Below, piece by piece: positions 1 through 37,068 of a DNA stretch of 37,068 nucleotides. Origin of the DNA: a bacterium (GTDB taxonomy: Bacteria > SZUA-182 > DTGQ01); assembly GCA_040752695.1 (NCBI GenBank), contig JBFMGO010000048.1, positions 1 through 37,068 of the forward strand, written 5' to 3'. Each line of letters opens with the position of its first letter. Positions within the stretch are counted from its first letter, which is position 1. A program made the translations under genes and the position numbers. The notes beneath the pieces are model-generated. The model was not told where the DNA came from and made no database searches. It was given only the letters and a program-made list of their open reading frames with translations.

Positions 1-1
1 G

Positions 2-127
2 GCCTACTGGACATTCCAGACCAATTTGCCGGGCATGTACTTTGTACAAATCACCGCCTTTGACCAGCGCGGCGGATGGACACAATCGGAATTCCCGATC
101 GAGGTCCAACCCTGGTGGTCACTGTAA
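2..127 (+). CDS. 3' end of a gene entering the window; probable Ig/PKD-like C-terminal segment (AYWTFQTNLPGMYFVQITAFDQRGGWTQSEFPIEVQPWWSL*)
   Basis: Open frame from position 2 to TAA at 125-127. The PG.Y.V.ITA.D..GG pattern resembles the end of an Ig-like beta-sandwich. Confidence 0.6.
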   Translation, partial: AYWTFQTNLPGMYFVQITAFDQRGGWTQSEFPIEVQPWWSL

Positions 128-181
128 AAGCCCGGCTATCGTTTAAGAGCCTGGCCTCTATCAAAGCCCCAAAAAAACAAC

Positions 182-209
182 AGGGACGGGACATTTTTGT
201 CCCGTCCCT
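182..209. terminator. Hairpin, probable intrinsic terminator
   Basis: 12-bp perfect inverted repeat agggacgggaca/tgtcccgtccct with a 4-nt loop. The A-tract is on the left side, so orientation is ambiguous. Confidence 0.55.
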
Positions 210-656
210 CCCATCACAATTATAATGCAGCTCACGATAGACGGGACAACAGAGAGAGTCTTCTCTATATCTTCCCTTTTGTATAATTCCTCTTTGTAAC
301 TATATTTTGCACTTTTTTTCATTACGAAGTTATTGATATTTCAAGCAGTTACCAAAAAATGCAAAAGCATAGTTTGTAAATTACCCTTTGTAAATCACCT
401 TTTATATAATTCATGCTATAAGGCTTGTCTATCCAGCGCGTAAAAATGGATGATCTTTTGTTGTATCCCTTTTTACCTGGCGAAATGGTATGAGGATGTT
501 AAAATCCCCATCCCCTTTGATAAAGAGGCATAGGTGCCTTTGGTTATTTCATTGATATTTTTTAACCTGTAAACATCTCTCATAGCTCTTGTTTCGCTGT
601 TGGGTAATGTTTCATCATTGAAACCGGAATTACATTTTTGTTACGCTATTAGTAGT

Positions 657-702
657 TAAGTATTTGAATATTATATACTTATATATTGGCACTCAATATG
701 CT
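657..702 (+). promoter_or_regulatory. Putative sigma54 (-24/-12) promoter with upstream IHF-like site
   Basis: TGGCAC-tcaat-ATGC at 687-701 has exact GG-N10-GC spacing. The reverse complement of 657-669 (attcaaatactta) is one mismatch from the IHF consensus WATCAANNNNTTR. It lies in a long AT-rich intergenic region. Confidence 0.55.
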
Positions 703-851
703 TGATAAAGGTATCAGAGTAAAAGATATTGTCCACCCTAAAATTGATGAAGGCCAGAGAAAGGAGGAATTGATTACCTGTTAACATTCGCACCATAAAT
801 AAATAATCAAGAAAATCCTAATACCTCATGAGAAGAAAAGGAGAAAGGGTT

Positions 852-1433
852 ATGAAAAGGGCTATGAATGGAAAAAGAAATAAAAAGATAAAAATACTAC
901 TCGTGGCAATTTTTTTCCTTATCGGGACCAGTGCCTTCAGGCTCATAACGGTCAGCGCTCAAAACTGGACTGCCTTGCCGCCGTACAATACCCTCTGGCC
1001 GTTATGGTCTCCGGTACTCTCTCCGGTAAGCAATACGACGGGACTTCCGACACCTCTTGTCACCAGTCTAACGCCAGGTACTGTTTTGCCTGTGCAGCCT
1101 GCTCTCACCTGGCACCCGAGTCTGAGAAGCCCCTGGCTGCTCTACAATACACCGTTGGGCATGGCCTATTACGATCCCATTGGCGGCATCAATCTCTGGC
1201 CTCCCCCCATACTCACCAACCAGATCACCGGCTCTCCCATCACCATCACCCTGCCAGCCGGATATTCTGCACTTCTCCCTACCCCTGCATGGTGGATTTT
1301 AAATAACGTTTCTCCAGCAAATTGGTCATATCTCGTAGCTTACCCCAGCTATTCAACAGCACTCTCTACGATAGCCCCGGCACTTTCTCAACCCACAATC
1401 ACCTCATTGCTGTCTGGCACCGCACTCTTGTAA
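852..1433 (+). CDS. Secreted Pro/Ser/Thr/Trp-rich hypothetical protein
   Basis: ORF 828..1433; ATG at 852 follows AGGAG. Basic N-terminus, hydrophobic core and VSA|Q cleavage site. The mature part is low complexity (WTALPPYNTLWPLWSP...). Confidence 0.75.
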   Translation: MKRAMNGKRNKKIKILLVAIFFLIGTSAFRLITVSAQNWTALPPYNTLWPLWSPVLSPVSNTTGLPTPLVTSLTPGTVLPVQPALTWHPSLRSPWLLYNTPLGMAYYDPIGGINLWPPPILTNQITGSPITITLPAGYSALLPTPAWWILNNVSPANWSYLVAYPSYSTALSTIAPALSQPTITSLLSGTALL

Positions 1434-1467
1434 GGCATCTTCTCTACTTACCACCGATTCTTTTATC

Positions 1468-1507
1468 AGGACCGGAAAAAGAGATCCCCTGTGTTTTTTC
1501 CGGTCCT
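1468..1507. terminator. Hairpin, probable terminator
   Basis: 13-bp inverted repeat aggaccggaaaaa/tttttccggtcct just downstream of the stop codon. Confidence 0.55.
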
Positions 1508-1694
1508 CTCAATGCATCGAAAAACTGTATCTTGTATAATGGTTATATTATAATTATAATTATGGATTATTGGTGTAGATGGGAAGAAACTGGAAGCATT
1601 GTTTAAAGAAACGCTCGTCAGGCAACAGAAGCACTTATCAGGGAGTACGAACTCTTACCAGACAGCTTAAGCGCTCATGGGGTAAACAAAGAGT

Positions 1695-2120
1695 ATGATT
1701 CATATCACAAATACTATAGCCATTGACGAGAAGGAAATCCAGGAGGAGTTTGTCAGGTCATCGGGACCAGGCGGGCAAAACGTCAACAAGGTCGCCACAG
1801 CGGTACAACTCCGTTTTAATGCGGCTCACTCTCCTTCTCTGCCGGAAAATGTTCGCCAGCGACTGCTCCGGCTGGCAGGCAGGCGCATTACCACAGATGG
1901 CGTACTGGTTATCGCAGCCCAGCGGTTCCGTACACAGGAGAGAAACCGTCAGGATGCGGTCGAGCGGCTGGTTGAATTGATCCGCATGGCCACCAGGCAG
2001 CCCAAGCCCCGGCACAAGACAGGACCGACACGCGCATCAAAAGAGCGAAGGCTTGAAGCCAAACGCCGCCGAAGCGAAATTAAAAGCAGTCGTCGTCCCC
2101 TCCAATGCGGAGAAGACTAG
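1695..2120 (+). CDS. arfB: Alternative ribosome rescue factor ArfB (YaeJ), peptidyl-tRNA hydrolase
   Basis: FVRSSGPGGQNVNKVATAVQLRF with the GGQ motif, RTQERNR, and a basic C-terminal tail (TRASKERRLEAKRRRSEIK). Confidence 0.96.
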   Translation: MIHITNTIAIDEKEIQEEFVRSSGPGGQNVNKVATAVQLRFNAAHSPSLPENVRQRLLRLAGRRITTDGVLVIAAQRFRTQERNRQDAVERLVELIRMATRQPKPRHKTGPTRASKERRLEAKRRRSEIKSSRRPLQCGED

Positions 2121-2149
2121 GAGCTTGTCAATCAAATATTGAGGGGTAA

Positions 2150-2177
2150 CTGGATTTTAAGCTTTCACGGGAATGAC
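2150..2177. repeat. Degenerate half copy of the palindromic repeat family at 15504 and 35747
   Basis: ctggattttaagctttcacgggaatgac versus ctggattcccgctttcgcgggaatgac at 35788-35814. Confidence 0.55.
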
Positions 2178-2343
2178 GAATAACGTGCTGCGTGGATGAC
2201 AATCTATCCGGCCGCGTAATTCCCGCGCCGTGTACTTAGGATGCTGAATGACGGCTAATAGGGCTGAAGCTGGTAGCTGGGCGCTGGATAAGGAAAAAGT
2301 ATGGACAGGGAAATCTTCCAGAAGAAGGATGCCTGTGCAAGTA

Positions 2344-2922
2344 TTATTCGCCATGCCTATACACCTTGGCTGCTGTTAACAGTATCGTGGGATTGAGCCG
2401 CACATTGGAGTCTGGATGAGCATATTCAAATTTGATAACACCATCCGTACCGATTATGAATACTGCCGGAACCGGCAATAGGTGGTGCTTTTCTCCTGAA
2501 GCCTCCTCCAGATCAATGCCTTCCTTCAGGAACTTCTCATATTTCCGGTCACTCACTTTATAAGCAAGACCTAGGGCCTGGGCCCCCGTCATCCTGCTGT
2601 CGGACAGCAGCAGGTAGCTCAGCTTATGCCTTTCAATGCTTTCCTGCAACTTTTCCGGGCGGTCCCCACACATGGCAATAATCTGGTAGCCAAGCTCAGC
2701 AAGTTGTGGTTCAATCTCTTGCAGTTGTCCCAACTGCCTGTTGCAGCGCGGTCACCATCCGCCCCGGTAAACGACCAATATGGTTGGCTTTTCAGCTATA
2801 GCTGCACTGAAATCAAATGGACGGCCTTTAGCCGTGAATAATGTCAATCTTGGAACCTTTGCCCCTACCAAGAGAGGGCAGATCCCTGCCGGAGAATCGG
2901 GCAGTTTGTTTATCCGGTCCAT
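2344..2922 (-). CDS. AhpC/TSA (peroxiredoxin-like, thioredoxin fold) selenoprotein with UxxC motif, about 192 aa
   Basis: ORFs 2752..2964 and 2344..2733 are in frame. The junction reads YRGGW-TGA(2752-2754)-PRCNRQL, matching the family motif YRGxWCPxC. LPVPAVFII occurs later. ATG at 2922 follows AAAAGGGGA, and a SECIS-like hairpin follows the TGA. Confidence 0.88.
2721..2737 (-). promoter_or_regulatory. Putative bacterial SECIS hairpin of the peroxiredoxin-like gene
   Basis: mRNA GCAGUUG-GGA-CAACUGC, a perfect 7-bp stem at +15..+31 after the UGA, with a G-led apical loop. Confidence 0.72.
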
Positions 2923-3317
2923 AGTTATTATTCCCCTTTTTATTGAAATCACCTTAAAAATCAAGGTAAATGCTCAGCCATTTATCATTCCTGCCTTCAT
3001 TGATCTCGGTCAATCTCTCAAAAAGAGTTACCTGGAATATTCTCTGACTTTTCATATTGGGTATAGGGTATATATTACTGGGTGTATATTACCGGGTATA
3101 TATCGACGATTCTTTGTTGTTACGGCTGAGATATGACTTTATGTTTGTATTTTTTGCTATCGATAGGGTATTATAAAAACAGGTAAAAAATAAAGTGGGG
3201 ACATGGGTGGGGCGAGGGGCTTTCAGGCCGTCCGTCAAGCTCTATAAAGAAAATGAAAAATATAAAATAAAAACTACTCATATAAACCTTCTGTAAACGT
3301 GTTGCAAGGAGTCTGCA

Positions 3318-6152
3318 ATGAAAAAAAAGAGAATGAATAAACAAATTGCGTGGGTTTTAGAAAGGGTGAGCAGTATTGTCACGGAGATTATCATGGGTGT
3401 TACTGCGGGTATTATCAAGGGCATAACCATAGGTATTACGGCAGGTGCCCTCGTCCTCATTCTGCCTGGAATCCTGACTGGAAAGGGTGCCTGGGCTGCT
3501 TCCGTCGGTCCGGCGGCTGTCTGCACCAGAAATGATCAATGCCAGCCCGAAGAGTATTGCCAAAAGCAGGCCGGTGATTGCCAGGGAGAGGGGGTATGCA
3601 GGCACATACCCCGCATGTGCCCGGCAAATTATGATTGGGTCTGCGGATGCGATGGCAGGACATACGGCAATTACTGTGATGCTGCCGTGGGTAGCGTAAA
3701 TGTAGAACGCTCCGGGCGATGCATTCCCGGCGATCTCAATATCGATGACCAGATCACTCCCCAGGATGCCCTGATCGCCTTTCAGTGCTATCTGGTACCT
3801 GAATGCTACGAATTGAATAAGGATGCCGCTGACGTCAATCAGGACGGTCAGGTTACGCCGGCGGATGCTCTTTGTCTGTTCCGGAAATATTTGGGGCAGA
3901 CTTCCTGCCTGGACTTGGTCAAGCTCCACTGCATCGAATTTTTTCATCAGTCCCATCTGCCTACGGCTGAATACCTTGCCACCATGCTGGGTACCAGGCT
4001 GGAGAAGACAGGAACTGACTATAAGGTGGTCCCTGTCGCCAGTCAGCCGGTCGGGCTTGGCTGGGAAGGTGAAATGAAATGGATAAGGAAAGGATATGAA
4101 TACACTACCGGCAATGGCGGACGGATCACCATCTGGGTTGACGCCAGCGACAGGACCTATGCGGTAACCTACCTTCTGAAGAGGCTGGGGACATCGAGCG
4201 GATGGTCATGGGATCAGGAGAAGATTTTGGCCAGGATGAAAGATATCCTGCACTTGCTGGGAGTAGTCTTGACTGGCGCGGAAGAGTTCTCGATGAGCAA
4301 AAATTCCGCTGGCCCCGGCTCTCACTGGTACGATTTTTCCGTAAAGCAAAAATTCGGCGATACAACCCTGAGCTATCCGGGAATTTTTGCCGAGATCGAG
4401 GGAGATACGGGCGAAATTAATTTCCTGAAAATCTATAGATGGTACGATAACCTCCATGAAATCAAGGTCATTCTTCCTGATGAGGATTTGAAGGAAAAGG
4501 CAGCGGATTACTATACGTTAAACTCGCTGGCCACGGTGAACACTCCGGCCACGGCGAACACGACGGACGCAGCGAACTCGCCCGGCACGGTGAGTACAGT
4601 GAATACAGTAAGTGCAGTGAGCACAGCGGGTGCAGCGGGCACGATGGACACGATGGACACGATAAGTCCAGTAAGTCAGGAAGGTATCAGTATACCGGAC
4701 AATCTTGCGGTCGAGGGCTTGTACATCATCAAGGACAGGCTCTGTAAAAAGATTGGAGGGGCGGCTATTGATGAGTGGGGATCAACCCTGCATCTATTTA
4801 TCGATGTTCAGACCGGTCAGGTTGTCGATACGGAGCGCCTGCTCGTGGATAGCCTCCCTGATGAGTCAGGTGGTTTATATGACGGGGGGGAAGACGGAGC
4901 AGGGTTAGGAACAGGTGCAGATAACGGGGGAGACGGAGCAGGAATGGGAGACGGGTTAGTGCTGCAAGATGCCGCTCGATCGGAGCCGCCTGAGGGCCTG
5001 ATGCTACTGATAGAGTATGAAGGTATGGACGGGCTGACCAATTTCGTCTATGAGCTTCAGAAAAGAGCGATACCATCGCTGCTTTTGGCCTCGGCGGATT
5101 TTGTGGCTCAGCACGCTGAGGATCTCAGGAAACTGCAAGGATATGGGATGGAAGTCGGAGCCTTATGCTCTCCCTCCCCGCCGATGTGGGATGTGCCCTA
5201 TGAAGAGCAGTATGCGATCATCAAAGACAGAAAGGAGAGGATTGATGCCTGTTTGGGAAAGCCGATCAAGGCGATAGCCTCGACCTATTTCGCCTATGAT
5301 GTGAATACCCTCAAAGTGGCTGAAGCGCTTGGTATTCCTTTCGTCATGGCCAGAGGTACGACCGGGTCCAGGGCAACGATCTATCAGCCCGAAGGGTATA
5401 TGACCAGGATCTTTTCCGTTTCGAATGTCTCATCGGAGAAATGGGGAACAGGCAGTCTCTGCGATTACAGCTATTGGGCGAGAGAGGGAACTCCCGCACA
5501 GTTCAGTGAGGAGTTGTTTGATGCAGCCTTGCAACAGGCAAAAATTTCCCCTGTCTCCCATGCCCGCATTGGAGGATTGAAAGCGGCCTGGAATGCAGTA
5601 TATCTGGATTTTCTGGATCACGCATTCGTCCACTGGGTGAGTCTGGATATCTTCGGGGCAGTTGATGCACGGCTCCCGCTCGATGAAATACCTCAAAACC
5701 GGCAGGTAGAGTACACCACACCCAAACCGGCAAAGCCGCTGGAAGAAGAGCCCAATCTGGATAATCCCTGCCTGCTGGTCAGTGATTTCCCACCGCTGCC
5801 CGGTCAGGGCAGCCAGCAGGATACCCAGGGCAGTCAGGAAGACAAAGGAGAGGGAAAAATCATCATCTTTCATAATGGCTCAGGCCCCATGTGCCTGGCT
5901 GCTCTTGACTTTCTCAAGACCCTCGACTATCCGGTTGAACAGCATCTGGTGTCCGATGAGGACTTCAGGGAGAGACTAAACGAGCTCAAGGCCCAATTCG
6001 GCTCAAGCGAGGGGCTGTCGGAAACCTTCGGCTATCTCCCCATTATCTTCCTGAAAGATAGCGCCTATTCTGGATTTAATGATCAGGTGAAGAAAGGCAT
6101 CATGCAGGCTATCCTTGGAGTGGAGGAGACTTCTCAAGTCCCTTTGAAGTGA
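3318..6152 (+). CDS. Secreted multidomain protein: Kazal-type domain, type I dockerin-like domain, unknown domain, linker, polysaccharide deacetylase-like domain, glutaredoxin-like domain
   Basis: Kazal: CPANYDWVCGCDGRTYGNYC. Dockerin double repeat: GDLNIDDQITPQDAL and ADVNQDGQVTPADAL. NodB-like segment: LRKLQGYGMEVG...PYEEQYAIIKD...IDACLGKPI. C-terminal IIIFHNGSGPMC...LPIIFL...YSGF. Confidence 0.8.
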   Translation: MKKKRMNKQIAWVLERVSSIVTEIIMGVTAGIIKGITIGITAGALVLILPGILTGKGAWAASVGPAAVCTRNDQCQPEEYCQKQAGDCQGEGVCRHIPRMCPANYDWVCGCDGRTYGNYCDAAVGSVNVERSGRCIPGDLNIDDQITPQDALIAFQCYLVPECYELNKDAADVNQDGQVTPADALCLFRKYLGQTSCLDLVKLHCIEFFHQSHLPTAEYLATMLGTRLEKTGTDYKVVPVASQPVGLGWEGEMKWIRKGYEYTTGNGGRITIWVDASDRTYAVTYLLKRLGTSSGWSWDQEKILARMKDILHLLGVVLTGAEEFSMSKNSAGPGSHWYDFSVKQKFGDTTLSYPGIFAEIEGDTGEINFLKIYRWYDNLHEIKVILPDEDLKEKAADYYTLNSLATVNTPATANTTDAANSPGTVSTVNTVSAVSTAGAAGTMDTMDTISPVSQEGISIPDNLAVEGLYIIKDRLCKKIGGAAIDEWGSTLHLFIDVQTGQVVDTERLLVDSLPDESGGLYDGGEDGAGLGTGADNGGDGAGMGDGLVLQDAARSEPPEGLMLLIEYEGMDGLTNFVYELQKRAIPSLLLASADFVAQHAEDLRKLQGYGMEVGALCSPSPPMWDVPYEEQYAIIKDRKERIDACLGKPIKAIASTYFAYDVNTLKVAEALGIPFVMARGTTGSRATIYQPEGYMTRIFSVSNVSSEKWGTGSLCDYSYWAREGTPAQFSEELFDAALQQAKISPVSHARIGGLKAAWNAVYLDFLDHAFVHWVSLDIFGAVDARLPLDEIPQNRQVEYTTPKPAKPLEEEPNLDNPCLLVSDFPPLPGQGSQQDTQGSQEDKGEGKIIIFHNGSGPMCLAALDFLKTLDYPVEQHLVSDEDFRERLNELKAQFGSSEGLSETFGYLPIIFLKDSAYSGFNDQVKKGIMQAILGVEETSQVPLK

Positions 6153-6224
6153 CAAGGCAAGGAGCACGTGAAAAAAAGTGATAAAAATTGAAGGGGGAAA
6201 TTCCCTGAAGCAATGAAAGGTCCT

Positions 6225-7112
6225 TCATCTTCCGTGCAATGGTTCCCATGGGATCACTACCCGTGGGATTTCACCACGGAGGCGGCCTGCTTTCTTATCA
6301 TAGAATCTTACGGTATAGATTCCGGGAAACAAACCGGCAATGGCAATGGTAAGATCATAGTCACATATGCAGCGGCATCCATCTCCTTGCAGCTTCTCAT
6401 CCTCGTAAATCCTGATGATCATATCCGCCATGTCTATCGTGTTCATCGTTACGGCAATCTCTTCGATGCAGCAGTTATATGAAGCGTTACTGTGAAATAG
6501 ATAAAGCAGGTGGTCCTCCTGGTAATCAGCGGTAAATTCCTCATTTTCTCCGGGCGATCTGACAGGCTCTCCTGTACATCCGCTGTTCTGGTAATGCAGG
6601 ATGTAGGCATCGGCATCCGCTGCCGGCATAATTCTGATTTGTGCTGTTGCAATATGCCCGAAGCTATTGGTCGAAGTCAAAAAAGCCCTTATCGTATAAA
6701 ATCCTGGAGGCACCGTCACATTGTGGTCATCTGTCTGATTCCACTGAACTTGGAACCTTTTCGTTTCTTTGGGTTCCAGTTCGAGTGTGCCAAGAACCAT
6801 AATATATCCTCTATCAGCGGAAAACTGCCAGACTTTGATACCGATTGCGTTCCTGATTACTGCGTCGAATTCTCTGCTGGTATTAAAATTGAGTGTAACC
6901 GGCTCCTCCTTTGGATTGGTCACCTCGTAGGTAATCTCCACAGGTTGGCCCTGGGTGTAAACGGGCTGGTCAGTGACAACGGTTGATTGCAGCCTGACCA
7001 CCTTCGGATGAAGACGGTTGGCGAGAGGGAACGTGCCGGAATCATACCCTCTGGCGGTTGCCAGTGCAGTAACGATGCAGATCAGGCCCAAGGCCAGAAA
7101 CAGCCGTTTCAT
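6225..7112 (-). CDS. Secreted protein with BsuPI-like (proteinase inhibitor) Ig domain and Cys-rich C-terminal domain
   Basis: Signal peptide; TLNFNTSREFD...VWQFS...LEPKETKRF..QWNQTD...VPPGFY matches the BsuPI pattern. C-terminal YNCC and CRCICDY motifs. Confidence 0.75.
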   Translation of the reverse strand: MKRLFLALGLICIVTALATARGYDSGTFPLANRLHPKVVRLQSTVVTDQPVYTQGQPVEITYEVTNPKEEPVTLNFNTSREFDAVIRNAIGIKVWQFSADRGYIMVLGTLELEPKETKRFQVQWNQTDDHNVTVPPGFYTIRAFLTSTNSFGHIATAQIRIMPAADADAYILHYQNSGCTGEPVRSPGENEEFTADYQEDHLLYLFHSNASYNCCIEEIAVTMNTIDMADMIIRIYEDEKLQGDGCRCICDYDLTIAIAGLFPGIYTVRFYDKKAGRLRGEIPRVVIPWEPLHGR

Positions 7113-7319
7113 TGCTTCCCCTCTTTGCCAGGTTTAAGGATGTGGATTAATGATTGCAAACCCTGCAAGATCCTTTATCGGCATTTCTCGATAGGATTAA
7201 TTCATAAAATAAGGAATAAAATAAGGAATTAGTAAAACGGCTAACTGGTAAAATGGTTGATTTTAATAATTGGCTGGTTGGAAAATTGGTTAGTTAACAA
7301 ATTGGCTGGTTGAAAAAAG

Positions 7320-7347
7320 CCAGGGACCGGTAATCACCGGTCCCTGG
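7320..7347 (-). terminator. Intrinsic terminator of the beta-propeller gene
   Basis: 12-bp inverted repeat ccagggaccggt/accggtccctgg, followed on the minus strand by a T-tract (aaaaaa at 7313-7318). Confidence 0.8.
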
Positions 7348-7409
7348 GGCTCTCTTGACTTCTCTGGATGAGTCATTCTCCTCATAGATGGTCATTCCGC
7401 TCTTGTTCG

Positions 7410-10400
7410 TCATTCCCCTCTGAGCAGAATTACCTTTTCTATGGGATAGCCGTAAGGTTGGGTATCGCTGTCGGCAGACTTTTCCAGGGTAATCACATTA
7501 TTCTCCCTATAGGTTTGCATATCGATCGCCTTGATTTTGGCATCGGATATGGTGTAGAAGTTATTACCGATGTAGATGATCCTTCTGATATCATTCTCAC
7601 CGCCATAGTAGTAATAGCCCGCTTTCTTGAATTCCTCGTCACTATCATAATGGGTTATGGCGGCTTTTTTCTCGAATCCGCTGGTTAAATCGATATGGTA
7701 AAAGTAGGCTCCCTGGAAGGTGTATTCATAATTACTGTAAGTGTCTTTCGCGTCTTCAATCTTTTGGGTAACGGTAACGGGGAAGGCCATGAGGTTCTTG
7801 TCCTTGCTGAATAACAGGGCCTTATGGTCTGTCAGCAGTTCAGACTGGGTATTCCGGTAGCCGATAATCTCCTGGTGCAATTCAACGGGGTGGGTAACAT
7901 CGGTAACATCAAACAGGGAGATTTTCATGCCCAATATGGCTGTGTAGTAAACCGCATTGGCCGAATGTATTTTATCGGCATCGATACTGGCATCAACGTC
8001 ACGGCCAAAGCCGATCAGGTGGTTCTCATCATAAGGATGCAGGTATTCACTGTATCCCGGAATCTTCAACTGCCCGAGGATCTGCGGATGTGCAGGATCT
8101 GCGAGCGAGACGACAAACAGGGGATCGACCTGCAGGAAGGTCACCACATAAGCCTTATCTCCCATGAATCTGACCGATTTGATGCTCTCTCCGGGAGCGA
8201 TGTTTTCAATACTTCCCACCTGTTCCATGTTGCCGTTCAAGACGTAGAGATTATTGCTTGATGGATTACTCTCATCCCAGGTGTATCCCTTGGTAGTGGC
8301 TATCCTGAAATGGTTGTCGTACTCATCCATGGAGAACTGGTTAATAATCGTTCCCGGTACCCTGGCCTTGCCTGCATACTGGATTGTCTCTTCATCAAAA
8401 CTGAATTTATAGACCTGGGTATTGGGGCTGTTCGAATACCCGGCGACAATCCTCTCAGGCGCAGCAGAAGCAGCAGCAGCGGCGGTACCATCGTCGTCCT
8501 CATCCGTATAGGTAGTACGGGCAACGAACAGATTATCGAGCGATGCGTACACGTTCTGGCTCGATCCCAAAATGACCTCTTTGCCGATTGCTCCATCAGG
8601 ATCGTCGACAGGTATGCCTACCACGACAAGGTAGGTGGATTCGGTAGATCCGGGAAAGTAAGACACCTGCTCGCAGTCACAGATAGCCTTATCGGCCTTG
8701 TCGTTCGAGGATCGAGCGGAATCGGCATACTTGGGAATCATTGTTTCGGGAGTATCCGGGGAAACAGAAGTCCCGGCACCCAAAAGAACGGGATTCGTGT
8801 CCACAGGTACGGGAATATATTGAGCGTACTGGTTCATGACCACATAGAGAGTATCATCCACTTTCCTCGATTGCAGATAGGTTCCTTCAAACTTGAGATT
8901 CCTCTTCTCTTTCACGCTGGCCCGGTTGGTTATATCGTATATAATTACCCTGGTGAAAGAAGATCGCGGTATATAGTAGGGTGAATAATAACCAGGAGCA
9001 CGGATTGCAGTGGTCATAATACTCACATCCCCGATCGGGGAGCTGTTACTTTCTTGAACCGGCTCATAATCGTTTCCGATAACGATCAGGGTATCTCCAT
9101 CCACATATAATTGATTGGGGGTGAAGGTATCCTTTTCGTAGTCAATCTTGGGATACTCCTTCATCTCACTGGCAGGATAGGCTTTGATGATCCTGACGCT
9201 TCTCCCTTTTATCATATAGATATAGGCACCATCGTTCTTGATCCGGTCAGCTTCATCCACGCCGGCTACCTGAACGTTGGTGGTCGAGTAGTCGTCCGCA
9301 CCACTGCCGCCGGTAGAGGCGGTGGTAGAAAAAGCGGCTACCCGTGTACCATCCAGCGCAGCAGCTTCAGGGGCCATTCCATAGGCCGCATAATACCCTA
9401 TATCCTTCGAAGAGGAATTGGTTATTTCATTCAACTTCTCCCGCAGCTTGCTGCAACTGGAAAATCTGGGTAAAATTCCCGTTGCCGCAGTACCGCTTTC
9501 AGTAATAGTGATCTGGGTGGAAACAGTCTGGGCATAATTCTTGTCATAAGCGGTCAGGGAGGCTTCTATCGTATAGGTGCCCGCTGGTACTGGCGTGTGG
9601 TGATTGTCTGTCTGGTCCCAGTCGGTATGATAACTATAGGATTTTCCTACTTCCAGTGTGCGATTGGTGAAGGACTGGGCAAAGCGCTTTTCATTAGACC
9701 ACTGCCAGACCATAGCCTTCGAGCTGTCTTTGATTACTATGTCATATTGTTGACTGGAACTAAATACGATGTCAACCGCATTCTTATCCGAATTGGCTAC
9801 GGTAAAAGTGATCTTTACCGGCTCTTGCAGCTCATACTCAGCCTTATCGGTTTCAACTTTGTAGTCCAGTTTGCCAGTCCTCGGAACGCGAGGTGTGGAA
9901 TATTTAATATCAGTAAAATTGAGGCCGGGCAAGATACTTCCCTGTTGCGGGAAAGAATAACTGGCCGATGTCCTTGGATAGGGAGAAAGTTGAGGAGTGT
10001 AGAGAGAAGGGAGTTGATTATTATAGGAAAACTGATTCCCGAGGGAAAGCTGTGATGCCGGATTTCCGAAGGGATAAGGCGAAACTGGAGAGTAAGGTGA
10101 AGCGTACGAAGGAGAGGAATAAGGCGAAGTATATAGGTTAGCAGAATATGGGAAAATGTTTACTGATAAATTGATGGAAACAGGTGAGGTTGTCCATGAA
10201 GATACCGGATTGGTGCTCCAGAGTGACGCCGTGTTCAGGGGTGAAGAGTAGGAGGACGATGAGGATAGCCAATTCATGGGGTTGGACAAATCGCTGGTGG
10301 ACCAGCCACCAATAGTAGCTACGTTATTATATGGATTGAAGCTGGGGGGCTGATATAGTTGCGCTGTTGAACTGCCTGCAAGCAGGCAAAATCCTGCCAG

Positions 10401-10439
10401 CAGAACAACGACGAGAGATGTGACAATAAATTTTTTCAT
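7410..10439 (-). CDS. Secreted protein: Ser/Pro/Tyr-rich N-terminus, BsuPI-like domain, C-terminal beta-propeller (Beta_propel family)
   Basis: ATG at 10439 follows GAGGAGG; signal peptide. BsuPI: FSSSQQYDIVIKD...VWQWS. Propeller family motifs: YSTTNVQVAGVDEAD, NQFSMDEY, VTFLQVDPLFV, LKIPGYSEYLHP. Confidence 0.88.
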   Translation of the reverse strand: MKKFIVTSLVVVLLAGFCLLAGSSTAQLYQPPSFNPYNNVATIGGWSTSDLSNPMNWLSSSSSYSSPLNTASLWSTNPVSSWTTSPVSINLSVNIFPYSANLYTSPYSSPSYASPYSPVSPYPFGNPASQLSLGNQFSYNNQLPSLYTPQLSPYPRTSASYSFPQQGSILPGLNFTDIKYSTPRVPRTGKLDYKVETDKAEYELQEPVKITFTVANSDKNAVDIVFSSSQQYDIVIKDSSKAMVWQWSNEKRFAQSFTNRTLEVGKSYSYHTDWDQTDNHHTPVPAGTYTIEASLTAYDKNYAQTVSTQITITESGTAATGILPRFSSCSKLREKLNEITNSSSKDIGYYAAYGMAPEAAALDGTRVAAFSTTASTGGSGADDYSTTNVQVAGVDEADRIKNDGAYIYMIKGRSVRIIKAYPASEMKEYPKIDYEKDTFTPNQLYVDGDTLIVIGNDYEPVQESNSSPIGDVSIMTTAIRAPGYYSPYYIPRSSFTRVIIYDITNRASVKEKRNLKFEGTYLQSRKVDDTLYVVMNQYAQYIPVPVDTNPVLLGAGTSVSPDTPETMIPKYADSARSSNDKADKAICDCEQVSYFPGSTESTYLVVVGIPVDDPDGAIGKEVILGSSQNVYASLDNLFVARTTYTDEDDDGTAAAAASAAPERIVAGYSNSPNTQVYKFSFDEETIQYAGKARVPGTIINQFSMDEYDNHFRIATTKGYTWDESNPSSNNLYVLNGNMEQVGSIENIAPGESIKSVRFMGDKAYVVTFLQVDPLFVVSLADPAHPQILGQLKIPGYSEYLHPYDENHLIGFGRDVDASIDADKIHSANAVYYTAILGMKISLFDVTDVTHPVELHQEIIGYRNTQSELLTDHKALLFSKDKNLMAFPVTVTQKIEDAKDTYSNYEYTFQGAYFYHIDLTSGFEKKAAITHYDSDEEFKKAGYYYYGGENDIRRIIYIGNNFYTISDAKIKAIDMQTYRENNVITLEKSADSDTQPYGYPIEKVILLRGE

Positions 10440-10662
10440 TGTTACCCCTCCTCTCGGAAGTTGATACGACAGCAATATTGATTAATGATAAGAATATTAT
10501 CCATGAGCAGTAACCATTACTCTAAAAATGACTATTCGGGAGAAATAGCCCCCATGAGAAATAACCATAATGAGCGAACAGGCTATCAGGAAAATAGCTA
10601 TTAAAGAGCGAATAATCATCCAAACCTGAAAGAAAATCCTTACCTGAAAGAAAATCCTTCTC

Positions 10663-11250
10663 TTAGTACCATCCAAACCCTGAAAGATTCAACCAATTGC
10701 CTGACCCAAAAGGATAGTAAGAAGTATAGGGCACGTACTGTGGCACTGTGTTTACCTCGGTACTTTCTGAAACGGTCGTCGTTACTTCACCTCCAGGCAC
10801 ATAAACGGTGCGGCTCTGCTCGACAGTATAATCCTTGCCGGTTACCTGACTAAAGGGGTAGCCGGAATTTCCCCAAAGTGGTGTGGAATAGGTATTCCCC
10901 AATACATATGGCTGATTAAAAGTATACATTCCCGGATATACCGAAGACAAGGCAGAGTTTAAACCAGTAGCCGGATACGCTGAGTAAGCATTTGAATAGG
11001 ATGGGTAATATGAATAGGATGGATAATATGAATAGCCCGGATAAAGGTTCAAGACTGATCCCGATCGTCCGGCCAACTGGTTATAGGCAGGATACGTAAC
11101 ATAGGTGCCATAACTGTACAATGAACTATTTCCGCAGCAACCACCGCCGCCGCCGCCATGAGCCGCAGCCACCATCGGTGTAAGGAGCATAATGATACCT
11201 ATGAATGCCATCAGGCAATTTCTATGATTTCCTATCTTTAATGTAAACAT
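10663..11250 (-). CDS. Secreted Tyr/Ser/Gly-rich hypothetical protein
   Basis: ATG at 11250 follows AAAGGGGG. Signal peptide ends AAA|H, then HGGGGGGCCG and YSYYPS repeats. Confidence 0.7.
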   Translation of the reverse strand: MFTLKIGNHRNCLMAFIGIIMLLTPMVAAAHGGGGGGCCGNSSLYSYGTYVTYPAYNQLAGRSGSVLNLYPGYSYYPSYSYYPSYSNAYSAYPATGLNSALSSVYPGMYTFNQPYVLGNTYSTPLWGNSGYPFSQVTGKDYTVEQSRTVYVPGGEVTTTVSESTEVNTVPQYVPYTSYYPFGSGNWLNLSGFGWY

Positions 11251-11320
11251 GTCTATCCCCCCTTTATGAAGACAGTAATTTACCATTCAATGCAATGAAT
11301 AAAATAGTATTGTTAATATA

Positions 11321-11375
11321 ATTAACACCATGAGTACAATTAACACCGTGAGTATAATTAACACAAATAAGTACA
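11321..11375. repeat. Tandem 18-19 bp repeat x3 upstream of the Tyr-rich gene
   Basis: attaacaccatgagtaca / attaacaccgtgagtata / attaacacaaataagtaca. Confidence 0.7.
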
Positions 11376-11757
11376 ATCAATACTTCAGAGTTTGCATTGA
11401 ACTTCAGCGTTTAGTTTGAGTGACCAACTTCAGGATTTTCACTTAAAGTAATAGGCTGTCACCTCCCATGTCCCCTTTCCTTTGCATTGGAGGGAAAAAT
11501 AAGGTCAAATCTCATTGAGAAATTTCGATAAGGATCAAGCATATGACTGGGTGAATTTTTCAGAAGCCGGATTGGAAGAAAACGAACTTTTGACCTTTAT
11601 TATTTACTTAAGGGACGGTATTGTGGATTGTGCCGTTACGTAAAGCCCCGGCCACATCTCTTTATCCACAAATGAGGGACTAATTATCCACACATGGAGG
11701 GACAAAAGTCTGTTCCATTCAAGGATATCCAAAAAACGGACGGATAGATGGAGCGTT

Positions 11758-13464
11758 TCATGCAAGCAGCGCGGCGATATCCTCATCCGGCTGCATCCCG
11801 CACCAGGAACGGAAAGTCTGACCGCTTCGGCGCGCAGTCTGATAAGCCCTTACCAGCCTGGCAATAGCAGGGGCAATTTTGTCCGGCGCTATACTCCGGC
11901 TGATCTTGCGGCTGAAAGCTGCATTTTCACCCAGCCCGCCGCATACAAAAAAATCAAAGCTCTCGAATGCCTCTTGCCCAATCCTGGTCAGGGTACCCTG
12001 GAGCCCGATATCCGCCGTTAGGTGATGGCCGCACGAATTCGGGCAGCCGTTCATATGTATCCTTATGTGCTGATCCCAGGTGAGATTTTCCTTCAGGAAG
12101 GCGATAATTTTACGCATCAGAGCCTTCGTTTCAGCAAGAGCCGGATTGCAGAATTCCTTCCCTATGCAGACTACACAGTCGCCTTCTATCGACAGTTCCT
12201 CCATATCGAGGCCGACGGATCGGACACGGCTGATCGCGTCCGGGAGTTTTTCATCCGGGATATCCAAAATAACTAGGTTCTGGCTGCACGTGTTGGCCAG
12301 ATGACCGCTACCGTATGCATCTGCAATGTCGGCCACAGCCACCATCTGTTCGACGACGATCCGGCCTGCGGGCACTGCGATACCGATATAGTTGAGTCCA
12401 GGCTGCTTCTGCGGAAAAATACCAAGATGATCGTGACAGCGTTCAGCCGGTTTCAAGGGGCTTGCCGGCCAGGGTTCAAAGGAGAGTCGCCGCCTGATTT
12501 CCTCTCTGAACTTTTCCGGCCCCCAGTCATCCATGAGAAACTTCAGGCGAGCCCTTTTGCGCATGGTGCGATATCCAAAATCACGAAAGATTTCGACCAC
12601 AGCCACGGACACTTCAAGCACTTGATCCCGCCTCACAAATATATTCACCGGCCTGCTCAGATGCGGCGCCCTTGAAAGCCCGCCGCCAAAAGAGAGATTA
12701 TAGCCTCCCTGGTCCGTGCCATAGGAGCCACGAGAATCATAGGAACCACGAGAGCCAGGAGAGTCAGGGGAGTCATGAAAGTCACGGAAGTCACGGAAGC
12801 CAGGAGAACCAGGAGAGCCAGGAGAGCCGGGAGAGCCAGGAGAGCCAGGAGGACCATACGCTGCGCCAATAAATGAGGCGCAGTTCGTCTGAGGAAAGCA
12901 GCAGTTAATCCCGCAGGTGGAAAATGACAGCTTGAATTTTCGCGGAAGGTTCGAGTATTCCCGCCTGCCAAGGAAATGCTCGCTGACGCGTTTTATATCG
13001 AGTCGGGGATCAAACAGCTCTTTTGGGTCACGGCCAGCAACCGGGCAACCGGTGATATTGCGCATAATATCCCCCCCTGCACCTATGGTGCTCAAGCCTA
13101 CGGCTTTGAGCCTCTTTAGAGTGTCTGGCACATCCTGAATCGTCAGCCAGTGAAACTCATACGACTGGCGGGTTGTAATATCGGCAAAGCCCCGGCCATA
13201 ATCCCTGCCGATCGAGGCCAGTGTTCGCATCTGCCGCGAGCTGTAATGGCCGCCCGGCACATTGATCCTTAGCATAAAGTGACCTGCTTTTGTCATAAAG
13301 TGGCCTGCTTCTGGTCTTTGCCGATAAAGCCCATACCACTTGAAGCGGTCGAAATCATCTGCACTTATGGACTCAAAGCCATCGCGAGCAGCGCGGTAAA
13401 TATCATGAACAGCATCGAGCCCATCTCTTTCGCTCTTGATCCTCTCCATATGGTTGACTGTCAA
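11758..13464 (-). CDS. Ferredoxin-dependent nitrite/sulfite reductase (siroheme-[4Fe-4S] hemoprotein, NirA/SirA family)
   Basis: KWYGLY, ITTRQ, RNITGCP, NLPRKFK and RARLKFL motifs. Cofactor Cys motifs CIGKEFC and GCPNSCG. TTG start after GGAGG. Substrate cannot be decided from sequence. Confidence 0.92.
   Translation of the reverse strand: MTVNHMERIKSERDGLDAVHDIYRAARDGFESISADDFDRFKWYGLYRQRPEAGHFMTKAGHFMLRINVPGGHYSSRQMRTLASIGRDYGRGFADITTRQSYEFHWLTIQDVPDTLKRLKAVGLSTIGAGGDIMRNITGCPVAGRDPKELFDPRLDIKRVSEHFLGRREYSNLPRKFKLSFSTCGINCCFPQTNCASFIGAAYGPPGSPGSPGSPGSPGSPGFRDFRDFHDSPDSPGSRGSYDSRGSYGTDQGGYNLSFGGGLSRAPHLSRPVNIFVRRDQVLEVSVAVVEIFRDFGYRTMRKRARLKFLMDDWGPEKFREEIRRRLSFEPWPASPLKPAERCHDHLGIFPQKQPGLNYIGIAVPAGRIVVEQMVAVADIADAYGSGHLANTCSQNLVILDIPDEKLPDAISRVRSVGLDMEELSIEGDCVVCIGKEFCNPALAETKALMRKIIAFLKENLTWDQHIRIHMNGCPNSCGHHLTADIGLQGTLTRIGQEAFESFDFFVCGGLGENAAFSRKISRSIAPDKIAPAIARLVRAYQTARRSGQTFRSWCGMQPDEDIAALLA
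12719..12858 (-). repeat. In-frame 9-bp tandem repeat insertion in the reductase (PGS/RDF/DS units)
   Basis: gagagccag-type units encode GPPGSPGSPGSPGSPGSPGFRDFRDFHDSPDSPGSRGSYDSRGSYG. Confidence 0.85.
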
Positions 13465-13610
13465 TTCCAGCTTCTCCTCCAGCCTCTATCTTCTCCAGTT
13501 TATCCTCCCATGGCTATCTCCCCCCCGCGACTTTTGTATAAGCAAAGATCGGGAATAAAGAGCGGAATTCTTGACATCGGAGTCTTCCTTGAGATATAAA
13601 TAAGTTTTTA

Positions 13611-13815
13611 TCAGAACCCAGAAACCAGCCGCCAGAAGTCAGTAGACAGAAAGTCAATATCCAAAAAGTCAGAAATTGAGGAGCCAGAATTGAGGAGCCA
13701 GGAATCAGACATCAGGAACCAGGCGTCAGGAATTAGGTGTCAGAACTCAGAACAGGTACTTTTCTTCCGCTCTCTTAATATCATTAAATAAGCGCTCCCC
13801 AAATAAGCGCTCCCC
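13611..13815. repeat. Degenerate heptamer (cagaa/cagga-core) array plus 15-bp duplication in the reductase-serC intergenic region
   Basis: tcagaacccagaaaccag...gtcagaactcagaac with about 7-nt periodicity; aattgaggagccag x2; aaataagcgctcccc x2. Confidence 0.65.
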
Positions 13816-13848
13816 AGTAAGGTGCCATTTTCATACAAAGGAGAAAGA

Positions 13849-14934
13849 ATGAGCAGGGTATATAATTTCAGTGCTGGACCGGCAGTGTTGCCGGAGGAAG
13901 TTTTAAAGCGCGCGGGGGAGGAAATGCTGGATTGGCATGGCAGTGGAATGTCGGTAATGGAGATGAGCCACAGGGGCAAGGAATTCATCGCCATCGCGGC
14001 TCAGGCTGAGGCCGATCTTCGCAGCCTGATAAATGTCCCGCCCAACTATAAGATTCTCTTCCTGCAGGGAGGGGCAACCGGTCAATTTGCCGCTGTACCA
14101 ATGAACCTTTTGCGCGGCAGGAAAAAGGCCGATTATGTTAACACAGGCCAGTGGGCCAAGAAAGCCATAGCCGAAGCCAAGAAATACTGCGAAGTAAACA
14201 TTGCGGCCACAAGCCAGGATGCCAATTTCACCTATGTGCCCCCTATGGATACATGGCAATTGAGCAAGGACGCAGCCTATCTGCATTACACCTCCAATGA
14301 AACCATTGGAGGGGTGGAGTTCAACTGGGTGCCTGATGCAAGTGATGATGTGCCGCTGGCGTGCGACATGTCCTCGAACATCCTCTCGAGGCCGGTTGAT
14401 GTGACCAGGTATGGAGTTATTTATGCAGGTGCCCAAAAAAACATCGGGCCTGCGGGTCTGACCGTGGTTATTGTCCGTGAGGACCTTTTGGGTGCGGCTC
14501 TCCCAGGTACCCCCACTATCTTCGACTATAAGACACAGGCAGAGAACGATTCAATGTACAATACGCCGCCAACCTACGCCATTTATATTGCCGGTCTTGT
14601 ATTTCAATGGATTAAGGACCAGGGGGGACTGGAAGCGATGGAGCAGAAAAATATCCGCAAGGCACAGCTCCTGTATGACCTGATTGATTCAAGCGCCCTG
14701 TATCAATCTCCCGTTGCCAAAGAGAATCGATCGCGGATGAATGTACCCTTTACGCTGAAAAAACCGAACCTCGATGAACAGTTCCTGAAAGAGGCCAAGG
14801 GACAAGGACTGCTGCAACTGAAAGGGCACCGGTCGGTTGGAGGTATGCGGGCGTCCATTTACAATGCCATGCCGGAAGAGGGAGTGAAGGTACTGTGCAC
14901 CTTTATGAAGGATTTCGAAGCCCGGAACGCATGA
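13849..14934 (+). CDS. serC: 3-phosphoserine/phosphohydroxythreonine aminotransferase
   Basis: [34 protein letters not shown] (PLP Lys), [18 protein letters not shown] at 13849 follows AAGGAG. Confidence 0.98.
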
Positions 14935-15039
14935 AATTGAACAGGGAAGACTGCTCTCTCACGGCCGGGGGACACGGAGTTGTTGGAGAACCCCGCATCT
15001 CTTTGAATCAACAAGCACGTATGAATTAACAAGCACGTA

Positions 15040-15068
15040 TAAAGAGTGGGGCAAAGCCCCACTCTTTA
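15040..15068. terminator. Hairpin downstream of serC, probable terminator
   Basis: 13-bp perfect inverted repeat taaagagtggggc-aaa-gccccactcttta. Confidence 0.7.
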
Positions 15069-15503
15069 CCAGATTATTCGCTGCTACGAACTCGATCTTG
15101 CGGCGTATCGAGGATAATCTTTCGTGCAGCCCTTCTTATTCTTCCTAAGCCGTTAATTGCAATACATGCCGTTCCTGATCTCCTCTTTTCCCAATATTAA
15201 AAACCCCAGGTAATCCACTTTCTCCTTGCCTTTTTTGGTTCTTCCGGTCAGCCGCTTTCATCGATCATCTCCGGCTGCCCCTTGTTAGGAGGTAACCGGA
15301 GTAACCACAAACGTGCGGCCTTCCAGATCGTCCAGAAAAGACAGCAGATTCTGAATTACCCGGGGTCTGCCATACCTATCGGCAAGGGAAAAGAAAATCC
15401 ACTACCAGGGAGAAAAAATGCATACGGGTGCATTACCAATTTGTTATGCGTATTGAAAATGCACCCGCCATTGCGATGCACTCATCAACTAGATAACAGC
15501 AAT

Positions 15504-15531
15504 CGTCATTCCCGCGAAGGCGGGAATGACG
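15504..15531. repeat. Short palindromic repeat (internally deleted copy of the 35747 element)
   Basis: cgtcattcccgc-gaag-gcgggaatgacg, perfect 12-bp arms. Confidence 0.75.
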
Positions 15532-15908
15532 GCAAGGTGTGCGAATGAGGCAGGGTGTGAAAGGTGAGTATATCAATTTTAACAAACTGGTAATGCTCTC
15601 AATGGATACTATCCGGGTGGCGTAAGTATATATACGCCAAGTCCATATACAAAAGGCCCTTCTGATGATCATTTTCACTCTCCCCACCTTTAAATTAAGT
15701 CCTGGAATTCTATTAACTTATTGAATAGTTATATCTAGAAGTGTATAATAGGATTGATTATAGATTTCTATAATGAACTTTTTATTTTCTATGAATGTCG
15801 TTATTACCATTTTAAATTGCGAAAATACAGATAAGAGAAAAACAGTGTAGAAAAAATATCGCTATTTGGGTTAGGCCCCCCTATATTAAACGATGAGGAG
15901 AGAGAAGG

Positions 15909-16781
15909 ATGGGAACTCAGTACGAAACGAAAATACCGGAGATCCTGCAAAAATATCAGCAGGAATTGTTCGATGACTGGATGAGGGAGCAACTGGCCGC
16001 GACCTCGTTGCGACTTGATCTGATAAGTGAGCCGGAATTGCGACAGCAGTCAGCCGAATTCCTGAATCTTTTGCAGAAAGGAGCTAAGAGCCGGAACCTG
16101 ACTGATATCATGGCTCCCGAATGGGGTGATATGCGGGATATGTTGACCCTCCTTATCCGCTTGAGAGTCGAGCAGGGGTTCACTTCGTCTGAGGCTGCAA
16201 CCTTTATTTTCTCTTTCAAGCAGTCCCTTTTCAAGAGACTGTCGATGGATATCGGCCAGGATAGCGAAGCATTCATGCGTGAAATATGGATAGCCACGGC
16301 CTTCCTGGACAAGCTGGGGCTGTATGTAACCGAGATCTTCCAGAAGAGCCGCGAGCAGATAATTGAGCGCCAGCGCAAAGAGCTCCTGGAGCTTTCCACT
16401 CCGGTGGTGAAATTGTGGGAGGGTGTCCTGGCCCTGCCGCTGATCGGAACCCTGGACAGTGAGCGCACCCAGGTAGTCATGGAAAGCCTCTTGAATATGA
16501 TTGCCGAAACCAATTCGTTCATTGCTATCATAGACATCACAGGGGTTCCGGCTGTAGACACCCTGGTTGCTCAGCACCTGCTCAAGACCGTGGCAGCAGC
16601 CCGCCTGATGGGGGCTGAATGTTTCATCAGCGGCATACGCCCGCAGATTGCCCAGACCATTGTCCACCTGGGTGTTAACATCAGTGACGTTGTTACCAAG
16701 GCCAACTTGGCCGATGCTTTTACCCTGGCCCTGAAGCAAATTGGTGTTACTCTCACCAGACCGCAGACGCCCCGTTCGTGA
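15909..16781 (+). CDS. rsbR: Stressosome sensor/scaffold RsbR (N-terminal sensor domain plus STAS)
   Basis: ELSTPVVKLWEGVLALPLIGTLDSERT, IIDITGVPAVDTLVAQHL, ISGIRPQIAQTIVHLG. Confidence 0.95.
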   Translation: MGTQYETKIPEILQKYQQELFDDWMREQLAATSLRLDLISEPELRQQSAEFLNLLQKGAKSRNLTDIMAPEWGDMRDMLTLLIRLRVEQGFTSSEAATFIFSFKQSLFKRLSMDIGQDSEAFMREIWIATAFLDKLGLYVTEIFQKSREQIIERQRKELLELSTPVVKLWEGVLALPLIGTLDSERTQVVMESLLNMIAETNSFIAIIDITGVPAVDTLVAQHLLKTVAAARLMGAECFISGIRPQIAQTIVHLGVNISDVVTKANLADAFTLALKQIGVTLTRPQTPRS

Positions 16782-16795
16782 AGGAGGGAGATTCC

Positions 16796-17215
16796 ATGGA
16801 GCACGCATACGGGGGGCGGATACCCATTCTCAAAATGGGCGAATTTCTCCTGGTGAGCATTCAGGTGGATTTGCATGATCAAATGGCCATGAGCCTCCAG
16901 GATGACCTTTTGGAGCATATCACAAGGACAGGGGCACGCGGCGTTTTACTGGACATTTCAGCTCTGGATGTCGTGGATTCTTTTATTGGCCGTATGGTAG
17001 GAAATATCGCCAGAATGTCGAAAATTCTTGGTGCGGAGACTGTCCTGGTTAGCATGAGGCCGACAGTGGCCATTACCATGGTTGAGCTTGGTGTTTCCCT
17101 GCAAGGGGTCCATACCGCCCTGAACCTTGAGAGGGGGATGGAACTTCTGCGGACCTTAATGAGAAAAGAGGAAAAAAGAGAGAGAGACATCAGAGGAGAG
17201 CGATGGAACCGATAA
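16796..17215 (+). CDS. rsbS: Stressosome STAS protein RsbS
   Basis: IPILKMG..LLVSIQVDLHD and LDVVDSFIGR (conserved phospho-Ser). ATG at 16796 follows GGAGG. Confidence 0.95.
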   Translation: MEHAYGGRIPILKMGEFLLVSIQVDLHDQMAMSLQDDLLEHITRTGARGVLLDISALDVVDSFIGRMVGNIARMSKILGAETVLVSMRPTVAITMVELGVSLQGVHTALNLERGMELLRTLMRKEEKRERDIRGERWNR

Positions 17216-17610
17216 AGAAAACCGAGACCTTGGCGGTTCGCTCCTCGCAAGATGTTATTCAGGTACGGCAGGTCGCCCGCGTCTGGGCAGTGGAGATGGG
17301 CTTCAGCCTGGTTGACCAGACCAAGATCGTCACTGCTACCAGTGAATTGGCCCGCAATATGGTTGACTTCGCCGGTGGCGGGATTGTGCGGCTTGAGGCC
17401 CTTGACCAGGGAAGCCGCCTGGGGCTCCGGCTGACCTTCGAGGACCAGGGGCCGGGTATTCCGGACATCGCCCTGGCCCTGAAAGACGGCTACAGCACCA
17501 GAGGGGGGCTTGGCCTGGGTTTGGGCGGTTCCAGGAGGTTAATGAACGAATTTGAAATCCACTCCCGTCCGGGAGAAGGTACGCGGGTGATCGTTACCAA
17601 ATGGCGGTGA
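17203..17610 (+). CDS. rsbT: Switch Ser/Thr kinase RsbT
   Basis: TKIVTATSELARN, DQGPGIPDI.LALKDGYST.GGLGLGLGG.RRLMNEF.I.S.PGEGT. Confidence 0.95.
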   Translation: MEPIKKTETLAVRSSQDVIQVRQVARVWAVEMGFSLVDQTKIVTATSELARNMVDFAGGGIVRLEALDQGSRLGLRLTFEDQGPGIPDIALALKDGYSTRGGLGLGLGGSRRLMNEFEIHSRPGEGTRVIVTKWR

Positions 17611-17719
17611 TGAGACCATTATTCTCCTCTCCGTCTTCTGGGTCGAGTGGAGGTATGCAGGTCATTTAAAGGGCGATGGCCTTCATATGGCGATGGCCTT
17701 CATATATGGAGTGACTTTC

Positions 17720-18733
17720 ATGAAAAAGCAAATAGCCTTGCCGGTAAGCGAGGCCAGTCAGGCGGCAGAGGCAAGGCGCATGGCCGTAAACATGGCCGTA
17801 AATCTCGGCTTCGACGAAGCCGGAGCTGGGAAAGTAGCGATTGTCGCTGCGGAGGCTGCGAGGAACCTGGTCAAATATGCCAGTGGTGGCGAACTGCTCC
17901 TTCGGTCCCTGGAGAGCGGCGGCATCAACGGACTTGAAATCATGGCCCTGGACAGGGGGCCGGGGATGGAGAATGTCTCACGATGCCTGGATGACGGCTA
18001 TTCCACTTCCGGCAGCCCTAGCCAGGGTCTTGGGGCCATCTCCCGCATCGCGGACATGTTTGATATTCACTCGGCAGTTGGCCGGGGTACGGCCCTGGTA
18101 GCTCATATATGGGCGAAAGCCCAGCCTGAAGGCCAGCAGAGGCCAGCCTGCAATGCCGAGTACGGCGCAGTCTGCCTGCCCAGGCCCGGCGAGACGATAA
18201 GCGGCGATGGATGGGCTGATGCCTGCGGGCCGGGCTGGACCCTTGTCCTTTTGGCCGATGGCCTGGGGCATGGCCCGCTGGCAGCCGAAGCCTCCATGGC
18301 GGCAATAAAAATATTCAGAGAGAATACCCGGCTTGACCCTGCCCGAATAGTTGAACGCATTCATGCCGCACTCCGGAGCACGCGGGGTGCAGCCCTGGCT
18401 GTGGCCAGGGTGGATCTTGCCCGCCGCCAGGTCATCTATTGCGGAATAGGGAATGTCAGCGGCATTATCGTCTCCCGTGAGGGAAGTACCGGCATGGCTT
18501 CTTTCAACGGCACTGCCGGCGGAGAGGTCAGTAAAATAATAGAGGTTAATTACCCATGGCCGGAAGATGCCATTCTGGTCATGCACTCTGACGGATTGTC
18601 CAGCCATTGGAAGCTCAACCGCTATCCGGGCCTGAAAAGAAAACATCCCGCTCTGATCGCCGGTGTTCTCTACCGGGATTATTCGAGGGAAAATGACGAT
18701 GTAACCGTGCTGGTAGTTAAAGGTGTACGCTAA
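17720..18733 (+). CDS. RsbT-like HATPase fused to a SpoIIE/PP2C phosphatase (RsbX-like)
   Basis: N-terminal EAARNLVKYA...DRGPGM...DGYST. C-terminal SGD, ADGLGHG, HSDGL and DDVTVLV PP2C motifs. ATG at 17720 follows GGAG. Confidence 0.9.
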   Translation: MKKQIALPVSEASQAAEARRMAVNMAVNLGFDEAGAGKVAIVAAEAARNLVKYASGGELLLRSLESGGINGLEIMALDRGPGMENVSRCLDDGYSTSGSPSQGLGAISRIADMFDIHSAVGRGTALVAHIWAKAQPEGQQRPACNAEYGAVCLPRPGETISGDGWADACGPGWTLVLLADGLGHGPLAAEASMAAIKIFRENTRLDPARIVERIHAALRSTRGAALAVARVDLARRQVIYCGIGNVSGIIVSREGSTGMASFNGTAGGEVSKIIEVNYPWPEDAILVMHSDGLSSHWKLNRYPGLKRKHPALIAGVLYRDYSRENDDVTVLVVKGVR

Positions 18734-18828
18734 GAACTTGTCCCCCAAAAGAGGTGTAACTGGGAATAGAGTAACATAGTGGAGCCAGAGAGATAGTAAG
18801 GTAATCTCCTCCAAAGAGAGGACCACGA

Positions 18829-21000
18829 ATGAGTATAACCATTTTCAGTATGCAGATCAGCTCCGAATATGATGTCGTCCTGGCGCGGCAGCGGGCCAGG
18901 CAGATTGCGGCAGCTCTTGGGTTCAGGGAACTGGAGCAGACCCATATCTCCACGGCAGCCTCGGAAATCACCCGAAATGCCCTCATGTATGCGGGCGGAG
19001 GCACTATCGAATACATGGTTGAAGGTGAGGCTCCCCAGGTGTTTCTCATACGCATTCGCGATCAAGGGCCGGGGATCGATAACCTGCAGGCCATTCTGGA
19101 AGGCCAGTACATAAAAGAGAAAAACAAAGGGATGGGCATTATTGGGATGGGTATCGTCAGCGCCAGGCGGCTGGTGGATTATTTCCACATAGAGTCAACT
19201 CCGGGCAGGGGAACGACCGTGCTGCTGGGAAATACCTTCCCGCCGGGTGCACCGCCCGTCACCAGGGATAACCTGACCAGAATTGCCATTATCCTGGCAG
19301 AGCATACACCTCAGGATTCTTTTACATTCACGATCAGGCAGCAGCACAGGGAGCTAATGGCTACTCTGGGGGAGTTGTCCCAGCGTCAGGAAGAGCTGGC
19401 CAGGGTTAACCGGGAGCTTGAAGATACCAATCGCGGAGTTATGGCCCTGTATGCCGAACTGGAGGAAAAGGCCGGGCATCTGGCCAAAGCCGATAAACTC
19501 AAATCCCGGTTTCTATCGGATATGAGCCATGAATTTCGCACTCCGATCAACTCGATACTGGCCCTGTCCCAGATTCTGCTGAACCGGATCGATGGAGATT
19601 TGACCGAAGAGCAGGAGAAACAGGTGAACTTCATCCACCAGGCAGCCCAGGACCTTTCGACCCTGATCAATGACCTTCTGGATCTATCCAGGATCGAAGC
19701 CGGAAAGGTGACGCTTCATCTGAACAGGTTCGAGGTGGCCAATCTTTTCAGCGCGATCAGAGGAATTATGAGGCCTTTGCTCACCAACGAAAATGTGGAT
19801 CTGATCTTTGAGGACGCTTCGGCTATCTCCCCACTCTACACCGACGAGGGCAAGGTTTCCCAGATCTTGAGAAACCTTATCTCCAATGCGCTCAAGTTCA
19901 CCGAGCGGGGTGAGGTCCGCGTATCGGCAGCCTGTGACTTTGCCAACAGAAAGATAATCTTTTCCGTGGAGGATACCGGGATCGGGATTGCACCCGAGGA
20001 CCAGGAACGAATCTTTCAGGAATTTACCCAATTGGAGAGTCCTTCCCAGAAGAGGAGCAGGGGGACGGGCCTTGGGCTTCCTCTGTCCCGTAAGCTGGCT
20101 GCGCTGCTCGGGGGCAGCATCAGCCTGAAAAGCCAGCCAGGGGTCGGATCGACCTTCTCCGTCATCATCCCGGTCGTTCACGACGAGCGGGCTCCGGTGC
20201 TGTCAATACGGGAAGGATGCGGTCAAAAGGTCGACCAGACCCGCTTTCCCGTACTGGTGGTCGAGGATGATCCCGAAACCATTTATACCTATGAAAGATA
20301 CTTTACCGGGTCGGATTTTCAGATTATTCCGGCCAGGAACTTAAAAGAAGCCCATGCAGCGCTGAAACAGGTCCGGCCAATGGCCATTATTCTTGATATC
20401 CTGCTGCCAGGTGAAAATGGCTGGGCTTTTCTGGCCGAACTGAAGGAAAGCGAAGCCACCTGGGATATTCCTGTTCTTGTGGTCAGTATTGTCAATAAAC
20501 CGGAAAAGGGAAAGCTCCTTGGGGCCGATGATTACTTCGTCAAGCCGGTCAGCCGGCAACGTCTTTTGAATAAACTCAAGGAAATGGAGAAACAGTTGCC
20601 TTTGGAAAAAGTTCTGATTATCGATGACGAGGAGATCTCCCGCTACCTGCTGAAAGGGTTACTGGCAGATACACGCTGCACCATCATCGAGGCGGAAAAC
20701 GGGCCGGAAGGTATTCACCTGGCGGCCAGGGAAAAGCCGCAGGCCATATTTCTCGATCTGGTCATGCCCGGAATGAACGGTTTCGAAGTCCTCGACCGGC
20801 TGAAGGCCGATCCTGAAACGCGTGACATCCCGGTTATCGTCATCACTGCCAAGCATCTGGAAGAGGAAGAGCGCAGCCATCTCGAGGCAGAGGCTCTATC
20901 CATTATTTCCAAGGGAACCACACCGCGCGATGCGGCCATGGCCCAGATCAAGGATGCCCTGGCGAAAGCCCTCCGGCTGAGGGGAACAGGCAAGGAGTAA
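18829..21000 (+). CDS. Hybrid histidine kinase: RsbT-like HATPase, coiled coil, HisKA, HATPase, two receiver domains
   Basis: SEITRNALMYAGGG/DQGPGI; MSHEFRTP; NLISNALKFT, DTGIGI, GTGLGL; two REC domains (LDILLP, LDLVMP). Confidence 0.93.
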   Translation: MSITIFSMQISSEYDVVLARQRARQIAAALGFRELEQTHISTAASEITRNALMYAGGGTIEYMVEGEAPQVFLIRIRDQGPGIDNLQAILEGQYIKEKNKGMGIIGMGIVSARRLVDYFHIESTPGRGTTVLLGNTFPPGAPPVTRDNLTRIAIILAEHTPQDSFTFTIRQQHRELMATLGELSQRQEELARVNRELEDTNRGVMALYAELEEKAGHLAKADKLKSRFLSDMSHEFRTPINSILALSQILLNRIDGDLTEEQEKQVNFIHQAAQDLSTLINDLLDLSRIEAGKVTLHLNRFEVANLFSAIRGIMRPLLTNENVDLIFEDASAISPLYTDEGKVSQILRNLISNALKFTERGEVRVSAACDFANRKIIFSVEDTGIGIAPEDQERIFQEFTQLESPSQKRSRGTGLGLPLSRKLAALLGGSISLKSQPGVGSTFSVIIPVVHDERAPVLSIREGCGQKVDQTRFPVLVVEDDPETIYTYERYFTGSDFQIIPARNLKEAHAALKQVRPMAIILDILLPGENGWAFLAELKESEATWDIPVLVVSIVNKPEKGKLLGADDYFVKPVSRQRLLNKLKEMEKQLPLEKVLIIDDEEISRYLLKGLLADTRCTIIEAENGPEGIHLAAREKPQAIFLDLVMPGMNGFEVLDRLKADPETRDIPVIVITAKHLEEEERSHLEAEALSIISKGTTPRDAAMAQIKDALAKALRLRGTGKE

Positions 21001-21016
21001 TGAATGATACTGCCTT

Positions 21017-24000
21017 GTGAGGAGAATGTATTTGATGTACCGTATGATTTTACAACAAAAAAAATTCATTGGTTTACCTATGGACCAGGACCAATGTGCA
21101 GATAAAACTGACAAGACTGATAAAACAGATAGAACTGATAAAACGGACAAAACCGATAAGTCCGGTAGCGCGCATGCCAGGGCTGGTAAGTCCGGCAGCA
21201 CCCAGGTTAAGGCCGACAAAGACGGTGACGGTGCCGCTGAAGGGTCTGCAAAAATCACTATTCTGAATGTGGATGACAATGAGGCAGGCCGCTACGCAAC
21301 CAGCCGGCTATTGAAAAAAGCGGGATTTGCGGTCAAAGAGGCTGCGACCGGTCAGCAGGCCCTGCTCATGGCCGCTGTCGAGCAGCCCGATTTGATCATC
21401 CTCGACGTTCACCTGCCGGATATGAACGGCTTCGAAGTCTGCCGTCGCATCAAGTCCGACCCCGCGACAGCCCTCATCCCTGTCCTGCATTTGTCGGCAA
21501 CCTACCTGGACAGCCAGTCCAGGGTAGAGGGCCTCGAGAGCGGCGCGGATAGTTATCTGACACAGCCGGTGGAGCCGATGGTACTGATTGCCACCATCAA
21601 GGCCCTTTTGCGGATGCGTGCAGCGGAGTCTCAGGTGACGGTTGCAGCCCGGCAGTGGCAGGTTACTTTTGACACCATCAGCGACGGCGTTTGCCTGCTG
21701 GATCAGGAAGGGAAAATCATACAGTGCAACCGCTTCATGTTGAATCTTCTCGGACAGCCAGAGTCTGAAATTGTTGGCCGAAGGTGCAGTGAACTCATTG
21801 AGTGCCCCTGCCTCGATCCTGAAGGAGCCTGCTTTAAGCGCCTGCGAGAGAGCGGCCAGCGGGAGTCTTTCGATTGGCAGACTGGAAGCCGGTGGTTTCG
21901 TATAAGCCTGGACCCGGTCCGGGACGAAGCGGGCCGTCTGGCCGGTGCTGTCCAGATCATGACCGACATCACCGCGCAAAAACAGGCACAAGAAGATCGC
22001 GAGCGGCTCAACGAGTTGCTGGAGGCCGAGCGGGCACGCTTCGAGGAGGTGCTTAGACAGATGCCAGCCGGTGTTATTATCGCCGAGGCGCCCTCAGGCC
22101 GGCTCGTACTGGCTAACGAGCAGGTGGAAAAAATCTTCCGGCATCCTGGCTTGATGTCTTCTGATGTCGAGCATTACAGCGAATGGAAAGGGTTTCATCC
22201 CGACGCCAAACCCTATCAGCCCCATGAGTGGCCGCTGGCGCGATCTGTCCGCGAGGGTGAGGTTATCATCAGTGAGGAAATCGATATCCTTCGCGGTGAC
22301 GGCACCCATGGCACCATAAGCGTCAGTGCTGCACCGATCAGGGACGTCGAAGGACACATTATGGCGGGAGTGGCGACTTTCTCCGATGTTACCGAAGCCA
22401 GGCAGGTGCAGAAGGAATTGCGGCTCTACAGACATCACCTCGAAGAGCTGGTGAAGGAGCGCACGATCGAGCTTACCGCTGCCAATGCGCAGCTTCGCCG
22501 TGAGGTTACTGAGCGCAGGCAGGCAGAAGCCAGACTGCGGGAGTCGGAATCGAAGTACTCGACCGTGGTCGAGCAGGCCAGGGACTGGGTGTTCATTATA
22601 CAGGATGGGATTTTTAAATTCTCGAATCAGGCCGTCTACGAAATAAGCGGGTATCTGGTGGAAGAGATCATGGATAAATCCTTTTTGAATCTTGTATCAC
22701 CTGAATTCAGGGATCTTGTCGGTCAAAGATATGCCCAGCGCATGAGCGGTGAAAACCCTCCCTCTTCCTATGAGGTAAAAGTGCAGCACAAAGACGGAGC
22801 GACCAGGGATGTGGAAGTATCCGCCAGGGTTATCCAGTACCAGGGAAAACCTGCCGACATGTGTATTGTGCGCGATATCACGGGGCGCAAAAGACTGGAG
22901 GAGGAAATGCAAAAAGCACAGCGGCTTGAATCGATTGGAGTTCTGGCTGGCGGAATCGCCCATGACTTTAATAATATCCTGACCTCTATTATCGGCAATC
23001 TTTCTCTGGCCACCATGCTTGCCAAACCTGGAGACAGGATTTCCAAGCTGCTGGACGGGACGGAAAAGTCAGCCTGCCGGGCCAGGGATCTGACCCGGCA
23101 GTTACTTACTTTTGCCAAAGGCGGAGCGCCGATCAAACAAACCGCTTCAATTTCGGAACTTCTCAAAGATACGACAACCTTCTCTCTGAGAGGGTCAAAA
23201 GTGAAGGCCGAATTCTCTCTGGCCGAAGATCTCTGGCCGGTTGAAGTCGATACCGGACAGATAAGCCAGGTTGTTAATAACCTGGTCATCAATGCCAAAC
23301 AGGCCATGCCAGAAGGGGGAATAATCAGGGTGACTGCCCAAAATGCAACCATCGGACACGAAGAGAACAAGGTCGATATCCCTCTGGAAGAAGGCAGGTA
23401 TATAAAAATATCGGTGGAAGACCAGGGTGCCGGTATACCGGATGAACATCTCCAGCGAATATTCGACCCTTATTTCACCACCAAGGAAACTGGAACAGGG
23501 TTAGGTCTGGCCACCAGTTATTCAATTATCAAACGGCATGAGGGATATATTACCGTAAAATCACAGCCAGGGGTTGGAACAACATTCTTTATCTACCTCC
23601 CTGCCTCGAAAGAAAAAGGCAAGACTGCATCAACGGTTCAGGAAGAGGAAGCGGGATTACTGAGCGGCCAGGGGAGAATCCTGGTCATGGACGATGAACA
23701 AATCGTCAGAGACGTTGCCAGGCGGATGCTCGAGTTTATCGGTTATGAGGTCGAACTGGCAAGAGATGGTGCTGAAGCTATCGCCTTATACGAAAAGGCT
23801 CGAAAATCCGGTCACCCCTTTGATGCGATCATCATGGATATAACGGTGCCAGGGGGAATGGGAGGCGAAGCGGCCATACGGAAACTGCGTGAAGTTGATC
23901 CCAAGGTCAAAGCCATCGTGTCAAGCGGCTATTCCAGCGATGCCCTTATGGCTGATATAAAACGGTCCGGCTTCAGAGGCATTATCGCCAAACCATACAA

Positions 24001-24049
24001 AGTCACAGAACTAGCCAGGGTATTACAGCGGGTAATAAAGGGCAAGTGA
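21017..24049 (+). CDS. Hybrid histidine kinase: REC, three PAS, HisKA, HATPase, REC; start uncertain (21017, 21035 or 21080)
   Basis: ILNVDDN...LDVHLP; three PAS/PAC ends (TDIT, SDVT, RDIT); GIAHDFNN; NLVINA, DPYFTTK, GTGLGL; ILVMDDE...MDITVP. N-terminal DKT repeats. Confidence 0.93.
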   Translation: MRRMYLMYRMILQQKKFIGLPMDQDQCADKTDKTDKTDRTDKTDKTDKSGSAHARAGKSGSTQVKADKDGDGAAEGSAKITILNVDDNEAGRYATSRLLKKAGFAVKEAATGQQALLMAAVEQPDLIILDVHLPDMNGFEVCRRIKSDPATALIPVLHLSATYLDSQSRVEGLESGADSYLTQPVEPMVLIATIKALLRMRAAESQVTVAARQWQVTFDTISDGVCLLDQEGKIIQCNRFMLNLLGQPESEIVGRRCSELIECPCLDPEGACFKRLRESGQRESFDWQTGSRWFRISLDPVRDEAGRLAGAVQIMTDITAQKQAQEDRERLNELLEAERARFEEVLRQMPAGVIIAEAPSGRLVLANEQVEKIFRHPGLMSSDVEHYSEWKGFHPDAKPYQPHEWPLARSVREGEVIISEEIDILRGDGTHGTISVSAAPIRDVEGHIMAGVATFSDVTEARQVQKELRLYRHHLEELVKERTIELTAANAQLRREVTERRQAEARLRESESKYSTVVEQARDWVFIIQDGIFKFSNQAVYEISGYLVEEIMDKSFLNLVSPEFRDLVGQRYAQRMSGENPPSSYEVKVQHKDGATRDVEVSARVIQYQGKPADMCIVRDITGRKRLEEEMQKAQRLESIGVLAGGIAHDFNNILTSIIGNLSLATMLAKPGDRISKLLDGTEKSACRARDLTRQLLTFAKGGAPIKQTASISELLKDTTTFSLRGSKVKAEFSLAEDLWPVEVDTGQISQVVNNLVINAKQAMPEGGIIRVTAQNATIGHEENKVDIPLEEGRYIKISVEDQGAGIPDEHLQRIFDPYFTTKETGTGLGLATSYSIIKRHEGYITVKSQPGVGTTFFIYLPASKEKGKTASTVQEEEAGLLSGQGRILVMDDEQIVRDVARRMLEFIGYEVELARDGAEAIALYEKARKSGHPFDAIIMDITVPGGMGGEAAIRKLREVDPKVKAIVSSGYSSDALMADIKRSGFRGIIAKPYKVTELARVLQRVIKGK

Positions 24050-24167
24050 GAAGTGAGTACTTTAGTGTCACATATTCATGTCATTTGAGAAGCTGAATGA
24101 CATGAATATGTTTAACGGCTTGTACATTATAGGTGACCTGTACATTCTTATACATTATAGGCATGGA

Positions 24168-24205
24168 GAACGGCTTGTGCATTGCATGCACAAGCCGTTC
24201 GTTTT
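24168..24205 (+). terminator. Terminator between the convergent kinase and A2M genes
   Basis: 14-bp perfect inverted repeat gaacggcttgtgca/tgcacaagccgttc followed by gtttt. Confidence 0.75.
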
Positions 24206-24273
24206 GGAGTCCGGCCAACCGGTCAATATGAAGCCAGCCCGACAACCGGCTAATACACAGTCAGTACTACCGG

Positions 24274-27200
24274 TCAATACACGGTCAGTACTACCGGCTC
24301 GGCCTCATCCTTGATATCCGGGTTATAGTAATCGTAGGCCGTGGATTTTGGTGTCGATACCTTAAGCGGGTATTTGGCCTTAAGGCGATAGGGAATCGAC
24401 ACCGGTTTGTCATAAGAAACCGGGTTCAGATACAAGGTGAGCTGGCGATTGGTCGATTCGTACTTGACGATTTTCCCTTTCTCGATGGCCTGATCGAAAT
24501 CCTCGTAAAGGACACTGAATCCCGGTGGTATTCCGAGGTCCACCATACCCATGCGGGTGACCGTATTGGATTGGTTGTTCCTGACCGTTACCGTACAGAG
24601 GATGGTATCGTCAACAGTCAGGCTCTTTTTGTCGTAGTCAAGGTCTATAGACAGAGGCGGGACCGATGGCGTCAATTCCACCTTTTTCCAGGGCAGATAA
24701 TAGGTGCCGGTAATCTGGTAGATGAGACTTCCCTCTCCGCTCAGACTGAGGCTAACCGTATTATCACCTTCCACCGTATAGGGAGCAAGATTGATGATTC
24801 TCACGATCCGGCTGTCAACCGGTTTTACCTTCAGGATAGGCAGATCATCTTTATCGAGGGTCTGGCCGTTGATCGTGATACTGATTTCCCCATTCATCGC
24901 TCCTTTCTGGCCGCTCATGGCCATAATCATCACTCTGAGGGAGAGGACCGTAGCCTCCACCTGACCCCAGAGGCCGAAGGCGTCCTTCTTTTGGAAGAGA
25001 TAATTCAAGACCTTGTCAATGGTATTGGGATAACGCCACTGGGCCTTGATCAGGGCATAGGCAATCATGGCCGTAGTCTCAAGGTCCAGATAGTCTCCCT
25101 TCGAGTAGGTCAGACTTTCCTTCTCCGCCGAAGTCCAATGGACCGTATCTCCTTCCTCGATCTTTCTTTCCTCGATCTGGTCAAGGATAGCGAGCCCATC
25201 AACGTCCCTGGGATCGCCTTCGAGCAAAGCGTTGGCGCAAAGGGCCAGGGTATAGGTATCGGTTGTGCTCTTTATCTGCCCTCTGATATAGTTCTGGCCC
25301 GACTTGATGGTCATGCTGTTCGCTGCATAGCCTGAATGGATCATGGCCCAGGTAGCATAGGCTGTGGCCTGAAGGGTATTGTTCAGTGCATTGAAAAGGT
25401 CCCGGTCATCCGGAGGCCAGGAGCCATCCGATTTTTGCTTTCCAGCCAGCCATTGCTGGGTTCTGCTGATCAGGGCAGGATCGACAAAATGGACCCGCGC
25501 CATATCGCTGAATTCCATCAGGCCGTAAGCGGTCAGAATGGGTTTAGCCGGTCCCTTGCCGTACCAATCGAAGCCCCCGCCCTGACACTCAAAGGTCAGG
25601 AGCCTTTGATAACCAAGGTTGATATACTGCTGTGCCTTCATCTCGATTTCCGGAGTCAACTGATTTGTGCTCTTCATGTAGTCGAGTACTAAAACATTCG
25701 GCCACGTCACCGACGTGGTTTGGCAAAATCACCCATAGGGGACATGGAAGAGATTGTCCAGACCCTCCACAACCTGACTGAACAGGCAAGGGTAGACCCT
25801 GACCAGGATCCTGCTGGCATCGTCAATGGCCTCAAGGGGAATAGCGATCACCTGAGTAGCCTCCTTTTCTTGCAGGCGCTCGCTGACATTGACCTGAGAT
25901 TCCAGCCCATTGGGCAAAACTTCGATCCTGCGGGACAGGGCATCACTCATCCTGGTTCCATAACCGAATACGGTCAGTTCATGCCAGCCCGGTTTTTGCG
26001 CCTTGATCCGGAAATGAACAGCCGTAACCTGCCCCGGCTCGATGCGAAGCACTTTTTCCTGCTCATCTTTCAGTTCAAACCAGGGCAGGGAATCTCTCTG
26101 ACCTGACACCTGGCCCGGCTGGCTCGCCTGATCCGATTGGCTTACCTGGTCGAGTTCATCCACCAGCCCCACCACCTCCTGGTCCGCCAAATCCGCCTGA
26201 TCCGGCTGATCCATCTCCAGCTTTACCCGCACGGTCTGGGCTTCTCCAAGGTAATTGTATACTGCCACGGGCAGGGAGATCTCGTCATCCTGAGTAAGGG
26301 TTGCAGGAAGATCAAGGTCGATAAAGAAGTCCTGGAAGACAACGATTCCGTCTGTTCTCCCGCCCAGTTTACCGTCAAGGGCCGATGCCGTTGTGCTCAT
26401 GCGCCAGGTGGTGATGGAGTCTGCCATATTGGCATCGAGATATGCCCTCCCGTTCTGATCGGTAATCAGAGCAGGCTGCCAGAGGAGGGTTTCGGGGAAA
26501 TCCCGCCTGATCTTTCGCGGCTCCTGGACATTTTCCGCTGCTTGATCCTCATGAGAGCTCTGCCCTCCTTCTCCTCCCCCTGCGACCGGGGACAGATAGC
26601 CGGGCTGGGTTTCCGGCTCTCCGGAACCACTCGCCTGGCCGCTGCTATAGCCACTACCGCCAGCGCTATAAGCATAACCAGCGTAACCGCCGCCACCTCC
26701 AGCACTGTAACCGGCACTATAACCACCGCCGCCACCACCACCGCCAGCACTGTAACCGGCACTATAACCACCGCCGCCACCGCTGTAACCGACACTGTAA
26801 CCGCCGCCACCACCATAGGCAGTATAACCTCCGCCACCCCCGCCGGCAAGGCCGCCATAAATGCCACCACCGCCAATGCCAAGATAACCACCAAGATACC
26901 CGCCAAGATACCCGCCAAGATAGCCGCCATACAGGCCATACACACCGACACCATACGGGCTCCCCCCCGGACCACTGCCGGTATACGGAGCGGTCTTGGG
27001 TGCGGCCGGGTAGTATTGTTTGGTCAGTTGCAAGTCATCGGCCGTGTTCTTCACCTCGTCAGGGCCCCAACTGGTCAGGATTAGCTGGTAGTTACCCACT
27101 TGCAGGGCATAGGGATTGCCCCAAGGATCAAGATACCGCTTGATCATATCCTGATCAAGGGCGTTATCATAGGCATAAGTATAATAAATATTCAGCTTGC

Positions 27201-30200
27201 CCAGGTCCTTGGCTATTTTATCTGCATCAGTATCAATGGGGGAAATCAGGGTTTCCCTCATGCGCTGGATAAGTTCGGGGAAGCTACTTTCGTTCAGTCC
27301 CGGATCAGGGGGCTCTTCCAGATCGGCAAAAACCACCTCTGCCGCTTCCTGAATGTCGGGGACGGGTTCTTCACTGGTGACCGCATCTTCAAAGGGAACC
27401 AGAAGCGGCCAAAAGCGCGGCTTCATGATCTCCTCTTCCATGCTGAAGAAGACCTTGAGTAGACCGGGCTGATTCTCCTGGAGCGCATAAACCGCCTCAT
27501 CCACGATGGTGATCCCTAAGGCTGCGGGCTGGGCAGGAGTGACCTGGAAATCGATCCGGGCCCGCTCACCCGGCAGATACTGATCCTTATCCAGAGTGGC
27601 TGAAATCCGGATCTCATCGGGCTGATTGACATAAACGATTTTTTTATCCCTGAACACATCCGAAGCCGTATCCCTGGCACCCGAGATGTAATATGCCTCA
27701 ACCATAAGGGTCCCTGCCATGTCGCTGTCCAGGTCAACCAAAAGACTCCCTCGGCCGTTGAGGATATCGACCCCAGTGGTCAGTACGGTCTTTTGGTCCC
27801 TGATCAAATCCACAAAAGCCCTTCTCGCTTCAATTTCCGGAGTGTAAAGGTCAATGGTCATAGTCTGGCCAACGGTATAAATGGCCTTATCGGTGCGAAG
27901 GAGAATGCGGGCATCCCTGCCTCCGGTGACTGCTATGTCCGCCTCAGTTGTCTTGCCACCTGCGCTGGAGGAAACATGGAGAATCAGGGGTTCGTTCGGA
28001 TCGGAATCTGGATCTGGGGTCAGGGTAAACTGCCCAAGTCCCTGCTCATCCGTACTTACCTGCTGATGGATACGGGAGCCCAGGCAAACCACTGTATTCG
28101 AGGTGGCCAGTCCCTGCCCCTTGGGATCGGTAGTCATGATGTAAATAATATTTTCCACTCCCGCTACTATCTGCCTGCTTTCAGGAATGAGGCGAATGTT
28201 GATCGGAGTTTTGGTAACAGTCAATTCCCTGGTCATCTTCTCTTCATGGCCCGCAGAATCTCTGACCATGATATCCAGCCTGACCAGGGCGTCTCCCTGC
28301 TCCAGAGGATGGCCGACAAAATAGCTGGGGAGGCTCAGATCAAAGGTAAAGAATCCTTCATCGTCGGTCAATCCTCCTATGGCCTGGAAAAGATTGAAGT
28401 TAACATCATACTTGTAGGCATCAACCGTAACCTTGGCCTGAGTAACCGGCTTTCCGAAAAGATACTTGGCCTGGATCGTCCCCTGGACCTGGTCGCCGGG
28501 CTGGTAGTATTCTGCGTTGGTCTTGAGTTCGACCTTGAATTTGGGCAGCACGTAGCGCTCGACAGTCACCTTCTTCTCCGATGTGGTTGACTGGCTGCCT
28601 TCGCCCATTACTGCCCTGACCGTATACAGGCCCATATTGATATCCGTACCAAGGACAAAGTCACAACAGGCCAGGCCGAAGCTGCTGGTCTTTGGGTCAA
28701 CCCTGAATACCTTGTTCCCTTTGGAGTCCTCAACCTCGATGATCATGGTTTGATCGGCGGCAGGCTCAAGATCGGGTTTTTCGAGGGTGAGAGTACGGAT
28801 ATGAATCGTCTGTCCGGGCTGATAGAGTGGCTTGTCAGTAGTCAGGAGAACCTTGTGCAGGCGCACAACCTCGATATTTCGCTCAAATTCCTCAGTCCCG
28901 AACGAGGATGTCACCCTGAACCTGATCTTGGCAGTATCTCCGGCACTTTCAGGGATAGTCAAAAGTGCCTTGGCCAACCCTTCATCATCGGTAATTCCCT
29001 TGTAGAGGCGGTTTGGATTATTTTCCCTGATCAGGTCAACCGTAACCTGCGCATCTTCAATGGGAGAGGAATCCCCCTGCACGAAGGCATGAACACTCAT
29101 ATATGTGGGTTCTCCGGCAAAGAAGGAATCCGTGCCATTGACCCTGACCTCCATCTTGTCCGCCAGGTAGAACAGGCTCTTCTTACCGCTCAACCCGAGC
29201 CCGCCTCCACTGAACTGATACTCAAGAATATACCTGCCAAAATCCTCGGGTTTCGTCCCTGCAGGAACTCCGTTCAGTTTCAAAAGATAGCTCTTTTCCC
29301 CAGGCTCAAGGGTCAGTTCTTCCCTCTGTCGGCTGATTTCATTCTTGTCCAGGTCGAGCAGGGTGAGAGTGATCTGCCCCAAGACCGGTTTTGACGAACT
29401 GTTTTTCAATGGCAGCCTGATGGAAACCTTGGAACCAACTGCTGCCGGAGATTGGGTAAGGTTTTGGAGCCATGCCCCGGAACCTGCTCCCGCCCAAGAC
29501 CACAAAGACCCTGTTCCTGAAGTCCAGGAAGTGACAGGAATCAGCGAACTGGCAGTCCACCCTCCCGACTGGCCGGGAAAAGAAAGAGAAGGGGAAGAGA
29601 AGAGGGAGGATGATGTCGGGTATGGCGTATACGTGGTCACCAGTGATCCAAGCAGGCCGCTGGAGCCGAATCCAACCGTGGATGATGAGAGCACGGGAGA
29701 GAGTACAGGGGAGAGTGCGGAAGAAGTCCATAATAAACTCGAACCATAAAGATCGGCTTCCGTCGCTAGCCGGTTGCGCACCTTCGGCTGAATGTAATCA
29801 CAATCAACGCGATCAAGAAATTGTGGCCCGAAAGGGCCAAGCAGGTAAAGACACCCGTTTTCCACACTGATGTCATCGGGCCCGGAAGGCAGGTCAACGG
29901 ACCACAACAAGAGAGGATCATACGGCAGAGTCAGGTCTATGGCAGCAAGACCCCAGGTGGTTCTTTCCCTGTCTTCATAGGCAACATAGGCCCTTTGCCC
30001 TCCCGCAGCCGCTGCACTCTCTATTCCCTCACACATACCGGCTACGATATATTTGCTGCCTGCGAGGGGGTAGACAGCAATCAGGGTCGGGAAAGCGTCC
30101 AGATTCTCCGGCGAATTTTCCAAACTGAAAATGCGAAGTCCTGAGGCTTCATCGGCTTGCAAGAGGAGATTTTGACAGATCCTTGCAGATTCATATCCTT

Positions 30201-30390
30201 GCGCTGCAGATTCATATCCTTGCGCTTCTGCCTCAAAAGTGCAGGGGATAAGGCTTTTGGCCCGTATCCCAGGTTCATAAAAGACCGAGGAGGCGGTGGT
30301 CAGGCTTAAAACCGCCATGATCCATCCCAACTCTTTCACCATTCGCCATAATACATGCCGACCGGCTTTTGGTCGAATAATTTCCTTCAT
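24274..30390 (-). CDS. Alpha-2-macroglobulin family protein, 2038 aa, with in-frame UGA (probable Sec1554) at the thioester Cys position
   Basis: ORFs 25729..30390 and 24274..25710 are in frame; the junction reads VPYG-TGA-FCQTTSVTWPN. MG motifs: TDKPLYQPGQT, ERYVLPKF, RRDFPETLLW, ADSITTW, FQDFFIDLDLP. TED: GYQRLLTF...LTAYGL. C-terminal MVDLGIPPGF, YDYYNP. ATG follows AAGGAG. Family assignment is firm; Sec is inferred. Confidence 0.9.
25702..25718 (-). promoter_or_regulatory. Putative bacterial SECIS hairpin of the A2M gene
   Basis: mRNA CCACGUC-GGU-GACGUGG, a perfect 7-bp stem at +11..+27 after the UGA, with a G-led, GU-containing loop. Confidence 0.72.
26620..26985 (-). repeat. Gly/Tyr/Ser-rich repeat region of the A2M (bait-region position)
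   Basis: GGYL x3 (12-bp unit) and GGGGGYSAGYSA x2, just upstream of RRDFPET. Confidence 0.85.
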
Positions 30391-30523
30391 GTTTTTTACT
30401 CCTTGTAATTTTAAGGCTGATGGAAAGAGAAAACGATGAGCGGCAGTTTTTTGGCATGACCTCCTTTCAAAACCCCTTATTTTAACAAGGGGTTAAGGAT
30501 AAAGAAAGAAACTCATCTTTCTT

Positions 30524-30574
30524 TAAAAAATGAGATTAGGTGAGGGCAGGCTTGGAGCATGTCCTCACCTAATC
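30524..30574 (-). terminator. Terminator overlapping the stop of the beta-helix gene
   Basis: 12-bp inverted repeat gattaggtgagg (30534-30545)/cctcacctaatc (30563-30574), followed on the minus strand by tcattttttaa. Confidence 0.6.
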
Positions 30575-33379
30575 CAGTAAGGGCAAAAGAAAAACAAGCA
30601 GGATCTCACCGCCATCAGGAATCGTAAGGTTTGAACCGCTCTGACTGCATGGCTGTCCGAACAACTGATAGCTGGCTTCCCATCGGCCTGCGATTTGATC
30701 GTATTTCTGAATGGATAAGCCGTTATCCTCCGGCCAGATAAGCTGCCTGAGGGCTGAGATGGCAGTTTTATTCTTCAGGTCGATTTGGCCTCCTTCAGAT
30801 GTGTTATCCGATAGAGTGCTGTTGATGACCTTTGGCCAAGACTCTTCATCGCCATACACCCCGCCGCCATCTCCCCAGGGGGCGCTGTTGCTGCTGATAA
30901 GGCAGTAGCTGATACCCGGACTGGAGGCATGGCCATAGATTCCACCACCTCCCTCAGCAGCGGCATTTTGGCAGATCGCGCCATAGAGGATTCTTGGCTG
31001 TGAAGAGAAGCAATACATCCCGCCTCCGCACCAGGCTGCCCTGTTTCCGCTGATCGTGCAGGCAATCATCAGCGGTGAGGATTTTTCGGTGTATACTCCG
31101 CCGCCATCGCTGCCGAAGGCGATGTTATTGCTGACAATACAGCAGGTCATCACCGGTGAGGAGAAAAAGCAGTATACCCCGCCACCAGCCCAGGCTGCCC
31201 TGTTGCTGCTGATGGTGCAGCTCGTGATAGCCAAAGGAGAATTGTAACCTGCGTAAACTCCGCCCCCATCATCCTCTGCCTGGTTGCCACTGATGAGACA
31301 ATGGGTAATCTTTGCCGGGGAAAAATCGGCATACATTCCGCCCCCGCATTCGCCAGAAGTGTTGTTGCTGATAGTACAATAATCAAGCGTTGGCGAGGAG
31401 GCATTGAAACAGCCGATCCCACCGCCGTTTTCGCCGGAGGTGTTGTTGCTGATTATGCAGTGAACAAACGATGGCGAAGAGGCATTGAAGCAGCCGATCC
31501 CACCGCAACAGCAGGCAGCCTTGTTGCCGCTGATAATGCAATGGGTAATCGTGGGCGAGGATTGATTACAAAAAATCCCGGCACCGTCATCAGCCGATCC
31601 GTTCCGGATAGTGAATCCATCCAGCACCGAATCCCGGCCCTCGGAATGGTCAAATTTCACTACGATCCCCAGGGCATTTCCATCGATAATAGCTGCATCC
31701 GCACCATTCTCCGAGCAAAGGGTGATGGCCTTATCCGTAAGATAAATGTTTTCGGTATAGATTCCATCATGGACCAGGATTATTTCTCCGTAATGTGCCT
31801 GGTCAATCGCCTCTTGAATGGAGGTATGAGTATACCCTGATTTTCCTACCTCCCTGGTCACCTGAGGTGATTTGACTCTTATAACATTATGGAGGCTCAA
31901 CCGGCTGGTTCCGCATTCCGTGGTGATGGTCAGGCTCACATCGTAAATGCCGCAATGGGAATAGGTGTGGAATACTGTCACACCGCTACCGGTCGTGCCA
32001 TCCCCAAAATCCCACAAAAAACCGGCCCCTCGAAACCGGCTGCCGCCGGAAGGGGATGCATCGAAAGCAATGGTCAGGGGAAAAAACCCTGCCGTCTGAT
32101 CGGTTGTGAAAATGGCCCTCGGCACGCAGGAGGTAAGATCGCTGCACTCATAGGCCCCAATGTCAATCCCCGCTCCCTGCGGTCGGGCGATTCCTTCCTG
32201 GTCCTGTGAGGGCGCATCAGTGACTGTCCCCTGGTCGATGCAAGGCGATCCGGGCATGAGGTAATAGGTACCCATCTTATAGGTTCCCTGTTCATAGGCC
32301 TGTTGCACAGGCTGTACAAACAATGGGTCGGTATTAATATTGCCCGTTCCCGGATATGTGCCTGAATCTTGCTGAACATCAGAGCAGGTGACGGTTGCAG
32401 ACCCATTTTCGATGACCATGACTTCATGGGGACCAAAGTTGTCCGTATCACCCCAGAGGATGCAATTGATGACCTTGACTGAAGCGTCAGAGCAGTAAAG
32501 CCCGCTGCCATTATAGTCGGCTGTATTACCACTTATGGTACAATTGATTAAGACAGTGGCAGATCCATGGCCGATCCATAAGCCGCTGGCATTGTAACCG
32601 GCTGTATTATCAATGATAAGGCAATTGGTTATCACCGAGGATAGATACTCTCCATATATTCCACCGCCGCCTCCGTCAGCACTGTTATTGCTGATAATGC
32701 AGGAAGTAATTGCAGCGGAGGAATTAAGGGCAAAGATTCCTCCTCCTCCCCAGGCACTATTATTGCTGATAATGCAGGAAGTAATTACAGGTGAGGAACC
32801 ATAGATAGAGATTCCGCCACCTCTGCTCTGGGCCTTGTTACCACGGATAATACAATGGACAATCGTTGGGGAGGAGTAGTAGCACAAAATTCCGCCACCA
32901 GACAGGGTATGCCCATAGCCATACGAAGCATATCCATTCTGAATAGTAAACCCATCCAGTACCGCATCTGCGCCCTCGCCCTGATTAAACGTCACCACGC
33001 TCTCTCTGTAAGATCCGCTATCGGAAGTCCCATCGATGTCGGATGATCCACCATCGGAATATCCATCAATAATGGTAAGATCGGCTCCCATGGCTGACCG
33101 GACAGTGATGTTCCTGCCCTTGAAGCTAATCCGCTCCCTGTAAATGCCCGGATAGACCAGCACCTCATCCTGCCCGCTCACTGCCTGGTCAATCGCTGCC
33201 TGGATAGAAGTGTAAGCGTACCCTAATGTGCCGACTTCCAGCTTTGCGGCCAGAGCCGAACAGATAGACAAAGCAGGACGGCCAGGCAAAGTCAAAAAGC
33301 CCCATGTGGCCGAAAAGATTACTATTCCTATCATAAAATTTATTATGTACCTGATTTTCAACATAATATAATTATACAA
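30569..33379 (-). CDS. Secreted right-handed parallel beta-helix repeat protein with choice-of-anchor-Q-like segment and PKD domain; start uncertain (TTG 33379 or ATG 33364)
   Basis: Two SIQ.AID...G.Y.E.I modules; many C.IS.N.A..GGG(I/V) repeats; GNINTDPLF...GSPCIDQG...DIGAYE; PKD WDFGDGTTGSG..V.HTY...G.YDVSLT. Confidence 0.85.
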   Translation of the reverse strand: MYNYIMLKIRYIINFMIGIVIFSATWGFLTLPGRPALSICSALAAKLEVGTLGYAYTSIQAAIDQAVSGQDEVLVYPGIYRERISFKGRNITVRSAMGADLTIIDGYSDGGSSDIDGTSDSGSYRESVVTFNQGEGADAVLDGFTIQNGYASYGYGHTLSGGGILCYYSSPTIVHCIIRGNKAQSRGGGISIYGSSPVITSCIISNNSAWGGGGIFALNSSAAITSCIISNNSADGGGGGIYGEYLSSVITNCLIIDNTAGYNASGLWIGHGSATVLINCTISGNTADYNGSGLYCSDASVKVINCILWGDTDNFGPHEVMVIENGSATVTCSDVQQDSGTYPGTGNINTDPLFVQPVQQAYEQGTYKMGTYYLMPGSPCIDQGTVTDAPSQDQEGIARPQGAGIDIGAYECSDLTSCVPRAIFTTDQTAGFFPLTIAFDASPSGGSRFRGAGFLWDFGDGTTGSGVTVFHTYSHCGIYDVSLTITTECGTSRLSLHNVIRVKSPQVTREVGKSGYTHTSIQEAIDQAHYGEIILVHDGIYTENIYLTDKAITLCSENGADAAIIDGNALGIVVKFDHSEGRDSVLDGFTIRNGSADDGAGIFCNQSSPTITHCIISGNKAACCCGGIGCFNASSPSFVHCIISNNTSGENGGGIGCFNASSPTLDYCTISNNTSGECGGGMYADFSPAKITHCLISGNQAEDDGGGVYAGYNSPLAITSCTISSNRAAWAGGGVYCFFSSPVMTCCIVSNNIAFGSDGGGVYTEKSSPLMIACTISGNRAAWCGGGMYCFSSQPRILYGAICQNAAAEGGGGIYGHASSPGISYCLISSNSAPWGDGGGVYGDEESWPKVINSTLSDNTSEGGQIDLKNKTAISALRQLIWPEDNGLSIQKYDQIAGRWEASYQLFGQPCSQSGSNLTIPDGGEILLVFLLPLLD

Positions 33380-33686
33380 AGTATAACTTATTTACGTCAA
33401 GAGAGGAATGGAAGGAAAGACAGTAAAAAACGTCACATTTTTAAAAGGCTTTCAGATTTCTCGCTTCCCCTTGATTCTGCTCAGATCTTCAGCTTACGAA
33501 ATGGAAAAAGTCAACCAAGTCAATTGGACGGAGGCCAACTGGCCGGGTGATTTCCGCAGTCAGTGTTCAATCCCCCGGTCCGGATTTAAAAACCTTCCAG
33601 ACTTCGGCGTATTTTGCATCTTTACATGAATTTCTCATAAAATTCAGCTTTCGACCTTTCATGGTATTTTGTTCCAGAAATAAAAC

Positions 33687-33714
33687 CGAAGTTTTTTTCT
33701 CCCGTGCCCGAAAA
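33687..33714 (+). promoter_or_regulatory. Possible sigma28 (FliA) promoter for flgM
   Basis: cgaaGTTT-N12-cCCGAaAA is an imperfect match to TAAAGTTT-N11-GCCGATAA, about 40 nt before flgM. Confidence 0.35.
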
Positions 33715-33754
33715 GATTATTAGAACAAACCCCTTTATGGAAGGAAGGATCAAC

Positions 33755-34108
33755 ATGAAAATTGACGGAAACGACACCACTATCAACAACAATACCATCA
33801 TCGATCTGAACAAGGCGCACAGCGGAGACCGGATACGGAAAAGCGAGCGGGAGAGAAATGCGGCACAGGCTCAAAAGGGGGAACAAACGAATGGATCTGG
33901 AGACATAGTTAATATCTCGTCACAAGGGTCGCAGGTTCAACGCATTAAGTCCATGATAGAAAATATCCCTGATATCAGACAGGATCGAGTGGATTCGATT
34001 AAGCAGGATTTAGAAAGCGGGAAATATCAGGTAGACAGTGACAACGTGGCCAGGGCTATGATACGGGAGAATCTGATGTATAATCTATGGCAGACCGGAG
34101 AAAAATGA
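33755..34108 (+). CDS. flgM: Anti-sigma28 factor FlgM
   Basis: MKI start after AGGAAGGA; D.VNISS, PDIRQDRVDSIKQDLESGKYQVDSDNVARAMI; located upstream of flgK. Confidence 0.9.
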   Translation: MKIDGNDTTINNNTIIDLNKAHSGDRIRKSERERNAAQAQKGEQTNGSGDIVNISSQGSQVQRIKSMIENIPDIRQDRVDSIKQDLESGKYQVDSDNVARAMIRENLMYNLWQTGEK

Positions 34109-34184
34109 GCAGACATCATTAGTCCGGCGGACATCATCAATCCTTAGAATTACCCCAACGCGGGTAAACTAAGGGGGTTTCGTC

Positions 34185-35579
34185 ATGTCTGATATCAGTA
34201 GTATCCTGAATATCGGCCTTTCGGGTCTTCGGGCCTCCAAGACCGGTATTGAGGTGACAGCACAAAACATCGCCAATGTGGATACGCCTGGCTATAGCCA
34301 GAAAGAGGTGGTCCTGGGTCCAAAAGAGGTGACCGGGGGATCACCTTATTTTTTTAATGGGGTAGAAGTATCTGAGATTAAAAGAGTTTATGATGAAGAA
34401 CTTGCCCGGCAAATCTCCATTCAGGAAGGAAAGACGGGCTATTGGCAGACCACAAAAGAATATATGGGCCGCATCGAAGACATCTTCAACGAGTCCGGGC
34501 AGACAGGACTGAGCAGCGATCTCGATGCATTCTGGAACGCCTGGCAAAAGCTGTCTACGAATCCGAACGGCTATGGAGAACGGCAGGAAGTCGTTGCCAT
34601 GGGTGCTCAGCTATCTGAATCCTTTTCATCCAGAGCCGAGGATCTTCAGAAAGTCATGGCTGATGTCAATGAAGAAATAAGCACGACCATGGATGAAATT
34701 AACGAGGCCCTCAGCCAGATTGCTGAAATCAACCGCCAGATGGGTGATGCCATCGGCGGGAAGGTAGATGAATATAAAGATGAATTGGATAGAGTGGTCC
34801 AGGGATTGAGTCAGCAGGTTAATGTCAACTACTGGCAGGATAGAAATGGACAGGTTATGGTATCGCTGAACGGCCATACTCTGGTCGAAGGCACTCATGC
34901 ATTCAGCCTGTCCTCATCCACTGATGATCAGGGGCAAGCCATTGTGCAAATGGAATTTTCTGACGGCACCCTGTTCGATGTCACCGACCAGATCAATAGC
35001 GGAAAAGTGCAGGGGCTTTTGGAACTGAGCAATAAGACCATCCCCGGGTACCTGGAAAAACTGGACAAACTTGCCTCTACCTTAAGCGAAAAAGTAAACG
35101 AACAACATTTGACCGGCTACGGATTGGATGGTTCCACAGACATCAATTTCTTCAATCCTCCTGATTCCGTGCAGGATGCGGCTCGTAATCTGGCCCTCAA
35201 TCCAGAGCTGGAAAGCAACCTCGACCTTATCGCAGCCTCCTCTTCGGCTGATGTGCCGGATAATGAGAATGCCCTCAAGATGCTGGATCTGCAAATGAAT
35301 CAGATAATCGAAGACGGCGGTCAGATCCTTAAGGCCAGTGACTACTACGCCAATTTCAACAGGACCATAGGCCGTGATACGCAAGGCGCGAGCACCAATA
35401 AAGACCGCCAGCAAGCTATCCTGAATAACCTGAAAGACAGGCGGAGCGTGATTTCGGATGTAGCCATGGATGAACAACTGGCCAATCTGATCAAGTTTCA
35501 ACAAACCTATAACGCTTCAGCTAAAATCGTTTCCACTGCGGATGAGATGATGACTACACTGTTGAACATTTCCGCGTAA
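34185..35579 (+). CDS. flgK: Flagellar hook-associated protein 1
   Basis: LNIGLSGL...AQNIANVDTPGYS, FWNAWQKLSTNP, V.MDEQLANLIKFQQTYNASAKI. Confidence 0.95.
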   Translation: MSDISSILNIGLSGLRASKTGIEVTAQNIANVDTPGYSQKEVVLGPKEVTGGSPYFFNGVEVSEIKRVYDEELARQISIQEGKTGYWQTTKEYMGRIEDIFNESGQTGLSSDLDAFWNAWQKLSTNPNGYGERQEVVAMGAQLSESFSSRAEDLQKVMADVNEEISTTMDEINEALSQIAEINRQMGDAIGGKVDEYKDELDRVVQGLSQQVNVNYWQDRNGQVMVSLNGHTLVEGTHAFSLSSSTDDQGQAIVQMEFSDGTLFDVTDQINSGKVQGLLELSNKTIPGYLEKLDKLASTLSEKVNEQHLTGYGLDGSTDINFFNPPDSVQDAARNLALNPELESNLDLIAASSSADVPDNENALKMLDLQMNQIIEDGGQILKASDYYANFNRTIGRDTQGASTNKDRQQAILNNLKDRRSVISDVAMDEQLANLIKFQQTYNASAKIVSTADEMMTTLLNISA

Positions 35580-35597
35580 GACATGCTTGCCTAAATT

Positions 35598-35680
35598 GGC
35601 ATAAGACATAAAGCATAAGGCATAAGTTGGCCTGCGTATAAGGCATAAGCTGGCCTCCGTATAAGGCATAAGCTGGCATG
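35598..35680. repeat. gcataag-based tandem repeats (7-nt core, 23-bp higher-order unit)
   Basis: ataaggcataagttggcctgcgt / ataaggcataagctggcctccgt / ataaggcataagctggc. Confidence 0.75.
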
Positions 35681-35746
35681 AGAATGATATGAAGTAATCG
35701 CTCATATTTATAAAAGCAACATACCTAATAAAAAGCATCCAATTCC

Positions 35747-35814
35747 GTCATTCCCGCGAAAGCGGGAATCCAGTAGTACCAGGGCTTCTGGATTCCCGCT
35801 TTCGCGGGAATGAC
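35747..35814. repeat. Extragenic palindromic (REP-like) element, 27-bp perfect inverted arms, each arm itself a hairpin
   Basis: gtcattcccgcgaaagcgggaatccag-N14-ctggattcccgctttcgcgggaatgac. Confidence 0.88.
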
Positions 35815-35896
35815 AAAAAAGGAATGTGATGGCTACTATATACTATATATAATCGGAAATAATTTATGATATAAGATACGTGCAGGATGAAACGCT

Positions 35897-36796
35897 ATGT
35901 ATATATTAAATAAAACCCAGTTTGACCACGCTCAGGAGAGAATCCAGCAATCCACCAAAGAGCTTTACCAGCTTCAGGAGGTGCTCTCCACAGGGAAACA
36001 AATCAACAGACCTTCCGATGACCCGGAAGGAATGCATCAGGTTTTGAATTACCGGACCATCCTTTCAAACATCGGCCAATATTCGGAGAACATCGACTTC
36101 GGGCAAAAGTGGTGTCAGGCCACCAACGATACCCTCGATACCGTGAGCAAATCGCTGCTCCGCTGCAGGGAACTGGCCATGACTCAGGTGGACAGTACGG
36201 CTAATGAGGAAACCAGGGCCGTATCAGCCACTGAGGTTGAAGGAATCTACCAGGATCTACTGGATCTGGCCAATACCAAACACGAAGGCAGATATCTTTT
36301 TGCTCCCGAGAGCATGGATACGCCCCCCTTTGACCCGGATACGGTGATGAATGACCCTTCGCCGGATAATCCACCGGAATTTCTCATGCGGATCAGAATC
36401 GGAGATGAAAAGGAAGTCCAGATCAATACCAGCAAAGATGTTTTTACTGGAGGTGAAGAAGGGAAAAATCTCTTCACAGTGGTAGACCAATTGAAAACCA
36501 GCCTCGAGAACAACGATGTTGAGGCTATTGAAGCCGCCTTTGGTGAAATCGATGAGGCCCTTAGTCAGGTTACGCAGTGGCAGGGGAATATCGGAGCCAA
36601 AATGCAGCGCTTCGATCGAACCCAGGAAACGTTAAACAAGCTGAAAGAACTGACCGAAACGTCCTTAAGCCAGCGAGAGGATGCCGATCTGGTTGAAAAA
36701 TCCATTGAATTCATCACCAAAAGCAATAATCACTCCATCAGCCTGGCCACTCTGGGGAAGATACTGAATACCAATCTGCTGGATTATTTAGGCTGA
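35897..36796 (+). CDS. flgL: Flagellar hook-associated protein 3
   Basis: LSTGKQINRPSDDP, LANTKHEGRYLF, IGAKMQR, EDADL, LLDYL C-terminus; follows flgK. Confidence 0.93.
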   Translation: MYILNKTQFDHAQERIQQSTKELYQLQEVLSTGKQINRPSDDPEGMHQVLNYRTILSNIGQYSENIDFGQKWCQATNDTLDTVSKSLLRCRELAMTQVDSTANEETRAVSATEVEGIYQDLLDLANTKHEGRYLFAPESMDTPPFDPDTVMNDPSPDNPPEFLMRIRIGDEKEVQINTSKDVFTGGEEGKNLFTVVDQLKTSLENNDVEAIEAAFGEIDEALSQVTQWQGNIGAKMQRFDRTQETLNKLKELTETSLSQREDADLVEKSIEFITKSNNHSISLATLGKILNTNLLDYLG

Positions 36797-37068
36797 AAAG
36801 TCCGGCTGTTATAGTCGTCCATTATAGCTCAATCGGGATATCAGGAATAGGAGCTTCTTACAATCTATTTTTTCAGGGCGTTGGGGAAAAACCCATTCAG
36901 GCTCTCTTTTCGAGCCATTTTTCAAGTGACTGTTGACTCTCTTTTGAAACCCTTATTCAAAGAGGGATTGAACTCATTACGAAAATTAAGAAAAACATGA
37001 AAAATAAACTCATTCCCCTTATAGATAAAATATTCCTCAGGAAAAGATCTCTCATCGAAACGGTGAAT

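Follow-up and report, generated by a model that had tools for sequence, protein, structure and literature searches.

A macroglobulin gene with a single in-frame TGA codon

The stretch of DNA analysed here (the window) comprises 37,068 nucleotides of contig JBFMGO010000048.1 (assembly GCA_040752695.1) from a bacterium. On its minus strand, positions 24274-30390 carry a gene of the alpha-2-macroglobulin (A2M)/TEP family which, with TGA read as U, encodes 2038 residues followed by a terminal stop. An earlier note on this DNA, made from the sequence alone, had described two in-frame ORFs interrupted only by a TGA at 25729-25731, and this was confirmed, since this codon, number 1554, is the one internal stop within the 2038 codons. 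The note also predicted that the locus would be annotated as two genes or a pseudogene, and public gene callers indeed give exactly these two pieces. The gene itself is closed by an ordinary TGA stop (24274-24276, minus strand). Ordinary stops in the window are most often TGA, which closes 11 of the 19 ORFs, the A2M gene included.

Pfam analysis of the read-through protein detected the MG2 (2e-20), MG3, A2M_BRD (4e-15), A2M (5e-20), TED_complement (2e-38) and A2M_recep (1e-9) domains. The MG2, MG3 and bait-region (BRD) domains (PF01835, PF17791 and PF07703) are encoded at 27481-28851, the thioester (TED) domain (residues 1538-1819; PF07678, E = 2e-38) at 24934-25779, across the TGA, and the MG8-like A-macroglobulin receptor-binding domain (PF07677) at 24307-24558, all on the minus strand. 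The multi-MG architecture of the A2M/TEP family is complete, with the bait-region domain, the A2M domain, the TED and a C-terminal receptor-binding domain. The solved structures closest by sequence, as found by phmmer against the PDB, are those of human A2M (7VON/6TAV; E = 7e-39), CD109, A2ML1 and TEP1, and no NCBIfam model matches the read-through protein. Relatives carry the JGI label 'YfaS (alpha-2-macroglobulin family)'.

Between the bait-region and A2M domains lies a low-complexity insert rich in Gly, Tyr and Ser (about residues 1135-1290; 26521-26988, minus strand), which is a candidate bait region or linker, as it sits where the bait would be expected. At the N-terminus (30256-30390, minus strand) a basic stretch precedes a hydrophobic segment, GWIMAVLSLTTASSVF, which probably serves as a signal peptide or anchor.

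The TGA codon replaces the thioester cysteine

Thioester proteins, among them A2M, C3/C4 and the TEPs, hold a central place in innate immunity and in the control of proteases, and their reactive Cys-Gln bond is among the best-studied protein warheads. The junction of the two ORFs reads ccc tat ggg TGA ttt tgc caa acc acg tcg gtg acg tgg (P-Y-G-*-F-C-Q-T-T-S-V-T-W), and the codons for P-Y-G-*-F-C-Q-T-T-S are the same as those given in the earlier note. If the TGA is decoded as selenocysteine (Sec), the junction peptide would be ...VPYG-U-FCQTTSVTWPNVLVLDYMK. In human A2M the motif is PYGCGEQ, and its Cys and Gln are the residues that face U1554 and Q1557 in the alignment. Together with further homologues, this motif places the TGA (25729-25731, minus strand), the codon of the predicted Sec1554, where the thioester Cys would be.

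Compared with the family motif CxEQ, the variant motif U-F-C-Q (25720-25731, minus strand) lacks the Cys, whose aligned codon is TGA, so that a selenol would replace the thiol if this codon is read as Sec. The acyl partner Gln is present as Q1557, and Gln is found in all 15 loci with TGA at this column. The Glu is absent and Cys1556 takes its place, a change that went unremarked in the earlier note. The same Cys is found in all five TGA loci of the window's phylum, while the other ten TGA loci retain Glu as x-E-Q (UFEQ, ULEQ, UMEQ) without a Cys at +2. The motif types among the TGA loci are thus UFCQ, UFEQ, ULEQ and UMEQ. The nearest Cys-form relatives of the window's clade have Thr or Gly at +2 (CFTQ, CFGQ), and all 17 rows of this clade lack the motif Glu. 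The classic thioester chemistry may be altered in this clade by the loss of Glu.

Conservation, selection and distribution of the TGA codon

TGA occupies the thioester column at 15 loci, which cover two phyla and are spread over 11 genomes and a single metagenome contig. Five of these loci, in four genomes, belong to the small phylum of the window (20 species genomes), eight, in six genomes, to a sample of 401 Myxococcota genomes, one to a Myxococcales MAG and one to the metagenome contig, the last two coming from DNA-pattern scans of genome contigs and metagenome contigs. In 49 homologous loci the column holds Cys, as the earlier note had anticipated for homologues of a conserved TGA. Like the SelB/SECIS-dependent bacterial selenoproteins, the gene has an in-frame UGA that faces Cys in homologues and is conserved among orthologues. 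No TGA form was seen among the 17 of 381 diverse genomes of the same domain that have a homologue. A phylum of 35 genomes, entered by way of genome G182, likewise showed no TGA form and has Cys forms in 20 genomes, and the viral contigs scanned contained no relative. The tree requires at least seven Cys-Sec switches at this residue.

Among relatives, the three codons that lead from the TGA to the downstream hairpin vary synonymously (TTT/TTC, TGC/TGT, GAA/GAG, CAA/CAG); thus the F, C/E and Q codons are translated. Within the window's phylum, dN/dS 3' of the TGA is 0.08-0.15, equal to or below the upstream value, with dS saturated. The reading frame beyond the UGA is under purifying selection, as the earlier note's proposal demanded.

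The codon itself was also found in independent public data, namely in a 297-nt contig of another run, with about 91% identity to the window and 27 differences in total; of the 24 differences itemised, none falls across the TGA and the hairpin. This contig, single and of low depth, is the only DNA holder of the sequence, and among the listed holders no run is on record as RNA.

Protein databases contain the family largely as split gene calls. Among the best 120 N-terminal matches, 41 terminate exactly at the Gly before the column (...P-x-G), and among the best 120 C-terminal matches, 54 begin at [MVL]T[YWF]PN, 7 codons past the column, on contigs of up to 233 kb. A large clade of C-terminal fragments of about 473 aa, mostly from Chloroflexota, begins just past the column, and Gemmataceae are among the sources of the N-terminal fragments. 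This suggests a family much wider than the DNA-verified loci, the fragment clade being known from protein calls.

A conserved hairpin directly downstream of the TGA

The perfect hairpin claimed from +11 was found as described. This SECIS-like element (CCACGUC-GGU-GACGUGG; 25702-25718, minus strand, over the codons for T-T-S-V-T-W) consists of a perfect 7-bp stem with a GGU loop (25709-25711) and begins 11 nt 3' of the TGA. Across the TGA loci the loop is GGU or GUC, so that a stem-loop with a small, G-containing apical loop directly follows the UGA. PMC1088965 describes bacterial SECIS elements as small hairpins that lie shortly downstream of the UGA and carry a G in their apical loop. The selD gene of the same genome has, after its own UGA, a hairpin that shares UC..GGU-GAC with that of the A2M gene.

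The folding energy of the region is unremarkable (z = 0.24 for a 71-nt piece; 113 of 200 shuffled sequences match or exceed its stability). The energies of TGA-form and Cys-form homologues overlap, and folding energy was dropped as evidence for the hairpin, the significance of which derives from conservation. The hairpin is identical in seven TGA loci and present as a pair-preserving variant in seven others. Over these 14 loci the stem is paired in 98 of 98 cells; one pair changes from U-A to U-G, alongside a change of the residues SVT to SSA. The earlier note had proposed a search for covarying hairpins as a check. The hairpin is conserved at synonymous sites, and true covariation did not appear: the stem of the 14 TGA loci contains no double-sided compensatory change, six of its seven pairs are invariant and the U-A/U-G change is one-sided.

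In seven TGA loci, 6 of 75 fourfold-degenerate columns with an invariant residue show one base throughout, and these are five hairpin codons and the GGG preceding the TGA. When 14 TGA loci are aligned, 3 of 37 fourfold-degenerate sites are identical, exactly the hairpin codons +4 to +6. The hairpin codons are under RNA-level constraint. Much of the stem is also held by the conserved residues T-T-S-x-x-W. An identical hairpin occurs in the Cys-form locus L078 (TGT), although synonymous sites are otherwise saturated relative to its TGA sister; the hairpin is thus not strictly exclusive to TGA forms. When the genome was scanned with a crude motif for more hairpins of like shape, nothing useful emerged.

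Selenocysteine machinery and a selC*/selB* pair in the host genome

All components named in the earlier note were found in the host genome, namely tRNA-Sec (69.9 bits), selA (536 bits), selB (383 bits) and selD (377 bits, with one TGA). The canonical tRNA-Sec has G73 and an encoded CCA, and the Sec machinery of the host is complete. A second Sec-type gene in the window could likewise be verified as an AhpC/TSA-family ORF (2344-2922, minus strand) with an in-frame TGA at 2752-2754 in the motif W-U-P-R-C. In the five other TGA genomes that were checked first, selB was present in five and selA in four. In the Myxococcota sample selA was found in 6/6 TGA genomes as compared to 247/401 overall. Genome G007, which is 98% complete and has two TGA copies of the A2M gene, contains one tRNA-Sec, one selB and one selA, and gave no selC* match.

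The caveat that a SelC*-type tRNA might decode the UGA as Cys does apply to this host. A tRNA called as tRNA-SeC (UCA) lies on contig C9 (25518-25609); its acceptor stem has 8 bp and the pair G1:C72, its discriminator base is U73, and a CCA end is not encoded. Directly after it, a second selB (C9, 23145-25454) encodes a 769-aa paralogue that matches the GTPase and C-terminal parts of TIGR00475. The locus therefore combines the UCA anticodon, U73, the long acceptor stem and the following selB paralogue by which selC*/selB* systems are defined in PMC5389517. The same tRNA occurs in two genomes of the same genus and was not found in G007, G009 and G010, which have the same TGA and hairpin. No cysS paralogue lies in the 16 kb around the C9 locus. 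Such tRNAs put Cys at UGA in E. coli (Mukai et al., PMC5389517), and the conclusion of that paper gives the natural function of selC* as unknown.

Decoding of the UGA codon and proposed function of the protein

The codon is translated and conserved, and in genomes competent for Sec it is tied to an RNA hairpin that is itself conserved. We are nearly certain that the TGA is a recoded sense codon. If it were a true stop instead, the locus would be a pseudogene or would yield two products, a 1553-aa MG-domain protein and a 478-aa TED protein starting from GTG 25710, which is what the two annotated pieces and the presence of a GTG 7 codons past the TGA would suggest. Such a split would strip the reactive motif from both products, and the junction sequence offers no Shine-Dalgarno-like sequence before the GTG. 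Moreover, the Pfam TED model spans the junction, the codons from TGA to GTG are conserved at the level of the protein while they change synonymously, and the same TGA recurs in 15 loci at saturated dS and with the low downstream dN/dS given above, which makes a genuine stop extremely improbable. It is also unlikely that the window's genome reads the UGA mainly as Cys, with a CysRS-charged selC*-type tRNA delivered by SelB* to the same hairpin and an ordinary Cys-Gln thioester as the outcome, perhaps with switching between Sec and Cys according to selenium supply. The tRNA(UCA) with U73 directly upstream of a selB paralogue, an arrangement matching that of PMC5389517, and its recurrence in two same-genus genomes speak for this reading. 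However, G007, G009 and G010 keep the same TGA and hairpin with no such tRNA found, G007 in a 98% complete genome with a single tRNA-Sec, selB and selA. The host has the complete canonical Sec system and no cysS paralogue in the 16 kb around C9, and a TGY codon would suffice for Cys, as it does in many relatives; the function assigned to selC* in nature is, by the conclusion of PMC5389517, unknown. For the window's genome we thus infer Sec rather than Cys, and across the family Sec is very likely the usual residue.

Given that Sec is inserted, it might still form no acyl ester. Sec1554 and Cys1556 (U-x-C) could form a redox selenenylsulfide, making the protein of the window's clade a redox-switched or redox-sensing macroglobulin and not a covalent trap. 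The Cys at +2 in all five TGA loci of the window's phylum, where the closest Cys-form relatives have Thr or Gly, and the lack of the motif Glu throughout the 17-row clade are consistent with such a role, and almost all known bacterial selenoproteins use Sec, to our knowledge, for redox chemistry. We nevertheless consider it rather unlikely, as 10 of the 15 DNA-verified TGA loci have the canonical x-E-Q and no Cys at +2, the Gln, for which no role is known besides that of acyl partner, is retained in 15/15, and strong purifying selection acts on the remainder of the TED and on the receptor-binding domain.

The explanation that we favour, and hold to be probable as a whole, is a single full-length A2M/TEP protein in which UGA1554 is read as Sec by means of the hairpin, with a Sec-Gln selenoester as the leading mechanism. 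The earlier note's proposal, that a Sec-competent host uses a 3' hairpin to place Sec where an A2M-family protein has its thioester Cys, is supported by the machinery, the alignment column, the hairpin, the selection and the recurrence of the codon in an independent contig. The A2M/TEP-type protein would be secreted or anchored. Its UGA codon 1554 would be recoded co-translationally by SelB and Sec-tRNA(UCA), with the 7-bp hairpin and its G-containing triloop, starting 11 nt downstream, as the cue, which would place Sec exactly where the thioester cysteine lies, with its partner Q1557 at hand. By analogy with the mechanism of the known family, the selenolate could attack the side-chain amide of the Gln after folding and give an internal Sec-Gln selenoester. 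Cleavage of the bait region would then expose the ester to nucleophiles of the protease, which would be trapped covalently, and a selenoester should outpace a thioester as acyl donor. Before the ester forms, or once it has been discharged, Cys1556 may be joined to Sec in a selenenylsulfide. For the actual formation of the selenoester we see about an even chance.

A broader reading can be put forward tentatively, at less than even odds. The protein may be the first to be recognised from a selenoprotein family that is widespread, with DNA from two phyla and split calls apparently from Chloroflexota and Planctomycetota, and in which Sec builds an internal Sec-Gln selenoester warhead instead of serving redox chemistry. 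Such a warhead would capture proteases more quickly than does the thioester of A2M and complement. The switch from Cys to Sec would have occurred repeatedly, and in the present host the codon would possibly be dual-coded, as Sec by selC/SelB and as Cys by selC*/SelB*, with the chemistry tracking selenium supply.

In the literature searched, no paper describes a selenoprotein of the A2M family, which may however stand under another name in the family list of BSepDB (Table S2). As far as we know, Sec in the known selenoproteins almost always serves redox chemistry. A conserved Sec at an acyl-carrying position would therefore widen the biological use of selenium to acyl-transfer chemistry and would provide a natural experiment on the reactivity of thioesters versus selenoesters. 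The selC*/selB* system, which still lacks an explanation, also gains in the A2M UGA a concrete candidate for its substrate. Finally, many public annotations would be corrected, as split calls make up 41 of the best 120 N-terminal and at least 54 of the best 120 C-terminal matches.

Comparison with known systems

The window protein has the same domain order as the eukaryotic-type A2M/TEP proteins (human A2M 7VON/6TAV, A2ML1, CD109, insect TEP1 and complement C3), and the context of the reactive site, PYG-x-x-x-Q...PN, aligns residue for residue. It differs from them in its bacterial host, in the UGA in place of the thioester Cys and the Cys in place of Glu, and in an N-terminal extension of about 410 residues and the Gly/Tyr/Ser-rich insert of about 160 residues. 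Like the ECAM/YfhM and YfaS/MagD types, it is a macroglobulin from a bacterium and presumably traps proteases in the periplasm or after secretion. The ECAM/YfhM type is a lipoprotein with the thioester motif CLEQ that is paired with PBP1C, and the YfaS/MagD type has no thioester. The N-terminus of the window protein shows no obvious lipobox, none of the 18 neighbouring ORFs in the window encodes a penicillin-binding protein, transpeptidase or transglycosylase, and the 38 PDB matches with E <= 1e-5 include no ECAM-type chain.

As regards the selC*/selB* system, the host genome has the U73, the UCA anticodon, the 8-bp acceptor stem and the order of tRNA and then selB in common with the examples in PMC5389517. 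It differs from these in belonging to an unclassified small phylum, and not to the Deltaproteobacteria or Firmicutes treated there, and in having no adjacent cysS*. The A2M gene also resembles bacterial selenoproteins with Sec/Cys pairs and a SECIS in the coding region, such as SelD and the AhpC/Prx-like proteins, both of which are present in the host. UGA against Cys in homologues, repeated Cys-Sec switches and a downstream hairpin, the last as described in PMC1088965, are shared with them. In contrast to the Sec of these proteins, which forms a redox centre, the predicted Sec of the A2M protein would be the residue that carries the acyl group in an internal (thio)ester.

A continuous reading frame across the UGA codon

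The A2M gene consists of two in-frame ORFs on the minus strand, 25729-30390 (1553 amino acids, with the TGA counted as stop) and 24274-25710 (478 amino acids). With TGA translated as U, the stretch 24274-30390 (-) yields one protein of 2038 residues, in which codon 1554 is the sole internal UGA and which ends at a terminal TGA. The junction reads ccc tat ggg TGA ttt tgc caa acc acg tcg gtg acg tgg (P-Y-G-U-F-C-Q-T-T-S-V-T-W; TGA at 25729-25731) and is followed by the perfect hairpin CCACGUC-GGU-GACGUGG at 25702-25718 (-). The junction, the single UGA and the hairpin described in the earlier note were all reproduced from the ORF listing and the translation with TGA as U. TGA is not a general sense codon in the window, where it ends 11 of the 19 ORFs, the A2M gene among them. 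Directly upstream on the same strand, 30569-33379 (-) encodes a 936-residue beta-helix/PKD-domain protein and is a possible co-transcription partner of the A2M gene.

Pfam searches assigned MG2, MG3, bait-region, A2M, TED and receptor-binding domains to the protein, i.e. the full macroglobulin architecture, and NCBIfam returned no model for it. The TED match covers residues 1538-1819, so this domain spans the TGA. The closest solved structures by sequence are human A2M (7VON/6TAV, E = 7e-39), CD109, A2ML1, TEP1 and C3. The alignment to PYGCGEQ pairs U1554 with the Cys and Q1557 with the Gln; thus the motif is U-F-C-Q, with UGA in place of Cys, Cys in place of Glu and the Gln kept. The N-terminus carries a basic and then a hydrophobic stretch, about 410 residues of N-terminal extension lie outside the A2M core domains, and around residues 1135-1290, the expected place of a bait or linker, there is a Gly/Tyr/Ser-rich insert. 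On contig C130 the same genome encodes a second A2M homologue, which is distant and has the canonical motif GCGEQN.

Several other genes of the window were also noted. A 207-residue Gly/Tyr/Ser-rich ORF at 10663-11286 (-) (YSYYPSYSYYPSYS...) resembles in composition the low-complexity insert of the A2M gene (26521-26988 (-)) and gave no family match. Two ORFs, 6225-7112 (-) and 7410-10475 (-), encode the BsuPI "intracellular proteinase inhibitor" domain, which one of the two combines with a large beta-propeller domain; several genes of protease control thus lie in the window. A stressosome-like module at 15909-18733 (+) (RsbRD_N+STAS, STAS, RsbT-like HATPase and HATPase_c_2+SpoIIE phosphatase) is followed by two large hybrid histidine kinases (18829-24049).

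Among the loci, the three codons that separate the TGA from the hairpin show synonymous variation (TTT/TTC/CTC, TGC/TGT or GAA/GAG, CAA/CAG) while the residues are kept, which indicates that the ribosome reads through. Within the phylum, dN 3' of the TGA is 0.20-0.30 with dS saturated, giving dN/dS values of 0.08-0.15, as low as upstream or lower. The dN/dS comparison proposed in the earlier note thus points to purifying selection downstream of the TGA.

Conservation of the TGA among homologues

At the alignment column of the TGA and the thioester Cys, we found TGA in 15 loci from 11 genomes and one metagenome contig, and TGY (Cys) in 49 distinct homologous loci, the pattern that the earlier note had asked for in homologues. 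The 20 species genomes of the window's phylum contain four further TGA loci in three genomes (two in G007, one each in G009 and G010); their proteins are 63-66% identical, and all have U-F-C-Q and a hairpin identical to that of the window. Furthermore, a degenerate pattern at the DNA level (Gly codon, TGA, 6 free bases, Gln and first Thr codons, 9 free bases, Thr-Trp-Pro-Asn codons) was run against 185,579 species genomes. The eight places matched were the four phylum relatives, one Myxococcales MAG (EPYG-U-FEQTTSVTWPN, same hairpin, protein just 35% identical) and three chance matches; the same pattern gave five places in metagenomes, one true (APYG-U-FEQTTSVTWPN, same hairpin) and four by chance. 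In a class-level Myxococcota sample of 301 genomes, 44 genomes have a homologue and two a TGA, the Myxococcales MAG and G474, which reads LPGG-U-MEQTSSISYPN (locus L089, G474:C82). A 401-genome sample of the phylum Myxococcota, 71 of them with a homologue, added to G474 seven TGA loci in five genomes, all LPGG-U-[F/L]EQTTSSAWPN with the TGA at the same column. No TGA form was present among the 17 genomes with a homologue in a set of 381 diverse genomes, nor was one found in the 35-genome phylum reached through G182.

A 297-nt contig (X1; single and of low depth) from another public run, which bears the label "hot springs metagenome", shares about 91% identity with the window and has 27 differences from it; none of the 24 individually listed falls in 25679-25741, which contains the TGA and the hairpin. 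Of the 739-residue query, the same-genus counterpart on contig C31 of G002 (L027/L040) aligns only with residues 187-317 and 693-739; it has SYG-C-F-G-Q and is apparently a Cys-form copy that has been deleted or degraded. Public data contain a full-length protein with CFGQ that is 72% identical (P0124).

Among the best 120 of 1082 protein matches to the C-terminal ORF, 54 (the window's own included) have their first residue precisely at [MVL]T[YWF]PN, which corresponds to the GTG codon of the hairpin, 38 have GC..Q and 28 start further downstream; many of these fragments lie on long contigs of up to 233 kb. When the final 264 residues of the N-terminal ORF were searched, 41 of the best 120 of 1738 matches terminated precisely at ...P-x-G, whose Gly immediately precedes the column, and 79 have GC..Q (75 CFEQ, 2 CFTQ, 1 CFGQ, 1 CMEQ). 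Source names among these matches include Chloroflexi/Chloroflexota, Anaerolineae and Gemmataceae. At the protein level, these split entries suggest a wider spread of putative UGA forms. A 645-member ESM Atlas cluster of TED/receptor-binding fragments of about 472 residues, most commonly from Chloroflexota, is no more than a lead. In a FastTree phylogeny of 245 C-terminal parts at least seven Sec/Cys changes are required, and one 62-row clade (support 100) holds 50 fragments starting at [MVL]T[YWF]PN, 10 later-starting ones and two Cys forms. Because of long branches and local support values, the tree was used solely for the statement that the TGA forms, as placed there, are not a single clade.

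The hairpin downstream of the UGA

In the seven TGA loci with the first hairpin, six of 75 fourfold-degenerate columns with invariant residues have one base throughout; these six comprise the GGG that precedes the TGA and all five codons of the hairpin, and the remaining 69 columns all vary. The seven LPGG loci have 12 such columns out of 108, including all five hairpin codons, and across all 14 aligned TGA loci the only three out of 37 are exactly hairpin codons +4, +5 and +6. In a second hairpin type, CCACGUC-GUC-GGCGUGG, the loop is GUC instead of GGU, one U-A pair is replaced by U-G with pairing kept, and the encoded residues are S-S-A instead of S-V-T. The earlier note had suggested looking for covarying hairpins: pairing is kept in 98/98 stem cells, six pairs are invariant, one varies on one side, and no double-sided compensatory change was found in the stem. 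Against an RNA-level reading it counts that the stem is partly fixed by conserved encoded residues. The folding energy of the region is ordinary (z = 0.24), and the energies of TGA and Cys forms overlap.

A further point against is the Cys form L078 (G463:C5), which has TGT and is the nearest relative of L076, the Myxococcales TGA form. The two share the identical 17-nt hairpin, although of their 230 fourfold sites just 84 are otherwise in agreement (saturated). L078 may have changed from Sec to Cys recently and kept a fossil SECIS; alternatively, the hairpin may serve an additional role. L089 has a different, longer stem-loop of roughly 20 bp (about -18 kcal/mol over 60 nt), a single example without relatives for comparison.

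Selenocysteine machinery

The genes selA, selB, selC and selD, for which the earlier note had suggested a search, are all present in the window's genome (96.6% complete): a tRNA-Sec (69.9 bits, G73, encoded CCA), selA (536 bits), selB (383 bits) and a selD with one in-frame TGA of its own. The host is thus able to decode UGA as Sec. The hairpin 3' of the selD UGA, GGGUC-CGGGU-GACCU, has UC...GGU-GAC in common with the A2M hairpin. The second Sec-type gene postulated for the window also exists: the AhpC/TSA (Redoxin) family ORF 2344-2922 (-) contains a TGA in frame (2752-2754; motif GGW-U-P-R-C), followed about 17 nt 3' by a possible hairpin, GCAGUU-GGGAC-AACUGC, and is probably a Prx-like selenoprotein.

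All five further carriers G007, G009, G010, G401 and G474 have selB over cut-off, four have selA (missing from G009, which is 87% complete), and two have a tRNA-Sec over cut-off. Of the 401 genomes in the Myxococcota sample, 247 have selA, among them 6/6 with a TGA form, which is consistent with Sec decoding but only weakly discriminating. Overall, the sequence comparisons presented here demonstrate a UGA that is translated, conserved and linked with a conserved RNA hairpin; it occupies the thioester-Cys site of an otherwise intact A2M, and the genomes that carry it are Sec-competent.

Predicted chemistry and decoding of the UGA

In the A2M family the Cys attacks the side-chain amide of the Gln to form an internal ester buried in the TED, which is exposed to protease amines or hydroxyls upon bait cleavage. 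Residue 1554 would react with the Gln in the same way to give a buried ester, bait cleavage would expose it to these nucleophiles, and with Sec at this position it would be a selenoester. Selenoesters are treated as faster acyl donors than thioesters in papers on peptide ligation. In the open full-text literature nothing relevant was found that links macroglobulin, thioester, MG2 or TEP with selenocysteine or selenoprotein; macroglobulin, MG2, thioester and A2M are absent from the main texts of a 2026 review (PMC13188914), BSepDB (PMC13326102) and deep-Sep (PMC12013277), as is "macroglob" from that of a 2022 review (PMC9312934). Within this literature, the Sec form of the A2M/TEP family is classed as a new selenoprotein family, and the predicted chemistry, if real, would be new for selenium biology.

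The main functional rival is a Sec-Cys selenenylsulfide, as a protected state or an alternative function, suggested for the window's clade by the replacement of Glu by Cys. Across the TGA loci, strict retention of the Gln (15/15), with x-E-Q in 10/15, argues that the ester chemistry has been kept. Regarding the decoding itself, the window's organism might insert Cys at UGA, alone or alternating with Sec, since contig C9 encodes a second tRNA called as tRNA-SeC (UCA) (58.9 bits, 8-bp acceptor stem, G1:C72, U73, without encoded CCA) directly upstream of a second selB (769 amino acids). The C9 pair matches the selC* tRNA-Cys/selB* arrangement reported by Mukai et al. (PMC5389517), in which U73 and UCA define the class; in E. 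coli, one such tRNA delivered Cys to a UGA, and the natural role of selC* is described as unknown by the authors. In the vicinity of the C9 pair, YedF, an OS_HP2 family (seleno)protein and a cysteine desulfurase/SclA-like protein are encoded, and cysS is absent from the surrounding 16 kb. The region C9:17000-26200 (L108) is a selenium island that also holds a double-cubane reductase and its activase. A C9-type tRNA is present in two genomes of the same genus (G001, G002) but was not found in G007, G009 and G010, all of which share the TGA and the hairpin. Sec is therefore likely the ancestral reading of the A2M UGA.

Follow-up and report, generated by a model that had tools for sequence, protein, structure and literature searches.

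Thioester proteins of the alpha-2-macroglobulin (A2M) family, including human A2M, A2ML1 and CD109, insect TEP1 and complement C3 and C4, share one domain order and one thioester domain (TED) fold, with the family motif P-Y-G-C-G-E-Q. Type I bacterial A2Ms, such as E. coli ECAM/YfhM and Salmonella Sa-A2M, are lipoproteins with a CLEQ motif and a pbpC gene as neighbour. Selenoproteins that pair selenocysteine (Sec) with a resolving Cys are exemplified by thioredoxin reductase, with its G-C-U-G motif, and by CxxU and UxxC proteins of thioredoxin fold. We found no Sec-containing A2M in the published literature, and macroglobulins go unmentioned in the text and the one supplementary file consulted of a bacterial selenoprotein database that covers 111 families.

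The window, by which we mean the whole 37,068-nucleotide stretch of bacterial DNA analysed here, encodes a macroglobulin whose domain order and TED fold are those of the thioester A2M family and whose motif aligns with P-Y-G-C-G-E-Q residue for residue; it differs in being bacterial, in its Sec and Cys swaps, and in a 121-residue Gly/Tyr-rich insert before the A2M domain. With type I bacterial A2Ms it would share not only a bacterial origin but also export, a protease trap of monomer type and a motif of the CxEQ class; unlike them, it has no lipobox evident by eye at its N-terminus, and no pbpC (PBP1c-like) gene was found in the window or beside four related loci. At E <= 1e-5 the protein matched 30 PDB sequences, every one eukaryotic, and no type I bacterial A2M is among them. 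As in resolving-Cys selenoproteins, Sec would lie no more than two residues from a Cys, making a selenenylsulfide possible in principle; in contrast to them, the fold is a TED toroid, the spacing is U-x-C and Sec would occupy the acyl-carrying position, and we see neither a thioredoxin-like fold nor a reductase fold carrying CxxU, UxxC or CU.

The window protein also has counterparts in Sec macroglobulins of environmental bacteria with the motif U-F-E-Q, which have the same UGA codon, family and architecture, and whose hairpin matches that of the window gene in core sequence, in distance and in the T/S-T-S-V-T codons that form it. These proteins are about 40-45% identical to the window protein, and both trees set them apart as a clade of their own, with backbone support of only 88-93.

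Architecture of the macroglobulin gene

The 2038-residue frame occupies 30390..24277 on the minus strand and closes with a stop codon of its own, TGA at 24276..24274. Its main features are as follows.

24274..30390, minus strand: alpha-2-macroglobulin family gene, 2038 codons, with a single in-frame TGA read through
30271..30390, minus strand: basic N-terminal stretch, then a hydrophobic one, judged by eye from the translation
26623..26985, minus strand: Gly/Tyr-rich low-complexity insert, residues 1136-1256, with 60 G, 21 Y and 14 S among 121 residues
24934..25779, minus strand: thioester domain (TED), residues 1538-1819, Pfam PF07678 TED_complement (E 2e-38), spanning the TGA

Pfam searches recovered MG2, MG3, A2M_BRD, A2M, TED_complement and A2M_recep, with MG4 weak; PF01835, PF17791, PF07703, PF00207, PF07678 and PF07677 each passed the cut-off, so that the domain series of the A2M family is present. 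An AlphaFold2 model of the TED (mean pLDDT 87.2) has the alpha/alpha-toroid fold of this domain, and Foldseek placed it closest to native A2ML1 (7q1y, E 5e-26), CD109 (8s3o) and A2M (7von), with TM scores of 0.77-0.79. The best PDB matches by sequence were likewise CD109 (8s3o, E 5.9e-36) and A2M (7von and 6tav).

The Gly/Tyr-rich insert separates the bait-region domain from the A2M domain; relatives carry weaker versions of it, and it may represent an enlarged bait or a linker. The N-terminal stretch is probably an export signal or anchor. Databases file the gene in two pieces split at the TGA, the C-terminal piece of 478 amino acids having its own protein record (P0122). Around it in the window are an upstream beta-helix/PKD protein and convergent histidine kinases; across five loci, neither a thiol-disulfide oxidoreductase nor another conserved partner was found next to the gene.

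The U-F-C-Q motif and its selenocysteine codon

Read on the minus strand, 25740..25717 gives CCC TAT GGG TGA TTT TGC CAA ACC, that is, P Y G U F C Q T, and a hairpin follows immediately.

25729..25731, minus strand: in-frame TGA, residue 1554, at the thioester-Cys position; homologs encode Cys (TGY) at the aligned codon
25723..25725, minus strand: TGC, Cys 1556, at the site of the conserved CxEQ Glu in the motif alignment
25720..25722, minus strand: CAA, Gln 1557, the acyl donor in a canonical thioester, kept here and invariant in the clade
25702..25718, minus strand: bSECIS-like hairpin CCACGUC-GGU-GACGUGG, 7 bp with a GGU loop

Relative to the canonical C-x-E-Q, then, Gln alone is retained, with Sec for Cys and Cys for Glu. 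A first-pass annotation of this DNA had called the third motif position Cys, which the minus-strand reading of 25725..25723 as TGC bears out, and had taken Glu as the canonical residue there. This too holds: C-F-E-Q is found in 118 of the 120 best full-length homologs and in 110 of 120 shorter homologs, the remaining 10 being C-terminal pieces that lack the motif. The annotation went on to argue that the change from GAR to TGC, needing three base substitutions, pointed together with the TGA to selection; the arithmetic is correct (GAR and TGY share no base), but the argument is weak because the branch leading to the clade without Glu is long (0.46-0.59 changes per site in the tree) and intermediates such as Gly are viable. 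GGC (Gly), a codon one step from TGC, is present in the nearest relative.

The TGA is shared at the same codon by five U-F-C-Q loci, from four genomes of one order, and by 88 other A2M loci (68 among 77 metagenome matches and 20 among 30 Anaerolineae loci); Cys 1556 is encoded by TGC in three of the five and by TGT in two. The hairpin begins 10 nt downstream of the UGA and is made of the codons for T-T-S-V-T-W. All seven pairs form in 5/5 U-F-C-Q loci, against one to four of seven in 34 C-F-E-Q loci for which DNA was compared, and the hairpin has decayed in the two nearest Cys-type relatives, to 3/7 pairs in C-F-T-Q and 5/7 in C-F-G-Q. The same division appears in Anaerolineae, an unbiased homology sample of 301 genomes, where 20 TGA loci have six or seven of seven pairs and 10 Cys loci have one to three. 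Compensated changes occur in the outer pairs (15-29: UA 41, GU 8, CG 6; 14-30: GC 33, CG 6) and, in locus L172, in an inner pair, where G-C has become A-U. Taken alone, the 66-nt stretch folds with ordinary energy (z 0.16); support for the hairpin therefore comes from comparison and not from energy.

The source genome has selA, selB, selD (itself with an in-frame TGA) and a G73 tRNA-Sec. It also has two FdhA-like genes in which the UGA is followed, at much the same spacing, by a loop containing GGU. A crude genome-wide screen for TGA followed by a hairpin returned 37 candidates, mostly noise, among which we recognised these two FdhA-like genes and the macroglobulin. Two genomes at 87-88% completeness (G009 and G010) gave no tRNA-Sec match. 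What characterises bacterial selenoproteins, a UGA aligned to Cys, a conserved and compensated stem-loop, and selA, selB, selD and tRNA-Sec, is found here together. On this comparative evidence the TGA at residue 1554 is predicted to be a genuine selenocysteine codon, in keeping with the earlier view that it is no chance nonsense mutation; the codon is conserved, and a hairpin accompanies it.

Motif variants and covariation with Cys 1556

Cys occupies the Glu column in 5/5 U-F-C-Q rows, a count that leaves out at least six Sec-type members known as C-terminal pieces (P0124-P0129, P0154), and in none of the 204 others (0/146 C-F-E-Q, 0/55 U-F-E-Q or U-M-E-Q, and 0/3 C-F-T-Q or C-F-G-Q rows). 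Judging by these alignments, Cys 1556 is no chance feature of the macroglobulin family. Relatives were recovered from genome contigs by searching with alignment A1, a search with the single protein having found none. A pattern search of metagenome DNA gave U-F-C-Q in 0 of 77 matches. JGI-derived C-terminal protein pieces of the U-F-C-Q clade exist nonetheless; their contigs either lie outside the metagenome collection or deviate from the pattern.

The first-pass annotation had taken TGA and Cys together as a selected redesign of the motif, a proposal that would suffer if C-x-C-Q were common among ordinary Cys homologs with no link to TGA or if other TGA-bearing orthologs lacked the Cys. No C-x-C-Q was found in any Cys-type homolog read, and inside the clade the proposal stands. 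Outside it the proposal fails: none of the 88 other TGA-bearing A2M loci has Cys in the Glu column, and 87 keep Glu (66 U-F-E-Q and one U-M-E-Q from metagenomes, 20 U-F-E-Q from Anaerolineae), the exception being a U-F-Q-Q in a broken frame. Cys is therefore neither a general requirement nor a consequence of Sec.

The clade without Glu is small and was found in one order, in 4 of the 13 genomes examined. All five of its Sec members read U-F-C-Q, and its Cys members have Thr (L015, P0003) or Gly (P0002, L018) at 1556, with no case in the clade discordant with the pairing of Sec and Cys 1556. In the tree, a quick IQ-TREE run with SH-aLRT support only, support of 99-100 unites the window protein with the C-F-G-Q rows, and the C-F-T-Q pair sits on a branch of its own. 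Since the Sec protein nests with C-F-G-Q and apart from C-F-T-Q, Sec and Cys 1556 must have switched jointly at least twice; the C-F-T-Q pair is placed in a polytomy, so one of the two events could be the original gain.

Column by column, the association is narrow. The five Sec members agree at 186 columns, of which only 1556, 1560 (a hairpin codon) and 1618 differ in both Cys lineages; independent change would yield about 0.6 shared columns (9 x 12 / 186) against the three observed, in a comparison that covers two lineages, with nine sequences in all, and organisms related to one another. No other Cys covaries with Cys 1556, C1718 and C1932 occurring in Cys-type members too. The U/C position and Gln are unchanged in 9/9 members of the clade, in which 43% of columns are invariant anyway, and Gln is also invariant in alignment A2.

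A proposed selenoester with a partner thiol, and its alternatives

Our preferred reading, which we hold tentatively, is that the UGA is decoded by SelB and that the protein carries a selenoester warhead with Cys 1556 as a Sec-specific partner thiol. We know of no natural protein that contains a Sec-Gln selenoester. SelB, guided by the hairpin, would read UGA 1554 as Sec, and the protein would be exported; residue 1554 and Gln 1557 would still be joined by an internal ester, now a selenoester. Cys 1556 would take the place from which the side chain of Glu ordinarily extends to the ester, and may hold the non-acylated selenol as Se-S during export and folding and again after ester discharge. Without Glu, the general base favouring hydrolysis would be missing as well, with a possible effect on the stability of the ester. 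That the Glu side chain reaches the ester follows from its action on the attacking water, which, in a QM/MM preprint on C3, the motif Glu orients and deprotonates for attack on the thioester (10.64898/2025.12.13.694092). Against a partner thiol, Sec-A2Ms elsewhere keep Glu and lack any clade-specific Cys in their TED, and so would seem to work without one. An unlikely extension of the partner-thiol reading makes U-F-C-Q a redox-switchable or self-protecting warhead, in which the selenoester would be armed only on opening of the Se-S bond with Cys 1556 and the discharged selenolate would be recaptured by the same thiol; Cys 1556 would have been dropped at each reversion of Sec to Cys, since a disulfide within C-x-C would lead nowhere.

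Glu could instead have become dispensable, perhaps through changes at other places in the pocket, of which Tyr to Trp at 1563 is an example, leaving a relaxed site where any small residue fits, Cys is simply inherited and Thr and Gly reflect drift. We regard this as somewhat unlikely, although three small residues (Cys, Thr and Gly) do occur within nine sequences, V1550, W1563 and other clade-specific residues are common to all members, the five Sec members share one ancestor, and Sec-A2Ms elsewhere need no Cys. A relaxed site sits poorly with the place of 1556 among the only three columns altered in both Cys lineages and with the constancy of 1556 in four Sec lineages despite 62-66% identity and turnover between TGC and TGT. 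Rather improbable, in our judgement, is that the ester has been lost or altered, leaving U-x-C as a redox site (selenenylsulfide or selenol-thiol), a soft-metal site or an acyl relay from Se to S. The defining Glu is gone, the model places Cys 1556 at the predicted start of the motif helix, and Sec beside Cys is the usual composition of redox selenoproteins; yet the whole clade, its Cys-type members included, has kept Gln 1557 and the flanking P-x-G and T-T-S-V-T-W-P-N unchanged, an argument for continued selection on the Cys/Sec-Gln pair. Every macroglobulin domain is moreover retained, and no redox partner gene was found nearby.

Two further alternatives concern the codon itself. The UGA might be read wholly or partly as Cys by a second Sec-like tRNA with its adjacent SelB, giving C-F-C-Q. 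On contig C9 of the source genome, a tRNA resembling selC* precedes a second selB, and the sister species G002 also has such a pair; both resemble, in U73, the UCA anticodon, G1:C72 and a selB directly downstream, the cysteine-inserting mimic selC* tRNA-Cys(UCA)/SelB* described by Mukai et al. (Nucleic Acids Res 2017, PMC5389517). Cys decoding is nevertheless very unlikely, as nothing ties the mimic to the macroglobulin hairpin, no Cys-type homolog read encodes C-F-C-Q directly, and the gene type occurs where the mimic was not found: G007 has two U-F-C-Q genes with an identical hairpin, and only a canonical G73 tRNA-Sec, one SelB and SelA were found there. Scarcely credible is termination at the TGA through nonsense mutation, sequencing error or a split gene. 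Gene callers do split the gene and its pieces are recorded separately, but the same TGA recurs in the five U-F-C-Q loci and in the 88 further A2M loci, always with the hairpin, the domain fold continues across it, and the true pseudogene in G002, three fragments within ~800 nt, looks quite different from the TGA-bearing loci.

For annotation, splitting at the TGA yields two hypothetical proteins and hides the family. Sec at the acyl-carrying thioester position would be a use of selenium outside redox catalysis. The occurrence of one scaffold as U-F-E-Q, U-F-C-Q, C-F-T-Q, C-F-G-Q and C-F-E-Q amounts to a natural experiment, in which the roles of Sec, of Glu and of a nearby thiol in forming or protecting the putative (seleno)ester become directly comparable.

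The macroglobulin gene and its thioester motif

The alpha-2-macroglobulin (A2M) family gene occupies a single minus-strand frame carrying the full macroglobulin series by Pfam: MG2, MG3, the bait-region domain, A2M, the thioester domain (TED) and a receptor-binding-type domain. The TED match (residues 1538-1819) extends across the in-frame TGA.

Features of the window
30390 to 24277, minus strand: A2M gene, single frame; stop TGA at 24276..24274
25731..25729, minus strand: TGA, sole in-frame interruption of the A2M frame
26623-26985, minus strand: Gly/Tyr/Ser-rich low-complexity insert of the A2M gene
6225-7112, minus strand: BsuPI (proteinase inhibitor) domain gene
7410-10475, minus strand: BsuPI domain gene

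The codons CCC TAT GGG TGA TTT TGC CAA ACC ACG TCG GTG ACG TGG give the peptide P-Y-G-U-F-C-Q-T-T-S-V-T-W, with selenocysteine (Sec, U) at residue 1554. Among solved structures, CD109 and A2M match best by sequence, and their aligned motif is P-Y-G-C-G-E-Q; compared with it, the gene has TGA in first place, TGC (Cys 1556) in third place instead of the family's Glu, and the canonical Gln in fourth. Because reading and alignment agree, the first-pass description of the motif, TGA followed by Cys at the Glu position, was correct, and the U-F-C-Q motif is a real observation. The TED fold is retained in a model with pLDDT 87.2, in which a helix begins one residue after Sec.

The gene lies behind that of a beta-helix/PKD protein and is oriented towards histidine kinase genes; we found no neighbours common to it and four related loci, and the neighbourhood gives no help in deciding among mechanisms. 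One of the window's BsuPI genes is fused to a large beta-propeller domain. The low-complexity insert, 121 residues (60 Gly, 21 Tyr) between the bait-region and A2M domains, has weaker versions in relatives and may be an enlarged bait or linker. A distant second macroglobulin gene of the same genome (L027, C130:8437-9840), and likewise of G010 from the same order (L026), has a metazoan-style C-G-E-Q-N motif and 22% identity to the TED queried.

Distribution and phylogeny of motif variants

Motif classes across homologs
Full-length proteins, 120 best: 118 C-F-E-Q; 1 C-F-G-Q (P0002, 71% identical); 1 C-F-T-Q (P0003, 68%)
Shorter proteins, 120 best: 110 C-F-E-Q; 10 C-terminal pieces beginning just past the motif
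Species genomes, 38 loci: 32 C-F-E-Q; 4 U-F-C-Q (already known loci); 1 C-F-T-Q; 1 U-F-E-Q (L067)
Metagenome contigs, 77 pattern matches: 66 U-F-E-Q; 1 U-M-E-Q; 1 U-F-Q-Q in a broken frame; 9 chance matches outside any macroglobulin
Anaerolineae genomes, 30 loci: 20 U-F-E-Q; 10 C-F-E-Q
Window's own order, 13 genomes: U-F-C-Q in 4 genomes from three families

Sec with Glu is the rule in Sec macroglobulins, and Sec with Cys is restricted to one small clade; none of the 77 metagenome matches was U-F-C-Q, with a DNA pattern that left both middle motif codons free. The co-occurrence of TGA and Cys anticipated in the first-pass annotation held on one side only: no C-x-C-Q was found in Cys-type homologs among the proteins and loci surveyed, but other TGA-bearing loci keep Glu. 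One C-F-E-Q macroglobulin of this bacterial subfamily (L060) lies on a 6.3-kb contig binned as a Woesearchaeota archaeon, the result of either misbinning or transfer.

Two TED-region trees were computed from an alignment that reaches 110 residues to the N-terminal and 339 to the C-terminal side of the motif, with the Sec/Cys residue masked as X and the Glu-position column kept; dropping identical rows and those with <100 residues before or <280 after the motif left 211. With FastTree on these, the five U-F-C-Q, two C-F-T-Q and one C-F-G-Q rows formed one clade (support 100), sister to a C-F-E-Q paralog of G007, a genome of the same order (98). An IQ-TREE quick search agreed on clade and sister (SH-aLRT 100 and 98); its 51 rows held all clade members plus the partial C-F-G-Q locus L018, L030, two deep U-F-E-Q rows, the U-M-E-Q row, two C-G-E-Q outgroups, and 22 C-F-E-Q and 14 U-F-E-Q rows taken as the nearest plus a random draw. 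The window protein clusters with the C-F-G-Q rows (99-100), the C-F-T-Q pair forms a separate branch (95-97), and the four sub-branches inside the clade are a polytomy. At least two events thus switched Sec/Cys jointly with Cys/non-Cys at residue 1556, whichever the direction of change, and no sequence inside the clade is discordant with this pairing. P0002, 1997 residues long, is intact and C-F-G-Q; the copy in the sister species G002 (L155, G002:C31, about 9834-10640 of the locus) is a collapsed C-F-G-Q remnant in which about 800 nt hold three fragments, corresponding to residues 104-206, 1487-1612 and 1993-2038, with a decayed hairpin (5/7 pairs). This relic argues that the ancestor of the C-F-G-Q copy was Sec-type.

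The main U-F-E-Q clade is separate from the U-F-C-Q clade; since the backbone is supported at only 88-93 and the ingroup base includes two long U-F-E-Q branches, the tree does not decide between one and several origins of Sec. A convergent origin is conceivable, because the hairpin is built from conserved T-S-V-T codons.

Decoding of the in-frame TGA

A 7-bp hairpin, CCACGUC-GGU-GACGUGG, begins 10 nt past the UGA. The folding energy of this region by itself is unremarkable (z 0.16), so the case for the hairpin rests on comparison. All seven pairs form in all five distinct U-F-C-Q loci (the window's genome, two genes of G007, and G009 and G010 of the same order), against 1-4 in 34 distinct C-F-E-Q DNA loci, even with an identical T-S-V-T peptide; the nearest Cys-type relatives have 3/7 (C-F-T-Q, L015) and 5/7 (C-F-G-Q, L018). 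As an unbiased sample, a protein-homology search of 301 Anaerolineae-class genomes matched 36 at E <= 1e-60, with one TGA in 21 of 37 matches; among the 30 loci read, U-F-E-Q loci formed 6-7 of 7 pairs and C-F-E-Q loci 1-3. Pair 15-29 is U-A (41 rows), G-U (8) or C-G (6) and unpaired in none; pair 14-30 is G-C (33), C-G (6) or G-U (1) and unpaired in 15. The five inner pairs are invariant in an alignment of which 49 of 55 rows came from a DNA pattern fixing them; L172, from the homology sample, shows an inner G-C turned into A-U, a compensated change. Other loops than GGU occur in Anaerolineae Sec-type macroglobulins, GUU (L169, L170, L179) and GGC (L181, L183, L184), coupled to peptide changes from V to L or A.

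The window's genome encodes selA, selB, selD and a G73-CCA tRNA-Sec, and two of its FdhA-like genes have loops containing GGU about as far from their own UGA. TGA is otherwise a stop codon there, since the A2M gene itself terminates at TGA. The selD gene (L156, C71:28637-29563) has one in-frame TGA, and its product is probably itself a selenoprotein.

Partial reading of the A2M UGA as Cys is a rival in this genome. On contig C9 (about 23163-25609; L002, L010) there is a second tRNA whose anticodon is UCA, with a U discriminator and G1:C72, and directly downstream of it a second selB copy; the pair recurs in the sister species G002. Its layout is that of selC*/SelB*, which Mukai et al. (PMC5389517) interpret as inserting Cys at UGA. 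Against this reading, G007 has two U-F-C-Q genes and we found there only a G73 tRNA-Sec, one SelB and SelA, so the macroglobulin hairpin is not linked to the mimic. G009 and G010 (87-88% complete) gave no tRNA-Sec match, and SelB or SelA was found. An FdhA-like selenoprotein gene also lies on C9. The case for reading the A2M TGA as Sec is strong, and a broken gene is very unlikely.

Probable coupling of Cys 1556 to selenocysteine

We examined co-variation over the 186 alignment columns invariant in the five Sec members. Nine of them are altered in both C-F-T-Q rows, and the C-F-G-Q row departs at 12; just three changed in both Cys lineages, compared with about 0.6 expected by chance (9 x 12 / 186): 1556 (Cys to Thr/Gly), 1560 (Ser, a hairpin codon) and 1618 (Ile to Val). 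Constraint on codon 1556 at the RNA level seems unlikely, because TGC and TGT are both used for Cys and U-F-E-Q genes have GAA or GAG. No other Cys of the protein co-varies with Cys 1556. The pattern, drawn from two lineages of related organisms, is suggestive of a tie between Cys 1556 and Sec. Six or more further Sec-type clade members are known as C-terminal protein pieces alone, without residue 1556.

In a QM/MM preprint on C3 (10.64898/2025.12.13.694092), the motif Glu positions the water that attacks the thioester and takes up its proton, which puts the Glu side chain within reach of the ester. With the motif Gln retained in U-F-C-Q, an internal ester would still form, now Sec-Gln, and Cys 1556 in Glu's place could act as a partner thiol to the selenol, forming an Se-S bond while the selenol is not acylated. 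When Sec reverted to Cys, Cys 1556 would have been lost, being by then useless, or harmful because a C-x-C disulfide could form. A relaxed site with no Sec-specific role would accommodate the U-F-E-Q Sec loci that lack the Cys, and has against it that residue 1556 is among the three columns changed in both Cys lineages; the proposal that Cys and TGA are a selected pair draws on the joint switches and is weakened by those same loci. Changed chemistry, be it an acyl relay or a redox or metal site, is a further rival. Judged from this small sample, selection probably acted on Cys 1556 and Sec together.

Searching the literature for macroglobulins paired with selenocysteine or selenoproteins brought up unrelated papers only, and the U-F-C-Q variant was not found in the literature searched. 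BSepDB, as published, covers 111 families of bacterial selenoproteins; the text of its paper contains neither 'macroglobulin' nor 'thioester', and one supplementary file none of 'macroglobulin', 'A2M', 'thioester' and 'MG2'. Within a broader, uncatalogued family of Sec macroglobulins that normally keeps Glu, U-F-C-Q is a rare variant specific to one lineage.
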